Shown here: piece after piece, positions 1-64,000 of the stretch | Position numbering within the stretch: position 1 is the first letter of the stretch | How the letters are laid out: each line of letters begins with the position of its first letter | Assembly: GCA_945787785.1 (NCBI GenBank) | Contig: CALZIO010000003.1 | Span: 36,045 to 100,044, forward strand | Source: an uncultured Chromatiaceae bacterium | GTDB taxonomy: Bacteria; Pseudomonadota; Gammaproteobacteria; Tenderiales; Tenderiaceae | Length of the DNA: 64,000 nt | Direction: 5' to 3' | Translations under genes and position numbers: made by a program | The notes under the pieces: generated by a model | Told to the model about the DNA's origin: nothing | Databases searched by the model: none | The model's input: only the letters and a program-made list of their open reading frames with translations

Positions 1-678
1 CAAGCGAGTGTGCTAATGCAAATAGTGCCTGATCAAGTCTCTGTTGGTGATACGTTTGCTGCTGTGATTCAAGTTAAGAATATTGGTCGTACTGCCTGGA
101 GCCGATCAAATGGTTACCATTTGGCGGCAATTGAGCCGAGCGCCTGGAATATCAAGCGCCTTGACCTCGCCAAACACGCACGTATTGCACCTGGCGAGAC
201 GGCCACGTTTAAAGCTGAGGTGACTGCGCCGTTGTTCGCTGGTGAATACGCTTTTCAATGGCGGATGCGTGTTAACAAGAGTTCTTTTGGTCAGGCAACA
301 CCGCTTGTGAATGTTCGCGTAGGCAGTCAGTCGATAACCCGTTTGGATTCTGAGTTTGTTTATCAGAATGTCAGCAATACCATGTTGGCTGGTGAGTCAC
401 ACCAGGCAACAATTCAGTTTAAAAATACCAGCCAAACTGATTGGCATGCGGGAGATGTGTTTCTCGTCAGTCTTGGTTCTAGTGGATTGACCTGGGCGAT
501 AGATTTGGTTGAGATGCAAGCGGGTAAGGTAATTAGGCAGGGAGAGTTCGTTGTGTTTCGGTTTAACGTTCAGGCGCCGCTGGAGCCGGGTAGTTACGCG
601 TTTCAATGGCAGTTAAGACATCGTCGTGGCGGCTTGTTTGGTACTCCCAGTGAGTTGGTGGCTGTGGATGTCAGATAG
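1..678 (+). CDS. C-terminal fragment of a protein built from two tandem NBR1-type Ig-like (beta-sandwich) domains; the 5' end lies outside the window
   Basis: The frame is open from nt 1 (QASVLM...); the ORF track gives 10..678. There are two internal repeats of about 105 aa, each ending G(E/S)YAFQW(R/Q). Both carry V.N.G...W and PGE motifs that I associate with the NBR1-like Ig fold. The family call is from memory of the pattern only. Confidence 0.45.
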   Translation, partial: QASVLMQIVPDQVSVGDTFAAVIQVKNIGRTAWSRSNGYHLAAIEPSAWNIKRLDLAKHARIAPGETATFKAEVTAPLFAGEYAFQWRMRVNKSSFGQATPLVNVRVGSQSITRLDSEFVYQNVSNTMLAGESHQATIQFKNTSQTDWHAGDVFLVSLGSSGLTWAIDLVEMQAGKVIRQGEFVVFRFNVQAPLEPGSYAFQWQLRHRRGGLFGTPSELVAVDVR

Positions 679-741
679 GCAGATATGAATCAGGCTTGAA
701 TACAAATCTGTCACATCTAAAAAATCAGGGTGCGTTAATCA

Positions 742-1704
742 TTGAAATGTCCTAAATGTGACTATGAGCGCCAAAAAAATGAGCAAGTGCCTGAATGGCA
801 ATGTCCTAGCTGTGGTATCGCCTACAGTAAATATAATAGTGATTCCGTTGTTACAAATAAGAGCGCCAAAGCGGAATCCCAATTAGCCACTCCAACCACC
901 TCAAGATCTGGCTCTGGAAAAACTTCTGGGTTTAGCTTTAAAAAATTCAGAATTTTGCTGTTGTTACTTGTTCTACTTGTTGTTGCCCTCAATAATTGGT
1001 TATCAATGGCTCGGTCTACGGACTGGGATCACCCCTTGTGGGTGGTTGTATATCCAATTAATGCTGACGCAAGTGCTGAGGTGGCTGACTATATACCGAC
1101 GCTTACAGATAAAAGCTTTTTCACCATTGAGGATTACTTTGTTGAAGAGGCTGAGCGTTATGGTGTGGCGATCAAGGATCCAGTTGATGTGCGTATTGGT
1201 CCTTTGGTAAAAGAGATGCCGCCCTTGCCACCGATGAATGGCGGTGTGTTTGATGTCATGATATGGAGTTTGAAGCTACGTTACTGGTCAGTGGTCAAAG
1301 ATGCTTATGATGGACCCAATCCGGACATACAGGTATTTGTGATGTATTACAAATCAGAAGAAAACAAACGCTTGGCCCATTCCACTGGACTGCAAAAAGG
1401 AATGGTAAGTGTGGTGCACGCCTTTGCTGATGATAAATTGGCCGAGAGTAATAATGTCGTGATTACGCATGAAATGCTTCATACATTGGGGGCGACAGAT
1501 AAATACAATCTTGCCAATGGTCAACCGATTTATCCGATTGGGTTTGCCGAGCCTGAACGCGAGCCGCTTTTTCCACAGCAATTTGCTGAGATTATGGGGG
1601 GCTATATTCCCCAGTCAGAATCAGAAATAAAAATGCCATCAAACCTGGTACAGACCTTGGTTGGGATGGATACCGCCAGAGAGATAGGTTGGCTAAAGCA
1701 ATAA
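742..1704 (+). CDS. Membrane-anchored protein: N-terminal zinc ribbon, one TM helix, and a C-terminal domain with a metzincin-like HExxHxxGxxD motif (putative zinc metallopeptidase)
   Basis: The TTG start is forced, because there is an in-frame TAA at 736-738. Zinc ribbon: CPKC...(14 aa)...CPSC. TM helix: FRILLLLLVLLVVALNNWL. Motif: THEMLHTLGATDKY, followed by EIMGGY 37 aa downstream (a possible Met-turn). Confidence 0.6.
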   Translation: MKCPKCDYERQKNEQVPEWQCPSCGIAYSKYNSDSVVTNKSAKAESQLATPTTSRSGSGKTSGFSFKKFRILLLLLVLLVVALNNWLSMARSTDWDHPLWVVVYPINADASAEVADYIPTLTDKSFFTIEDYFVEEAERYGVAIKDPVDVRIGPLVKEMPPLPPMNGGVFDVMIWSLKLRYWSVVKDAYDGPNPDIQVFVMYYKSEENKRLAHSTGLQKGMVSVVHAFADDKLAESNNVVITHEMLHTLGATDKYNLANGQPIYPIGFAEPEREPLFPQQFAEIMGGYIPQSESEIKMPSNLVQTLVGMDTAREIGWLKQ

Positions 1705-1705
1705 C

Positions 1706-2023
1706 ATGGCATCTTATCTATTAAATCTGCTACTAATCTCTCTCATCGCCTTTGTTGCTATTTTTTGGTGGAAAACGCTCGGTATTAAGCAGATTGCCTA
1801 TCAGGTTGCCAAGCGCCGCTGCGATGAGCTTGGTGTGCAGTTGTTGGACCAAAGCATTATGTTGCGGGGAATTGCGCTTAAACGCGCTGCTTCGGGAAAC
1901 ATATCAATCCTGCGCAAGTTTGTGTTTGAATTTTCATCAACCGGTGAAGAGCGCTATCGGGGTGAAATCCATATGTTAGGTTTGGGTGTGAACAAGGTGG
2001 AACTGGATGCGCACCGGATCTGA
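1706..2023 (+). CDS. Small single-TM protein, DUF3301-like
   Basis: The ATG lies 1 nt after the upstream stop. It has an N-terminal TM helix, then ...LGVQLLDQSIML...FVFEFSSTGEERYRGEI..., which matches my recollection of the DUF3301 pattern (QLLD, FEFS, RY.G). 105 aa. Confidence 0.55.
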   Translation: MASYLLNLLLISLIAFVAIFWWKTLGIKQIAYQVAKRRCDELGVQLLDQSIMLRGIALKRAASGNISILRKFVFEFSSTGEERYRGEIHMLGLGVNKVELDAHRI

Positions 2024-2348
2024 TAATTCAAGATAGTAATGGGATGCCAGTTAATGTCTCTCTGTGAATCCATTGCTTATTTAATGCTTTGCATTTTCTT
2101 CAAAACTATCAAAAAAATCTCCAGCAGAGCCTCGCTAGCGGCTGATCTGAGTGTCGGTTTGGAAATGTGCTGGACGATAATGAAGTGACCCGTTTTCTAT
2201 TCAAGTATTCCATTTGCGAGGGCAGGTGGTATGCTGCAAACATAGGCAATCATGATTCATTATGATCTGGCATTGGATGAATCGAAGTTGATTCCTAGGC
2301 TGAATATTGTGAAACCGATTATGGTTCAGTAATGGTGGACTGTTACCA

Positions 2349-4145
2349 ATGTTTAATTCACGCACAAGTTTTATTCAAATGTTAGTCATCATGAACAATC
2401 GCTTGCGTCATGTTGGCAGCGGTTCTCCGGCTGAATACAAAATTCCAAATATTGAATTTGCGGAATTGAATATTCGCGCGCTTGGCGTTGCTCTATGCCT
2501 GTTGTGCGGAGCGCTGCTTTTTGTACCTGCCAGCTTTGCCCAGGAGCCAACATTAAAAGATATGTTGGAAGATTCTGCGGCGCAGGAGGAGGGTAAGAAA
2601 GCCGAGGTAATAGCTAAGCCGCCAGCGCCACTGGGGCCAGAAGATGAGTTTGGCCGTGGTGTGCCACGAAGCACAGCCTTAGGATATTTGAATGCAACCA
2701 AGGAGCGGGATTTCGAACGTGCTGCTGAGTATCTGGACTTACGTAATCTTCCGCGAGGGATGAGTGCTGAGCAAGGCCTGGAACTGGCTGACCAATTAAA
2801 AGTCGTGTTGGATCGGGCATTGTGGATAGATATCAACGCGTTAAGTGATGACCCCATGGGGCATAGTGATGACAATCTGCCCAGTTACCGTGACTGGGTC
2901 GGCAAGATTGATTTACCGGACGGCAGCGTTGATGTTCTATTGCAGCGTGTGCCGCGTGGCGATGGTGTCTTCATCTGGAAATTCTCCAATGCCACGGTTG
3001 CAAACATACCACAGCTCTATGATGTCCACGGCTATGGTCCGTTTGGAGAGGTCTTGGTCGAGTGGCTGCCCGCGTATTCATTTTTAGGTTTTGAACTATG
3101 GCAGTGGGTAGGCGCCATTATTCTCTTGATTGTTGGTTATCTGATCGCCATGGTGCCTACTGCGATTGTGGCATGGCTTGTTAAACGCCGTAACAAGCCG
3201 ATGTCAGGGCCTATCGCCGCATTTATACGATTCCCAGTTCGAATTTTAGTCGCGCTGATTATCGCGCGTCAGTTTATAGATCTGTTATCCCCGACTGTCG
3301 AAGCGCGGGCCATTCTGCAAGGCCAGACTTTTCTGCTTCTCGTTTGGGCGTGGGTGTTTTTACGCCTGATCAATATAATGCGGGATCACTTGATTGAAGT
3401 GCGGAGCAGTCGCGGTGCGACGGCGGGGCCGGTATTGTTGCGTCCAGCCGCCAACGCGTTGAAGGGGTTAGTTGTCATTATCTTTGCGTTGCTATGGCTG
3501 GAAAACCTCGGTTTTAACGCCACAACCATTCTGGCCGGTCTCGGTGTTGGTGGTATTGCGTTAGCACTGGCAGCGCAGAAATCGATAGAGAATATGATCG
3601 GTGCGGTTATGCTCTATTCGTCTCAGCCGGTACGCATTGGTGATTTCTGTCGCTTCGGCGACAAGATGGGTGTGGTCGAAGAAATCGGTTTGCGTGCCAC
3701 AAGCATTCGCACCCTGGACCGCACGGTAATTCATGTGCCCAACGCCGCGTTCGCCGATATGCACATCGAGAACTTCGCCGAGCGTGAGAAAATCCGTTTT
3801 TGTCCTAAAATATCGTTGCGCCTGGACACGACGCCAGACCAGATTCGCTCCATCATTGCAGAGATAAAGAAGATGTTGCTGGAGCATGTTGACGTTGATG
3901 ATGATCCGGCGCGTGTGAGATTTAGTGGTTTTGGTGGGTACTCGCTTGATCTTGATATTTTTGCTTATGTTCCAACCACGGATGTTAATCATTACCTGGA
4001 AGTGGTGGAGGATCTGCATCTGCGCATTATGGATATCATCAGCGCTGCGGGTACGGCACTGGCAGCACCGACCCGGACAGTGTGGAATGAAGATAAAGCC
4101 CCGCCAGACCGGGACGCTGTGGCGCGCACTGAGGCAGAGGTTTAA
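2349..4145 (+). CDS. Mechanosensitive ion channel (MscS family) with a large N-terminal periplasmic extension
   Basis: MscS core: GLGVGGIALALAAQKSIENMIGAVMLYSSQPVRIGDFCRFGD.MGVVEEIGLRATSIRTLDRTVIHVPNA. Signal-like segment ALCLLCGALLFVPASFA/QE, several TM helices, and a C-terminal alpha/beta domain. The true start may be an internal Met (MLVIMNN.. or MNN..). Confidence 0.85.
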   Translation: MFNSRTSFIQMLVIMNNRLRHVGSGSPAEYKIPNIEFAELNIRALGVALCLLCGALLFVPASFAQEPTLKDMLEDSAAQEEGKKAEVIAKPPAPLGPEDEFGRGVPRSTALGYLNATKERDFERAAEYLDLRNLPRGMSAEQGLELADQLKVVLDRALWIDINALSDDPMGHSDDNLPSYRDWVGKIDLPDGSVDVLLQRVPRGDGVFIWKFSNATVANIPQLYDVHGYGPFGEVLVEWLPAYSFLGFELWQWVGAIILLIVGYLIAMVPTAIVAWLVKRRNKPMSGPIAAFIRFPVRILVALIIARQFIDLLSPTVEARAILQGQTFLLLVWAWVFLRLINIMRDHLIEVRSSRGATAGPVLLRPAANALKGLVVIIFALLWLENLGFNATTILAGLGVGGIALALAAQKSIENMIGAVMLYSSQPVRIGDFCRFGDKMGVVEEIGLRATSIRTLDRTVIHVPNAAFADMHIENFAEREKIRFCPKISLRLDTTPDQIRSIIAEIKKMLLEHVDVDDDPARVRFSGFGGYSLDLDIFAYVPTTDVNHYLEVVEDLHLRIMDIISAAGTALAAPTRTVWNEDKAPPDRDAVARTEAEV

Positions 4146-4225
4146 AAAATGGCGAAAAGCAGATGAGTTGTAGTTTCCACTCAGAGACAGCGAAAGAATT
4201 CTTATACAGTTTCATGGCAGTAAAA

Positions 4226-4254
4226 CCCGGTGTGAGGCCGGGCTTATTTGTTTT
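4226..4254 (+). terminator. Weak candidate intrinsic terminator downstream of the mscS-like gene
   Basis: CCCGG-tgtgagg-CCGGG hairpin followed by a T-rich tract, cttatttgtttt. The stem is short. Confidence 0.35.
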
Positions 4255-4319
4255 GTGAATAGCTGATTCTAACCGATCTGGGTAAACACAATCGTGATTG
4301 TCACAGAGCAGTTTGTTGT

Positions 4320-5174
4320 TTATTTACACGCTTTAATAAACGCCAGTGCCGCATTCGAAAGCGTGCGGCGTGGATGATGGACGATCCCGAGTTCGCGTTT
4401 TATCAGGATATCGCGTCGTTGTTTTGGTCGTAGCTCTTCTTCCAGCATGTTGTCTGGTAATAAGCTCCAGCCAAGCCCGACAGTGACCATCATCTTGATG
4501 GTCTCGAGATAATGGGTTTCCAGTTTTGTCTCCACTTGAGTCAAGGCAAGAGTTTTGTCGATGAGTTCGCGGGTATAGGTGCCACGAGAAGGCAAAATGG
4601 CGGGATAACGAGCCAGTACCTTGGGTGTGATTTTTATTTCATGGCTTAATGGGTGTTCAGGACTGGCAGCGAGCACCAGACGATCTGTCCAGACTTCAAT
4701 CATGGTTAGTGAAGTACTCTGTTTAGGTGGCAGAGTAACTACGGCTAGTTCCAGCTCGCCCTGTTCGACTGCGCGGCAGGCGACTTCTGAGTCCATAAAA
4801 CTCAAATCCAACTCTACTTCGGGATAACGGCGGGTGAAGTCACGCAGAACCGGTGGCAGACGGTGCAGGCTGATGTGATGACTGGTGGCTATTTTCAGTG
4901 GGCCACGTACTTGGCCAGTTAAGTTGCTGATGGCGCGGCGGCTGTCTTCCACTTCATTGATGATGCGTTGGGCGTGTGTTTCCAGGGCGCGGCCCGCTTC
5001 GGTCAGGCTGACCTGGCGGCCAATACGGTCAAACAGGCGCGTATCCACCTGACTTTCCAGGGCGGCAATGCGTTTGCTGACCGCGGGCTGAGTTAGATGT
5101 AATTCATGCGCTGCCAGCGAAAAAGAGGCGTGGCGGGCAACGCTCAGAAATGCGGTTAAGTCTTCAATGTTCAT
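4320..5174 (-). CDS. LysR-family transcriptional regulator, divergent from leuC
   Basis: N-terminal HTH: FLSVARHASFSLAAHELHLTQPAVSKRIAALE. 284 aa with the typical LysR substrate-binding architecture. Confidence 0.9.
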   Translation of the reverse strand: MNIEDLTAFLSVARHASFSLAAHELHLTQPAVSKRIAALESQVDTRLFDRIGRQVSLTEAGRALETHAQRIINEVEDSRRAISNLTGQVRGPLKIATSHHISLHRLPPVLRDFTRRYPEVELDLSFMDSEVACRAVEQGELELAVVTLPPKQSTSLTMIEVWTDRLVLAASPEHPLSHEIKITPKVLARYPAILPSRGTYTRELIDKTLALTQVETKLETHYLETIKMMVTVGLGWSLLPDNMLEEELRPKQRRDILIKRELGIVHHPRRTLSNAALAFIKACK

Positions 5175-5185
5175 GTTTTTATTCT

Positions 5186-5200
5186 ATTCCATAATGGAAT
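5186..5200. promoter_or_regulatory. Perfect 7-1-7 palindrome ATTCCAT-A-ATGGAAT in the LysR/leuC divergent region; candidate LysR-type (T-N11-A) operator
   Basis: Read directly from the sequence. It lies 12 nt upstream of the LysR start codon and about 100 nt upstream of leuC. It contains a T-N11-A core. Confidence 0.45.
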
Positions 5201-5299
5201 GGTTTGTATGAAAATTATGAATTTGAGTTATTTGTGTCTCGGGACTATGATTGCTTCATCCTTCACATGAATTAATGCCAGCAACAGAGGAGAACAAGC

Positions 5300-6715
5300 G
5301 TGGCTGGAAAGACCTTATACGACAAATTATGGGATGCCCATGTGGTGCGTCAGAATGATGATGGCAGTTGCCTTATCTATATAGATAGACAGCTGGTGCA
5401 TGAAGTGACATCACCGCAGGCCTTTGAGGGACTGCGTCTGGCGGGTCGTCAGCCCTGGCGTACTGACGCTAATCTGGCCACGCCGGATCACAATGTGCCT
5501 ACCACAGATCGTGAGCAAGGCATTGCCGGGATTGTGGACCCCATTTCCAAACTGCAGGTGGAGACGCTTGATGCCAATTGCGATGAGTTTGGCATCACCG
5601 AGTTTAAAATGGATGATGTGCGTCAGGGCATTGTTCACGTGGTTGGCCCTGAGCAGGGCGCAACCCTGCCGGGCATGACTGTGGTGTGTGGTGATTCACA
5701 TACTTCGACGCATGGCGCCTTGGGGGCGCTGGCGCATGGCATCGGCACATCCGAAGTTGAGCATGTGTTGGCAACCCAGTGTTTGATCCAGAAGAAATCA
5801 AAGAATATGTTGGTAAAGGTGAATGGCCAGGTGGATCCCGGTGTGACGGCCAAAGATATCGTCTTGGCAATCATTGGTGAGATTGGTACCGCGGGAGGTA
5901 CTGGTTACGCCATCGAGTTTGCTGGTCAGGCTATTCAGAATCTTTCCGTCGAAGGGCGTATGACCGTCTGCAATATGGCCATCGAAGCGGGTGCCCGCGC
6001 CGGTATGGTGGCGGTGGATGATAAGACGATCGATTATGTTAAAGGACGTCCTTATGCGCCTAATGAATCTCAATGGGATGCAGCCGTTAACGCCTGGCGC
6101 GACTTGCGCAGCGATGCCGATGCCACGTTTGATACGGTGGTGGAATTAAATGCGGCGGATATCCAGCCACAGGTTACCTGGGGTACATCACCGGAGATGG
6201 TGGTGGCCGTCGGAGATAAGGTGCCCAATCCGGCCGATGAAGCTAACGCAGTGAAGCGCACCGGCATGGAAAAGGCGCTGGCCTATATGGGTCTGGAAGC
6301 TAACACGCCTATCAACGAGATTAGTGTGGATAAGGTGTTCATCGGTTCTTGTACCAACTCCCGCATCGAAGATATGCGTGAAGCGGCAAAGGTGGCCAAT
6401 GGAAACAAGGTGGCTGATTCAGTCAAGCTGGCCTTGGTGGTGCCTGGCTCCGGTCTGGTAAAACAGCAGGCCGAACAAGAGGGTCTGGATAAAATTTTTA
6501 TCGCGGCGGGTTTTGAGTGGCGTGAACCTGGGTGCTCTATGTGTTTGGCCATGAATGCTGATCGTCTTGAGCCCGGTGAACGTTGTGCCTCTACTTCAAA
6601 CCGAAATTTTGAAGGAAGGCAAGGGCAGGGCGGTCGCACCCATTTGGTAAGTCCTGCGATGGCGGCGGCTGCAGCTGTTAATGGTCATTTTGCCGATGTG
6701 CGTGAAATGAGTTAA
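5300..6715 (+). CDS. leuC: 3-isopropylmalate dehydratase large subunit
   Basis: GTG start. [16 protein letters not shown]..., GDSHT, and the Fe-S cysteine motifs ([15 protein letters not shown]). 471 aa. Confidence 0.97.
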
Positions 6716-6726
6716 GGAAAAGAATC

Positions 6727-7365
6727 ATGGAAAAATTTACAACGTTAACGGGCTTGGTTGTGCCCCTGGATCGTCCCAATGTGGATACTGACGCCATCAT
6801 CCCGAAACAGTTTTTAAAGTCGATTAAACGCTCAGGGTTTGGCCCCAATCTGTTTGATGAGTGGCGCTATCTTGATCACGGTGAACCGGGCATGGATAAC
6901 AGTAAGCGGCCGTTGAATCCTGACTTTGTTCTGAATCAGGCCCGTTATCAAGGTGCCCAGGTGTTGCTGGGGCGGGATAATTTTGGTTGTGGCTCATCAC
7001 GAGAGCATGCCCCCTGGGCGCTGGAAGACTATGGTTTTCGCAGCGTTATCGCGCCGAGTTTTGCCGATATCTTCTACAATAACTGTTTCAAGAACGGTAT
7101 TCTTCCTCTTGTTCTGGATGCCGCGATTGTTAATCAGTTGTTTAAGGAGACTGAGGCCAGTGAGGGTTATCGTCTGACCGTTGATTTACCTAATCAGCAG
7201 GTCACGACGCCGACAGGAGAGTCATTTGCTTTTGAAGTGGATGAGTTTCGCAAATATTGTTTGTTGAATGGATTGGATGACATCGGTCTGACACTGCAGT
7301 GTGTGGATGACATCAAGGCCTTTGAAGAAAAACACAAGGCCAGGTCTCCCTGGTTGTTTAATTAA
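6727..7365 (+). CDS. leuD: 3-isopropylmalate dehydratase small subunit
   Basis: [31 protein letters not shown]..., [13 protein letters not shown]. 212 aa, directly after leuC. Confidence 0.97.
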
Positions 7366-7366
7366 A

Positions 7367-7401
7367 TGTAGGGTGGGCTAAGGCGTTAGACGCAGCCCAC
7401 C
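7367..7401. repeat. REP-like palindromic element (TGTAGGGTGGGCT...AGCCCACC) between leuD and leuB
   Basis: The GGTGGGCT / AGCCCACC stem encloses a second small stem (GCGTtagaCGC). It shares the GTAGGGTG head with the elements at 60792 and 60851. Confidence 0.5.
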
Positions 7402-7445
7402 AGGTTGTGCTGATCAAATATTAGAGTTTAGTTAGAGAGAATAAA

Positions 7446-8519
7446 ATGACAAAGAAAATTGCAGTGTTGCCGGGTGACGGCATTGGCCCTGAAATTGTAA
7501 GGGAAGCCGTAAAAGTAATTGAAGTGCTTAAAGCGAGCCATGGTCTGGATGTTGAAATGACAGAAGCTGCCATTGGCGGTGCCGGCTATGATGCTGCCGG
7601 TGATCCGCTGCCAGCGGAAACTCTGGAGTTAGCCAAGGCTTCTGATGCAATACTGCTAGGTGCGGTTGGCGGTCCCAAGTACGACAACCTGGATCGTCCT
7701 TTGCGCCCTGAGCGTGGTCTGCTGCGCATCCGCAAGGAGCTAAACCTGTTTGCCAATCTGCGTCCTGCTTTGCTCTATCCTGAGCTGGCTGAAGCATCGA
7801 CATTAAAGCCGGAAGTGGTTTCAAATCTGGATATTATGATCGTGCGTGAATTGACGGGTGATATCTATTTTGGCCAGCCACGCGGTATTGAAGTACGTAA
7901 CGGTGAGCGCGTGGGTTTTAATACCATGCTGTATAGCGAATCTGAAGTGCGCCGTGTTGCCCATGTGGCCTTCCAGATTGCCATGAAACGCGATAAGAAA
8001 CTGTGTTCAGTAGAAAAGGCTAATGTACTAGAGTGCAGTGAGTTGTGGAAAGAGGTTGTCACTGAAATTAGTCAGGAATATCCAGAGGTTGAGTTGAGCC
8101 ACATGTATGTCGACAACGCCGCCATGCAGTTAGTGCGCGCGCCGAAACAGTTTGATGTGATTGTGACCGGTAATATATTCGGTGATATTCTGTCTGACGC
8201 CGCTTCGATGTTGACGGGTTCCATCGGCATGTTGCCCTCAGCCTCACTGGATCAAAACAATAAGGGTATGTACGAGCCGATCCACGGTTCAGCTCCCGAT
8301 ATTGCCGGTAAAAATATTGCCAATCCGCTGGCAACTATCCTGTCTGTTTCCATGATGTTGCGTTACACTTTTGCAGATGAGGCAGCTGCGCAGGTTATCG
8401 ATGATGCGGTGCGCAAGGTATTGGCGAATGGCTATCGAACAGTAGATATCTATTCAGAAGGCACACGCAAGGTATCATGCTCTGAAATGGGTGATGCCGT
8501 GGTTGCAGCACTTGCCTGA
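7446..8519 (+). CDS. leuB: 3-isopropylmalate dehydrogenase
   Basis: [18 protein letters not shown]..., [23 protein letters not shown]. 357 aa. Confidence 0.97.
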
Positions 8520-8551
8520 ATAAATGTATAAGAGTTTAGAGAGATAGGGAT

Positions 8552-9664
8552 ATGAAGAGAGTAGGTCTGATTGGTTGGCGCGGCATGGTGGGGTCTGTGC
8601 TGATGCAGCGCATGCGTGACAATAATGATTTTGCTGATATCGAGCCGGTTTTCTTTACCACGTCTCAAGCGGGTCAGCCGGGGCCGGATGTAGGCAAGGC
8701 TATACCTGCTTTAAAAGATGCCAACAGCATTGATGAATTGAAGACGATGGATGTGATCATCTCTTGCCAAGGGGGAGATTACACACGCGAGGTTTACGAG
8801 CCATTGCGTGCCTCTGGCTGGAATGGTTATTGGATAGATGCTGCGTCTGCCCTGCGTATGAAAGATGACAGTATCATTGTGCTGGACCCCGTGAATATTG
8901 ATGTCATTAAGGATGGGCTGGCCAACGGTATTAAGACCTATGTCGGTGGTAACTGCACTGTCAGCTTGATGTTAATGGCCATCGGTGGTCTGTTGGATAA
9001 AGGACTGGTGGAATGGATTTCACCCATGACCTACCAGGCGGCGTCAGGTGCAGGTGCACGCAATATGCGTGAGCTGATTCAACAAATGGGAGCGATAGAC
9101 GCCAAGGTTGTCTCTTTGTTGCATGATCCGGCCTCTGCCATTTTGGAAATCGATAAGCAGGTGTCAGATTTTATTCGTTCTGATGATTACCCTCTCGAAG
9201 CCTGGCCGGTACCGCTGGCGGGTTCGCTGATCCCATGGATAGATGTGCCGCTGGAATCTGGGCAGAGTAAAGAAGAGTGGAAGGCTGAGGCTGAGACAAA
9301 CAAGATTATTGGGCGCAGCGATAATCCGCTGCCGATTGATGGACTATGTGTCCGTATCGGCGCAATGCGTTGTCACTCTCAGGCGCTGACTATCAAGATG
9401 ACAAAAGATGTCCCTCTGGATGAAATCCATGGCATTATTGCCACACATAATGATTGGGTCAAAGTCATCCCCAATGAAAAAGAGATCACCATGCAAGAGC
9501 TTACACCTGCGGCAGTGACTGGCACATTGAATGTGCCTGTTGGTCGCATGCGTAAGTTGAGTATGGGTCCAGAGTACCTGTCGGCTTTCACCGTGGGTGA
9601 CCAGTTGCTATGGGGCGCCGCCGAACCGCTGCGCCGTATGTTGCGTATCTTGCTCGAGAGCTGA
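8552..9664 (+). CDS. asd: Aspartate-semialdehyde dehydrogenase (long, E. coli type)
   Basis: [21 protein letters not shown]. Active-site motif [11 protein letters not shown] and RCHSQA. 370 aa. Confidence 0.97.
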
Positions 9665-9673
9665 TTTATTCCT

Positions 9674-10684
9674 ATGAGCAAGACTTATAACATAGCAGTT
9701 GTGGGCTGCGATACGCTGGTCGGTGAGGCTGTTCTGACCCTGTTAGAGGAACGCGAATTTCCAGTTGCTTCCATTCACGTGCTTGCGCATGAGGCTGGTG
9801 GGCGTGTTTCGTTTAAAGAACACCATCTCAGTGTTAAACCGCTGGAAGAGTTTGATTTTGCCCAGGTTGACCTGGCCTTTTTCTGTGTTGATGAATTGCT
9901 GTCCGAGCAATATGTTCCCAAGGCGGCCGAGAGCGGCTGTGTAGTCATTGATGACAGTCCCTGTTTTCGTCTCGAGGACGACGTGCCGCTGGTCGTTGCT
10001 GAGGTCAATCCTGAGACTCTGGCCGGGTACACCCAGCAAAATATAGTTGCCAGTCCTGGTAGCAATGCCACCTTGTTAACCACTGTTCTCAAGCCGTTGA
10101 ATGATGTTGCAGGTATTGTCCGCATCAACGCAGTTACGTTACAGGCCGTGTCAGGCAAGGATAAAGCGGGTGTGGAGGAGCTGGCTAAACAGGCGGCCGC
10201 TATGTTTAATATGAAGCCTATTGAAAGTAATGTTTTTAATAAGCAAATTGCTTTCAACCTATTGCCACAAATCGGCGCTATTCTGGATGACGGTTACAGC
10301 ATGGAAGAGGCAAAGCTGGCGTGGGAGTCCGCCAAGATTCTTTCCAACGATGACTTGCTGCTAAATGCCACCTGTGTTCGTGCGCCGGTATTTCATGGTC
10401 ATGCAATGGTTGTAAATTTTGAAACAATAAAAGCGCTAGAGCTGGATCAAGTGTATGATTTGTTGGAAAAAGCTCCGGCTGTCAGTCTCATGAGAGATGA
10501 TGAATACCCTACTGCTGTGACAGATGCAATTGGCGAGGATGCCATTTTTGTGGGTCGTTTACGTAAAGATATTACCCGCGAAAGAAGTTTAGATTTGTGG
10601 ATGGTCGCCGATAACGTACGCAAGGGTTCTGCTTTAAATTGTATTCAGATAGCAGAAATTTTGATAAAAGAGTATCTGAACTAA
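9674..10684 (+). CDS. usg: Asd paralog (USG-1-like, short-type semialdehyde dehydrogenase fold) lacking the nucleophile cysteine
   Basis: Colinear with short-type Asd/Usg: IAVVG..TLVGEA, LVVAEVNPE, QAVSG, VRAPVFHGHA, VADNVRKGSA. The NPNCST active-site motif reads SPGSNAT here. It sits between asd and fimV, as in Pseudomonas. Confidence 0.85.
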   Translation: MSKTYNIAVVGCDTLVGEAVLTLLEEREFPVASIHVLAHEAGGRVSFKEHHLSVKPLEEFDFAQVDLAFFCVDELLSEQYVPKAAESGCVVIDDSPCFRLEDDVPLVVAEVNPETLAGYTQQNIVASPGSNATLLTTVLKPLNDVAGIVRINAVTLQAVSGKDKAGVEELAKQAAAMFNMKPIESNVFNKQIAFNLLPQIGAILDDGYSMEEAKLAWESAKILSNDDLLLNATCVRAPVFHGHAMVVNFETIKALELDQVYDLLEKAPAVSLMRDDEYPTAVTDAIGEDAIFVGRLRKDITRERSLDLWMVADNVRKGSALNCIQIAEILIKEYLN

Positions 10685-10833
10685 GTATCAAAGGATTTGA
10701 AGGTTAGTTTTTTTCTTGCCAATCGCCACTTTTATGGCGTAGTTCAAAAAAATAGCTAAATATTCAAAAAAACTGAACGATAGCCGTTATATATGAAGGC
10801 TGGATGTGAAGTCGGGATGAAAAAATCGGGATC

Positions 10834-13800
10834 GTGACATTGAGTAAGGGATTCAAAAAACGTCGGTTAGCATTAGCATTGAGCGCATGCTTGATGGCTT
10901 CATCAAGCCTGGTCCATGCACTGGGTATGGGGGAAATTGAAGTTAATACTTCCCTGAATCAGCGTCTGGGTGCGAAGATCAAGCTATTTTCTGCTACATC
11001 TAACGAATTAAACAGTTTAAAAGTTCAAATGGCATCCAAGGATGCCTTCAGCCGTTTGGGAATTGACCGGCTGCCTATTCTGCTTGATCTTGATTTTGAG
11101 CTGGTGAGTACAGGTGCCGGTGCGCCATATATTAAGGTGTCTTCTAGTCAACCAGTTAAAGAACCGTTTCTGGATTTTATCCTAACGATTAATTGGGCCA
11201 GTGGGCAGATGATGCGTGAATACACGTTGCTGCTTGATCCCCCAGTATTTGAAAAAGATCAACAAGTAGGCCGAATCAGTGCCGCCACAACCCAGCCAGC
11301 TCAAGTTGTAAGAGAGCCAGCTGCGGCGCCAACCGCCACGGCGCAACCGCGTGTCACTGCACCGGGAAGTTATGGTCCTACGACTCGTAAAGACACTCTC
11401 TGGGCCGTAGCGCAGGATATGCGCCCTGACCGGTCTGTGAGCGTTCCGCAAATGATGATTGGTTTGCTGAAGGAAAATCCTGAAGCATTCGACAATAGCA
11501 ATATCAATAGCCTCAAGGCTGGCTATGTACTGCGTCAGCCTGAGATGGAAGTCATTACCGAATTAAGCAAGCGTCAGGCGGCGGCTGAATCAAATCGCCA
11601 GTACCAGAAGTGGTTGGGTTCAAAAGGCAAGGGATCAGCGGTGTCAGGACGCCAACAGCGTGTTGCAAGCGCCCCTGCAGCAGCTCCAGAAAGTGCTAGC
11701 AAAGCTGCTCCAGCACCGGTAGCACCAAAAGCACAAACTGAAGCTCGGCTTCAGTTGCTAAGTCCTGATGAAGAGGCGCGTATACGTTCAGGCGTTGGTT
11801 CGGGTACCTCGGGTGAGTCGACTGACGCACTGAGGCGTGAACTTGCTATGGCACAAGAGTCAGCAGAAGCATCGCGCCAGGAAAATGCAGATTTACGCTC
11901 GCGCTTGGATGAGTTGGAGAAACAATTACAATCTGTCCAAAAACTGCTGACACTCAAAGACGATAGCCTCGGTATATTACAAGCTGATACCCAAAGTGAT
12001 GCGCAAGCGGAAACACCCGTCGCTGAAGAACAGCCCCAGACGACTGAGCAAGCTGCGCCAGCTGTAGCGAAAAAGCCTGCTGTGCAGCCTGAGCCGGTTC
12101 AAACCAGTTTGGTTGATGAGATTCTGGCTAATCCGATGTACATGGCTGCTGGCGGTGGTGTAATCGTCTTGTTGTTGCTGGTGGCTATGATGATGCGCCG
12201 TCGTGGTCAGGCCGATGAAGAAGATTTTACCGTTATGACACCTGTAGTGCAGTCTGCTGAACCCAAAGCAGATGCTGGTGTTGCGGCGACTACTACAAGC
12301 GCTGCTGAACTTGTTGAGGAAACAGCTGCAAGCACAGAAGAGCCTACTGAACACATAGAGGATGATATTTCTGCTATCGGCGATTTTGGTTCAGGAATGG
12401 GGGCTATTCAAGCTGAAGAAAGTGAAATTGATCCGGTTGCAGAGGCAGACGTTTATCTTGCTTACCGTCGTTATGAACAGGCCGAAGCTTTACTGAAAGA
12501 GGCTATTGCTGCGGATCCTGCGCGCCATGAGTTGAAACTGAAACTTTTAGAAATTTACCATGCTACGAAAGATACAGACTCATTCGAGGCTCAGGCGGAA
12601 TCGCTCTATGCAGCGCTCGACGGACAAGACGAGCAGTTATGGGTGCAGGCAGTACAAATGGGACGTGAGTTGCTGCCGGACCATCCGCTCTTTTCCGAGG
12701 GAGCTGTTTCAGATTTAGGTAATATCGCTGACGCTGAATCAAGCTTTGAATCTGAAGAAGTTGGTCACGATCTTGGTGAAGAGTTTAATTTTGATGCTGA
12801 CCAGTCTGTTTCAGAAGAGATTTCAGAGCTTAGTGATGATGCGTTGGCTGGAAGTTTGAACATGTCTGGTTTGGGTGTGGATGCTGAATCTACTGCGATG
12901 ACAGAAGCGGTGGAAGATTTGGCTGGTCAAGAAGATGAGCTGGATATGTCTCTTGATGATCTTGGTGGTCTCGATTTTGACCTGGATTTGGAATCAGAAA
13001 AAGAGCTTGGTGTTGGTGCGGATGACACCGAGGTGACAGATACAGATATCTCCCTGGATGATCTCGATCTTGGTAGTGATGATTTGGCTGATTTTCTCAG
13101 TGATGATGAGTCTAAGGCTGACAATGCATTAGAGGATCTGGCTGATTCACTTGAAGGTAATGACGAAATTGATCTTAGCGCTGAGCTGGATATTTTCTCG
13201 GCAGAAGAAGGCGCGAATAAAGATGAATTGACTGATTTGGCTGATGTTCAGGAAGAATCATTAGCGTCGCTCGAAGGGATCGCTGATGTTGATTCTATTG
13301 ATACAAATACCACTGCTGAGGCTGAGTCTTTTCTTACTGAAGATGATGAGTATTTAAGTAACGCAGAATCAGCCGATGTCGATTTGGACTCACTAACAGC
13401 GGAAGAAAGTGGATCAGGGGATGAGGAGGCCATCTATCAAGCGAAAGATGTGGAGGGTGAGACTGATGGTCTGCTGGACGCGGCCAGGAAACACGAATCT
13501 GACATCGATAATGTAATTGAGCTGGATACGGGTACTTTCGCTGAATCTGGTGAGTCTGATGATCTGAAGGCAGACTTAGAGGTTGAAGAGGAGCCCATTA
13601 CCGAATCAGCCGTGGAAGAAACTATTGATCCGTTGGCCGATATTGCAAATTTAGGTGAAATGGATTTTAGTGAATTGTCTGATGAGGACAATGACGATAT
13701 TTTCGATAGCTCGGATGATATGGTTGGAACCAAACTGGATTTAGCCAAAGCTTACATCGACATGGGTGATCAGGATGGTGCCCGTTCGATCCTAGGTGAG

Positions 13801-13866
13801 GTCGTCGAAGAGGGTGATGACGATCAGCGCGAAGAGGCTGCGCAGTTAATGCAACAAATTTCATAG
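10834..13866 (+). CDS. fimV: FimV/HubP-family peptidoglycan-binding polar organiser protein
   Basis: GTG start and a signal peptide. N-terminal FimV motif ALGMGEIEVNTSLNQRLGAKIKL. LysM-like segment at aa 178-236 (YGPTTRKDTLWAVAQ...LKAGYVLRQP). Coiled coil, one TM helix (MYMAAGGGVIVLLLLVAMMM), a very acidic C-terminal half, and the terminal FimV motif GTKLDLAKAYIDMGDQDGARSILGEVV. The asd-usg-fimV synteny also supports the call. Confidence 0.85.
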   Translation: MTLSKGFKKRRLALALSACLMASSSLVHALGMGEIEVNTSLNQRLGAKIKLFSATSNELNSLKVQMASKDAFSRLGIDRLPILLDLDFELVSTGAGAPYIKVSSSQPVKEPFLDFILTINWASGQMMREYTLLLDPPVFEKDQQVGRISAATTQPAQVVREPAAAPTATAQPRVTAPGSYGPTTRKDTLWAVAQDMRPDRSVSVPQMMIGLLKENPEAFDNSNINSLKAGYVLRQPEMEVITELSKRQAAAESNRQYQKWLGSKGKGSAVSGRQQRVASAPAAAPESASKAAPAPVAPKAQTEARLQLLSPDEEARIRSGVGSGTSGESTDALRRELAMAQESAEASRQENADLRSRLDELEKQLQSVQKLLTLKDDSLGILQADTQSDAQAETPVAEEQPQTTEQAAPAVAKKPAVQPEPVQTSLVDEILANPMYMAAGGGVIVLLLLVAMMMRRRGQADEEDFTVMTPVVQSAEPKADAGVAATTTSAAELVEETAASTEEPTEHIEDDISAIGDFGSGMGAIQAEESEIDPVAEADVYLAYRRYEQAEALLKEAIAADPARHELKLKLLEIYHATKDTDSFEAQAESLYAALDGQDEQLWVQAVQMGRELLPDHPLFSEGAVSDLGNIADAESSFESEEVGHDLGEEFNFDADQSVSEEISELSDDALAGSLNMSGLGVDAESTAMTEAVEDLAGQEDELDMSLDDLGGLDFDLDLESEKELGVGADDTEVTDTDISLDDLDLGSDDLADFLSDDESKADNALEDLADSLEGNDEIDLSAELDIFSAEEGANKDELTDLADVQEESLASLEGIADVDSIDTNTTAEAESFLTEDDEYLSNAESADVDLDSLTAEESGSGDEEAIYQAKDVEGETDGLLDAARKHESDIDNVIELDTGTFAESGESDDLKADLEVEEEPITESAVEETIDPLADIANLGEMDFSELSDEDNDDIFDSSDDMVGTKLDLAKAYIDMGDQDGARSILGEVVEEGDDDQREEAAQLMQQIS

Positions 13867-13883
13867 CCTAAAACTTCATAATT

Positions 13884-14600
13884 ATGACTAACAAAACCGG
13901 ATGGTACAGCAATGTGCATCCGGTTTTGCGCATTTTATGCTTTATTGTTTTTAGCCTGTTTCTTGCCTTTGGTGATCTTGGTCAGCAGGGGCTGGCTGCT
14001 CTCTTGGTTGCATTGCTATATATAACTACAGGTAGTCAAAGCCTTTCAGGGCTGTGGCCAACACTGCGTCGTATGCGCTGGTTTCTACTCTCGATTTTTT
14101 TCATTTATGCTTGGTTAACGCCAGGACCGGCGCTATTTGCCGAGCTGCAGTTCTCTTCATGGATGCCAACTACAACCGGCTTGGTCCAAGGTGGGCAACG
14201 CATGCTGGCATTGATTTTGATAATTGCATCAGTGCATTGGCTGTTGTTTGTGACGCCGCGTAATGCCTTGGTGTCGGCGCTGTATTGGTTGGCAGCACCA
14301 CTTCAGTTGCTGGGTATTTCACGCCAGCGTTTTGCTGTGCGGATGTCGCTAATCCTTACTTATGTGATGAACGTGCAAACCTTGGTCGGAGACCAGGTGA
14401 AACAGACCGGTGTTAGTAAAGGTGATGTCAAAGCTTACGCCAGTGTCGCTGCGGGATTGGTAGAAGAGGTTATTTCCCGGGCAGAACAGACTCCTTGCGA
14501 GGAAATTGAAATCAACCTTGGCAATAAACCCGCTGCATGGCAGTGGGCTTGGCTGTTGTTGTTGACAGTAATGATGCTTTTGGCCGGTGAATTGGTATAA
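13884..14600 (+). CDS. Polytopic membrane protein resembling the EcfT/CbiQ transmembrane component; no partner ATPase or S component is nearby
   Basis: Five or six hydrophobic helices. VHPVLRILCFIVFSLFLAF resembles the N-terminal hP..K/R motif. ...TPRNALVSALYWLAAPLQLLGISRQRFAVRMSLILTYV resembles the EcfT coupling-helix region. This is pattern memory only. Confidence 0.4.
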   Translation: MTNKTGWYSNVHPVLRILCFIVFSLFLAFGDLGQQGLAALLVALLYITTGSQSLSGLWPTLRRMRWFLLSIFFIYAWLTPGPALFAELQFSSWMPTTTGLVQGGQRMLALILIIASVHWLLFVTPRNALVSALYWLAAPLQLLGISRQRFAVRMSLILTYVMNVQTLVGDQVKQTGVSKGDVKAYASVAAGLVEEVISRAEQTPCEEIEINLGNKPAAWQWAWLLLLTVMMLLAGELV

Positions 14601-14603
14601 AAC

Positions 14604-16787
14604 CTAACTAACTTTGCGTAGCACCAGCGCGGCGAGCGGTGGTAGGGTGACAACAATTGAGTGATTTTGATTCATCCATGCCTGGGAGTCGCTGGATATT
14701 TTATAAGGATTTCCCATGTTGCTACCGCCGTAATATTCTGAATCAGTATTCATTATTTCCTCGTAGATTCCTTCAAACGGTACACCGAGCCGGTATCCTT
14801 CCCGTGGGTTAGGTGTGAAGTTGAGTACTACAATGATAATGTCGTCTCCATCGCGGCGCATGTAACTCAATACAGACTGTGCTGCGTCGTTGCAATCCAC
14901 CCACTCAAAGCCTTGGCTTTCAAAATCGAAGCGATGCATTGCCGAAGTTTTGCAGTATAGCTGGTTCAGGTCGCTGATCAGCTTCTTGATGCCCTGATGA
15001 TTGGGATAGTCGAGTGCATGCCAGTCGAGAGGGGCATTACAGTTCCACTCTTGCCCTTGGCCAAATTCACAGCCCATGAACAACAGTTTTTTACCGGGAT
15101 GGGTAAACATATAGCAATAAAGCAGTCGCAGATTGGCGAAGCGTTGCCATTCGTCACCAGGCATTTTATTGAGCATGGAGCCCTTGCCATGCACGACTTC
15201 ATCATGTGAGAAGGGCAGAATAAAGTTTTCTGTGAATGCATATAACAGACTAAAGGTTAGCATGCCATGATGGTAGTGGCGGTAGATTGGATCCTTGCTG
15301 ATATATTCCAGTGTGTCATTCATCCAGCCCATATTCCACTTCATGCTATAACCCAGACCGCCGAGATAGATGGGGCGGGACACCATTGGCCATGAGGTAG
15401 ATTCTTCCGCCATAATCAGGCTGCCAGGGTGTTGCTCGTGGGTAACTTCATTGAGCTGACGTATGAACTGAATTGCATCCAGGTTTTCATTGCCGCCATA
15501 TTTGTTTGGAATCCACTCACCTTCTTCGCGTGAATAGTCGAGATAGAGCATTGAGGCAACAGCGTCAACGCGCAGCCCGTCAAGATGAAACTCTTCCAGC
15601 CAGTAGAGTGCGCTGGAAAACAGAAAATTGCGCACTTCATTTCTGCCATAGTTAAAAATTAATGTTCCCCAGTCTTTATGTTCACCCATGCGTGGGTCTT
15701 CATGTTCATAGAGAGCACTGCCATCAAATTGGGCTAAGGCGAACGCATCTTTGGGGAAATGGCCGGGGGCCCAATCAAGCATTACTCCGATGCCGTTGGC
15801 ATGACAGTAGTCAACAAAATAGCGAAAATCATCCGGTGCGCCAAAGCGACTGGTTGGGGCGTAATAGCCGGTGGTTTGATATCCCCAGGAGCCGTCAAAA
15901 GGGTGCTCGGTGATCGGCATCAACTCGATATGGGTGAAGCCTAACTCCTTAACATAGTCGACCAGCTGGACGGCAAGCTCGCGGTAGGTGAGGAAATTGC
16001 CTTGCTCATCAAGTTGCCATGAGCCCAGATGAACTTCGTAGATAGACATGGGGTCGTGTAGCCAGTCGCTTTTCTGGCGATGTTCCATCCAGGCCTCGTC
16101 ATTCCACTGATACTCGCTGTCAGCAGTGACGATTGAGGCAGTGCCAGGACGGAGTTCAAAATGGCGGCCATAGGGATCTGTTTTTAGCAAAATCTGACCG
16201 CCAATGCGGGAGCGAATTTCAAATTTATACAGGGTGTCGGCGCTGAGTTCGGGGATGAACAGCTCCCAGATTCCTGTGCTGCCACGCACTCGCATCGGAT
16301 GGCAACGTCCATCCCAATTGTTGAAGTCGCCAACAACACTAATTCGTTCGGCATTGGGTGCCCAGGTTGCAAACACAACACCTTCGACGCCGTCTACTTC
16401 AAGCGGCCGTGCCCCTAAAACGTGATAGGCATGCCAGTGTTTGCCCTCACCAAACAGGTGTAAATCGTACTCGGACAGAACCGGTTCAAAACTGTACGGA
16501 TCATGCATGATATGGGTCTGTTGTTGCTCATCCGTCCAGGCAAGACGATAATGTTTGGGCAGGTCATTTGTTTTTCCAGACCATTGAAAAAGATCCGTTT
16601 TGCCTATGCGTTCAAGTTGAATCTTGGTATCGACGATGCGTACTTCTTTAGCTCTAGGCATGAACGCGCGAATCACTTCTCCATCGCCGTGAGGATGGCG
16701 GCCCAATACTGAAAATGGATCATGATGATTTGCATCGAGAATTCGTTGCAGTTCAGGACTGATTTTTTTCATTTTCTTGGTGGCCAT
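14604..16787 (-). CDS. glgB: 1,4-alpha-glucan branching enzyme (GH13)
   Basis: 727 aa. GH13 regions present: [42 protein letters not shown]. Confidence 0.97.
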
Positions 16788-16925
16788 TTTGATTTATCGT
16801 CGTTATTGTATTTGATTGATGATAACATAGCATAATCGCTTCGATTGCAGAGGGGAACTGTAATCAGGCTGCAATGACAGCAGTTTCGAAGTGATTCACA
16901 AGCGACAATAAATAGGGGTGGAGAT

Positions 16926-18191
16926 ATGTCTAAAGACGACGCACGTTTTGTCAGCCGATTAACTCGCGACACGCTCGCCCTCATCCTTGCTGGAGGGCGT
17001 GGTTCTCGACTAAAACAGTTAACTACTTGGCGAGTTAAACCGGCGGTACCATTTGGAGGGAAATTCAGAATCATTGATTTTCCGCTTTCTAATTGCATAA
17101 ATTCCGGTATTCGCCGTATCGGGGTTCTTACCCAATATAAATCTCATTCGCTGATAGGGCACATCCAACAGGGTTGGGGTTATTTTCGTGGCGAATTCGG
17201 TGAGTTTATCGAACTTCTGCCCGCACAACAGCGAATCCAAGAGGCATGGTATTCAGGTACTGCAGATGCCGTCTATCAGAACATCGATATTATCCGTGCA
17301 CACAATCCTGAATACGTGTTGTTACTTGCAGGTGACCATATCTATAAAATGGACTATGGCCCGATGCTGGCTCATCATGCTGCGAATAATGCTGATATGA
17401 CCATCGGTTGTCTTGAAGTGCCACTGGAACAGGCCAAGGCGTTTGGCGTGATGAGTGTGGATACCGAAGGCCGCATATTGGGGTTTAGCGAAAAGCCGGA
17501 CGATCCTCAGCCTGTGCCCGGTCAAGATGATGTCGCTCTGGCATCAATGGGTATCTATATTTTTAATACCCGTTTTCTTTATGAACAACTAATCCGAGAT
17601 GCAGATAACCCAGGATCCAGTCACGATTTTGGTAAAGACATCATTCCAGCGGTGATTGATAATTATCGAGTATTTTCATATTCATTTAGGGATCTGGAAT
17701 CAGACCTGCAGGGCTATTGGCGTGATGTGGGGACAGTTGATGCTTTTTGGTCGACTAATTTGGAGTTGATTGGAGTAACTCCTGAGTTGAATCTTTATGA
17801 TCGTGAATGGCCAATCTGGACTTACCAGGAACAATTGCCACCGGCTAAATTTGTATTTGATGATGAAGGCCGCCGTGGTCAGGCAATCGATTCAATGGTC
17901 TCTGGGGGCTGTTTGATCTCCGGTGGTACAGTGCGCCGTTCCTTGTTGTTCTCAAATGTCCGCGTCCATTCTTATTCAGAGATAGAAGAGTCAGTGATCT
18001 TGCCTGACGTGGATATCGGTGAGAACTGTCGTATTCGCAAGGCGATCATTGATAAAGGTTGCAAAATACCTGCTGGCACAGTGATTGGTGAAGATCCCAT
18101 TGCGGATGCTGAACGTTTTCATGTCAGTGAGGGTGGTGTGGTGTTGGTTGTACCGGAGATGTTGGGGCAAGAACTGCACTATGTCCGTTGA
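16926..18191 (+). CDS. glgC: Glucose-1-phosphate adenylyltransferase
   Basis: [41 protein letters not shown]. 421 aa. Divergent from glgB. Confidence 0.97.
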
Positions 18192-19893
18192 TACCCGTTT
18201 GAAGGTGGTGCTGTGTTGGCATATGCACCAGCCGAACTATTTTGATCCAACTACAAACGAGTACATACTGCCTTGGACCTACTTGCATGCCATTAAAGAT
18301 TATGTCGATATGGCAGCCCATCTTGAAGCAGTGCCTGAGGCCAGGGCAGTGGTCAATTTTGCCCCTATTCTGCTGGAACAGCTTGATGACTATGCCAATC
18401 AGGTAGCTGCCTTTCTGCGCGAAGGCACGGCACTGCAGGATCATCTGTTACTGTCATTAGTTAGTCCAACTCTTCCTGAGGAGCCTGAGCAACGTATTAC
18501 CCTGGTTAAAGCCTGCATGCGCGCTAACGAAGCAACCATTATTCAGCGTTTTGCGGATTATGAGTGTTTGGTTGATATGGCCAAGCGATTAATCAATTCG
18601 CCTGATGAGTGGATGTATATTAACGAGCAGTATATGGCAGACATTGTTACCTGGTATCACCTGGGCTGGATGGGTGAAACAGTGCGGCGCAAAGATCCAA
18701 GGGTTAAGGCATTAATCAAAAAAGGCCGTTGTTTTAGTTTGCATGACCGTCATGAATTAATGGTGGTGATCAACGAACTACTTGGTGGCGTTATCGAACG
18801 CTACCGTCGTTTGGCTGAAAAAGGCCAGCTTGAATTGTCATTTACCCCATACGCCCATCCGATTGTACCTTTACTCCTGGACCTGAAGAGTACGCATGAA
18901 GCAATGCCGGATGCGCCGTTGCCTTTAGCGGATAGTTATCCGGGTGGTGAGGCCCGGGCTGAATGGCATATCGAAAAGGGATTGCAGACCTTTGAGCATT
19001 ACTTCGGTTTTAGGCCGCAAGGTTGTTGGCCATCTGAAGGTTCAATAAGTACGCAAACGCTGAAGCTGCTGGATAAACACGGTATTCGTTGGGCCGCCAG
19101 TGGTGAAAGTGTGCTGCGCAACAGTCTCAAGCTGGAACAAACCCCCGCCGAGTTGCGTGAGCGAGAATCGGTTCATCAGGCTTATTTACCTGAAGGCCGG
19201 AAAATAGCCTGTTTCTTTCGTGATGATGGCTTGTCGGATTCAATAGGGTTTAAATATTCCAACTGGCATGCGGATGATGCGGTCGGTGATTTTATGCATC
19301 ATTTGGAAAACATCGCCGATGTCAGTGTCGATAATCCAGAGACAGTGGTTTCAATTATTCTTGATGGTGAAAACGCGTGGGAATATTTTCCAGATAATGG
19401 TTTTTACTTTCTCAGTGCGCTTTACCAGAAGCTATCCTCTAATCCTAAGTTGCAACTGACAACGTTCTCTGAATGTTTGAATCAATATTCGACTGAGATT
19501 GAACTGCCCCATTTCGTTGCCGGTAGCTGGGTCTATGGCACGTTCTCCACCTGGATTGGTGAGGAGGATAAAAACCGCGGCTGGGATATGTTGGTCGAAG
19601 CCAAGCGGACTTTTGATAGGGTAGTTGCCAGTGGTCGATTGACGGATGAACTGTTAAGCAAAGTTGAGCATCAACTTTCGATTTGCGAAGGCTCTGATTG
19701 GTTTTGGTGGTTTGGTGATTACAATCCATCAGATGCGGTGCGCGATTTTGAACGCCTCTATCGATTGCAATTGGCTACGCTTTATCAAATGCTTGGTGAG
19801 GAACCGCCGGAATATCTATCCCATTCATTTACGCATGGTGGTGGAGATCCTGCAGCAGGTGGTGTCATGCGCCATGGCCAGGAGGTTAGGTGA
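18181..19893 (+). CDS. Glycoside hydrolase family 57 protein (alpha-glucan-active; exact activity unknown)
   Basis: GH57 signature regions: [34 protein letters not shown] (nucleophile Glu region), [10 protein letters not shown] (acid/base Asp region). I moved the start to the ATG at 18181, which overlaps the glgC stop by 11 nt. The 32-codon extension in the track lies inside glgC and looks non-protein-like. Confidence 0.85.
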
Positions 19894-21380
19894 GCGCAGT
19901 TGATACGCCCCTCAGTCGTCGTCGAGCAGGAGTTTTATTACATCCCACTTCATTACCTGGCGGCGCCGGGTTGGGAGACCTGGGCCCAGAGGCCTATCGT
20001 TTTATCGATTTCTTAGTTGCTAGCGGTATGACCGCGTGGCAGATGTTGCCGCTGGTGCCGACCCATGGTGATTTGTCACCTTATCAAGGGTTGTCAGTAC
20101 ACGCCGGCAATCCACTATTGATCAACCTGACACTTTTGCAGGAGTGGGGTTGGTTGGACGGTGAATTAGAGGCGGAGCCGGAAAATTTTGTTGATTATCG
20201 TCTTGAGAGGCTAAAGCGTGCACATCAATGTTTTTTGACCAATGCGGATGATGGCGCGCGAGCCGAGTTTGGTGATTTTGTGCGCCACAATGAGTATTGG
20301 TTGCAGGACTACGCTTTGTTCCAGGCTATTCGGCAAACCCAGGACAATCGTCACTGGCTAGCCTGGCCAAAAGCCCTGCGGGATCGAGATACAGGCGCCT
20401 TGAAAGATACCGAAAACGCACTTGCAGAATCAGTTGACTACGTCCGTTTTGAACAATTTATTTTCTTTCGCCAATGGGGTTTTCTGCATGAGTACGCGCG
20501 CCAGCGAGGCGTGATTCTGTTTGGCGACATGCCTATTTTTGTTGCTCACGATAGTGCTGAGGTATGGGCCCATCGTGAATATTTTACGCTTGACGAAAAT
20601 GGCCAGGCCGAAATAGTGGCGGGTGTGCCGCCTGATTATTTTTCTGAGACCGGGCAACGCTGGGGCAATCCGCATTATCGTTGGGACAGGATGCAGGCTG
20701 ATGATTTTGCATGGTGGAAGACCCGCATGGCAACCCAGCTGGAAATGTTCGATTGGATACGGGTTGATCACTTCCGTGGGTTTGAAGCCTATTGGGAAAT
20801 CCAGGCCAGTGAAGACACCGCCATGAATGGTCACTGGGTCAAAGCGCCCGGTGATGAGTTGTTTAAATCATTGCATAAAGAGTTTGATCCTCTACCCTTG
20901 GTGGCCGAAGATCTGGGTATTATCACTGAAGAGGTGGATGCCCTGAGAAAAAAATATCATATGCCGGGGATGAAGATATTACAGTTCGCCTTTGGTGGTG
21001 ATTCCGCGAATCCCTATTTACCCCACAATCAGTCGATTGATAGTGTCGTGTATACCGGTACTCATGACAATGACACCACGGTGGGCTGGTATGAATCACT
21101 CCCCGTCGAGACTCAAGCTCACTTGGCTGAATATCTTGGCTATCCCACCGAAACCATGCCGTGGCCGATGATACGTTCTGCCTTGGCTTCAGTTGCTTGT
21201 TTGGCCGTTATTCCCATGCAAGATCTGTTGGCCCTGGGTGCAGCGCATAGGATGAATATCCCGGGTACGAGCGAAGAAAACTGGCGCTGGCGTTTCAAAT
21301 GGGAACAGTTGGGTGAAGATTTGGCGCCACGCGTGAATCGCCTGGTACGGCAGTACGGGCGTATACCACACCAAAGTTAA
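19890..21380 (+). CDS. malQ: 4-alpha-glucanotransferase (amylomaltase, GH77)
   Basis: GTG start overlapping the GH57 stop (GTGA). RRAGVLLHPTSLPG, IRVDHFRGF, GTHDNDT. 496 aa. Confidence 0.95.
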   Translation: MSAVDTPLSRRRAGVLLHPTSLPGGAGLGDLGPEAYRFIDFLVASGMTAWQMLPLVPTHGDLSPYQGLSVHAGNPLLINLTLLQEWGWLDGELEAEPENFVDYRLERLKRAHQCFLTNADDGARAEFGDFVRHNEYWLQDYALFQAIRQTQDNRHWLAWPKALRDRDTGALKDTENALAESVDYVRFEQFIFFRQWGFLHEYARQRGVILFGDMPIFVAHDSAEVWAHREYFTLDENGQAEIVAGVPPDYFSETGQRWGNPHYRWDRMQADDFAWWKTRMATQLEMFDWIRVDHFRGFEAYWEIQASEDTAMNGHWVKAPGDELFKSLHKEFDPLPLVAEDLGIITEEVDALRKKYHMPGMKILQFAFGGDSANPYLPHNQSIDSVVYTGTHDNDTTVGWYESLPVETQAHLAEYLGYPTETMPWPMIRSALASVACLAVIPMQDLLALGAAHRMNIPGTSEENWRWRFKWEQLGEDLAPRVNRLVRQYGRIPHQS

Positions 21381-21406
21381 AGCTGATTCAAATCGAAGTT
21401 TAAAGA

Positions 21407-21493
21407 TGGTGCCGGGAGCGAGAATCGAACTCGCACTCTGTTACCAGAACCAGATTTTGAGTCTGGCGCGTCTACCAGTTCCGCCATCCCGGC
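21407..21493 (-). tRNA. tRNA-Leu (anticodon CAA), class II with a long variable arm and encoded CCA
   Basis: The reverse complement reads GCCGGGATGGCGGAACTGGTAGACGCGCCAGACTCAAAATCTGGTTCTGGTAACAGAGTGCGAGTTCGATTCTCGCTCCCGGCACCA. Acceptor stem GCCGGGA/TCCCGGC. Anticodon stem CCAGA/TCTGG with loop CT-CAA-AA. T arm GCGAG-TTCGATT-CTCGC. Confidence 0.92.
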
Positions 21494-21583
21494 TAAAGGA
21501 AGGGCCGTAGTATACCTGATCTGTATCAATCGGCAAGCCGTGTAACTCGCGGTTAAAGTGAGAAACTGGTACCATCGCCCGCC

Positions 21584-22630
21584 ATGCAGCGCAGTGATTT
21601 TGAATACAACTTACCCCAACATTTAATAGCCCAACGACCTTTATCGGAACGTGGTGCCGGCCGTTTGTTGGTGTTGGATGGTTCGACCAAAACAGTAGCC
21701 GATCGTCAGTTCAGTGACATCATTAATTATCTTAAACCGGGCGATGTGCTGGTCTTCAATGACACTAAGGTGATACCTGCCCGCGTGTTTGGCCGCAAGG
21801 CAAGTGGTGGCAAAGTTGAGGTGCTGGTTGAGCGCGTCTTGAATGAGCATCAGGTATTGGCACATGTGCGTGCCAGCAAGTCACCCAAGCCAAATAGCCG
21901 TTTGGTTCTTGATAGTGAAATTGAGGTGGAGGTGCTGGGTCGCCAGGAAGATCTATTTGAATTAGAGTTTCTTGATGATCGCCCGGTGTTCGAAATCCTC
22001 GATGCAATTGGTCACATCCCGCTGCCACCGTATATTGAACGGCCAGATGAGTCAGATGACCATGAGCGTTATCAGACTGTTTATGCAAACCGCCCAGGTG
22101 CTGTGGCGGCACCGACAGCGGGGCTGCATTTTGATCAACAATTATTAGAAACGTTGCGGGCAAAAGGTGTTGGGACAGAGTTTATTACCTTGCATGTGGG
22201 GGCGGGCACCTTTCAACCGGTGCGGGTAGATGATCTGAAAGAGCACCATATGCATGCTGAATATGTTGAGGTAAGCGAAGCGACTGTTGAGGCGATAGAA
22301 AAAACGCGAGCAGCCGGTGGCAGAGTCATTGCGGTCGGGACTACCTCGGTGCGCAGTCTTGAATCCGCTGCCCAATCCGGTCAGTTGCAAGCCTTCAGTG
22401 GTGAAACGTGTTTGTTTATCACGCCTGGATATAAGTTCAAGGCTATTGATTTGTTGATCACCAATTTTCACCTGCCCGAGTCAACCCTATTGATGTTGGT
22501 GTCAGCATTGGGTGGTTATGAACAAGTCATGGCCGCATACCGGCATGCCGTTGAACAGGAGTATCGATTTTTCAGCTATGGTGATGCGATGCTTGTAATT
22601 CCTCAACCAGAAGTCCTGGTCGAACAGTAA
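21584..22630 (+). CDS. queA: S-adenosylmethionine:tRNA ribosyltransferase-isomerase
   Basis: [19 protein letters not shown]..., [22 protein letters not shown]. 348 aa. Confidence 0.97.
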
Positions 22631-22633
22631 TAA

Positions 22634-23749
<1,116 letters not shown>

Positions 23750-23821
23750 TGTGCGCCTTTGCGAATCTGCCCGGTTTTGGGCGAGAAGAATTCACTAATC
23801 AAGCTGTTAGAGAGGAATAAG

Positions 23822-24151
23822 ATGAGCTTTTTTATATCAGATGCCATGGCCCAGGAGGCAGCGGTTGGTGGCGGTGAGCCTGGCATGATCAATTTCGTTT
23901 TTCTGATTGCACTTTTTTTGATTTTCTATTTTTTGTTGCTGCGGCCACAGATCAAGCGTGCCAAAGAACATAAAAAGATGACCGAAGGGCTGGCCAAGAA
24001 TGACGAAGTGGTTACCAGCGGTGGTCTTGCCGGCAAGATCGTCAAGATTGAAGACAGTTTCGTTACCTTACAAATTGCAGCAGGTGTTGAGGTTCAGGTG
24101 CAGAGGAGTGCGATTGGCTCATTACTGCCCAAAGGGACTATCAAACTCTAA
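23822..24151 (+). CDS. yajC: Preprotein translocase subunit YajC
   Basis: I chose the internal ATG at 23822, which follows AGAGGAATAA. One TM helix plus LLLRPQIKRAKEHKKM...GDEVVTSGGL.GKI. The 21-codon upstream extension in the track has no support. Confidence 0.9.
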   Translation: MSFFISDAMAQEAAVGGGEPGMINFVFLIALFLIFYFLLLRPQIKRAKEHKKMTEGLAKNDEVVTSGGLAGKIVKIEDSFVTLQIAAGVEVQVQRSAIGSLLPKGTIKL

Positions 24152-24192
24152 TTAATATCCAGTAGCACAAAGAAGTTCGGGGCCATATAAAC

Positions 24193-26052
24193 ATGATTAA
24201 CCAGTACCCGTGGTGGAAAAACCTGCTGATCGTAATTGTCGTTGCGGTTGGAGCACTCTATGCTTTACCAAATCTCTATGGTGAGGACCCTGCCTTGCAG
24301 ATCTCTTCAACCCGCGACGCTGATGTTAGTGACGCCGCCCTGGGTGATGTGCGTAGCGAATTAAATCGACTTGGCATTGATCCTGTGGCAATGGATCTTG
24401 AAGCTCAAGGTTTGGTCGTGCGTTTTGCCAATACCGAGGATCAGCTCAAGGCGAAAGATCGCCTTTCCCTCACCATGGCAGAGGATTATGTGATTGCGCT
24501 TAACTTGGCGCCGGCGACGCCAGACTGGTTGCGTTCATTTAACGCACTGCCGATGTATCTTGGTCTCGATCTGCGTGGTGGGGTGCACTTTCTCATGGAA
24601 GTCGATACCGACGCAGCGATTGAGATGGCAGAACAGCGTTATGTGGGTGATCTGCGTGGCTTGTTGCGGGAAAACAAAGTGCGTTACCTGACCGTTAGTC
24701 GCGTGTCCAACGGTGGTGTGGATATTAAGTTTCGCAGTGCCGAAGAACAACAAGCTGGATACAGCCTGATTCGTAAAGAATATCGCAATCTGCTGCTTGA
24801 GGATGAGCAGCGCGGTGAAGCTTTTTATATTTCAGTCAAGTTGGCTGAGGATGAGATTCGCGAAACGCGCAAGTTTGCCGTGCAACAAAACATCACTACC
24901 TTGCGCAATCGTGTGAATGAGTTGGGGGTGGCTGAACCGCTCATCCAGCGTCAAGGTGAAAATCGCATAGTCGTGCAGTTACCAGGTGTGCAAGATACTG
25001 CCCGAGCCAAGGAAATTCTAGGTGCAACCGCCACGCTTGAATTTCGTCTGGCCGATGAAACCGGTAACGTGCAGGATGCCCTGGCAGGCCGCGTTCCAGC
25101 GGGTTCTCGCCTTTACAAAGAACGTAACGGTAGTTCGGTATTGATCAAGAAGAGCATTATCATTACTGGAGATTCAATTACTGATGCGGCCTCCGGGATC
25201 GATCAGCGCGATGGCAGCCCAGCTGTATTTATCACGCTTGATGGTAAAGGCGCCAAGAAGATGAACAACGTCACCAAGGAAAACGTTGGCAAGACCATGG
25301 CGGTGGTATTCATCGAGAATAAGACAGAAACCACGCGTGTCGGTGATGAGCTGGTCAAGAATAAACGCAAGGTAGAAGAAGTGATCAGCCTGGCCACAAT
25401 TCGTGAGCCGCTGAGTAAACGATTCCAAATTACTGGGCTGGATAACACAGAAGAAGCTCGTACCCTGGCACTGTTGCTGCGTGCAGGTGCCCTGTCTGCC
25501 CCTGTCGATATTATCGAAGAACGCACAGTGGGTCCAAGCCTGGGGCAGGACAGTATCGACATGGGATTCAAATCGGTGGTGATTGGCTTCGTCCTGGTGC
25601 TGATTTTTATGGCGGTGTATTACAAGGTGTTTGGTCTTGTAGCCAATTTGGCGCTGGCATTCAACCTGGTAATGATCGTTGCAGTGCTTTCCATGTTTCA
25701 GGCCACGCTGACATTACCAGGCATCGCCGGAATCGTCTTGACAGTGGGTATGGCGGTGGATGCCAATGTACTGATCTTTGAGCGTATTCGTGAAGAGTTA
25801 CGTAATGGCAATTCACCGCAGGCGAGTATTCATTCCGGATATGAAAAGGCCGTGTCAACCATCGCCGATGCCAATATTACTACCCTGATTGCCGCAATGG
25901 TGTTATTCGGTTTGGGTACCGGTCCTATCAAGGGCTTTGCTGTGACCTTAACAATCGGAATTCTGACCTCAATGTTCACCGCCATTATGGGGACCCGCGC
26001 AGTAATCAACCTGGTCTATGGTGGTAAACGTGTCACCAAACTTTCCATCTAG
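24193..26052 (+). CDS. secD: Protein translocase subunit SecD
   Basis: 619 aa. LGLDLRGGVHFLMEVD, a large periplasmic domain, and a C-terminal six-TM bundle (LTLPGIAGIVLTVGMAVDANVLIFERIREE). Confidence 0.97.
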   Translation: MINQYPWWKNLLIVIVVAVGALYALPNLYGEDPALQISSTRDADVSDAALGDVRSELNRLGIDPVAMDLEAQGLVVRFANTEDQLKAKDRLSLTMAEDYVIALNLAPATPDWLRSFNALPMYLGLDLRGGVHFLMEVDTDAAIEMAEQRYVGDLRGLLRENKVRYLTVSRVSNGGVDIKFRSAEEQQAGYSLIRKEYRNLLLEDEQRGEAFYISVKLAEDEIRETRKFAVQQNITTLRNRVNELGVAEPLIQRQGENRIVVQLPGVQDTARAKEILGATATLEFRLADETGNVQDALAGRVPAGSRLYKERNGSSVLIKKSIIITGDSITDAASGIDQRDGSPAVFITLDGKGAKKMNNVTKENVGKTMAVVFIENKTETTRVGDELVKNKRKVEEVISLATIREPLSKRFQITGLDNTEEARTLALLLRAGALSAPVDIIEERTVGPSLGQDSIDMGFKSVVIGFVLVLIFMAVYYKVFGLVANLALAFNLVMIVAVLSMFQATLTLPGIAGIVLTVGMAVDANVLIFERIREELRNGNSPQASIHSGYEKAVSTIADANITTLIAAMVLFGLGTGPIKGFAVTLTIGILTSMFTAIMGTRAVINLVYGGKRVTKLSI

Positions 26053-26081
26053 TGCTTGGGTCAGGAATTAGGAAAAAAACA

Positions 26082-27017
26082 ATGCAGATACTGAATACAA
26101 AACAGACTATCGATTTCATGAGCAAGCGCAAGTTGGCGCTGATCTTATCTGCGATTTTGATGGTTTTGTCGATTGTCTCTTTGGCTACACGTGGATTGAA
26201 CCTGGGTATTGATTTTACCGGTGGCACTCTAGTCGAGGTGGGCTATAGTGAATCCGCTGATTTGTCGGTAATTCGTTCAGCCTTAAGTGACGGCGGTTTT
26301 GAAGGCGCTGCGGTGCAGCATTTTGGTACTTCACAGGATGTGTTGATACGCCTGTCACCAGAACAGAGTGCAGGCACGGCAGACATTAGCAGCCGTGTTT
26401 TTACCGCACTGGAAGGTAGTGGCGATCAACTTGAATTGCGCCGGGTTGAGTTTGTCGGGCCGCAAATTGGTGATGAGCTAACCGAAGATGGTGGGCTGGC
26501 TATGTTGGCCGCGCTGTTTGGTATATTGATCTATGTCTATTTTCGATTTGAGATCCGCTTCTCCGTTGGGGCCGTGATTGCTCTGGTGCACGATGTGGTG
26601 ATTACCATGGGCATTTTCTCCATCTTCCAGTTTGCCTTTGATCTTTCAGTATTGGCGGCAGTGCTGGCGGTGATCGGTTATTCGCTGAATGACACCATTG
26701 TTGTTTATGACCGAATCCGTGAGAACTTTCGTAAGATGCGTAAAGGTACGTCAATCGATATTCTGAACCGGTCAATCACTCAGACATTGGCTCGTACCCT
26801 TGTGACCTCTTTAACAACCTTGTTGGTATTACTTGCCCTATTCGTGTTTGGTGGTGAGATTATTCACGGATTTTCTCAAGCGCTGATTATCGGGGTGCTT
26901 GTTGGTACCTACTCCTCTGTATATATCGCAAGTAGTGCAATTTTGATGTTGGGTGTTAGCAAGGCCGACTTGATGCCGGTTGAGAAAGAGGGTGCTGACC
27001 TGGATAGTGCGCCCTAA
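26082..27017 (+). CDS. secF: Protein translocase subunit SecF
   Basis: Start moved to the ATG at 26082 (MQILNTKQTIDFMSKRK). GIDFTGGT, NDTIVVYDRIREN. It follows secD. Confidence 0.95.
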   Translation: MQILNTKQTIDFMSKRKLALILSAILMVLSIVSLATRGLNLGIDFTGGTLVEVGYSESADLSVIRSALSDGGFEGAAVQHFGTSQDVLIRLSPEQSAGTADISSRVFTALEGSGDQLELRRVEFVGPQIGDELTEDGGLAMLAALFGILIYVYFRFEIRFSVGAVIALVHDVVITMGIFSIFQFAFDLSVLAAVLAVIGYSLNDTIVVYDRIRENFRKMRKGTSIDILNRSITQTLARTLVTSLTTLLVLLALFVFGGEIIHGFSQALIIGVLVGTYSSVYIASSAILMLGVSKADLMPVEKEGADLDSAP

Positions 27018-27033
27018 ACAGTTTTGTGATTGC

Positions 27034-27059
27034 AAAAAGCCCGCGAAAGCGGGCTTTTT
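27034..27059. terminator. Bidirectional intrinsic terminator between convergent secF and the GGDEF gene
   Basis: AAAAAGCCCGC-gaaa-GCGGGCTTTTT: a perfect GC-rich stem with a GNRA-like loop, flanked by an A-run and a T-run. Confidence 0.88.
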
Positions 27060-27064
27060 ACTAT

Positions 27065-28468
27065 CTAGGCGATTGTTAAATCTATATTATCGCGTTCTGT
27101 TTCTGGCTTGATACCAAGTGGATCCAGCTCGATGTGATCGCGTCCTGATGTCTTGCCTTTATACATTGCCACATCGGCACGTTTAATCAGTTCGTCAGCA
27201 TCCTCACCTGGATTATAAAGGACAATACCTGCAGAAAAAGTTGGTACTGGGATCTCATCATTCTTAACCAAAATATACGGGTCGGCTTTGAGTTTATCTT
27301 GCAGCTTGCATAGTGCGCTCATGGCGCCATTTGTGTCTGTGTTTGGAAAGAGTACGGCGAACTCTTCTCCCCCATAACGGGCTGCCATATCGTGATAGCG
27401 AAAGACGATATTCATGTTTTGGGAAAAATGGCGCAGGATCACATCACCTGCAGCATGACCAAAGGTGTCATTGATTGGTTTGAAATTATCAATATCGATT
27501 AATGCCATGGTTAAGGGGTAATCAAACCGCAGTGCCCTCGAAATTTCATCATCCAGGCGCATTAGAAAAGCACGCCTGTTTGGTAGCTGAGTCAGGTCAT
27601 CGGTCAAGCTTAAGCGGTGAGCACGTGACAACTCTTCATCGAGGTTTTGGCTTCTGGATTCAATATCGTTGAGGCTTTCATCGATTGTCTGGAATTTTGT
27701 GGCCAGGTCTTGCTGCATTTTAATCAATTTGGCATAACGTCTGAGAAAGTTACTTTTCACCAAGCCAAGATCTTCTGAATCTTTCAGGTTTCGTATAGCC
27801 GCAAATGAGCTGTGTAACAGTTTGGCTAAGGCAGAATTGAACTGTTTAGCATTGCTAATTTGATCAGACAGGCTTGATTGAATGGTTTGCATATTGTTAC
27901 GTGTTTTATCGATATAACAATAGGGCGCCTCTGGTGAAAATTTATTAACAATTACAGAATTGTCATTGGTAGTTGTGAAGGCAGGCTCTTCGCCAATCGC
28001 AAGTGTGGGTCTGTTTGGTTGTTTGAATTGTCTTGAGTCTAGCTCTGTCGCTGGTGATTGCGCATGGCTACCATTTAACTCACCAAGTAATAAATTGATG
28101 GTCTCCTGCATGCTCTTTTGACCATGCGTCCCTTCCTGATGAGCTTGGGCGATAAGTTGCTGAATCTGGGTATGAATACTATTAAGTTCTTTTTCAGGCA
28201 TCGAATCCAGTAGACTCATTTGCATAATACGAATCTGCATCCATTGCTCAGTGCCTGTGGGAAAGTGTGTCGCTAGGTTGTCGAGTAAATTCCCAATCAA
28301 GCTGAGATAGATTTTTTCGGAATGGTGTTGCAACGTTTCGAGATCGAGAAATGATTGCTCGATATGTTGATATAGAGTTGTGCCCGCGCCGGTAGTTTTT
28401 AAATTCTCTAGCAGCGAGAGTACTCTTCCAAATGTTTTTGTGTGTGGTTGATTTGTGGAAACAGCCAA
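27065..28468 (-). CDS. Diguanylate cyclase (GGDEF domain) with an unassigned, largely helical N-terminal region of about 290 aa
   Basis: C-terminal LTQLPNRRAF...ALIDIDNFKPINDTFGHAAGD...RYHDMAARYGGEEFAVLF. It has an intact GGEEF motif and an RxxD I-site (RYHD). I could not see a TM helix. Confidence 0.85.
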   Translation of the reverse strand: MAVSTNQPHTKTFGRVLSLLENLKTTGAGTTLYQHIEQSFLDLETLQHHSEKIYLSLIGNLLDNLATHFPTGTEQWMQIRIMQMSLLDSMPEKELNSIHTQIQQLIAQAHQEGTHGQKSMQETINLLLGELNGSHAQSPATELDSRQFKQPNRPTLAIGEEPAFTTTNDNSVIVNKFSPEAPYCYIDKTRNNMQTIQSSLSDQISNAKQFNSALAKLLHSSFAAIRNLKDSEDLGLVKSNFLRRYAKLIKMQQDLATKFQTIDESLNDIESRSQNLDEELSRAHRLSLTDDLTQLPNRRAFLMRLDDEISRALRFDYPLTMALIDIDNFKPINDTFGHAAGDVILRHFSQNMNIVFRYHDMAARYGGEEFAVLFPNTDTNGAMSALCKLQDKLKADPYILVKNDEIPVPTFSAGIVLYNPGEDADELIKRADVAMYKGKTSGRDHIELDPLGIKPETERDNIDLTIA

Positions 28469-28823
28469 CTTCCTCGCCCCGTCATTATCTTACTAGGTCT
28501 GCTTTGCAATTACTGTATCAGTAACGGCTCACGTGATCCTAATGAAACTTGTAGCGGTTGGCGTCCTGCCAAACAAGCAGAATTTTTATAAAAACTCAGT
28601 ATATATATGGTTATGGAGTATATCATGAAGTTTTCGGACGTTTGTGATGTTTAGAGGCTGAGTAGTATTGCATTACTCGTATGTTTTGAAGGGTTACTTG
28701 CTTGAATGGCAGTGTAGGGCTTGGCAGAACAGAGGTGATATCAAATGCAGAAATGGCCGGAATCAGGTATCCTTATGCCCCTTTCTTGATTCGATTTACA
28801 GCTAGCCGGAGATTTGTAACGCT

Positions 28824-30080
28824 ATGTTTACTAAGGATATGACCATTGCTGGGTATGATGAAGAATTGTGGTCGGCGATGGAGCACGAACGTGAGCGTCA
28901 GGAAGTGCATATCGAGTTGATCGCCTCGGAAAACTACGCCAGTCCACGCGTGATGGAGGCCCAGGGTTCTGTGCTGACCAACAAATACGCTGAGGGTTAT
29001 CCTGCCAAACGATACTATGGCGGTTGTGAATTTGTGGATACCGCGGAACAGTTGGCTATTGATCGGGTTAAGGAGCTATTTAGCGCCGACTACGCCAATG
29101 TTCAACCCCATTCTGGTTCTCAGGCAAATGCTGCGGTTTACATGGCGCTGTTACAGCCGGGTGATACGGTTCTAGGTATGAGTCTGGCCCACGGCGGCCA
29201 CCTGACTCACGGTGCCAAGGTCAACTTCTCCGGTAAAATCTACAATGCCATTCAATATGGTCTGAATGAAGCCACTGGTGAGATTGATTACGACCAGGTT
29301 GAGGCGCTGGCGCAAGAACACAAACCTAAAATGATCATCGCCGGATTTAGTGCCTATTCGCGTGTCGTTGATTGGCAGCGCTTTCGTGACATCGCTGACA
29401 GTGTCGGTGCTTACCTGTTCGTCGATATGGCACATGTTGCTGGTTTGATTGCCGTAGGTGCTTATCCCAGTCCGGTACAGATTGCCGATGTGACCACCTC
29501 GACTACCCACAAAACCCTGCGTGGTCCACGTGGCGGTATTATCTTGGCTAAATCAAATCCAGAGATCGAGAAGAAACTGAACTCGGTTGTCTTTCCCGGA
29601 ATTCAAGGTGGACCGCTGATGCATGTGATTGCCGCCAAGGCAGTCGCTTTCAAAGAGGCGCTAGAGCCGGACTTTGAAAGCTATCAACAACAAGTAGTGA
29701 AAAATGCCCAGACTATGGCCAAAGTGTTTATCAAGCGAGGTTATGATGTGGTCTCCGGTGGCACTGACAATCACCTGTTCCTGGTCAGTTTCATCAAACA
29801 GGAATTGACCGGAAAAGATGTCGACGCCTGGTTGGGCAATGCGCATATCACCGTCAATAAGAATGCAGTGCCGAATGATCCACAATCACCCTTTGTGACT
29901 TCCGGTATTCGGATAGGTACGCCAGCGATTACCACCCGGGGTTTCAATGAAGCGGATAGCCGCGATCTGGCCCATTGGATTTGTGACATCATCGATGCCA
30001 GAGGTGATCAAGCAACCATAGATTTGATTAAGGGCAAGGTTGCAGAGGTATGTAGACGTTTGCCGGTTTACGCCGGGTAA
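28824..30080 (+). CDS. glyA: Serine hydroxymethyltransferase
   Basis: [25 protein letters not shown] (PLP-lysine region). 418 aa. Confidence 0.97.
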
Positions 30081-30095
30081 ATTGGGAATAGCCCT

Positions 30096-30614
30096 ATGCG
30101 CTGCCCATTCTGCGGTGCTGATGATACCAAGGTAATCGACTCGCGCTTGGCCAATGAAGGTGACAGCGTGCGGCGGCGGCGCAAGTGTCTCACCTGTTCA
30201 GAACGCTTTACTACCTTTGAAACAGCCGAACTGGCATTGCCACGTATTGTTAAAACGGATGGTGTGCGTGAACCGTTTGATGAAGAAAAAATGCGTCGTG
30301 GCATGCAACGGGCCTTGGAAAAGCGGCCAGTTGATACGGAAAAGATCGAGGCCGCTATTAGCCGTATCAAACATATGCTGCGCTCCACAGGAGACCGTGA
30401 AGTACCATCGCGTCGTTTGGGTGAATGGGTAATGGATGCCTTGGCCGATCTTGATCAAGTTGCCTATATTCGTTTTGCCTCGGTTTATCGTAGTTTTGAA
30501 GATGTCAGCGCATTCCGCGAAGCCATTGAACGGCTTGAAAATGAGCCACCGGCCGAGTTAAAGGCGCAGCAGATCTCGTTACTGCCCGGCAACGACAAGA
30601 AGAAAGAAAGCTGA
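30096..30614 (+). CDS. nrdR: Transcriptional repressor NrdR
   Basis: [17 protein letters not shown]...[17 protein letters not shown] zinc ribbon plus an ATP-cone. 172 aa. Confidence 0.95.
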
Positions 30615-30671
30615 TTCTGTCACAGCATCGCAAAGCACGAACTCAAACTATTATTCGCATAATCTTTTTCT

Positions 30672-31760
30672 ATGTTTTCAGCTAACGATCATCACTATAT
30701 GAGTTTGGCGCTGCGTTTAGCAGAGCGAGGCTTGTATACCACCGATCCAAACCCACGGGTTGGCTGTGTCATCGTTCGGGATGATGTTGTTGTCGGTCAA
30801 GGTTGGCACCGTGCTGCGGGTGAGCCTCATGCAGAAATACATGCCTTGCAACAGGCCGGTGATAAGGCTAGAGGCGCAAGCGTATATGTCACGCTAGAAC
30901 CTTGCAGTCATCATGGTCGTACTCCGCCCTGTGCCGAGGCGCTTATCAATGCAGGTGTGGCGCGCGTAGTGGTGGCAATGCAGGATCCCAGTCCCAAAGT
31001 GGCTGGACAAGGTATCGACTTGCTTAAGTCGGGGAGTATAGGCGTCGGTGTTGGTTTGTTGCAGCCTCAGGCTGAAGCGCTCAATCCGGGTTTTGTCTCG
31101 CGTTTTAATCGTGGCCGGCCGTATGTCCGTTGTAAGTTGGCAATGAGTCTGGATGGCCGCACTGCCATGGCCAGTGGCGAGAGTAAATGGATTACCTCGG
31201 AGTCGGCGCGCGCGGATGTGCAAAAACTCCGGGCCAGTAGCTCAGTGATATTAACCGGTATCGGCACAGTGTTGGCGGATGATCCACGTATGAATGCACG
31301 GCTTGATTGTGAAGTGAAACAACCCGACCGGGTGGTGCTGGATACGAATTTACGCATGTCAGCTAAAGCGAGAATGATAGCTCAACCAGGCATTACCTGG
31401 CTTGCCCATCATTGCCAGGACCAGGATAAACAGGCTGTGTTGGAACAATCGGGCGCACGCATGCTGACTCTTGCCAGCAAAGAAGATCGTATCGATTTGC
31501 ATGCTTTATTAAGTGCACTGCATGATCTTGAGTACAATGAGGTATTGGTCGAGGCGGGGCCAACCCTGAGCGGTGCTTTTCTGCAGGCAGGCTTGATAGA
31601 TGAGCTGATTGTTTATTTGGCACCACACTTGATGGGCCATGGTGGACGTGCCTTGTTACATCTGCCCGGGATTGAATCCATGCAGCAACGAATTGCCTTA
31701 CGCATGACAGATGTAAGGCATGTCGGTGACGACCTGAGACTGACTTACACGCTGGCTTGA
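30672..31760 (+). CDS. ribD: Bifunctional riboflavin biosynthesis deaminase/reductase
   Basis: Deaminase motif HAEIHAL...TLEPCSHHGRTPPC, followed by the reductase domain. 362 aa. Confidence 0.95.
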   Translation: MFSANDHHYMSLALRLAERGLYTTDPNPRVGCVIVRDDVVVGQGWHRAAGEPHAEIHALQQAGDKARGASVYVTLEPCSHHGRTPPCAEALINAGVARVVVAMQDPSPKVAGQGIDLLKSGSIGVGVGLLQPQAEALNPGFVSRFNRGRPYVRCKLAMSLDGRTAMASGESKWITSESARADVQKLRASSSVILTGIGTVLADDPRMNARLDCEVKQPDRVVLDTNLRMSAKARMIAQPGITWLAHHCQDQDKQAVLEQSGARMLTLASKEDRIDLHALLSALHDLEYNEVLVEAGPTLSGAFLQAGLIDELIVYLAPHLMGHGGRALLHLPGIESMQQRIALRMTDVRHVGDDLRLTYTLA

Positions 31761-31776
31761 TAAGAATAGGAAAACG

Positions 31777-32439
31777 ATGTTTACAGGAATCATAGCGGCA
31801 TGCGGTGAGATTACGGCCCTTGAAAAACAGGCCGGTGACGGCCGTTTGCGTATCAATGCCGGCACACTGGATATGTCAGATGTTCAGCTGGGTGACAGCA
31901 TTGCCGTCGATGGTGTCTGCCTGACGGTGGTGAAGTTTGACAGCAGCAGCTTTGAAATGGATGTCTCAGCCGAAACCTTGAGCAAGACCACCCTGGGTGA
32001 TTTCAAGGTCGGCCGCAAGGTGAATCTGGAAAAGGCGCTGCAGCCGACAGCACGGCTGGGCGGCCATATTGTCAGCGGTCACGTTGATGGTGTCGGGTCT
32101 ATCGAGTCACGTGAGCTGGTGGGTGAGTCACTGCAGTTTCGCGTGCGCGTGCCAGATGACCTGGCCAAGTATGTACCAATCAAGGGGTCTATTTGTATTG
32201 ATGGAGTCAGCCTGACTGTGAATCATGTTGAAGGTGCTGTGTTTGAGATCAATATTATTCCTCATACCGCCGCAGTGACTACCATCGGTGACTACCAGGT
32301 TGGGCGTCAGCTCAACATTGAAGTGGATATTATCGCCCGTTACCTCGAACGCCTGCTATTGGGTGACAAAGCAGCTGAGCCGCAGGCCAGTGGACTAAGC
32401 CTGGAGACATTAATCCAGCACGGCTACATCAATTCTTGA
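31777..32439 (+). CDS. ribE: Riboflavin synthase (alpha chain)
   Basis: MFTGIIAACGEI...SIAVDGVCLTV / SICIDGVSLTV internal duplication. 220 aa. Confidence 0.95.
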   Translation: MFTGIIAACGEITALEKQAGDGRLRINAGTLDMSDVQLGDSIAVDGVCLTVVKFDSSSFEMDVSAETLSKTTLGDFKVGRKVNLEKALQPTARLGGHIVSGHVDGVGSIESRELVGESLQFRVRVPDDLAKYVPIKGSICIDGVSLTVNHVEGAVFEINIIPHTAAVTTIGDYQVGRQLNIEVDIIARYLERLLLGDKAAEPQASGLSLETLIQHGYINS

Positions 32440-32449
32440 TGGTAAATCT

Positions 32450-33553
32450 ATGTCATTGAATAGCACCGAAGAGATCATTGAAGATATTCGTCAGGGCAAG
32501 ATGGTTGTGCTGATGGATGATGAGGATCGTGAAAACGAAGGTGATCTGATCATGGCGGCGCAATGTGTAGCCGGCGAGGATATTAACTTCATGGCTCGTT
32601 ATGCCCGTGGCCTGATTTGCTTGACCCTGACACGTGAGCGCTGTGACCAGCTGCGCCTGCCATTAATGGTGGCCGACAATAACGCCAAACACGCCACCAA
32701 TTTTACTGTGTCGATAGAAGCAGCCGAAGGGGTGACCACGGGCATATCGGCGGCAGATCGTGCCCGCACCGTGCTGGCGGCCGTGGCAGAAAATGCCAAA
32801 GCCGAAGATATTGTACAGCCGGGGCATATCTTCCCGCTGATGGCTCAGCCAAGTGGGGTATTGAGCCGGGCTGGACATACCGAGGCAGGTTGCGACCTGG
32901 CACGATTGGCGGGCATGGAACCGGCCAGTGTCATCGTCGAGATTCTGAATGAAGATGGCAGCATGGCGCGTCGGCCACAGCTAGAAGAATTCGCCAGGCA
33001 GCATGGCCTCAAGATTGGTACAGTCGCTGACCTGATTAGCTATCGAATGCAGAATGAAAAGACCGTTGAACGGGTGGCAGAGTGTCAGTTGCCGACAGAG
33101 TATGGCGAGTTTCGCTTGATGGCTTATCAGGATCATGTCGGCCAGGCCCTGCATCTGGTGCTGCAAAAGGGTGAAATAACGGCTGGGCAGCCACCTTTGG
33201 TGCGGGTCCATCTGGCCGATACCTTTATCGACTTGATGGCCGTCCAACGCGGTGACACCAGCCTGCCATTGCGTGTCGCCATGCAACGCATGCAGTCTGA
33301 AGAGAGCGCGATTCTGGTGCTGTTGCAGCACAGTGATACGCCTGAGCAACTGGTAAAGCGTATTCGCGATTATCAATTGCAAGACCGTGGCGTGAACCTG
33401 CCCAAGCCACCTGACACCTCTGATTTACGCCAGTATGGGATTGGCGCCCAGATTTTATCTGATCTGGGGGTGTGCAAGATGCGGGTAATGGGGGCGCCGC
33501 GTAAGCTGCATGGCTTGTCCGGTTTTGGCCTCGAAGTAGTGGAATACGTTTAG
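32450..33553 (+). CDS. ribB: 3,4-dihydroxy-2-butanone-4-phosphate synthase fused to a degenerate GTP cyclohydrolase II-like domain (RibBX type)
   Basis: The N-terminal DHBPS half looks intact (DDEDRENEGDLIMAA, HTEA). The C-terminal half aligns with RibA, but the VRVHSECLTGD...RCDCG zinc/catalytic motif reads VRVHLADTFIDLMAVQRGD, with no Cys. Confidence 0.9.
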   Translation: MSLNSTEEIIEDIRQGKMVVLMDDEDRENEGDLIMAAQCVAGEDINFMARYARGLICLTLTRERCDQLRLPLMVADNNAKHATNFTVSIEAAEGVTTGISAADRARTVLAAVAENAKAEDIVQPGHIFPLMAQPSGVLSRAGHTEAGCDLARLAGMEPASVIVEILNEDGSMARRPQLEEFARQHGLKIGTVADLISYRMQNEKTVERVAECQLPTEYGEFRLMAYQDHVGQALHLVLQKGEITAGQPPLVRVHLADTFIDLMAVQRGDTSLPLRVAMQRMQSEESAILVLLQHSDTPEQLVKRIRDYQLQDRGVNLPKPPDTSDLRQYGIGAQILSDLGVCKMRVMGAPRKLHGLSGFGLEVVEYV

Positions 33554-33620
33554 AATCATTACAATAACGGCCGTTAAAGACTAAGATAGAAAAAAGCCTA
33601 TTAATAGTTAAGGATTTAAA

Positions 33621-34100
33621 ATGGAAGACGTAAATCGAATTGAAGGTGGTTTTAACGCTACAAATGTTCACGTGGCGATTGTGGCGGGACGTTTTAACAG
33701 TTTTGTTGTTGATCATCTGGTCAACGGTGCGCTGGATTGCTTGCTGCGTCATGGTGCCAGTGCCAAGGATATGGATGTGCTCTATGCGCCAGGTGCCTAT
33801 GAATTACCCTTGCTCGCCCAGCGTGTTGCCGCCAGGAAAAAGTATGATGCAATTATTGCGCTGGGTGCGGTGATACGAGGTGGTACACCACATTTCGATT
33901 ATGTCGCAGGTGAATGCTCCAAAGGGCTGGCGACCGTATCGCTGCAATACGATGTGCCGGTGGCCTTTGGTGTACTGACCGTCGATACCATTGAGCAGGC
34001 CATTGAGCGTTCAGGAACCAAGGCCGGCAACAAAGGTGTGGAGGCAGCTATGTCTGCTATAGAAATGATCAATCTGTTGAAAAATACAGATCAGCTCTAG
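33621..34100 (+). CDS. ribH: 6,7-dimethyl-8-ribityllumazine synthase
   Basis: [16 protein letters not shown]..., [22 protein letters not shown]. 159 aa. Confidence 0.95.
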
Positions 34101-34151
34101 TTCTAGTCCGCCCGATCAATTGTTTGAAGTAGTTATTTAGGAGAACAGCTT

Positions 34152-34583
34152 TTGAGCCAAGCTCGTACCATGGCACGCCGCTGCGCCGTTCAGGCGCTGT
34201 ATCAATGGCAGGTGACCGGTCAGAATGTTGAAGAGATCCATCAGCAGTTTCTGGTTGAACGTAATATGAGTAACGTCAACGTTAAGATGTTTCACGAGTT
34301 ACTCTCTGGTGTGACCAAAGAGCTTGATAAGCTGGATGAAAAAATTCAACCTTATCTAGATCGAGACATAGCCGAAGTGGATCCGGTGGAGCGGGCAGTG
34401 TTGCGGCTTGGAACCTACGAACTGATGTACAAGCCTGATGTGCCGTATCGTGTTGTTATCAATGAAGCGTTGGAAGCAGTTAAAACCTTTGGTGCAGAGC
34501 AAGGCCATCGCTATGTCAATGGCGTGCTGGACAAGGTTGCCCAAGACGTACGGCAACTGGAAGTCAAACGTAACTCGCGTTAA
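34152..34583 (+). CDS. nusB: Transcription antitermination factor NusB
   Basis: TTG start 8 nt after AGGAGA. ARRCAVQALYQW, and a C-terminal FVNGVLDK-type motif (YVNGVLDKV). 143 aa. Confidence 0.93.
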   Translation: MSQARTMARRCAVQALYQWQVTGQNVEEIHQQFLVERNMSNVNVKMFHELLSGVTKELDKLDEKIQPYLDRDIAEVDPVERAVLRLGTYELMYKPDVPYRVVINEALEAVKTFGAEQGHRYVNGVLDKVAQDVRQLEVKRNSR

Positions 34584-34618
34584 TCTGTCATCTTGTCTCA
34601 TAACCATGGCACAATTCC

Positions 34619-35587
34619 ATGGGCTTATCAGAATTTGATCTCATAACTCGATTTTTCAATCATCAACGCGTTCGGCACAGTGGTGTTGAGCTGGGGATTG
34701 GTGATGATGCCGCTGTGGTGAGTGTGCCAAGTGGACAGTCACTGGTGATGAGTATGGATACCCTTGTTGCTGGGGTGCATTTTCCTGTTGATACGCCTGC
34801 CGAAGACATCGCCTATAAGGCGTTAGCGGTTAATCTGAGTGACATGGCGGCGATGGGAGCGGAGCCAAACTGGCTGCTGCTGGCGTTAACCTTTCCTGAA
34901 GTGGATGAGGCATGGTTAACAGCATTCAGTCGTCGCCTGAGCCAGTTGGCCGATGAGTATAACTTGACCCTGATCGGCGGTGATACAACACGAGGTCCGT
35001 TGACTATAAGCGTTCAGATTAATGGGCTAGTGCCGCAAGGGCAGGCATTAACGCGCAGCGGTGCTCAGGCCGGGGATTTGATTTATGTGACAGGCCAGCT
35101 AGGTGATGCCGGGTTGGGCCTGAAGCTGGTACTTGATGAGCTGAAAGTTGAGTGGCCGTCGGCCCGGCGTGACTATTTCATACAGCGTTTGCAGCGCCCA
35201 TTACCAAGAGTCAATGTAGGTTTGTTATTACGAGGATTAGCGACGGCTGCGATAGATATCTCAGATGGATTGTTGGCAGACCTGAGGCATATCCTGGAAA
35301 CAAGTAAAGTGGCTGCCAGTATCAACATTGAAAATATTCCTGTAGCTGATGAAGTACGCGCCTTGACGGGTGAATGGTGGCAATTGCCGCTGACCGCAGG
35401 AGATGATTACGAACTCTGTTTTACTGTGCCCGAAGAAAAGATCGCCTTACTCGAACAACAACTAAATTCAGTCAATGTCCCTTGCCACTGTATCGGTCGA
35501 ATTGAGCCTGGGGCTGGAATGAAAGTACTTCATAACGGAATGAATGTTGATACAAATAATATGAAAGGGTTTCTTCACTTTGACTAA
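34619..35587 (+). CDS. thiL: Thiamine-monophosphate kinase
   Basis: GIGDDAAVV, AVNLSDMAAMGA, LIGGDTT. 322 aa. The nusB-thiL-pgpA order is conserved. Confidence 0.93.
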   Translation: MGLSEFDLITRFFNHQRVRHSGVELGIGDDAAVVSVPSGQSLVMSMDTLVAGVHFPVDTPAEDIAYKALAVNLSDMAAMGAEPNWLLLALTFPEVDEAWLTAFSRRLSQLADEYNLTLIGGDTTRGPLTISVQINGLVPQGQALTRSGAQAGDLIYVTGQLGDAGLGLKLVLDELKVEWPSARRDYFIQRLQRPLPRVNVGLLLRGLATAAIDISDGLLADLRHILETSKVAASINIENIPVADEVRALTGEWWQLPLTAGDDYELCFTVPEEKIALLEQQLNSVNVPCHCIGRIEPGAGMKVLHNGMNVDTNNMKGFLHFD

Positions 35588-36059
35588 ACGCATTCCCGGA
35601 TTAAATCTAGCAAACCCGGTGCATTTACTTGCCTTCGGCTTCGGCTCTGGTGTGATGCCTAAGGCGCCAGGTACCTGGGGAACAGTGGTTGCCATTCCAA
35701 TCTATCTGTTACTCCATGAGTTGTCATTACTCCCTTATCTGATCGTGTTGTTTGTTATGACGCTGGTGGGGATATGGCTTTGCCATGTAACAGCTAATGA
35801 TCTGGGTGTGCATGATCACCCCGGTATTGTCTGGGATGAAATTGTTGGCTATCTGATTACTATGATCGCTGCGCCATCCGGCTGGGTTTGGTTGCTAGTT
35901 GGGTTCGTCTTGTTTCGGCTATTCGATATTCTCAAGCCATGGCCGATCCGTGTAATTGACAAGGGTGTTGAAGGCGGCCTGGGTATTATGCTGGATGACG
36001 TTTTAGCTGGGATAATGGCCTTGGCCGGTGTGCAGCTGCTGGCATATTTTATTCCTTAA
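35580..36059 (+). CDS. pgpA: Phosphatidylglycerophosphatase A
   Basis: TTG start overlapping the thiL end. NPVHLLAFGFGSGVMPKAPGTWGT..., FDILKPWPI. 159 aa. Confidence 0.9.
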   Translation: MTKRIPGLNLANPVHLLAFGFGSGVMPKAPGTWGTVVAIPIYLLLHELSLLPYLIVLFVMTLVGIWLCHVTANDLGVHDHPGIVWDEIVGYLITMIAAPSGWVWLLVGFVLFRLFDILKPWPIRVIDKGVEGGLGIMLDDVLAGIMALAGVQLLAYFIP

Positions 36060-36087
36060 ATCAGAGTTGAGCTATCCGAGTGGCCCA

Positions 36088-38502
36088 CTAGTTAATCGCG
36101 CGGTGATTATCTTGCTTTGAGTACCAAGGGCTTTTGTGTAGCCAATGGCGCAATTCTTCTGCTGCGACAGGGTGGGTGATGTAATAGCCCTGTGCTAAAT
36201 CGCAATCCATTTCCCGGAGTAGATTAAGTGTTGCCTCGCTGTCGACCCCTTCAGCAATGACTTGATGCCCCATGTTGTGAGCTAAATCAATAGTGGATCG
36301 AACGATTACCTTGTCTTCATTATGCTCAAGCATAGCATCCACAAAAGATTTATCGATCTTGATTTCATGTATCGGGAGCTGCTTTAAATAAGCCATGGAG
36401 GAATAGCCGGTACCAAAGTCGTCAATAGACAGTTTGACCCCCATTTGATGCAGCTTTGTAAGTCTTTCCATTGCCTGGATAGGGTCATACATCAGAGCCC
36501 GTTCCGTGATCTCCAGTTGTAATTGTCCGGCATCAATTTGCCAGCGCTTTAGCAGGTCGGCAAGATAATCGCTTAGTTGTGCGTCGTGCAGACTGCGGGC
36601 CGAGAGGTTTACAGAGAGCCTTAGCTTGAGCCCTGTTCTGTTCCAGAGATGGAGTTGTTGTAATGATTCCTGCAGCACAAACTGTGTCAGTTCGCGAATA
36701 TGGCCGGAATGTTCCGCCAATAGAATGAACTCATCCGGTAGTCGCAGGCCTTTTTCTGGGTGTTGCCAGCGTGCCAGGGCTTCCACACCGATCACACGGT
36801 TGCTGTGCAAATCAACGGACGGCTGATAGTGCACGATAAACTCTTTATCTTGTAACCCACGCTGTAGTTCGCCAGCCATAGAGAGGCGGCTGAGGCTGTG
36901 TTCATCCAGCTCTGGGCGGTAAAAGGCAAAGTCAACCTTAGTGCGCTTGGCTACATACATGGCGACATCGGCTTGACGCATCAGAGTGCTGGCATCTTTG
37001 CAGTCTAGCGGGTAGATGGCGATACCCATGCTAATGCCGATCTTGATGTTATGGTCTTCAAAGATGAAGGGCATATCGATGGCGCTGGCGATCTTGCCCG
37101 CTGCCTGGATTATCTGTTGCTGATCACTGATATTGGGCAATAGGATTGCAAACTCATCACCCCCCAGCCGAGCCACCGTATCTGAATCACGCAATACACT
37201 GTGCAGGCGCACGGCCACTTGTTGTAACAATAGGTCACCGTAATGATGTCCCAAGGTGTCGTTGATCTCTTTGAAACGATTTAGATCGCTGATGATCAAG
37301 GCCACGGAATGATCTTCTCGTTTAGCTGCGCGCAGCGCCTGCGACAAACGGTCATTCAATAATACCCGGTTGGGCAGGCTGGTAAGCGAGTCATGTAGTG
37401 CTTGGTGCCTGAGTTCCTTGTTCACCTCAGCCAGTTCACGGGTGCGTTTAATGACGCGGTGTTCCAGGTCTTCTTGTAGCGCCTTGATTTTAGCCTCGGC
37501 TTGCTTACGTTCACTGATGTTGCGGCAGATAATGATGAAAATTGAACTGTCCAACTGGCAAATCTCATTCACTGACGCCTCGACATGAAAGGTGTCGCCA
37601 TTGTTACGTTTGCCCAGGGTTTCAAAGGGGAAGGACTGGTCCAAATTCAATGGCACATCCGGGCTGTCTGTTTCGAAAATTTCGGTAAAGGAGTCTTTGA
37701 AAAGCCGGTTGATATTTCGACCTTGTACTTCACTGGCGGAAAAACCGAAAAGGCGTTCAGCGGCCAGGTTAAAAGACAGGATGCTGCCATTTTTGTTAAC
37801 GGTTATCAGACCGTCGGCCACATTGGCCATGATGGTGCTTAGGCGTGCTTCACGGGTGGCCAGTGCCTCGCGTTGATCCACCAATACAGCGCGCATCGAC
37901 TCCAGGTCGTGGGCCAGCTGCCGGATCTCACGGATGCCGCTTTTCAAACCAAGCCGACGCGAATTGCCTGCGGTAATAGCGCGCGCCGCCTGACGTAATC
38001 GAATCAGGGGGCGGGTGAGTTGCGGTCCCACAATGGCGGCTATCATTATGGCAAGGAAGATATAGGCGACGGCTATGTAGATACTATAGAGGCGTGTCTG
38101 GCGAATCTGATCCTTGGTTTGGCTCTCGTCATATCCTAGCTGCAGGATATATTCCTGCTCGCCAATGCCTACCGGGACAGCGATGTAATAGATGTTGTCA
38201 TCCTGGTCACCGAATTCGGCGTCGGTTTCAATTTCAGTGATCGATCCATCCTGGGTATTTAGGTGGATCAGTTTGAGTGTGCCATCAAGCAGAGATTCGA
38301 GATTGTCGGGTGGTGTTTGATTGTTTTCGAGGCTGCTGGCCAACTGCACAGCACTAGACATGCTGTAATCAATAAATTGCTGCTGTAGATGATGTACCAG
38401 GGCTGGCAGGATGAGTGCAAAAACTACGGATGCCAGGATCCCGTGGATGAGCACTTCGCCCAACACCATCCGACTGGTAAATCTGTTAAATAAACCACCC
38501 AT
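36088..38502 (-). CDS. Membrane sensor with periplasmic domain-HAMP-PAS-GGDEF-EAL architecture (c-di-GMP turnover)
   Basis: Two TM helices flank a domain of about 130 aa. PAS segment: TIMANVADGLITVNKNGSILSFN. GGDEF: RLGGDEFAILL. EAL: GVEALARW...QLEITE...DDFGTGYSS...KIDKSF. 804 aa. Confidence 0.9.
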   Translation of the reverse strand: MGGLFNRFTSRMVLGEVLIHGILASVVFALILPALVHHLQQQFIDYSMSSAVQLASSLENNQTPPDNLESLLDGTLKLIHLNTQDGSITEIETDAEFGDQDDNIYYIAVPVGIGEQEYILQLGYDESQTKDQIRQTRLYSIYIAVAYIFLAIMIAAIVGPQLTRPLIRLRQAARAITAGNSRRLGLKSGIREIRQLAHDLESMRAVLVDQREALATREARLSTIMANVADGLITVNKNGSILSFNLAAERLFGFSASEVQGRNINRLFKDSFTEIFETDSPDVPLNLDQSFPFETLGKRNNGDTFHVEASVNEICQLDSSIFIIICRNISERKQAEAKIKALQEDLEHRVIKRTRELAEVNKELRHQALHDSLTSLPNRVLLNDRLSQALRAAKREDHSVALIISDLNRFKEINDTLGHHYGDLLLQQVAVRLHSVLRDSDTVARLGGDEFAILLPNISDQQQIIQAAGKIASAIDMPFIFEDHNIKIGISMGIAIYPLDCKDASTLMRQADVAMYVAKRTKVDFAFYRPELDEHSLSRLSMAGELQRGLQDKEFIVHYQPSVDLHSNRVIGVEALARWQHPEKGLRLPDEFILLAEHSGHIRELTQFVLQESLQQLHLWNRTGLKLRLSVNLSARSLHDAQLSDYLADLLKRWQIDAGQLQLEITERALMYDPIQAMERLTKLHQMGVKLSIDDFGTGYSSMAYLKQLPIHEIKIDKSFVDAMLEHNEDKVIVRSTIDLAHNMGHQVIAEGVDSEATLNLLREMDCDLAQGYYITHPVAAEELRHWLHKSPWYSKQDNHRAIN

Positions 38503-38654
38503 GACCGGCTATATAGCTCGTTAACTCCTTGCTGAATTACGGTAAGGTAAAGCGGGGCGCTGTTGCGACTCGTCGTTGATTTTACTCCCAACCACCAACT
38601 CTACCGGGAAGCTAGTGACGCGACAAGTAGATCAGTTCTCAGTCTAGGACAAAT

Positions 38655-39449
38655 TTAGAGAAAGGTTTTGGTTTTGTCTTGTTCTATCAGGGCGTAGGCA
38701 GAGTGATTGTGAATGGATTCGAAGTTTTCTGATTCCACGGTATAACTGATTATGCGGTCGTCGGCATTCAGGCAGGCTGCTACATCGCGCACCATATCTT
38801 CAACAAATTTGGGGTTGTCATAGGCCCGTTCGGTGACAAATTTTTCATCCGGCCGCTTGAGTAAACCAAACAATTCGCATGAGGCCTGACTTTCCACCAG
38901 ATTGATGATGTCTTCAATCCAGACAAAGTCTTTGGTTTGGACTGAGACAGTGACATGTGAGCGCTGGTTATGGGCGCCGTAGTCCGATATCTTCTTGGAG
39001 CAGGGACAGAGGCTGGTTACTGGCACCACCACCTTGATGTCAACGTTGGGCTTGCCGCCCTTAATCTCACCGAGCAGGGTCACTTCATAATCCATCAGGC
39101 TTGTTACGCCCGAAACCGGCGCAGGTTTTTGAATGAAGTAGGGGAAGGACATTTCGATATGGCCGGCCTCGGCATCGAGGCGATCAATCATCTCTTCCAG
39201 CATCAGTTCAAATGATTCCACCGATAATTCGCGTTCGTGATTATTAAGGATCTCGACAAAGCGCGACATGTGGGTGCCCTTGAAATTATGAGGCAGGTTC
39301 ACATACATATTGAAATTGGCGATGGTGTGTTGCTCACCCTGGCTGCGGTCCTTGACCCTCACCGGGTGGCGGATGTCTTTAATCCCAACCTTATTAATCG
39401 GGATGCGGCGGGTATCTTCGCTGTTTTGGACGTCTGCAATGGTGGCCAT
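38655..39449 (-). CDS. folE2: GTP cyclohydrolase I type 2 (FolE2 / GCYH-IB)
   Basis: Start moved to the Met at 39449 ([30 protein letters not shown]), which avoids overlap with queD. LCPCSK and GAHNQRS motifs. About 264 aa. Confidence 0.85.
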
Positions 39450-39454
39450 GTCGC

Positions 39455-39835
39455 TTACTCCTCCGTGTAACGGACGCAGGCCCGCTCGGTTTCCCATACG
39501 GTAATTGCGCTGACCTGGGTAGTGTCGCTATTCAGCTTTTTGGCCAACTCAGTGAATATGAAGGCAGCAATGTTTTCTGCCGTGGGATTTATCTCATCAA
39601 ACGGACTGATTTCATTGAGATAACTGTGGTCCAAGCTGTCGCAGATAGCCTTGGTTTCTGTGCGGATCTGTTTGAAATCCATACCGATTCCCAGCTCATT
39701 CAGAGCCGATGCAGTCACTTCTGCTTCAACTTTCCAGTTGTGGCCATGTAATTTGGAACAGTCACCAGGATAGTTGCGGAGTGAATGCGCAGCAGCGAAA
39801 TCGGTAACGACTTTAAGGGTGTAGCGTGCAGGCAT
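39455..39835 (-). CDS. queD: 6-carboxy-5,6,7,8-tetrahydropterin synthase (QueD / PTPS family)
   Basis: [25 protein letters not shown] (Cys plus the HGH zinc motif). 126 aa. Confidence 0.85.
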
Positions 39836-39860
39836 AGTGATTCTAAACTAACTGAAATAA

Positions 39861-41756
39861 CTAATAGGAATTTGCTTGGACGACCGCTTGTGGGCTGCTG
39901 TCGCCTTCAAGAAAGCGATTGACGCGGTCTATTATACCCTGAAAATTCAATCCTGAGTTATTTAGTAGGTCTTGATGGTCGCCATGTTCGATAAAATGAT
40001 CCGGCAACCCCATTTGAATCAGATGTGGTTGTTGTGGTTGCTTGTCGAGTAATTGAGCGACCAGACTGCCTGCGCCGCCAATCACGGCATTTTCTTCGAT
40101 GGTCAGCAATAAGTCGTGTTCGCTGGCAAGTTTCAAGACCAGCGCTTCATCAAGCGGTTTCACGAAACGCATATTAACCACGGTGGCATCAAGCTTTTCC
40201 CCCGCCGCTTCTGCAGCGCCAACCATGCTGCCATAGGCGAGTAGGGCGACGCGCTTGCCTTCACGTCTGACTTCAGCACGGCCAAGGGGCAGGGCTGTCA
40301 TCTCTTTTTCAATCTCAACGCCAGGGCCGGATCCACGTGGATAACGCACTGCCGCAGGGCCATCAAGACAGAAGCCGGTATAGAGCATCTGGCGGCATTC
40401 GTTTTCGTCAGCTGGCGCCATGATGGTCATGTTCGGAATGCAGCTGAGATAACTCAGATCAAAGCTACCGGCGTGGGTCGGTCCGTCAGCACCAACGAGT
40501 CCAGCACGGTCAACTGCAAACAATACCGGAAGGTTTTGCAGCGCCACGTCATGGATAAGCTGATCATAACCGCGCTGTAGAAAGGTGGAATAGATCGCCA
40601 CAACCGGTTTCATGCCTTCGCAGGCCAGTCCGGCTGCCAGGGTCACAGAATGTTGTTCGGCAATGCCAACATCGATGTAGCGTTTCGGGTATTGCTTCGA
40701 AAACTCAACCAAGCCAGAGCCTTCACGCATTGCCGGTGTAATGCCAATCAGGCGCTGATCTTGCTCCGCCATATCACAAAGCCAATTACCGAAAACCTTG
40801 GTATAGGTGGTCTTATTGGCGCCGGCAATCAGTTCACCGTTATCGGGGTCAAATTTGCCCACGCCATGATAAGTACAGGGATTTTCCTCAGCGGGAGCAA
40901 ACCCCTTGCCTTTTTTGGTTACGACATGAAGGAACTGTGGCCCATCAATCTGACGCATATTCTGCAGGGTGCTGATCAGGGTTGGCAGGTCGTGGCCATC
41001 AATGGGGCCGATATAGTTAAAACCTAGTTCTTCGAACAGAGTGCCTGGAACGACCATGCCTTTAACATGTTCCTCTGCTCGTCTGGCCAGTTCCCAGACT
41101 GTGGGCATTTTGCCCAGCACCTTTTTACTGTTTTCTCTAACCGATGAATAAAATTTGCCAGACAGTACCCGCGCAAGATAATTGGACATGCCGCCGACAT
41201 TGGGGGAAATCGACATCTCGTTGTCATTCAGTATGACCAAGAGATTAGCATCCACAGCGCCGGCATGGTTAAGTGCCTCAAAGGCCATGCCTGCAGTCAG
41301 GGCGCCGTCTCCAATCACGGCTGCCACTTTGCGGTCGGTGCCTTGTTCTTGAGCAGCTAAAGCCATGCCCAGGGCAGCACTGACAGAGGTGCTGGAGTGA
41401 CCGACGCCAAAGGTGTCGTACGGGCTCTCTTCCCGCTTCGGGAAACCGGCCAGGCCACCTTTTTGGCGCAAAGTCGGCATTAACTCGCGTCGACCGGTGA
41501 GAATTTTGTGTGGGTAACTTTGGTGGCCAACATCCCAGACCAGTCTGTCTTCAGGTGTATTAAAGACATAGTGCAGGGCAACGGTCAGCTCAATAGTGCC
41601 TAGCCCGGCAGATAGATGGCCGCCAGTATGACTAACCGACTGGATCAAAAACTGGCGTAACTCCGCCGCTAAAGCGGGCAGATCGTCCTCCGCCAGGAGA
41701 CGCAAGTCATCCGGCGTGTTGACACTGTCCAGTAATGGGTAGGATATTGTGGTCAT
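39861..41756 (-). CDS. dxs: 1-deoxy-D-xylulose-5-phosphate synthase
   Basis: [42 protein letters not shown]. 631 aa. Confidence 0.97.
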
Positions 41757-41836
41757 ACTCTATTGTAAGCAAATCGCGGCAAAACGGTGAATTATGAGGC
41801 CCAGCCGGATTTGGTGCAACCCTGAAACGTCTGTGA

Positions 41837-42742
41837 TTAATAACTGCGCGAAATAATATACTCGGCCATCCAGCGCAACGGGTCGGCATTTTTATCAAAA
41901 GAATCAATGCTTGCTAGGGCATCTTGATACAGATCATTAGCCATCGTCTTGGCCCCATCCATGCCTAGCAAGGCGGGGTAGGTGGGTTTGTTAAGTGCCA
42001 TATCCGCGCCCTGAGTTTTACCCAGCGTTTCGGTGTCACTTTCCACATCGAGGATGTCGTCCTGGATCTGAAAGGCCAGCCCGATGCATTTGGCATAATG
42101 ATCTAGGTCTTTTAGCTGTTTGTCTGTGACATTTGCACAGCTAAGGGCGCCAAGCATGACACTGACACGGATCAGGGCGCCGGTTTTATGGATATGCATA
42201 ATCTCTAATGCCGGCAGGTCAATGTTTTTCCCCATCGATTCAAGATCAATGGCCTGGCCTCCCGCCATGCCGCGAGAGCCAGACGCAATGGCCAATTGAT
42301 CGACCATTTTTAGTCGCGTTTCAGCGTTGACCTGTATCTTGCTATCGTGGGCCAATACATGAAATGCCAGGGCCTGAATGGCATCGCCCGCCAGGATGGC
42401 AGTGGCATCATCAAACGCCTTGTGACAAGTTGGTTTGCCGCGGCGTAAATCATCATCGTCCATGGCGGGTAAATCGTCGTGAATCAGGGAGTAGGCATGG
42501 ATCAGCTCAACTGCACAGGCTGGACCATCTAATTGTTCGGGTGGTACTGACAGGGCCTGCCCGGCACTGTAAACCAAAAATGGCCGCACCCGTTTGCCGC
42601 CATCCAACACTGAATAACGCATGGCTTTGTGCAAAGTTTTTGGGGCAATGGTTTCACTGGGTAACCAATGATCCAGGGTGGTTTCGGTGCGGGCTTGGTT
42701 AAAGGCCAATAGTTCTTTCAGCGAGGCAGCATTATTGTTCAT
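41837..42742 (-). CDS. ispA: (2E,6E)-farnesyl diphosphate synthase
   Basis: Start moved to [10 protein letters not shown] at 42742, an 11-nt overlap with xseB. FARM motif [17 protein letters not shown] and SARM motif FQIQDDILD. Confidence 0.93.
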
Positions 42743-42983
42743 TGGTTTCAAACTCCTCAGGCTCACCACTCTTTTCAAGCAGAATCTGTACCTTTTGTTC
42801 GGCCTCCTGCAGGGCTTTTTGGCAGTTGCGTGTCAGGTTCACGCCGCGCTCAAACAGTTTCAATGATTCTTCCAGGCTAATATCGCCCTGTTCGAGCGTT
42901 TCTACCAAGGTTTCGAGTTCTGCTAGCGCAGTTTCGAAATCGGGTTGTTTATTGCTTATTTTTGCAGATGTTTTTCTAGGCAC
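42732..42983 (-). CDS. xseB: Exodeoxyribonuclease VII small subunit
   Basis: [40 protein letters not shown]. 83 aa, upstream of ispA-dxs as in many proteobacteria. Confidence 0.9.
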
Positions 42984-43121
42984 ATTATTTCCACATGAGT
43001 TATTTCTGGCGTAACTTTACTCATACTGGCCGTGACGGTCAAACGCTGCAGGATGCGTTTGTGCGTCTGACATGGTACATTCTGGCGCGATTAAGAGTTT
43101 CACAGGAAAGCAGATAAATTC

Positions 43122-45005
43122 ATGAGTAGTTACGACGCCTCCGCTATCGAGGTCCTCAGCGGTCTCGACCCGGTTCGCAAGCGCCCCGGCATGTACACCG
43201 ATACCACCCGCCCCAATCATCTGGCACAAGAGGTGATTGATAACAGTGTGGATGAGGCTGTCACAGGGTATGCAAAAAAGGTTGAAATCACACTCTATAA
43301 GGATGGTTCGCTTGAGGTGCAGGATGATGGCCGCGGCATGCCGGTGGATCTTCACCCCAAAGAGGGTGTCCCTGGTGTAGAAGTCATCCTGACCAAGCTC
43401 CATGCCGGCGGTAAGTTTTCCAACAAGAATTATCGTTTCTCCGGTGGTCTGCATGGCGTGGGTGTGTCTGTGGTGAATGCCCTCTCCAAACACCTGGAGG
43501 TGTGGGTCAAACGAGGTGGCCAGGAATACAATATCGCCTTCGCCAGTGGCAAAAAAGTTTCTGACCTGGAAGTGGTCGGCAAGGTTGGCAAGCAGAATAC
43601 CGGTACCCGGGTACGTTTCTGGCCCGACGAAAAGTTTTTTGATTCCAACAAAATCTCTGTCACCAAGTTAAAACACGTATTGCGGGCCAAGGCGGTGCTT
43701 TGTCCGGGCCTGTTAGTAAGCTTTTATGATGAAAAGTCAGGCGAGCAGGAAGAGTGGTGTTACGAAGATGGCCTGAGTGATTATCTTAGTGGTGCTTTAG
43801 AGGGATTTAGCTTGCTGCCGGAAGAGTTGTTTGTCGGCGGTACCGCTGCTGAGCATGAAGCCGCCGATTGGGCCGTGGTGTGGTTGCCTGAAGGTGGAGA
43901 GCTGATCACGGAAAGTTATGTCAATCTGATTCCCACCGCACAAGGCGGCACCCATGTGAATGGTTTGCGCACTGGCCTGACGGACGCCATCCGCGAGTTT
44001 TGCGAATTTCGTAATTTGATGCCGCGTGGCGTGAAGTTGGCGCCGGATGATGTGTGGGACAAGTGTGCCTATGTGTTGTCGGTAAAGCTGGAAGACCCTC
44101 AGTTCAGCGGACAGACCAAAGAGCGATTGTCATCGCGTGAATGTGCCCCGTTTATCTCCGGGGTGGTTAAGGACGCCTTCAGTTTATGGTTGAATCAGCA
44201 CACCGAAGCAGGTGAACAGATTGCCATGCTGGCCATTAGCAATGCCCAGTCGCGTATGCGCGCGGGTAAAAAAGTGATACGCAAAAAAGTGACCTCCGGA
44301 CCAGCGCTGCCGGGCAAGTTGGCCGATTGTAGTACACAAGACCCTGAACGGTCAGAGCTGTTTTTAGTGGAAGGGGACTCAGCCGGTGGTTCGGCCAAAC
44401 AAGCGCGCAATCGTGAATTTCAGGCCATTATGCCGTTGCGAGGCAAGATTCTGAACACCTGGGAAGTCGATCCTACCGAAGTGTTGGGATCACAGGAAGT
44501 GCATGATATTTCAGTAGCGGTCGGTGTGGAGCCGGGTTCGGATAATCTCAAGGGTTTACGCTACGGCAAGATCTGCATTCTGGCGGATGCCGATTCAGAT
44601 GGTGCCCATATTGCCACATTATTGTGTGCTTTGTTCTTGCGTCACTTTCGGCCGCTGGTCGATGCGGGGCATGTTTATGTGGCTATGCCACCTTTGTTCC
44701 GTGTTGATGTTGGTAAACAGGTTTTTTATGCCCTGGATGAAGCGGAAAGACAGGGCGTGCTTGACCGAATTACTGCTGAAAAGATCAAAGGTAAAGTTTC
44801 GATTCAGCGCTTCAAAGGGCTGGGTGAAATGAATCCCTTGCAGTTAAGAGAAACGACAATAGATCCTGATACACGTCGTCTGGTGCAACTGACCTTGGAC
44901 AGTGGTGATGATACCTACCAAGTGATGGATATGATGTTGGCGAAAAAACGATCTTCTGACCGGCGCTCCTGGTTGGAGACTAAGGGAAATCTGGCCGAGG
45001 TTTAA
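43122..45005 (+). CDS. parE: DNA topoisomerase IV subunit B
   Basis: YDASAIEVLSGLDPVRKRPGMYT, GGLHGVG, and Toprim motifs (LFLVEGDSAGGSAKQ, PLRGKILN). The 627-aa length fits ParE rather than GyrB. Confidence 0.93.
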   Translation: MSSYDASAIEVLSGLDPVRKRPGMYTDTTRPNHLAQEVIDNSVDEAVTGYAKKVEITLYKDGSLEVQDDGRGMPVDLHPKEGVPGVEVILTKLHAGGKFSNKNYRFSGGLHGVGVSVVNALSKHLEVWVKRGGQEYNIAFASGKKVSDLEVVGKVGKQNTGTRVRFWPDEKFFDSNKISVTKLKHVLRAKAVLCPGLLVSFYDEKSGEQEEWCYEDGLSDYLSGALEGFSLLPEELFVGGTAAEHEAADWAVVWLPEGGELITESYVNLIPTAQGGTHVNGLRTGLTDAIREFCEFRNLMPRGVKLAPDDVWDKCAYVLSVKLEDPQFSGQTKERLSSRECAPFISGVVKDAFSLWLNQHTEAGEQIAMLAISNAQSRMRAGKKVIRKKVTSGPALPGKLADCSTQDPERSELFLVEGDSAGGSAKQARNREFQAIMPLRGKILNTWEVDPTEVLGSQEVHDISVAVGVEPGSDNLKGLRYGKICILADADSDGAHIATLLCALFLRHFRPLVDAGHVYVAMPPLFRVDVGKQVFYALDEAERQGVLDRITAEKIKGKVSIQRFKGLGEMNPLQLRETTIDPDTRRLVQLTLDSGDDTYQVMDMMLAKKRSSDRRSWLETKGNLAEV

Positions 45006-45115
45006 AACCGGTATGATGACCTTATCTCTCTTCTAAATTTAAGGCAGGCCCTAGTTCAGCTCCTGCAGTGGTTTTACAACCTGTATTCTGTTTTTCTGAC
45101 GATTGGAAATAAGCT

Positions 45116-47278
45116 TTGAATAGACGTGATCTTGCAGTATGGCCTGGTGAAGCCTACCCTCTTGGTGCAACCTGGGATGGTCAGGGGGTGAATTTCGCGA
45201 TCTTCTCTGAACATGCAGAGAAAGTTGAGTTATGTCTGTTTGATCCAAAAGGACGACGGACCACCCATGCTATCGATATGCGCTGGCAGACGGATCAGGT
45301 ATGGCATTGTTATTTGCCTGAGGCGCGTCCTGGCACCCTGTATGGCTATCGTGTCTATGGTCCTTATGACCCTTCAAACGGTCACCGCTTTAATCCGAAA
45401 AAACTGTTACTCGATCCTTACGCCAAAGACGTGTACGGCCAATTGCGCTGGAGTGATGCCCTGTTCGGTTATCGTGTTGGCCATCCCGATAAGGATTTGT
45501 CCTTTGATCGCCGTGATAGCGCCATGGGAATGTTAAAATCCCGCGTGGTTGATACGTCGTTTAGCTGGGGGGATGACAAACTATTACGTACGCCCTGGCA
45601 CGATACTGTGATTTATGAATTACACGTCAAGGGATTTACGGCGCTACATCCCGATATTCCGCCACAGTTACGTGGCACGTATGAGGGGCTTGCTTCGCCG
45701 CCTGTCATAGAGCATCTAAAACGCCTGGGTGTTACGGCAGTCGAGTTGATGCCTACGCATACATTCATTGATGACCGTCACTTGTTAGAAAAAGATTTGC
45801 ATAATTATTGGGGTTATAACTCCATCGGTTTTTTTGCCCCGGATTCACGTTATTCGGCGAGCGGCCACTTGAATGAATTCAAGACCATGGTGAAACGCTT
45901 TCACTCTGAGGGTATTGAGGTCATTCTCGATGTGGTTTACAACCACACCGGCGAAGGCAGCCATATGGGACCGACGCTCTGTTTTCGGGGTATCGATAAC
46001 CGTGCCTATTATCGTGTTAACCCGGAAGATAACCGTTATTACAAGGATTTTACCGGCTGTGGTAATACCTTGAATATGCGTCATCCACGCGTTTTACAGT
46101 TGATTATGGACAGTCTGCGTTACTGGGTGCTGGAGATGCATGTGGATGGTTTTCGTTTTGATCTGGCCTCAGCCCTGGCACGTGAACTACATGCTGTCGA
46201 CAGGCTTGGCGCCTTCTTCGATATCATCCACCAGGATCCGGTGTTGTCGCAGGTGAAATTGATTGCCGAACCTTGGGATCTGGGCGAAGGCGGTTATCAG
46301 GTAGGTAACTTCCCGGTTGGCTGGACTGAGTGGAATGGCAAATATCGTGACACCATGCGTGCCTACTGGAAAGGGGATGGTGGCTTGATCGGTGACATGG
46401 CCTATCGCATGACCGGCTCAAGTGATCTGTATGAGCACGGCGGCCGCCGGCCTTATGCCAGTATTAATTTTATTACCTGCCACGATGGTTTTACCTTGCG
46501 CGACCTGGTGAGCTACAACGAAAAACATAATGAAGCCAATGGTGAAGATAATCGTGATGGTGAAAGTCATAACCTGAGTTGGAATTGTGGCGAAGAGGGG
46601 CCCAGCAATAGTCAGCACATCAACACGTTGCGATTGCGCCAGCAAAGAAACTTTCTTGCTACCTTGTTGCTCTCTCAAGGTGTGCCGATGCTCACTGCAG
46701 GTGATGAAATGGGCCGCAGTCAACAAGGCAATAACAATGCCTATTGTCAGGACAGCGAACTCACCTGGATTGACTGGACACTGAGTAAGGAAAACCAGGA
46801 GCTATTGAAATTTGTTCAGCGCGTAATCAAATTGCGTAAAGAACATCCTAATTTCCGGCGGCGTTACTTTTTCCAGGGGCGGGACATTGTCGGTGCCGGC
46901 GTTAAAGATATTACCTGGCTACGCCCCATCGGTGGAGAAATGACAGATAAAGAGTGGCATCAGTCATTTGCCCGCTCCCTGGGGTTGTTTTTAGCAGGAG
47001 ATGCAATCGATGAGCATGATGAGCGTGGTGAAAAGATTAGCGATGATAATTTGATATTGTTATTTAATGCCCATCATGAAGATATTCCCTTTGTTTTGCC
47101 TGCTGAACCATCGCAGGCACGTTGGCAAGTGTTACTTGATACCAGCTATAGTGATGGAAATGGAGCGCCGGGCCGTTTGTACCATGCGAATGAGAAGTTT
47201 CCTCTGCAAAAGCGTTCATTTGTACTTCTGAAACAGCTAATCAGTCCACCGCTCCTCTCTATGGTGTCTTCCATCTGA
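45116..47278 (+). CDS. glgX: Glycogen debranching enzyme (GH13_11)
   Basis: TTG start. PYPLGATWDGQGVNFAIFS, DVVYNHT, GFRFDLA, IAEPWD, FITCHDGFTL. 720 aa. Confidence 0.93.
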   Translation: MNRRDLAVWPGEAYPLGATWDGQGVNFAIFSEHAEKVELCLFDPKGRRTTHAIDMRWQTDQVWHCYLPEARPGTLYGYRVYGPYDPSNGHRFNPKKLLLDPYAKDVYGQLRWSDALFGYRVGHPDKDLSFDRRDSAMGMLKSRVVDTSFSWGDDKLLRTPWHDTVIYELHVKGFTALHPDIPPQLRGTYEGLASPPVIEHLKRLGVTAVELMPTHTFIDDRHLLEKDLHNYWGYNSIGFFAPDSRYSASGHLNEFKTMVKRFHSEGIEVILDVVYNHTGEGSHMGPTLCFRGIDNRAYYRVNPEDNRYYKDFTGCGNTLNMRHPRVLQLIMDSLRYWVLEMHVDGFRFDLASALARELHAVDRLGAFFDIIHQDPVLSQVKLIAEPWDLGEGGYQVGNFPVGWTEWNGKYRDTMRAYWKGDGGLIGDMAYRMTGSSDLYEHGGRRPYASINFITCHDGFTLRDLVSYNEKHNEANGEDNRDGESHNLSWNCGEEGPSNSQHINTLRLRQQRNFLATLLLSQGVPMLTAGDEMGRSQQGNNNAYCQDSELTWIDWTLSKENQELLKFVQRVIKLRKEHPNFRRRYFFQGRDIVGAGVKDITWLRPIGGEMTDKEWHQSFARSLGLFLAGDAIDEHDERGEKISDDNLILLFNAHHEDIPFVLPAEPSQARWQVLLDTSYSDGNGAPGRLYHANEKFPLQKRSFVLLKQLISPPLLSMVSSI

Positions 47279-47694
47279 ATTCGCTCCGTTCCATTAATTT
47301 GGAATGCCTAAATCAACATCACTGTGAACGCATAGTCATTTCGTTAGCGGCGCTATCGAAGTGAGTTGACAAAAGTTCACATTTGCCATCCTGCCGAGTT
47401 GTACATCCTTATATTAAAGATTGTTGTTTATCAACTTCTAATAGAATCAATATCTTATATCCGTGATTTTTTTAGATAAAAGTCTTAATTGATTTTTGTG
47501 GTGGATTGATTCGATTTTCTCAGAATTAAATACCATGAAATTAACAGCTTAAATGGCTTGAGGGCTTACTAAAGGTTTTTCTCAAGGCGACGTTATCTTT
47601 TTTGCGTGGGGAGATCGTGATTGAGATCAACCAATTAAATAAGCAGTTTCACGCTTTAGAAAACATTGTTTGAAGGATCAAAAAGGTCAGATTA

Positions 47695-49326
47695 ATGATC
47701 ATGAATTTTGAGAAATTTCTTGGCAGGTTTAGTTGGCGAACCAAGATACTTGCTCTGTCTGGAATATTGGCAATAGGCACGGTTTCCGTAGGTGCCATGG
47801 GAGCCTATTCCATACTCAAGTTAAGCAAGGAAGTTAACGAAGCCAACGCTGAGGCAGCGCTGCGGATGAATACCGTTGAAGATGCGCAATTTGCACTGTT
47901 AAGAATGGGCATTGCACAAACCGAAGTCATTGCCCATGTTGATAAAAAAGAGATCAGGTCAGCTTCAGTAGCGGCCATTAAGTCTGCCAGTCATCTCGAA
48001 GAACAAATCACCAGGCTGCGTGATGTTATGCCAGAAAATGCTGATGTGGTGGAATTGCAGGAACTGATACAAAAAATTAATCCCAAGCGCATGGAAGTGA
48101 TCAAGTTGGCGCGTAAAGATCATGACCTGGAAGCGTTGCGCGCTGTGGATGTCATGGCCCCATTGTTTAAACGTGTTGATGAGTTGTCTGAGGCGATCAT
48201 CAATGGCCAGCGTGCCTCCATGGATGCACAACTGGTCGAGATCGAGCAAACAGGCAAACAGACAATTGTCTACTTGATGATTTTTGTTGGTATTGGACTT
48301 GCGGTCAGTGTTGCCTTGAGTCTGATTCTGGCCCGCTTTGCCACCAAGCCTATGTTTGCCCTTGAGGAAGCCATGCAATCACTCTCTGATGGTGATTTAA
48401 GAGTTAAATTGGATAACTGTGGCACTGACGAGGTAGGACGCATGGTAGATGCCATGAGTAATACAGTCAGTGATCTCCATTCGATTGTGACAAATATCCA
48501 TTCCGGTACTGAAGTGCTTAGCCGTCAGGCCGAGAGTGTGGCGCAAACCGCCGATGGTATCCACGATGTGTCTGCCAGGCTGCATGGCAGTGTTAAAAAT
48601 ATCAAAGGTGACGCAGAAATAGTTAAGTCCACTACCAATGGCGCAGTGACTGAACTGGAACGTGCTGCCGTAACGGCACAAGAGTCTGCTGATACCTCAG
48701 AAAATATGGCGCATAGGATTAATGATACTGCAGCCAGCTTTGAGCGCTTCCAGGAAAATATGGAACATACCGCACAAGTAACACGTGAGCTGTCTATGAC
48801 AGCCGAAACCATTACTGCGATTACCAAGACGATTCGTGATATTTCATCCCAGACAAATTTGCTAGCACTCAATGCTGCCATCGAGGCCGCTCGTGCCGGT
48901 GAGCAGGGGCGCGGTTTTGCTGTCGTGGCTGATGAAGTTCGTCAGTTGGCTTCAAGAACTGAGGAGGCAACTTCAGAGATTTCCGGTTTGGTCGAAACAA
49001 TTTCATCAAGTGTAGGCAATGCCGTTCAGATGCTCGAGAGTTCAGTAAGTGAATCTCGAAATAATATTGAACGGCTCAAAGGGGTGTCAGAAGAAACTTC
49101 AGTGAGCCGTGATCAGGCTGTGCATCTGCGTGAAGCAATGCATGGAGTTGTGCAGATGATCGGTGATCAGGAACAAGCTGTGGTAGGCATCAATGAAGCT
49201 GTTACCCAGTTGTTTGAATTGAGTGGTGAAACAAACAGCCAGACTGAGTTGCTGCATAGCTTGTCTGGTGAGTTGAATGAAGCTGCTGCAGAACTTGGCC
49301 ATGTAGTCGATAAGTTCAAACTGTAG
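47695..49326 (+). CDS. Methyl-accepting chemotaxis protein (TM1, helical periplasmic domain, TM2, HAMP, signalling domain)
   Basis: Conserved hairpin tip: [43 protein letters not shown]. Two TM helices flank a region of about 150 aa. 543 aa. Confidence 0.9.
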
Positions 49327-49382
49327 GTGTTTCCATTTTGTAAGTCGATTTACCTGGATATATCAATAATGAGGAGGAACTC

Positions 49383-50435
49383 ATGAAATTAAGTACCTTT
49401 GGTCAGAAAAACCTGACAAAGAAGATTGCCACTGCTTTGATAGGTGTGTCTGTCGTTATAGGTGCAACCACTGCAGCTGCCGCTGCAATGAAACCTAGCT
49501 CTGAAGATGTGAAGAAATACCTGCGTCCAATGGAAGTGCCTCAAGGCAAAAATAACATCAGTACACCGGAGAGAGTTGAACTGGGTAAGGTGCTGTTTTT
49601 TGATCCTCGTCTTTCTGGCTCAAACTTCATCAGCTGTGCTACCTGTCATAACCCAGCCCTGGGTTGGTCTGACGCACAGCCGACAGCGGTAGGGCACGGT
49701 ATGCAGATTCTTGAGCGGTCGACGCCAACTATTCTGAATACAGCTTACCAGCGTTTTCAGTTCTGGGATGGCCGTGCCCGTACGCTGGAAGATCAGGCGA
49801 CTGGCCCAATTGAAGCTGGTGGTGAAATGGCGCAGCCTATTGATGAACTGGTACCTGAGCTGGAGGCGATTCCCGATTATGTCGCCATGTTCGAAGCAGC
49901 TTATCCTGGTGAAGGTGTTTCCAAGGAAACGATAGGTAAGGCAATTGCGGTATTTGAGCGCACAGTTGTATCAACCGACTCAGATTTTGATCGCTGGTTG
50001 AAAGGTGTTAACGGTGTCATGAGTAAAGAGGCGCTGCGTGGTTTTGAAGTATTCAAAGGTAAAGCCAACTGTGTTGCTTGTCACGACGGCTTTAACTTCA
50101 GTGACAATGGTTTTCATAACATTGGTCTGAAAGACATGGAAGATCCCGGTCGCTTCGCTATTAAGCCAATCAAAGTGTTAAAAGGTGCTTTTAAGACACC
50201 AACCCTGCGTGATGTCGCACTGACAGCACCATATATGCACAACGGTGCTTATGCCACGTTGGAAGAAGTGATCGATCATTACAATGCGGGCGGCTTTGAA
50301 AACGCAGGCACGCTTTCTCCAAACATGAAGCCTCTCAAGCTTAGCAAAAAAGAGAAGCGGGACCTGGTTGAATTTCTGAAAGCGCTGACCGGTGATCCAA
50401 TGGAAGTCGCTGTGCCTCAGTTGCCAGTCAACTAA
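49383..50435 (+). CDS. Periplasmic di-haem cytochrome c peroxidase, CcpA/MauG family
   Basis: Signal peptide. Two CxxCH motifs (CATCH, CVACH). FWDGRA.TLEDQA.GPI, TPTLRDV..TAPYMHNG. 350 aa. Good RBS (GAGGAGGAAC). Confidence 0.9.
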   Translation: MKLSTFGQKNLTKKIATALIGVSVVIGATTAAAAAMKPSSEDVKKYLRPMEVPQGKNNISTPERVELGKVLFFDPRLSGSNFISCATCHNPALGWSDAQPTAVGHGMQILERSTPTILNTAYQRFQFWDGRARTLEDQATGPIEAGGEMAQPIDELVPELEAIPDYVAMFEAAYPGEGVSKETIGKAIAVFERTVVSTDSDFDRWLKGVNGVMSKEALRGFEVFKGKANCVACHDGFNFSDNGFHNIGLKDMEDPGRFAIKPIKVLKGAFKTPTLRDVALTAPYMHNGAYATLEEVIDHYNAGGFENAGTLSPNMKPLKLSKKEKRDLVEFLKALTGDPMEVAVPQLPVN

Positions 50436-50465
50436 TACCGGTTCAAGGATAGAAAGGAGAAAAAC

Positions 50466-50801
50466 ATGTTAAGTAAGAAGTTAACTACTATGGGACTGGT
50501 TGCGCTGTTTATGTCGGCAACTGCAAGTGCCGGTGACCATACCATTGCGCAAAACAGCAAGAGTTTTAAATTAAATGGCTCTCAGGTTGAAGAGTATACA
50601 ATTAAGGCGGGTGAAACGATTCATTTCAAGAATGAAGACCCGTTTTTTCATAATATCTTTTCATTATCAGACCTGAAAACATTTGACCTGGGTTCATATC
50701 CGGCAGGCGAATCAAAGTCTGTGACGTTTGACACTCCGGGTGAAGCCGAAATTGAGTGTGCGATTCATCCTGAAATGTACCTGCTGCTCACGGTGGAATA
50801 A
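50466..50801 (+). CDS. Small secreted cupredoxin with a complete type-1 copper ligand set
   Basis: Signal peptide ...ATASA/GD. First His in FFHNIF (plastocyanin-like HN). C-terminal loop ECAIHPEM = C-x2-H-x2-M, as in amicyanin. The mature protein is about 89 aa. RBS AAGGAGAAAAAC. Confidence 0.7.
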   Translation: MLSKKLTTMGLVALFMSATASAGDHTIAQNSKSFKLNGSQVEEYTIKAGETIHFKNEDPFFHNIFSLSDLKTFDLGSYPAGESKSVTFDTPGEAEIECAIHPEMYLLLTVE

Positions 50802-51463
50802 TGAAAATCCCAGGGATTGTGGTCAGCATGATGGTGCTGATAGTTTCTATCAGCGTCGTCAACCTGGTCCATGCAGGCGAGACTGATACGCGCAAGGAAA
50901 TACGTGCGGCAAAGTCAAAGCCCACCATCAGAGGCGGTATCGTCTACAAGAATTATTGTGTCCTCTGTCATGGTGAACGCGGCGATGGAATGGCCCGTGC
51001 AACCAAGCTTTATGGTCAGGGAAACCTGGTGATAAAAGCGCGCGATGACGACTATTATCAACAGATTATTCGATATGGCGGTTCTTCAGTAGGTCTTTCC
51101 AGATATATGCCGGCCTGGGAAGAGGAGTTGTCGGAAGAACAGATTAACGACGTGATTGATTATATATCTATCGTTAATGACCCGGTTGAGCGAGGCAGGG
51201 TCGTGTTTATGACCAGCTGTATCCTTTGTCATGGTGTTAAGGCTAATGGCAAGGGGCGTGCCTCGGTAATGTATGACCCCAGGCCGGCTGATCTAACCCG
51301 CAGTGATAAAAATGACTCGTATAAAAAGATGATTATTACCATGGGCGGTGAGGCCATGGGGCGCTCGAAAGTAATGCCGCAGTGGGGGCTGCAACTGAAA
51401 GAGCAGGAAATCGACGATGTAATCGAGTATCTGCGCACAATATTGGTTAAACCTCTGAAATGA
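50801..51463 (+). CDS. Di-haem c-type cytochrome (two class-I cytochrome c domains)
   Basis: The ATG overlaps the cupredoxin stop (TAATG). Signal/anchor helix. Haem sites CVLCH and CILCH, each followed by a candidate Met ligand (RYMPAW, KVMPQW). Confidence 0.85.
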   Translation: MKIPGIVVSMMVLIVSISVVNLVHAGETDTRKEIRAAKSKPTIRGGIVYKNYCVLCHGERGDGMARATKLYGQGNLVIKARDDDYYQQIIRYGGSSVGLSRYMPAWEEELSEEQINDVIDYISIVNDPVERGRVVFMTSCILCHGVKANGKGRASVMYDPRPADLTRSDKNDSYKKMIITMGGEAMGRSKVMPQWGLQLKEQEIDDVIEYLRTILVKPLK

Positions 51464-51498
51464 TAGACGCTGCGAGTAAATCCGTAAAAGGAAGCCTT

Positions 51499-52251
51499 AT
51501 GTTTCGATTTGTGCAAAAAATAGCGGCTTCGGCTGGCAGGGTGGGGATCATTATTGGTTTGCTGGGAATGTCACTGACGGTGGCGCCGAGTTATGCTGCA
51601 GATAATAATGCTGATGAAGAGGCGAAGCAGCAAGCTAAAATAGAAATCAGGGAAACACGAAAACAAATTCGTAAAGTGATGCGGATTGCCAGGGAAAAAA
51701 TGAAACAGGCTGTTCGTGGTGGTCAGGTATACAAGACTTATTGCGTCCTGTGTCATGGTGAGAATGGCGCTGGTGATGGCCCGTTAAGTGCGGTGTATGA
51801 CGATTTATCACTTAAGATCAATAAACAGTCGCAGGAGTTTTATGGAAAGATTGTTGAAGGCGGCGGGGCAGCTGTAGGCCGTTCAGCCTTCATGCCGACC
51901 TGGCGAGATGAGCTTTCTGAAGAACAAATTGAAGACGTAGTTATGTATCTCTCCATGCTTTCCGATCCAGTTCGCCGTGGTGAAGTTGTATTCAAGACCA
52001 GCTGTATCCTCTGTCATGGGGTGAATGGTGATGGTATGGGGCGTGCCTCGGTATTGTTTGACCCGCCACCTGCTGACCTGACTCGAAGCGATAAGAACGA
52101 CACCTACAAGAAGATGATCATCACCATGGGTGGTGCTGCCATGGGACGTTCCGAGGTCATGCCCATCTGGGGGCAAGAGCTGAGCGAACAACAGATTGAT
52201 GATGTGGTTGCGTATCTGCGTACTATCCTGGTAATACCGCCGCCAGATTAA
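51499..52251 (+). CDS. Di-haem c-type cytochrome, paralog of the preceding gene
   Basis: Start chosen at the ATG at 51499, after AAGGAAG (MFRFVQKIAAS...APSYA/AD signal). Haem sites CVLCH and CILCH. The C-terminal domain is highly similar to that of 50801..51463 (TSCILCHGV...GRASV..DP.PADLTRSDKND.YKKMIITMGG.AMGRS.VMP.WG). Confidence 0.85.
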   Translation: MFRFVQKIAASAGRVGIIIGLLGMSLTVAPSYAADNNADEEAKQQAKIEIRETRKQIRKVMRIAREKMKQAVRGGQVYKTYCVLCHGENGAGDGPLSAVYDDLSLKINKQSQEFYGKIVEGGGAAVGRSAFMPTWRDELSEEQIEDVVMYLSMLSDPVRRGEVVFKTSCILCHGVNGDGMGRASVLFDPPPADLTRSDKNDTYKKMIITMGGAAMGRSEVMPIWGQELSEQQIDDVVAYLRTILVIPPPD

Positions 52252-52304
52252 ATGTCAGACTTAATAAGAGGCTCCTTAATTTAACAATAAAGTAATATTG
52301 CCAA

Positions 52305-52328
52305 GGGATGGTTCGCCATCCCTTTTTA
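52305..52328 (+). terminator. Intrinsic terminator closing the MCP-peroxidase-cupredoxin-cytochrome gene string
   Basis: GGGATGG-ttcg-CCATCCC followed by TTTTTAG. Confidence 0.88.
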
Positions 52329-52474
52329 GTTTGGGAGAGTCTGCTGTGGCTCTCTATCAGCAAAGTATTTGTCGAATGCCTACCCGCCCTGTATAGTTAT
52401 TTTATCGCTTTTTGATTTGTTGTTCGTTAAGGCCAGATGTTTTTAATAACCAGAAACTAAGGGTAGGGCAAATA

Positions 52475-53269
52475 ATGAAAAAGTTATATCTGATAACACT
52501 AGTATTAGCTGTAAGCCTGGGGATGACAGTAAATTCTGCCGCTGCTGAACAAGGGCAGGGCTACATCTCACAGAATTCTTTAATCCCAAGTTCAAGCGTA
52601 GGCAAGCAGCATAAACTTATTGTTATCGCACAGGCAGCGTCTGTTATGCAGGACTCAGATAGTGATGGTGTAGCCGATGCTGAGGATCTTTGTCCGACTG
52701 CACATCCTGATGCAATAGTGGGTGCCGATGGATGTGAGCTGGATGGCGACAAGGATGGTGTGGTTAATCGCCTTGATAATTGCCCGGAAACAAAGTCAGG
52801 TGTGAGCGTCGATGCCAATGGCTGTGAATTAGATGCAGACGGCGATGGTGCCTTCGATAGTGATGATGTTTGCCCCGACACACCAGCCGGCAGACGGGTG
52901 GATCTGGTCGGCTGTGAAATTCCGCTGGTGATAATACTCAAGGGTGTAAACTTCCACACCGACTCAGCTGATTTGACTGACGGTTCAACGCAGGTGCTGG
53001 ATGGTATGGTTGCCATTCTAATAAAGTACCCGAACATGGTCGTCGAGGTGGGTGGTTATACCGATAATACTGGTACCAAGAAGATAAATTATTCTTTATC
53101 GCAACGCCGTGCCCAGGCAGTGCTTGACTACCTGGTGAGTCAGGGTGCAAATCCAGATGTGCTGACCGCCAAGGGTTATGGACCGGAAGATCCAATCGCG
53201 GATAACGATACCGAAGCCGGCCGGACTGAAAATCGTCGGGTAGAACTGCATATCGAAGAGAAAAAGTAG
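52475..53269 (+). CDS. OmpA-family protein with thrombospondin type-3 (calcium-binding) repeats
   Basis: Start moved to MKKLYLITLVLAVSLGMTVNSAAA (signal peptide). TSP3-like repeats: DSDGVADAEDLCPT, DGDKDGVVNRLDNCPET, DADGDGAFDSDDVCPDT. C-terminal OmpA domain: VEVGGYTDNTG....NYSLSQRRAQAV..YL, NRRVELHI. Confidence 0.85.
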   Translation: MKKLYLITLVLAVSLGMTVNSAAAEQGQGYISQNSLIPSSSVGKQHKLIVIAQAASVMQDSDSDGVADAEDLCPTAHPDAIVGADGCELDGDKDGVVNRLDNCPETKSGVSVDANGCELDADGDGAFDSDDVCPDTPAGRRVDLVGCEIPLVIILKGVNFHTDSADLTDGSTQVLDGMVAILIKYPNMVVEVGGYTDNTGTKKINYSLSQRRAQAVLDYLVSQGANPDVLTAKGYGPEDPIADNDTEAGRTENRRVELHIEEKK

Positions 53270-53281
53270 ATATAAAAAGCA

Positions 53282-53310
53282 GCCAGGGCGCACTTAGCTG
53301 TGCCCTGGCC
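53282..53310 (+). terminator. Hairpin downstream of the first TSP3-OmpA gene; a sequence relative of the terminator at 54788
   Basis: GCCAGGGCGCAC-ttagc-TGTGCCCTGGC, an imperfect stem. There is no clean T-run afterwards, so its function as a terminator is uncertain. Confidence 0.4.
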
Positions 53311-53475
53311 ACCTCTTTGTTCAGAAAAAGTAAACCATTGTAAATACCTCCCCCAATTCATTGAAATAAGTCTTCATGTCCTGTATCTTCGCCCGTTGAT
53401 TTTGGGTCGGATTAGTTTGTGCCTGCAAATCTGACGTAGCGATAACCGAAAAAACTCAATTGGGGATAATTTAGA

Positions 53476-54771
53476 ATGAATAAGTCGTATCTGGCATCAT
53501 TTGCCGCAGCTGTAAGCCTGGTGGTTTCTAGCAATTCTGGCGCAGTAGAGCCTGGACAATGGTACTTTTCACCAAATCTTTCATACGTCATTGCAGACAG
53601 TGACAGGGCTGCAGATAATGATTTTGGATTGCAGCTGGGTTTTGGCCGAGCGCTTAGCAAATCCTGGAATATCGAATTAAGTGGCGTTATGGATACGCTT
53701 GATCTGGAGAGTGGAGCTGGAGAGTATAAACAGCGTGGTTTGCAGTTGGATGGTCTCTACTTTATTAATCGTGATCTAAAAGTTGATCCATATTTCGTTT
53801 TCGGTGTTGGTGGTATGAAAACAAGCTTTGCCAGCAACAAAGATACTAATCTGATGGCTAACGTGGGTGTTGGGGTGTCACACCTGATAACAAAAACTCT
53901 CAGCTTACGTGCCGATGCCCGTTATCGCATTGATGAAGATGATAAGAGCGTTGCTGGAAACAATCGCTTTGGTGACTGGATTGTAAATATTGGTTTGTTT
54001 GTACCTTTTGGTAGTTCAAAGGCCGCTGCTGAACCCGTTGCCGCCGCAGTCGTTGTACCTGCCGTTGTGGATACAGATGGTGATGGTGTAAACGATGTCA
54101 ACGATCGTTGTACTGATACCCCGGCAGGTGTCATCGTGGATGCCAACGGTTGTGAGCTGGATGGTGATAATGATGGGGTTATTGATCGTTTAGATAGTTG
54201 TCCTGAAACAATGACAGGTTTAACTGTTGATGCAAAAGGTTGTGAGCTGGATGGTGATAATGATGGGGTTACTGATCGTTTAGATAGTTGTCCTGAAACA
54301 ATGACAGGTTTAACTGTTGATGCAAAAGGTTGTGAGCTTGATTCGGATAGTGACGGAGTCGTCGATAGTGCTGACAACTGTGCAAATACTGTATCAGGTA
54401 CCAAGGTAGATGTTCATGGCTGTGAAATTCCTGAAGTGGTTGTGCTGAAGGGGGTTCACTTCAATACTGGTTCAAATCAGTTGACAGAAACGTCTATGGT
54501 TGAACTGAATGACGTGGCTGCTTCACTGAAGAAACATTCGGACTTGGTCGTTGAAGTCGCCGGATATACCGATAATACCGGTCCGAAGCAGTTGAATTAT
54601 TCTTTGTCACAGCAACGTGCTGAGTCAGTGGTTGACTATCTGATCAGCCAGGGTGTTGATGCGGCGAATTTGACCGCAAAGGGATACGGCCCTGAAGCAC
54701 CAATTGCAGATAACTCAACTCCAGCAGGCCGGGCTGAAAATCGCCGTGTGGAACTGCACATAGCAGAGTAA
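53476..54771 (+). CDS. Outer-membrane protein: N-terminal beta-barrel, TSP3 repeats, C-terminal OmpA peptidoglycan-binding domain
   Basis: Signal peptide. About 170 aa of alternating beta-strand-like sequence (GVGVSHLITKTLSLRADARYRI...). Four or five TSP3 repeats (DTDGDGVNDVNDRCTDT, DGDNDGVIDRLDSCPET twice, DSDSDGVVDSADNCANT). OmpA_C domain: VEVAGYTDNTG...NRRVELHI. Confidence 0.85.
   Translation: MNKSYLASFAAAVSLVVSSNSGAVEPGQWYFSPNLSYVIADSDRAADNDFGLQLGFGRALSKSWNIELSGVMDTLDLESGAGEYKQRGLQLDGLYFINRDLKVDPYFVFGVGGMKTSFASNKDTNLMANVGVGVSHLITKTLSLRADARYRIDEDDKSVAGNNRFGDWIVNIGLFVPFGSSKAAAEPVAAAVVVPAVVDTDGDGVNDVNDRCTDTPAGVIVDANGCELDGDNDGVIDRLDSCPETMTGLTVDAKGCELDGDNDGVTDRLDSCPETMTGLTVDAKGCELDSDSDGVVDSADNCANTVSGTKVDVHGCEIPEVVVLKGVHFNTGSNQLTETSMVELNDVAASLKKHSDLVVEVAGYTDNTGPKQLNYSLSQQRAESVVDYLISQGVDAANLTAKGYGPEAPIADNSTPAGRAENRRVELHIAE
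54151..54338 (+). repeat. Near-perfect 90-bp tandem direct repeat (2 units plus 8 bp) inside the OmpA gene
   Basis: 54151-54240 and 54241-54330 differ at one base (54182 T versus 54272 C, Ile to Thr). Each unit encodes CELDGDNDGV(I/T)DRLDSCPETMTGLTVDAKG. The next 8 bp (tgtgagct) repeat again. Confidence 0.95.
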
Positions 54772-54787
54772 TCTTAGTTATTAAAAC

Positions 54788-54820
54788 GGCCAGGGTGCTT
54801 TATGTGCCCTGGCCATTTTT
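54788..54820. terminator. Intrinsic terminator between the convergent OmpA gene and the Mce/Mla-type operon
   Basis: GGCCAGGG-tgctttatgtg-CCCTGGCC followed by ATTTTT. AAAA precedes it, so it could act on both strands. Confidence 0.8.
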
Positions 54821-54823
54821 ATG

Positions 54824-55423
54824 CTAATTGTTGCTTTTTATTTGTTTGATTGTCTCAGCTAGCTCGTTGCTGAAGTCAGACACGCATTCGCTCAGAGCCT
54901 GAACCAGGGCCTCATACTCTTTACTGCTGGCTTGATTAACAAATTCACGGCTTTGCGTTGGGTGAAGCATCTCATTATTTTTATCGATTAACTCCCAACG
55001 CACACTAAGTCTGGCTACATTGCTGCTGTCGGTATCAAATCTCAATACCTGAATCCGAGCTTGCACGTCGAGCTGATTGTTATTAAGTCTGGGAAATTTG
55101 CTGATATCAGCATTGGGTAAAGCGATGCTGAGGTTTTGAGCTACAACGCGGGCAAAGTTCATTTCAAGTGGTTCAGCCCAGCGATGGTATTCAGAAGCAT
55201 GCAGACTGTTGTCACTTGTCATTATGACGATCTGTTTACGCTTAAGGTAGGCGGGTAACTCAATCGGTCCAAGACCAATGTGAATATTGTATTCAGCAAT
55301 TTCGGTTGTTGCTGTCGTTGCGTTGGCACTTAGCAGATACAACTGCGAAGAGGGTGTGGTACCGCAACCACTGATGCCAAATGCCAGGATGTTAATTAAC
55401 AACAATCTACGTATTAGCTGCAT
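54824..55423 (-). CDS. ABC-transport auxiliary lipoprotein (PqiC/YmbA-like, DUF330-type)
   Basis: Lipobox LAFGISGC. About 199 aa. It is the last gene of a permease-ATPase-MCE operon, where this family normally sits. Confidence 0.65.
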   Translation of the reverse strand: MQLIRRLLLINILAFGISGCGTTPSSQLYLLSANATTATTEIAEYNIHIGLGPIELPAYLKRKQIVIMTSDNSLHASEYHRWAEPLEMNFARVVAQNLSIALPNADISKFPRLNNNQLDVQARIQVLRFDTDSSNVARLSVRWELIDKNNEMLHPTQSREFVNQASSKEYEALVQALSECVSDFSNELAETIKQIKSNN

Positions 55424-55425
55424 GA

Positions 55426-56448
55426 TTAATTTCCACGAGATGATTTACCTCTCAAAAGGGCTTCAGGGTTTTTTTCCAGGGTATTAGCCAGGCTATTAAT
55501 GGCGCGTGCAGCGCTCGTAATTTCTTGCAAGGTCTGTGTGAGAAGATAATATAATTGTGAATCTGGTGAGACGATATTGTTGGTGACCCCCGCAGTTGTC
55601 TGTATCTCATTTAGTGCACCTTCGGCACTGCTACTAAGACGCTCAGCACTGTCACGTAATTCTTTGACTAAATCGCTTGAGTCGCTAATCAGCCCATCGC
55701 CTGATTCGATTAAGCCGCGTGTTGACTTAAGCGTGGCGCGTAGATCGGTCAGAGTAAGGTTGAGATCACCGCTGATTTTTCCAGTATGCTGGTCAAGCCG
55801 TTCTGCCAGGATGGTGTATTGATTGAAGGTTTGATCGATACTTTGAATCGCTTTTAACAAATTCGGGTCGTTGGCCAGTTTTTCGATACCCTCGATTGCA
55901 CTCGCCACGTCATTAAGGACTTTCTCAACGGGAAAGTCTTCAAGCTTGCGGCTGATTTCCTGCATGGGTGTTGGAATCGTGGGGATTTCCCTGTATTCAT
56001 TGATGACCCCCACCAGTTTGGCCGGTGTATCCGGATGCATATCGAGTTGAATAGCAAGTTGGCCGGTGAGCAGGCTTTCCAGCTGTAACTGCGCGCGCAG
56101 GCCCTGATCGATCATGTCGCCCACACGTTGCATTCTCAGTTTGGTCATCTTCTCGCCACTCATGAGGGATATGCGCTCGACTTCCAGGTCAGCGTATACC
56201 GGGATCACAATGCGCAGTGTGTCGGGATCGACCATTAGATGCACATCGGTGACGTTGCCGATCTTAACGCCACGAAAATTAACCGGGGCACCAATGTCCA
56301 AGCCCCTTACCGAGCTGTCGAAAAACATGACGAAGCGGTACTTGTCACGCAATACACCGCTGCCGAACAGGAAAGCTGCGCCAATGGCGAGAATGATGGC
56401 GCCGACGATAAATAGGCCGATGAGGGTGGCGTTGGCGCGGCGACTCAT
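55426..56448 (-). CDS. MCE (MlaD/PqiB-family) substrate-binding protein with a long helical C-terminal extension
   Basis: N-terminal TM anchor (LIGLFIVGAIILAIGAAFLF). MCE domain: GLDIGAPVNFRGVKIGNVTDV. Then about 190 aa of helical sequence. The start overlaps the ATPase stop (ATGA). Confidence 0.85.
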   Translation of the reverse strand: MSRRANATLIGLFIVGAIILAIGAAFLFGSGVLRDKYRFVMFFDSSVRGLDIGAPVNFRGVKIGNVTDVHLMVDPDTLRIVIPVYADLEVERISLMSGEKMTKLRMQRVGDMIDQGLRAQLQLESLLTGQLAIQLDMHPDTPAKLVGVINEYREIPTIPTPMQEISRKLEDFPVEKVLNDVASAIEGIEKLANDPNLLKAIQSIDQTFNQYTILAERLDQHTGKISGDLNLTLTDLRATLKSTRGLIESGDGLISDSSDLVKELRDSAERLSSSAEGALNEIQTTAGVTNNIVSPDSQLYYLLTQTLQEITSAARAINSLANTLEKNPEALLRGKSSRGN

Positions 56449-57221
56449 AATTCTCCCCGGTTGAGGAAGGCCCGGACACGTTCATCCGGACACTCATTCT
56501 TTAGCTGTCTCGGATTGCCGCTGGCGATCATGGTCTTGGCCTCCGCATCGAGGAATATTGAATTATTACCGATCGCGAAGATACTCGCCAATTCGTGCGT
56601 TACGACTACGATAGTCGTTCCAAGGCTGGCGTTTAGTTCAAGGATCAATTCATCCAGGCGGCGTGAGCTGACTGGATCAAGACCAGCGGAGGGTTCGTCG
56701 AAGAAAAGAATTTCCGGATCAAGGGCCATGGCGCGTGCCAGAGCGGCGCGTTTGCGCATGCCGCCGCTGATCTCTGCCGGGTAGAGATCAGCGCAACCGG
56801 CCAGCCCTACCAAGGCCAGTTTGTAATCTACTACGTCACGGATGTCAGATTTACTCAGGATGCTGTACTCACTTAGAGGCAAAGCTATATTTTCTGCCAC
56901 CGTCATGGCGCTGAATAGCGCGCCACTCTGAAATAACACACCAAAGCTGCGTTTGATCTGTTCTTGTTGATTGTGCGGGGCGTGTGAGAAGTTCACCTGG
57001 TTGATAAAGACTTCACCCTTGGCCGGTTCTTGCAGGCCAATCAAATGGCGCAGGATCGTGCTTTTACCGCAGCCACTGCCGCCCATGATGATGAAAATAT
57101 CGCCACGCTGAATAGAGAAATTCAGGTATTGCTGAACGATATAGTCACCATAGGCAGCCGTGAGATCACACACTTCGATATGTGCGTTATTCACTTGTGG
57201 GGCAATCGCTACCTGTTGCAT
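56445..57221 (-). CDS. ABC transporter ATP-binding protein (MlaF-like)
   Basis: Start moved to MQQVAIAP... at 57221, 2 nt after the permease stop. Walker A GGSGCGKST. Signature ISGGMRKRAALARA. Walker B ILFFDEPSAGLDP. Confidence 0.9.
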   Translation of the reverse strand: MQQVAIAPQVNNAHIEVCDLTAAYGDYIVQQYLNFSIQRGDIFIIMGGSGCGKSTILRHLIGLQEPAKGEVFINQVNFSHAPHNQQEQIKRSFGVLFQSGALFSAMTVAENIALPLSEYSILSKSDIRDVVDYKLALVGLAGCADLYPAEISGGMRKRAALARAMALDPEILFFDEPSAGLDPVSSRRLDELILELNASLGTTIVVVTHELASIFAIGNNSIFLDAEAKTMIASGNPRQLKNECPDERVRAFLNRGEL

Positions 57222-57223
57222 TC

Positions 57224-58378
57224 TCAGATTCCCAGCTTTTGATAGATGATCGTCATGATTGACGCAGTAATAACAATGAAAACAATACTGGTCACTACCG
57301 CAGAAGTTGTCGCTTGCCCCACCGCTGCAGAGCTGCGGCCACATTGAATACCGCGCAAGCAACTGGCGATGGCAATACAAATACCGTAGACGACTGCCTT
57401 GCTTAGCCCAACCAACACATGGCTCATCTCCATGGTGCGCAGTGTTTGGACATAGTACTCGAAAGCGCTGATATCGAAGATAGTGACAGCTACCGCCAAG
57501 CCCGCCAATATACCGACCAGATCGGCATACAGGGTCAGCAATGGGATCATTAACACCAGTGCTAACAGCCTTGGCACCACGAGAAAATCAATTGGCGAGA
57601 TACCAAAGGTCTTGAGGGCGTCGATTTCCTCATTGACCTGCATGGTGCCTATCTCAGCGGCATACGCCGCACCTGTGCGGCCTGCGATGATCACGCCGGT
57701 CATCAAGGCGCCGATCTCGCGCACCATGCCGATACCAACCAGGTCGGCGATATAGATTTGGGCGCCAAACATTGCCAATTGGGCCGCGCCCATGTAGGCA
57801 AGGATCAGGCCGACCAGAAAGCTGATCAACGACACAATGGGTAATGCCTGTGGTCCGGCCCCTTGCAGCAGCAGGCCAAGATCGACGCGGCGGAAACGAA
57901 CACGGCCTCGCAAGGTGTTAAACAGGGCAATGCCACAGTCGCCGATGAAGTTTAGTGCCTTAGGCGCGCCGTACCAAAACTCGAGAGTGGTTTCACCCAC
58001 ATGATTAAGTAACGAGTCTTTCTCAAACATTTCATCGTCACGGCCGCGACTGGGTGCGGTTTCTGCCAAATTCAGCAAGCGTTGGACGCCTGCGGGCAGG
58101 CCGCTCAGATCGGCGTGAATACCACGTGCTTGAATGTTGTGGATAAAGTTGCGCAGGAACACCACCAATGCCGTGTCCCAGCTGTTGAGTTGTTGGCTAT
58201 CGAAATTTAAAGATTGCAGTTTAGGGCTGGAATCGATTTGGCTGACCAGCGTCTCGACATGGGGTATGCCGCTTTGCAAGCGCCAGTCACCTGCCAGCCG
58301 CATTTGCAGGGTGTCTGGTTCTTGTGGAAGCAGTTCATAACTCCAGGCTGACGTATTTACGGCTGTTGTCGTCTCCAT
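57224..58378 (-). CDS. MlaE-family ABC permease with an N-terminal STAS-like (MlaB-like) domain fused
   Basis: About 120 aa of N-terminal soluble region (LQMRLAGDWRL...LNFDSQQLNSWDTALVVFL) followed by the MlaE core (...GAQIYIADLVGIGMVREIGALMTGVIIAGRTGAAYAAEIGTMQVNEEIDAL). 384 aa. Confidence 0.85.
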   Translation of the reverse strand: METTTAVNTSAWSYELLPQEPDTLQMRLAGDWRLQSGIPHVETLVSQIDSSPKLQSLNFDSQQLNSWDTALVVFLRNFIHNIQARGIHADLSGLPAGVQRLLNLAETAPSRGRDDEMFEKDSLLNHVGETTLEFWYGAPKALNFIGDCGIALFNTLRGRVRFRRVDLGLLLQGAGPQALPIVSLISFLVGLILAYMGAAQLAMFGAQIYIADLVGIGMVREIGALMTGVIIAGRTGAAYAAEIGTMQVNEEIDALKTFGISPIDFLVVPRLLALVLMIPLLTLYADLVGILAGLAVAVTIFDISAFEYYVQTLRTMEMSHVLVGLSKAVVYGICIAIASCLRGIQCGRSSAAVGQATTSAVVTSIVFIVITASIMTIIYQKLGI

Positions 58379-58530
58379 ACGATTCCAATTGTGCCAGTTG
58401 TACCAGACCTACAGATTGATTGTAACGCCGCTTTATATTGCGTGCAGTAGAGTTTTCAAGCAGTCCTGTCAGTGTGTCAATGTCTCGGTATAATAGCCCG
58501 CACAAAATAAACCAGCAGGCAGTCAAGCGC

Positions 58531-60780
58531 ATGAGTGAAATCGAACGTCAGGACCACGGTATTGAGCAGCTACCGCTTAAAACGTTTACTGAAAAGGCCT
58601 ATCTAGACTATTCCATGTACGTCATTTTGGACCGGGCATTACCTCACGTCGGTGATGGTTTAAAGCCGGTGCAGCGACGCATTGTTTACGCCATGTCTGA
58701 ATTGGGATTGTCAGCCACAGCCAAATTCAAGAAATCGGCCCGCACGGTGGGTGATGTGTTGGGTAAGTTTCATCCCCATGGTGACAGTGCCTGTTACGAG
58801 GCGATGGTGTTGTTGGCGCAGCCATTTTCAACCCGATACCCGTTTGTGGATGGGCAGGGCAATTGGGGATCACCGGATGATCCCAAATCGTTTGCCGCCA
58901 TGCGTTATACAGAATCCCGCCTGACGCCGTATGCCGAGTTGCTGCTGCGTGAGGTGTCACAAGGCACGGTGGATTGGGTGCCTAATTTTGATGGCACCTT
59001 GGAAGAGCCATCGGTTTTGCCGGCACGTGTGCCGAATTTGTTGCTGAATGGCACCACGGGTATTGCCGTGGGTATGGCGACGGATATCCCACCCCACAAT
59101 ATGCGCGAAGTGGTGAGTGCCTGTATTCGGTTGTTGGAAGAGCCCAAGGCCGATGTGATCGCCCTGTGTGAGCATGTTCAGGGGCCGGATTATCCCACCG
59201 AGGCGGAAATCATCACGCCGCGTGAAGATATCCTGAAAATGTATGAAACAGGCCATGGTGGAATACGAATGCGTGCCGTGTTTGAGCGCGAAGATGGCGA
59301 CATTATCGTCACCGCGTTGCCGCATCAGGTGTCTGGCGCCAAGGTGCTGGAGCAAATCGCCGCTCAGATGACCGCCAAAAAGCTGCCTATGGTCGAAGAT
59401 CTGCGGGATGAGTCTGACCACGAAAATCCCACCCGTCTGGTGATCACACCACGCTCGAGTCGTGTTGATATAGAGGCCTTGATGTCACACCTGTTTGCTT
59501 CCACAGATCTGGAGCGGACCTATAGGGTCAACTTTAATGTGATCGGCATTGATGGCAAACCTCAGGTCAAAAATCTACTCCAGATGTTGAAAGAGTGGCT
59601 TACTTTTCGTACCGAGACGGTGCGCCGCCGTTTGCAATATCGTCTCGATAAGGTGAATCGTCGCCTGCATCTGTTGGAAGGCATGTTGATCGCTTACCTC
59701 AATCTAGACGAAGTGATCCATATCATTCGCACCGAGGAAGAACCGAAAAAGGTGTTGATGAAGCGTTTTGATCTAACCGAAGAACAGACCGATTACATTC
59801 TCGATACCAAGTTACGCCAGTTGGCACGGCTGGAAGAGATGAAGATCAAGGCCGAACAGGATGAGCTGGCCAAAGAACGTGACATGCTGGAAAAGATCCT
59901 GGCATCAAAAGCACGGATGAAGACCCTGATTCGCAAAGAACTGATGGAAGATGCCGAGAAGTATGGCGATGAGCGCCGCTCACCGATTGTCGCGCGTGAG
60001 GCGGCCGAGGCTATGGATGAAACTGCGTTGACACCGGCTGAATCCGTCACGGTGGTGTTGTCGGAAAAGGGCTGGGTCCGATCTGCTAAGGGTCACGAGA
60101 TCGATCCGAGTACTATCAACTACAAGGCTGGTGATGGTTTTCTCTCAGCTGCACGGGGTCGCAGTAATCAGCTAGCGGTGTTCATCGATTCCAGCGGCCG
60201 TTGTTATGCCTTGTCGGCCCATACTTTACCTTCCGCCCGTGGCCAGGGTGAACCGTTGACCGGGCGCTTGAATCCCCCCCCGGGCGCCACCTTTGTTGGG
60301 GTAATGATGGGGGCGGAGGCGGACCGCTATCTGCTCGCTACGGATGCCGGTTACGGCTTTGTTGCCAGGCTCGGTGATCTGATAACGAAAAATAAAAATG
60401 GTAAGGCGATCCTGAATTTGCCAAAAGGTGCGCGGGTATTGCCGCCTGCGCTGATCAAGGATGTGGCAACGGATCAAGTTGTTTCAATCACCACTGAGGG
60501 GCGCATGTTGGTGTTTCCTCTTGCCGAGCTGCCAGAGTTGAGTAAAGGTAAGGGCAACAAGATCATCTCTATCCCGGGTGCGCGAGTGGCCAGTCGTGAC
60601 GAGTATGTGGTTACTATCAATAGTGTGCCGGAAGGTGAAAAGCTTACGCTCTACTGCGGCCAACGTCACACCACGCTCAAGGGTTCGGATCTTAAGCATT
60701 ATCATGGTGAGCGAGGTCGCCGAGGGAATAAATTACCGCGCGGTTTTCAGCGGGTAGATCGCAGTTCGCTTGGGGAATAA
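58531..60780 (+). CDS. parC: DNA topoisomerase IV subunit A
   Basis: Start moved to [16 protein letters not shown] at 58531. [38 protein letters not shown] (catalytic Tyr). 749 aa. Confidence 0.95.
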
Positions 60781-60791
60781 CTAGTCAAACT

Positions 60792-60816
60792 GGACGTAGG
60801 GTGCGCCGTGCGCACC
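60792..60816. repeat. REP-like palindromic element, copy A (GGACGTAGGGTGCGCCGTGCGCACC)
   Basis: GGTGCG-ccgtg-CGCACC hairpin with a GTAGGGTG head. It starts 12 nt after the parC stop. Confidence 0.6.
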
Positions 60817-60841
60817 TTTTGTCATAAAGTATTGAATATGT

Positions 60842-62617
60842 TTAGCGATTGGTGCGCGCGGCGCACCCTACGTCCGTTGCACATTCGGTAAAGATGCGCA
60901 GGCTGCATTGCTGGCAGCGCTCCATATCAAGCTTTGAATAAATCACTTGAATCGCCTCGGCCTTGCTGTCAAAGATATTCTCGCGGCCGAACTGGTCAAT
61001 GTATCCGCCCTTTTTCAGGATATTGCAGACACCTTCTTTGACCGCGCAGAGGTACAGATCGCCACCTAATTTACGCCGCCGTTGTGCTTCACGAATCAAT
61101 AACTCAGCGCCGGCGACGTCGATGAAGTTAATGCCACTGCCAATGATTAGGATATGTTTTTGTTCAGGGTTGTCTTCATCCATATCGCGCAAGCTTCGTT
61201 CGATGTAATTGCTGGAAGCAAAAAAGAGTGAGCCATCGATGCGGATAATTTTCAGTTGTGGACATTCTTCACCGGGGGCGGCAGCAATAAAACGGCGATC
61301 AGGTGAATCTTGCTCTGGGTGCAAGTTCAGAATGCTGGGATAGGAAATGCGGTTCAGATGTAACACCAATGACAACATCACCCCGACATAGATCGCAAAG
61401 CTCAGCTCAACAAACAGGGTGGCGATGAAGGTGGTGCTGAGTACGGCCGCATCAACCGGGTTTGCCTTGAAGATGACTTTGATGTGATGCCAGTCCACCA
61501 GTCTAAATGCGACTAGTAACAACACTGCGGCCATTGCCGGAATGGGTAGATAAGCGGCCAACGGTGCGGCAAATAATATTATCAATACAACAGCCAGGGC
61601 GCTAAAGACGGCGGCGAGCGGGGTTTGTGCACCCGCACGATAATTGACGCCGGAGCGGGTGAAGGAGCCGGACGAGGCGTAACTTGAAAAGAAACTGCCA
61701 GCCAGATTAGAGAGCCCCTGGCCAATAAATTCGCGATTGGCATCGTGGGATTGGTGACTCTGGGCAGCAATGCTACGGGCAATGGAGACGGCTTCCATCA
61801 ATCCCAACAGAGCGATGGCCAAGGCCCCTGACGCGAGTTGGCCAATGGTGTTGAGATTCAGATCGGGACTGGAAAGTGGTGGTAGATGGTTTGGCAGTGA
61901 GCCGACCAGCTGAATACCTTTTTCAGCGCCACCTAATAGCTCTGCGGCAATGGCACCGACTACCATGGCGATAAACAGTGATGGCCAGTTAGGTAGTAGG
62001 CGGCGAATCAGTAAGGCTGTCACGAGTGTCGCAATGGCAACGGTCAGGGAGAAGAGATTGGTGTCTGGTAATTGCTGAAAAATCTGGTACCAGTTATTCC
62101 AGAAATCGAGATTTCTCGGCAGCTCAAGTGCCAAGACATTTTTCATTTGCGAAGTAACGATCAACAGTGCTGCGCCGGCAGTAAAGCCGATGATCACCGA
62201 GTGGGAGATGAAGTTGACCAACATGCCCATGCGCGCCAGGCCCATCACCAATTGGAATAATCCCACCATGAAGGTGAGTGTCAGAACCAGAGAGATATAG
62301 GCGGGGGTTTCAGGTAAAGCCAGCGCGCTGACGGTGGTAAATACCACTATTGAAATAGGGGTTGTGGGGCCGGACATGAGATGGTGAGATGAGCCAAACA
62401 GGGCAGCGATTATGACCGGTACAATGGCGGTGTAGAGACCATATTCGGCTGGCAGACCAGCCAGCATGGCAAAGGCCACCCCTTGCGGCAATACGATTAC
62501 CGCACCGGTTAGACCGGCGAACAAGTCCTGGCGTAGTGACTGCTTATTAAGCTTTTGCCACCAGGCCGAAGAGCGAAACGATAACCATCCGCTATTTGAA
62601 GGGTGTTTTCGGTTCAT
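60842..62617 (-). CDS. SulP-family anion (sulfate/bicarbonate) transporter with a C-terminal STAS domain
   Basis: 591 aa. DLFAGLTGAVIVLPQGVAFAMLAGLP, a multi-TM core, and a STAS region (LKIIRIDGSLFFASSNYI...). The tail ...ECATDVGCAARTNR is encoded by REP copy B. Confidence 0.92.
   Translation of the reverse strand: MNRKHPSNSGWLSFRSSAWWQKLNKQSLRQDLFAGLTGAVIVLPQGVAFAMLAGLPAEYGLYTAIVPVIIAALFGSSHHLMSGPTTPISIVVFTTVSALALPETPAYISLVLTLTFMVGLFQLVMGLARMGMLVNFISHSVIIGFTAGAALLIVTSQMKNVLALELPRNLDFWNNWYQIFQQLPDTNLFSLTVAIATLVTALLIRRLLPNWPSLFIAMVVGAIAAELLGGAEKGIQLVGSLPNHLPPLSSPDLNLNTIGQLASGALAIALLGLMEAVSIARSIAAQSHQSHDANREFIGQGLSNLAGSFFSSYASSGSFTRSGVNYRAGAQTPLAAVFSALAVVLIILFAAPLAAYLPIPAMAAVLLLVAFRLVDWHHIKVIFKANPVDAAVLSTTFIATLFVELSFAIYVGVMLSLVLHLNRISYPSILNLHPEQDSPDRRFIAAAPGEECPQLKIIRIDGSLFFASSNYIERSLRDMDEDNPEQKHILIIGSGINFIDVAGAELLIREAQRRRKLGGDLYLCAVKEGVCNILKKGGYIDQFGRENIFDSKAEAIQVIYSKLDMERCQQCSLRIFTECATDVGCAARTNR
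60851..60875. repeat. REP-like palindromic element, copy B, in inverted orientation (GGTGCGCGCGGCGCACCCTACGTCC)
   Basis: It is nearly the reverse complement of copy A, 34 nt away. It lies inside the last 11 codons of the sulP ORF. Confidence 0.6.
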
Positions 62618-62762
62618 CTGGCTGCGGTTGGTCCTGTTGTTTTAGCGGCGATTAGTTAACGGTGTAAGCTTCATCGGCCAGCGCATGGCCATATCTAACC
62701 GTCGTAAGATAATTTGATATATTGAAATCCCAGGTTGATAGTTTGTCAGAAAATACCGCTGC

Positions 62763-62790
62763 CTTGAACTTTGGTTTTTTGACCCCATCT
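62763..62790 (+). promoter_or_regulatory. Sigma-32 (heat-shock) type promoter upstream of htpX
   Basis: CTTGAA-(14 nt)-CCCCATCT, compared with the E. coli RpoH consensus CTTGAAA-N13-14-CCCCATNT. It ends 52 nt before the htpX ATG. htpX is a known RpoH regulon member in E. coli. Confidence 0.6.
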
Positions 62791-62842
62791 AATCGAACTG
62801 ATATTTATTTAGGGTGCACTAGAAATTCTAACTGGAGGATCA

Positions 62843-63733
62843 ATGAAACGTATATTCCTGTTTTTGGCCACGAACCTGGCAATAATCGTGGTGTTGAGTA
62901 TTTCCCTGCGTCTACTGGGCGTGGAAAGAATTCTCGATGAGCAGGGTGTGGGTCTCGACCTGAAGTCCCTACTGATTTTTGCAGCTGTGATTGGCTTTGG
63001 CGGATCATTCATTTCCCTAGCCATATCGAAATGGATGGCAAAAAGGTCGACCGGTGCCCAGGTGATTGAGCAGCCATCCAATGAGGTTGAGCGTTGGTTG
63101 GTCGACACTGTTAGGCGTCAGGCCGAGCGTGCCGGAATTGGGATGCCAGAGGTGGCGATCTTCCCTTCACAAGCGCCCAATGCCTTTGCCACAGGGATGA
63201 ACCGCAATAAAGCCTTGGTGGCGGTGAGTAGCGGCTTGCTCAATAGCATGGACAAAGATGAGGTTGAGGCCGTGTTGGGGCACGAGGTTGCTCATGTCGC
63301 GAATGGCGATATGGTGACCCTGACCCTAATTCAGGGTGTAGTGAATACCTTTGTGATTTTTCTTTCCCGCGTCATCGGCCACACGGTTGACCGTGTCGTG
63401 TTCAAAACCGAGCAGGGGCATGGCCCGGCCTTCTGGGTCACGGCGATTATTGCTGAACTTGTCTTGGGAGTCCTGGCTTCGACTATCGTGATGTGGTTTA
63501 GCCGCCAACGTGAATTCCGTGCCGATACAGGAGGCGCCAATCTGGCGAGCCGTCAAAAGATGATCGCGGCACTGGAGCGCCTCAAGCGTAGTACCGGTCC
63601 CGGTCCGGCACAGTTACCTGATGAGTTGGCTGCCTTTGGTATCGCTGGCGGTATTGGTCAGGGCATCAAGAAACTGTTCATGAGCCATCCACCTTTGGAA
63701 GAGCGAATTGAGGCCTTGCGCCGCTCAGCCTAA
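62843..63733 (+). CDS. htpX: Membrane zinc metalloprotease HtpX
   Basis: [19 protein letters not shown]..., [11 protein letters not shown] (HExxH), four TM helices. 296 aa. Confidence 0.95.
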
Positions 63734-63746
63734 CTAATCTCTTGTT

Positions 63747-63783
63747 ATAGCAGCACTTAAAGCTGCTACAACCCCTTTTTTTT
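63747..63783 (+). terminator. Candidate terminator after htpX
   Basis: ATAGCAGC-acttaaa-GCTGCTA hairpin. A 7-nt spacer (caacccc) separates it from a T8 run, so the geometry is not ideal. Confidence 0.45.
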
Positions 63784-63939
63784 AGTTTGTTTTATTCGCT
63801 TTTATTCAGCAAATATTCAGTTTCAGTTAGGTATCTTGTAGTCAGCCCTGAAGGGGTTTAGCTTTTCCGAGAGGATAAGCGGAGGGACTAAAAAGTGAAT
63901 CGACAAGAGTTGATTCATCATTTCAAGAGGAGAAATTAA

Positions 63940-64000
63940 ATGAAAGGTATTATTGCTTCAGCTGTTCTGGCTTCTGCTTTCGTTGCTGCACCTGCAATGG
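63940..64000 (+). CDS. 5' end of a secreted protein gene, truncated by the window end
   Basis: The ATG at 63940 is preceded by AAGAGGAGAAATTAA. It encodes MKGIIASAVLASAFVAAPAM..., a typical signal peptide. Only 20 codons are visible. Confidence 0.35.
   Translation, partial: MKGIIASAVLASAFVAAPAM

Follow-up and report, generated by a model that had tools for sequence, protein, structure and literature searches.

We conclude that a chemoreceptor and the periplasmic redox module encoded beside it probably cooperate as a previously undescribed oxidant or redox sensing unit. The genes lie in a stretch of 64,000 nucleotides from an uncultured Chromatiaceae bacterium (hereafter the window), and the evidence consists of their content, a linkage found in both directions across genomes, the swapping of signalling outputs, a Tyr at a haem ligand position and a conserved promoter motif. 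A more specific proposal, to which we give about an even chance, is that the sensor and the redox trio (di-haem enzyme, cupredoxin and cytochrome c) form a conserved four-component signalling cassette with a stepwise oxidant or redox read-out. The features are the following:

47568..47596, + strand: candidate sigma-28 (FliA)-type promoter, ACTAAAG - 14 nt - GACGTTAT
47695..49326, + strand: methyl-accepting chemotaxis protein (MCP), 543 aa (Pfam 4HB_MCP_1, HAMP and MCPsignal), with TM1 at about aa 17-37, TM2 at about aa 193-215, HAMP at aa 212-254 and the signalling domain at aa 352-506
47806-48270, + strand: periplasmic 4-helix-bundle (4HB) sensor of the MCP, about aa 38-192
49327..49382, + strand: MCP-enzyme spacer, 56 nt, with a GAGGAGG Shine-Dalgarno sequence 6 nt 5' of the ATG
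49383..50435, + strand: periplasmic di-haem enzyme of the bCCP/MauG superfamily, 350 aa (Pfam CCP_MauG, 194 bits)
49635-49649 and 50070-50084, + strand: haem motifs C85-H89 and C230-H234 of the enzyme
50280-50282, + strand: Tyr300 of the enzyme, predicted axial ligand of the second haem
50466..50801, + strand: type-1 copper protein (cupredoxin), 111 aa including the signal peptide (Pfam Copper-bind)
50801..51463, + strand: first di-haem c-type cytochrome, 220 aa, whose start overlaps the cupredoxin stop (TAATG)
51499..52251, + strand: second di-haem c-type cytochrome, 250 aa when read from MFRF (alternative ATG at 51460)
52303..52334, + strand: intrinsic terminator from the terminator scan, whose 9-bp stem is rich in G+C and closed by a 4-nt loop, followed by a T run

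All five open reading frames (+ strand, 47695-52251), for the MCP, the di-haem enzyme, the cupredoxin and the two di-haem cytochromes c, were present as an earlier note on this DNA had described them, and the spacers it had read (in gene order 56 nt, 30 nt, the TAATG overlap and 35 nt) matched the sequence. The 416-bp MCP leader was indeed AT-rich, with a GC content of about 33-34% vs about 47% in the adjoining genes. The MCP-enzyme spacer had been said to combine a strong ribosome binding site with the absence of a hairpin: GAGGAGG is there, the RNA fold has no significant structure (z = -0.05), and scanning the spacer revealed neither terminator-like nor sigma-70-like sites. The single strong terminator, expected near 52305, was placed at 52303-52324 by scan and RNA fold (-26.1 kcal/mol and z = -2.3 for the region 52252-52345), and was the sole convincing one found among the five genes. 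On these short or overlapping, terminator-free spacers, the five genes are predicted to be co-transcribed. The equivalent MCP-enzyme spacers in relatives measure 0 to 113 nt. In two relatives (L019 and L022) a longer spacer contains an FNR-like box, so the redox genes may be transcribed separately there as well.

The operon in the window appears to depend on a flagellar sigma-28 promoter. The sigma-28 consensus is TCTAAAG / GCCGATAA, with 14 nt between the two elements in the P. aeruginosa fliC promoter (PMC12784957). From the candidate promoter, transcription is predicted to start near 47604, which would give the transcript a 5' UTR of some 90 nt. The window has a single instance of TAAAGNTT-N11-GNCGNTA, compared to 0.00 expected from 100 shuffles, and the candidate block forms the conserved core when the upstream region is aligned with those of six relatives. 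More generally, 13 of the 31 MCP-type loci have TAAAG-N13-16-CG[ATC]TA at 66-131 nt 5' of the receptor start, and none of the 4 kinase or GGDEF-type loci do. A sigma-28-type promoter upstream of MCP-type cassettes only would assign the redox genes to the motility regulon and not to a stress regulon.

The earlier note had tied the MCP functionally to a private periplasmic redox module and had proposed a gene-neighbourhood survey; the survey supports this tie in both directions. We collected 39 non-redundant loci with this sensor family (23 clusters at 60% identity) from Gammaproteobacteria, Acidobacteriota and metagenomes, and 36 of them have enzyme, cupredoxin and cytochrome c genes within 6 kb of the sensor. 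Among 31 fully flanked modules found from the enzyme or the cupredoxin, the sensor family was present within 4 kb in 23, and any signalling protein adjoined in 29. Neither an MCP nor a family sensor was detected by tblastn within 4 kb of 7 modules, and an eighth has an MCP, but only a non-family one. By Pfam, five of these 7 adjoin other signalling proteins, whose sensor domains are unrelated (dCache, another 4HB) or whose architectures differ. Nine proteins were picked purely by sensor similarity, down to 23-25% identity: the full trio adjoins 7, and the remaining two, on a broken and a short contig, have one module gene apiece. An arrangement kept in so many unrelated genomes goes far beyond what chance would give. 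Mere inheritance of synteny is argued against by the variable order and orientation, as S-P-U-C, P-U-C-S, S-U-C-P and divergent layouts were all seen (S, sensor; P, enzyme; U, cupredoxin; C, cytochrome). The sensor is mostly fused to an MCP, and elsewhere to a hybrid histidine kinase (L028, L162), a PAS-kinase (L034) or a PAS-GGDEF-EAL-REC protein (L167).

Two side observations at these loci favour an oxidant or redox role. MsrP-MsrQ genes follow the cassette in two lineages, and at one sensor-less locus the adjoining GGDEF-EAL protein contains a CZB domain. Both MsrPQ and CZB domains have ties to oxidant stress and oxidant sensing.

The cupredoxin (Copper-bind, 26.2 bits vs a cut-off of 21.2) has the copper ligands H62, C98, H101 and M104, verified at the codons, with an amicyanin-like C-x2-H-x2-M spacing. 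All four are invariant in 19 homologues, which share the strongly conserved block DPFFHNIFSLSD.KTFDLGS; the PDB matches (amicyanin, a copper nitrite reductase chain) were weak. The first cytochrome, the one kept across the cassette, contains CVLCH and CILCH, each followed by an MP.W methionine motif. Cytochrome_CBB3 and Cytochrom_C each match it in two stretches, and among solved structures it comes closest to the CcoP subunits of cbb3 oxidases. The second, with two CxxCH motifs, is a tandem paralogue 60% identical to the first and confined to the closest relatives (L002-L006, L056), more distant cassettes all having one cytochrome; it is a recent duplicate. A pair of cytochromes, as counted in the earlier note, is thus lineage-specific, and one is the norm. 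Signal-peptide-like N-termini were recognised by inspection on all four redox proteins, again as claimed.

The MCP exceeds the curated cut-offs of its three Pfam families (MCPsignal 113.6 bits, 4HB_MCP_1 31.4, HAMP 29.5). Structure prediction of the isolated periplasmic domain, another proposal of the earlier note, gave an AF2 model of four helices (aa 38-192, pLDDT 85). Foldseek TM-scores against chemoreceptor 4HB ligand-binding domains were 0.75-0.88. The family is small, with 190 matches at E<=1e-3 among 1.84 billion representative proteins, and it diverges fast: sensors are 32-37% identical where the enzyme keeps about 60%. R88, I95, L101, E103, L108, P130, I136 and A147 are invariant across 17 aligned sensors, and the conserved polar residues are R57 (in most sequences), R88 and the acidic pair E102/E103. 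Since the periplasmic part of these 17 lacks any conserved Cys, His, Met or Trp, direct peroxide or metal chemistry by the sensor is unlikely. We infer that H2O2 is not its direct signal and that it responds instead to the state of a redox partner or to a small ligand.

One rival reading takes up the small ligand. The 4HB domain could bind a substrate, product or correlate of the di-haem enzyme reaction, leading to swimming to or from the molecule (MCP), gene induction (kinase) or a change in c-di-GMP, with the redox proteins metabolic or detoxifying and outside the sensor proper. Such 4HB folds usually bind small molecules, and this one resembles the chemoreceptor domains for malate/citrate, D-amino acids and aromatic acids. 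R57, R88 and E102/E103 could make a ligand site, and rapid sequence divergence, typical of small-ligand domains, likewise counts against the cassette. Sensors are also commonly encoded beside the pathway they report on, as for NarX, TorS and PcaY. However, H2O2, the expected substrate, is implausible as a reversible pocket ligand, and the gene content points to no other. Motility control via sigma-28 would be odd for a catabolic or detoxifying system, and a near-exclusive two-way linkage with three output types is tighter than ligand sensors usually show. We regard a small-ligand sensor as unlikely but not negligible.

The enzyme had been described as CcpA/MauG-type, which its CCP_MauG match upholds with one refinement, a Tyr instead of a Met at the ligand position of the second haem. 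Y300 aligns without gaps with Tyr294 of MauG and the Tyr in the MbnH stretch 'VIDIYSEGG', whereas this position is the Met ligand M297 in Geobacter CcpA. Together with W128, Q138, P142 and E148, it is kept in 34 of 34 cassette enzymes and in all 7 enzymes reached via the sensor; the distal His of reductively activated enzymes, present in 14 of the 34, is not conserved. This residue would shift the enzyme towards the MauG/MbnH class, with no Trp-bearing substrate evident. In a maturation reading, it would use H2O2, or O2 plus electrons from cytochrome and cupredoxin, to reach a bis-Fe(IV) state and would then post-translationally oxidise a residue of a partner protein (cupredoxin, cytochrome or sensor), so that a cofactor or signalling state is made or switched. 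The amicyanin gene is part of mau clusters, and the cupredoxin has the amicyanin-like spacing. In NCBIfam the highest-ranking models are TTQ_mauG and the MbnH family, and MbnH is the best solved relative of the C-terminal domain (7e-14). Tyr-His ligation underlies bis-Fe(IV) chemistry (PMC6405878), and MbnH turns a Trp of its neighbour MbnP into kynurenine (PMC11951088). Nevertheless, the enzyme falls below both NCBIfam cut-offs (317 bits vs 444 for TTQ_mauG, 214 vs 363 for the MbnH family). Over its full length it is nearer to genuine peroxidases, the best matches among solved structures (1e-52 to 1e-67, Geobacter CcpA being at 1e-67), than to MbnH (1e-41) or MauG (1e-20). Stand-alone paralogues without partners (L007-L014, 61-69% identical) carry the Tyr too, which makes it a trait of the clade and not of the cassette. 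Neither an MADH nor an MbnP-like gene was found in the operon and the surrounding 20 kb, the cupredoxin in the window has zero Trp, and neither Trp nor Tyr is conserved in the periplasmic domain of the sensor. Protein maturation of this kind appears quite improbable.

In the signalling cassette that we favour, family knowledge suggests that the di-haem enzyme would receive electrons from the cytochrome and the cupredoxin and would reduce H2O2 or possibly O2 with them. Bacterial di-haem peroxidases are fed by cupredoxins and c-type cytochromes, namely pseudoazurin and c550 in Paracoccus, azurin and c551 in Pseudomonas. Because the small carriers would feed an H2O2-reducing enzyme, their redox poise would mirror the periplasmic oxidant level vs the electron supply. 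Because Tyr-His ligation marks protein-modifying enzymes of the MauG/MbnH type, the enzyme may do something other than simply reduce peroxide; still, in BthA, a Tyr-His enzyme, H2O2 reduction persists given donors (PMC6405878). In a second step the sensor, which lacks any conserved redox-active or metal-binding residue and is therefore not itself the oxidant detector, would read the state of one soluble partner through protein-protein contact. Finally, as the domain content suggests, the signal would run via HAMP into the MCP signalling domain, thereby biasing swimming, which would mean oxidant or redox taxis in this bacterium; in other lineages the same input would reach histidine kinases or c-di-GMP enzymes. 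Against a specific contact, modules beside unrelated sensors fit equally well a module that is 'regulated by, or useful with, signalling'. The stand-alone paralogues of the enzyme also count against the cassette. Simple co-expression, where MCP and redox genes serve under one condition, such as an oxic-anoxic interface, and the receptor senses something unrelated without direct functional coupling, would suit these modules and the neighbouring Campylobacter docA and docB, each listed as a colonisation factor (PMC3156733), but it is very improbable given a small sensor family found essentially beside this trio only, an association that outlasts gene rearrangement across phyla, and the re-use of the sensor with kinase and c-di-GMP outputs.

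Among known systems, the bacterial di-haem cytochrome c peroxidases (Paracoccus and Pseudomonas CCP, Geobacter CcpA/MacA, E. coli Ccp) are likewise periplasmic and two-haem. The window enzyme shares their haem-bridging Trp (W128) and catalytic Gln (Q138) and Glu (E148), and here too electrons could plausibly come from a small blue copper protein and from c-type cytochromes. It differs by Tyr300 in place of Met on the electron-transfer haem and by the unconserved distal His; moreover, the donors and a dedicated sensor share its operon, under an apparent sigma-28 drive. E. coli Ccp is a respiratory H2O2 reductase. H2O2 can be used as a terminal acceptor (PMC8115020).

With MauG, MbnH and BthA the enzyme shares the Tyr at the axial-ligand position, its C-terminal domain being most similar to MbnH. 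As in MbnH-MbnP, a partner is encoded beside the enzyme, and as in mau clusters a cupredoxin is present. Unlike MauG and MbnH, it lies under both family cut-offs and is more peroxidase-like over its full length; no substrate gene of the MADH or MbnP type was found here, nor do the neighbouring proteins share a conserved Trp, and a link to a signalling protein is not known as a feature of the MauG, MbnH or BthA systems.

Sensing through an accessory protein is known from H-NOX and NosP, which act with kinases, c-di-GMP enzymes or MCPs, from TorS with TorT and the cytochrome TorC, and from chemoreceptors that read periplasmic binding proteins. In these systems, as proposed for our cassette, a separate and often haem-containing detector is read by an adjacent signalling protein, transmembrane or cytoplasmic, and one input occurs with MCP, kinase and GGDEF/EAL outputs. 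The front end proposed here differs, as it would be a periplasmic three-protein electron-transfer chain including an enzyme, with a putative contact.

The earlier note knew of no system linking an MCP to such a module, and for this there is a partial precedent of MCP/cytochrome c peroxidase gene adjacency. In C. jejuni, docA, a cytochrome c peroxidase homologue, lies immediately 5' of docB, which is the MCP Tlp10; mutation of either impairs chick colonisation, and the peroxidases do not contribute to H2O2 resistance (PMC3156733). The likeness is one of gene arrangement, a di-haem peroxidase-family gene directly beside a chemoreceptor gene, but there the enzyme precedes the MCP and no cupredoxin or cytochrome is reported in the pair. 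Finally, there are MCPs with covalent haem c in the periplasmic sensor, Geobacter GSU0582 and GSU0935 and Desulfovibrio DcrA. These receptors of redox-interface bacteria resemble the one proposed here in periplasmic redox sensing by an MCP (PMC3460858); their sensors are PAS-like and haem-bearing, whereas the window sensor is a cofactor-less 4-helix bundle with the redox centres on separate proteins.

Five genes on one strand had been described as running from an AT-rich leader to a single strong terminator, and all five ORFs were confirmed on the + strand (47695-52251), with the following Pfam assignments.

47695-49326, + strand: chemoreceptor (MCP) gene, 4HB_MCP_1 with HAMP and MCPsignal
49383-50435, + strand: di-haem enzyme gene, CCP_MauG
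50466-50801, + strand: cupredoxin gene, Copper-bind
50801-51463, + strand: first di-haem cytochrome c gene, Cytochrome_CBB3/Cytochrom_C, two each
51499-52251, + strand: second di-haem cytochrome c gene, Cytochrome_CBB3/Cytochrom_C, two each

The 416-bp leader is indeed AT-rich (~33-34% GC), and the gaps between genes are those described, namely 56 nt, 30 nt, a TAATG stop/start overlap and 35 nt. A strong RBS and the lack of a hairpin had been noted for the MCP-enzyme spacer: GAGGAGG is present, and the spacer folds at the level of shuffled sequence (z = -0.05). Terminator scanning and RNA folding detected no internal terminator between the five genes, while both designated the hairpin at 52303-52324 as a good intrinsic terminator. 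In the neighbourhood survey, adjacency of the cassette genes was conserved among relatives, the closest of which carry the label uncultured Chromatiaceae. The five genes are presumably co-transcribed.

The operon is surrounded by housekeeping genes and, as the earlier note had it, lacks che genes nearby: neither che nor flagellar genes were found within 10 kb.

43122-45005 and 45116-47278, upstream of the operon: parE-like topoisomerase IV subunit B and GlgX-type debranching enzyme
52412-53269 and 53476-54771, directly downstream of the terminator: two tandem OmpA-family outer-membrane/peptidoglycan-associated proteins
54824-58378, downstream, opposite strand: Mla-like lipid-transport cluster (ABC_trans_aux, MlaD, ABC ATPase, MlaE)
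58438-60780, beyond the Mla-like cluster: parC-like gene

In close relatives parE still adjoins the MCP gene and glgX is often missing. Both OmpA-family proteins carry thrombospondin type-3 (calcium-binding) repeats, the second also having an N-terminal beta-barrel (Pfam). Genes resembling this second protein follow the cassette at two of the loci collected from other genomes and metagenomes (L002 and L003, one tblastn match region each), and at L022 a homologue lies ~3 kb upstream on the opposite strand.

The gene-neighbourhood survey was run in both directions, and the co-occurrence of the receptor with the redox module recurred in each. The first forward survey started from the enzyme and took in the best 80 loci, each species being represented by one genome. 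The order MCP-enzyme-cupredoxin-cytochrome, all on one strand, was present in six close relatives and in about a dozen more distant Gammaproteobacteria; in the latter the enzyme is ~60% identical and the MCP sensor just 32-37%. The MCP gene is divergently oriented in L026 and L030, and seven loci (L007-L011, L013, L014) hold a partnerless enzyme paralogue, 61-69% identical. Extra tandem copies of the enzyme gene occur as well, two in L024:2896-7095 and three in L030:2172-7310, the last also having a second cupredoxin. An additional mono-haem cytochrome c gene sits just upstream of the receptor gene in L015, L016 and L030.

A second forward survey scanned metagenomes with the cupredoxin alignment. 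Cupredoxins at least 47% identical again adjoined the enzyme and the cytochrome, in new orders at some loci (enzyme-cupredoxin-cytochrome-MCP in L091, MCP-cupredoxin-cytochrome-enzyme in L094 and L106). There were 31 modules flanked on each side by 2 kb or more, and 23 of these had a member of the sensor family within 4 kb. Six of the other eight adjoin another signalling protein: a further MCP (L112), a dCache MCP, another 4HB MCP, a 670-aa MCP, an OmpR-type regulator with a kinase, and a HAMP-PAS-GGDEF-EAL-CZB protein. Alternative sensors beside modules (L117, L050, L096, L097, L104) were considered as distant family members and rejected: hhalign probabilities did not exceed 22%, so they are treated as unrelated.

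For the reverse test, the periplasmic domain (155 aa) was searched exhaustively with phmmer against 1.84 billion representative proteins. Only 190 matched at E<=1e-3, and 40 at E<=1e-10, mostly ~540 aa long. With so few matches, the sensor family is small and distinct rather than a generic 4HB (four-helix-bundle) group. A profile search with the sensor alignment in a 5.8-billion protein set gave 12 proteins, all of 130-267 aa and probably fragments, and so contributed little to the reverse survey. Genomic context was then taken for nine phmmer matches, picked by sensor similarity alone and reaching down to 23-25% identity. Seven of the nine adjoin CCP_MauG, Copper-bind and cytochrome c genes (L162, L164, L165, L167, L169, L172, L174). 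The other two are L163, a contig of broken genes with the sensor beside a CCP_MauG fragment, and L171, a 5-kb contig whose sole module gene is a module-type cytochrome. Pooling all sensor loci gave 39 that are non-redundant at 95% identity (23 clusters at 60% identity), and 36 of them have the whole redox trio within 6 kb; as most of the 39 were retrieved via the redox genes, the nine look-ups are the unbiased sample. No further conserved cassette gene was found, the flanks differing by lineage except for an MsrPQ pair downstream in two sensor-representative loci.

The sensor domain is also fused to other outputs, in proteins matching the sensor of the window at E values of 1e-22 to 1e-27: hybrid histidine kinases (L028, from Candidatus Acidoferrum, and L162), a PAS-kinase (L034, Acidobacteriota) and a PAS-GGDEF-EAL-REC protein (L167). 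In each of these fusions the redox trio adjoins the sensor. On soil contigs (L090, L092, L102), close relatives of the acidobacterial-type sensor, 52-56% identical, are joined to MCP signalling domains. A sensor that keeps to a gene set while its output varies is classic evidence that the sensed signal is tied to that gene set.

On the best-supported reading, this is a signalling cassette whose redox trio and sensor work together. Its linkage, its exchange of outputs, the Tyr at the ligand position and the promoter motif are observed, and this comparative evidence is strong; its signal and mechanism we infer as follows. The cytochrome and the cupredoxin would deliver electrons to the di-haem enzyme, which would reduce H2O2, possibly O2, so that the redox state of a soluble partner would reflect the oxidant level against the electron supply. 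The 4HB domain, itself devoid of cofactor, would sense this state by contact and signal through HAMP to the chemotaxis machinery. Tentatively, we propose that the trio is the detector head of a split periplasmic oxidant/redox receptor, and not a detoxification or respiratory side-branch: on reaction with H2O2 (or O2), the enzyme would oxidise the cupredoxin or cytochrome, or enter a high-valent state of its own, to be read by the 4HB domain through direct contact, and the whole would form a portable input for chemotaxis, two-component and c-di-GMP outputs.

The MCP itself has a signalling domain (PF00015, 113.6 bits, cut-off 34.6), a HAMP domain (29.5 bits, cut-off 25) and hydrophobic segments at aa 17-37 and 193-215 on either side of the periplasmic sensor (aa 38-192), which matches 4HB_MCP_1 (PF12729) at 31.4 bits (cut-off 27). 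Structure prediction bore out a helical periplasmic domain, with four helices and an AF2 pLDDT of 85. Foldseek gave TM-scores of 0.75-0.88 against 4HB domains of chemoreceptors and kinases, including the Vc1313 and MCP2201 ligand-binding domains, at identities of 17% at most and E values of 2.5e-3 or worse. The sensor profile retrieved no chemoreceptor or sensor domain among PDB sequences, the sole match at E<0.01 being a ribosomal protein (0.0015). Neither search thus yielded a sequence relation to a known-ligand sensor from which a ligand might be deduced. Among 17 sensors, R88, I95, L101, E103, L108, P130, I136 and A147 are invariant. Inspection of the periplasmic part for haem, copper or thiol sites showed no conserved Cys, His, Met or Trp, which leaves the domain with no evident means of reacting with H2O2 or of binding haem or copper. 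To judge from its residues, what it detects must be either a small ligand, bound non-covalently, or a protein. The first of these options would allow the sensor to bind a small molecule related to the reaction of the enzyme, an alternative that we consider possible, if somewhat doubtful; the second is the one adopted in the detector-head proposal.

In the PDB, the di-haem enzyme matches over its full length Geobacter CcpA (1e-67), MbnH (1e-41), MauG (1e-20) and BthA (1e-11), and the features of bacterial cytochrome c peroxidases (bCCP) are present: haem motifs C85-H89 and C230-H234, the inter-haem W128, and, at the peroxidatic haem, catalytic Q138 and E148. On its top PDB matches it was first filed as a canonical peroxidase. 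This was abandoned after residue alignment, which places a Tyr at the position of the Met ligand: M297 of Geobacter CcpA, 74 residues past the haem His, aligns with Tyr300, at the predicted axial-ligand position of the second haem. By alignment, then, the window enzyme is predicted to lack the His-Met ligation of the high-potential electron-transfer haem. Tyr300 is found in 118 of 119 collected homologues and the nearest Met, M315, in 45 of them, in a set biased by the use of EEVIDHYN as one retrieval pattern. It is also found in 34/34 cassette enzymes, those retrieved through the cupredoxin included, and in 7/7 enzymes retrieved through the sensor. W128, Q138, P142 and E148 are likewise kept in all the enzymes of both sets; the distal His known from reductively activated peroxidases persists in only 14 of the 34 cassette enzymes.

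A gap-free alignment, running from the invariant PSLRNVA.T.PYMHNG to 'AILFYNK', sets Y300 on Tyr294 of MauG, the axial ligand of its six-coordinate haem (PMC6405878). According to Rizzolo et al., Met-His versus Tyr-His ligation divides peroxidases from the bis-Fe(IV) enzymes MauG and BthA, and BthA, given donors, still reduces H2O2 (PMC6405878). The top NCBIfam model is TTQ_mauG (TIGR03791), at 316.9 bits for a cut-off of 443.85, and the MbnH family (TIGR04039), also among the top models, reaches 213.6 bits for a cut-off of 362.85. Given the alignment of Tyr300 and the two missed cut-offs, the enzyme was filed as a putative Tyr-His member of the superfamily outside all named families. These likenesses suggest that the cassette could instead be a maturation system of the MauG/MbnH kind. 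The C-terminal 91 residues have MbnH as their best match (7e-14), and MbnH acts on the neighbouring MbnP, where it oxidises a Trp (PMC11951088). No Trp-rich copper protein of the MbnP type was found adjoining the enzyme, the neighbour being a cupredoxin that contains no Trp, and no MADH-like genes, as in a mau context, were found in the operon or the surrounding 20 kb. We regard a maturation role as unlikely.

The cupredoxin (PF00127, 26.2 bits, cut-off 21.2) has type-1 Cu ligands H62, C98, H101 and M104, invariant in 19/19 aligned homologues. Their C-x2-H-x2-M spacing is amicyanin-like, with weak PDB matches to amicyanin, and a surface block, DPFFHNIFSLSD.KTFDLGS, is unusually conserved. Distant relatives from soil metagenomes (L120-L161) are 39-59% identical over part of the domain and mostly do not lie beside a di-haem enzyme (exceptions are L121, L141 and L154); they represent a separate, uncharacterised context of this cupredoxin type. 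At L136:7761-8537 the cupredoxin domain lies inside a 258-aa protein that follows one of 592 aa, neither having a Pfam match. The two di-haem cytochromes that had been announced are present in the window. Both are CcoP-like, with CcoP subunits as nearest solved relatives, and the CVLCH/MPAW and CILCH/MPQW pattern of the first, in which each CxxCH has a Met-ligand motif downstream, is repeated in the second. The pair does not extend to the cassette at large: the second cytochrome is a 60%-identical duplicate of the first, found only in the closest relatives, which means that the ancestral cassette has four genes. In the closest relative (L002:12070-13577), the tblastn matches to the two paralogues are ~1.5 kb apart, compared with 35 nt in the window.

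Aligning the leader with those of six relatives revealed one conserved block, ACTAAAG-14 nt-GACGTTAT, at 47568-47596. The sigma-28 consensus is TCTAAAG / GCCGATAA, and the two elements are 14 nt apart in the fliC promoter of P. aeruginosa (PMC12784957). The block agrees at 6/7 and 5/8 consensus positions with exact spacing, and is a candidate sigma-28 (FliA) promoter; the pattern occurs once in the 64-kb window, for 0.00 expected. In 13 of 31 MCP-type cassettes, distant ones among them (L017-L019, L100, L165 with GCCGATA, L169), a looser version of the pattern precedes the receptor start by 66-131 nt; none of the four kinase- or GGDEF-type cassettes has it. Should the five genes form a single transcript, production of the redox proteins would be tied to the motility and chemotaxis regulon, and such putative expression would be more fitting for a sensory accessory than for a stress enzyme. 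A shared transcript would also agree with genes that are merely co-expressed, which we hold to be very improbable; the sensor follows the redox genes into cassettes of other outputs.

Control of the FNR/CRP type was also considered for the window operon, on the basis of two boxes in the MCP leader.

47421-47434: FNR/CRP-type box, 9/10 matches to TTGAT-N4-ATCAA
47617-47630: FNR/CRP-type box, 9/10 matches to TTGAT-N4-ATCAA

Neither is conserved in any close relative, and the idea was dropped. In L019 and L022, FNR-like boxes (TTGATTTTTATCAT and TTGATTTTCGCCAT) lie within MCP-enzyme spacers of ~105 nt, a hint that the redox genes there may have a promoter of their own for low oxygen.

Several neighbours of the cassette touch on oxidants. 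Oxidored_molyb and Ferric_reduct genes, which are the MsrP-MsrQ periplasmic methionine-sulfoxide-reductase pair, follow it on the same strand in L165:8780-10449, L166 and L174:8882-10561; these occurrences belong to the loci of two sensor representatives, in separate 50%-identity clusters. In L165 a PilZ gene comes next. In L096:10261-13158, a module that lacks a family sensor has as its downstream neighbour a HAMP-PAS-GGDEF-EAL protein of 965 aa with a C-terminal CZB (chemoreceptor zinc-binding) domain; the N-terminal sensor of this protein has no detectable relation to the sensor family. The CZB domain type is implicated elsewhere in sensing oxidants such as hypochlorous acid. Di-haem peroxidases are known to serve the respiratory use of H2O2 at oxic-anoxic interfaces (PMC8115020). 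Together, MsrP-MsrQ, the CZB protein and known H2O2 respiration give circumstantial support to an oxidant theme.

To our knowledge, little is understood of the way in which bacteria sense oxidants and redox poise in the periplasm. OxyR and PerR, the known peroxide sensors, are cytoplasmic, and the oxidant-responsive chemoreceptors known so far rely on CZB or PAS-FAD domains in the cytoplasm. The cassette, found in sulfur-oxidising Gammaproteobacteria and soil Acidobacteriota, is a concrete and testable candidate for such periplasmic sensing, in which a transmembrane sensor is joined to a haem-copper electron chain. It provides a context, hence a route to function, for the large uncharacterised Tyr-ligated branch of bCCP/MauG enzymes, and defines a small new family of sensor domains whose signal can be pursued. 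If the detector-head proposal is true, this would be the first dedicated periplasmic peroxide/redox chemoreceptor complex to sense via an electron-transfer chain.

None of the parts of the cassette is of a new kind. That di-haem peroxidases take electrons from cupredoxins and cytochromes is textbook knowledge, and the cassette is assigned to accessory-protein-mediated sensing, itself a known kind. A literature search, sparse on subscription papers, found no published description of the cassette, which is weak evidence of novelty. What appears to be new is a dedicated sensor family that hardly occurs away from the trio of putative Tyr-His di-haem enzyme, cupredoxin and cytochrome, its re-use with three output classes across phyla, and the placing of MCP versions under a putative flagellar-type promoter. 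A partial likeness can be cited: in Campylobacter jejuni a peroxidase gene, docA, is already known to adjoin an MCP gene, docB (PMC3156733), and the cassette may have a bearing on the unexplained role of the DocA peroxidase beside the DocB chemoreceptor.
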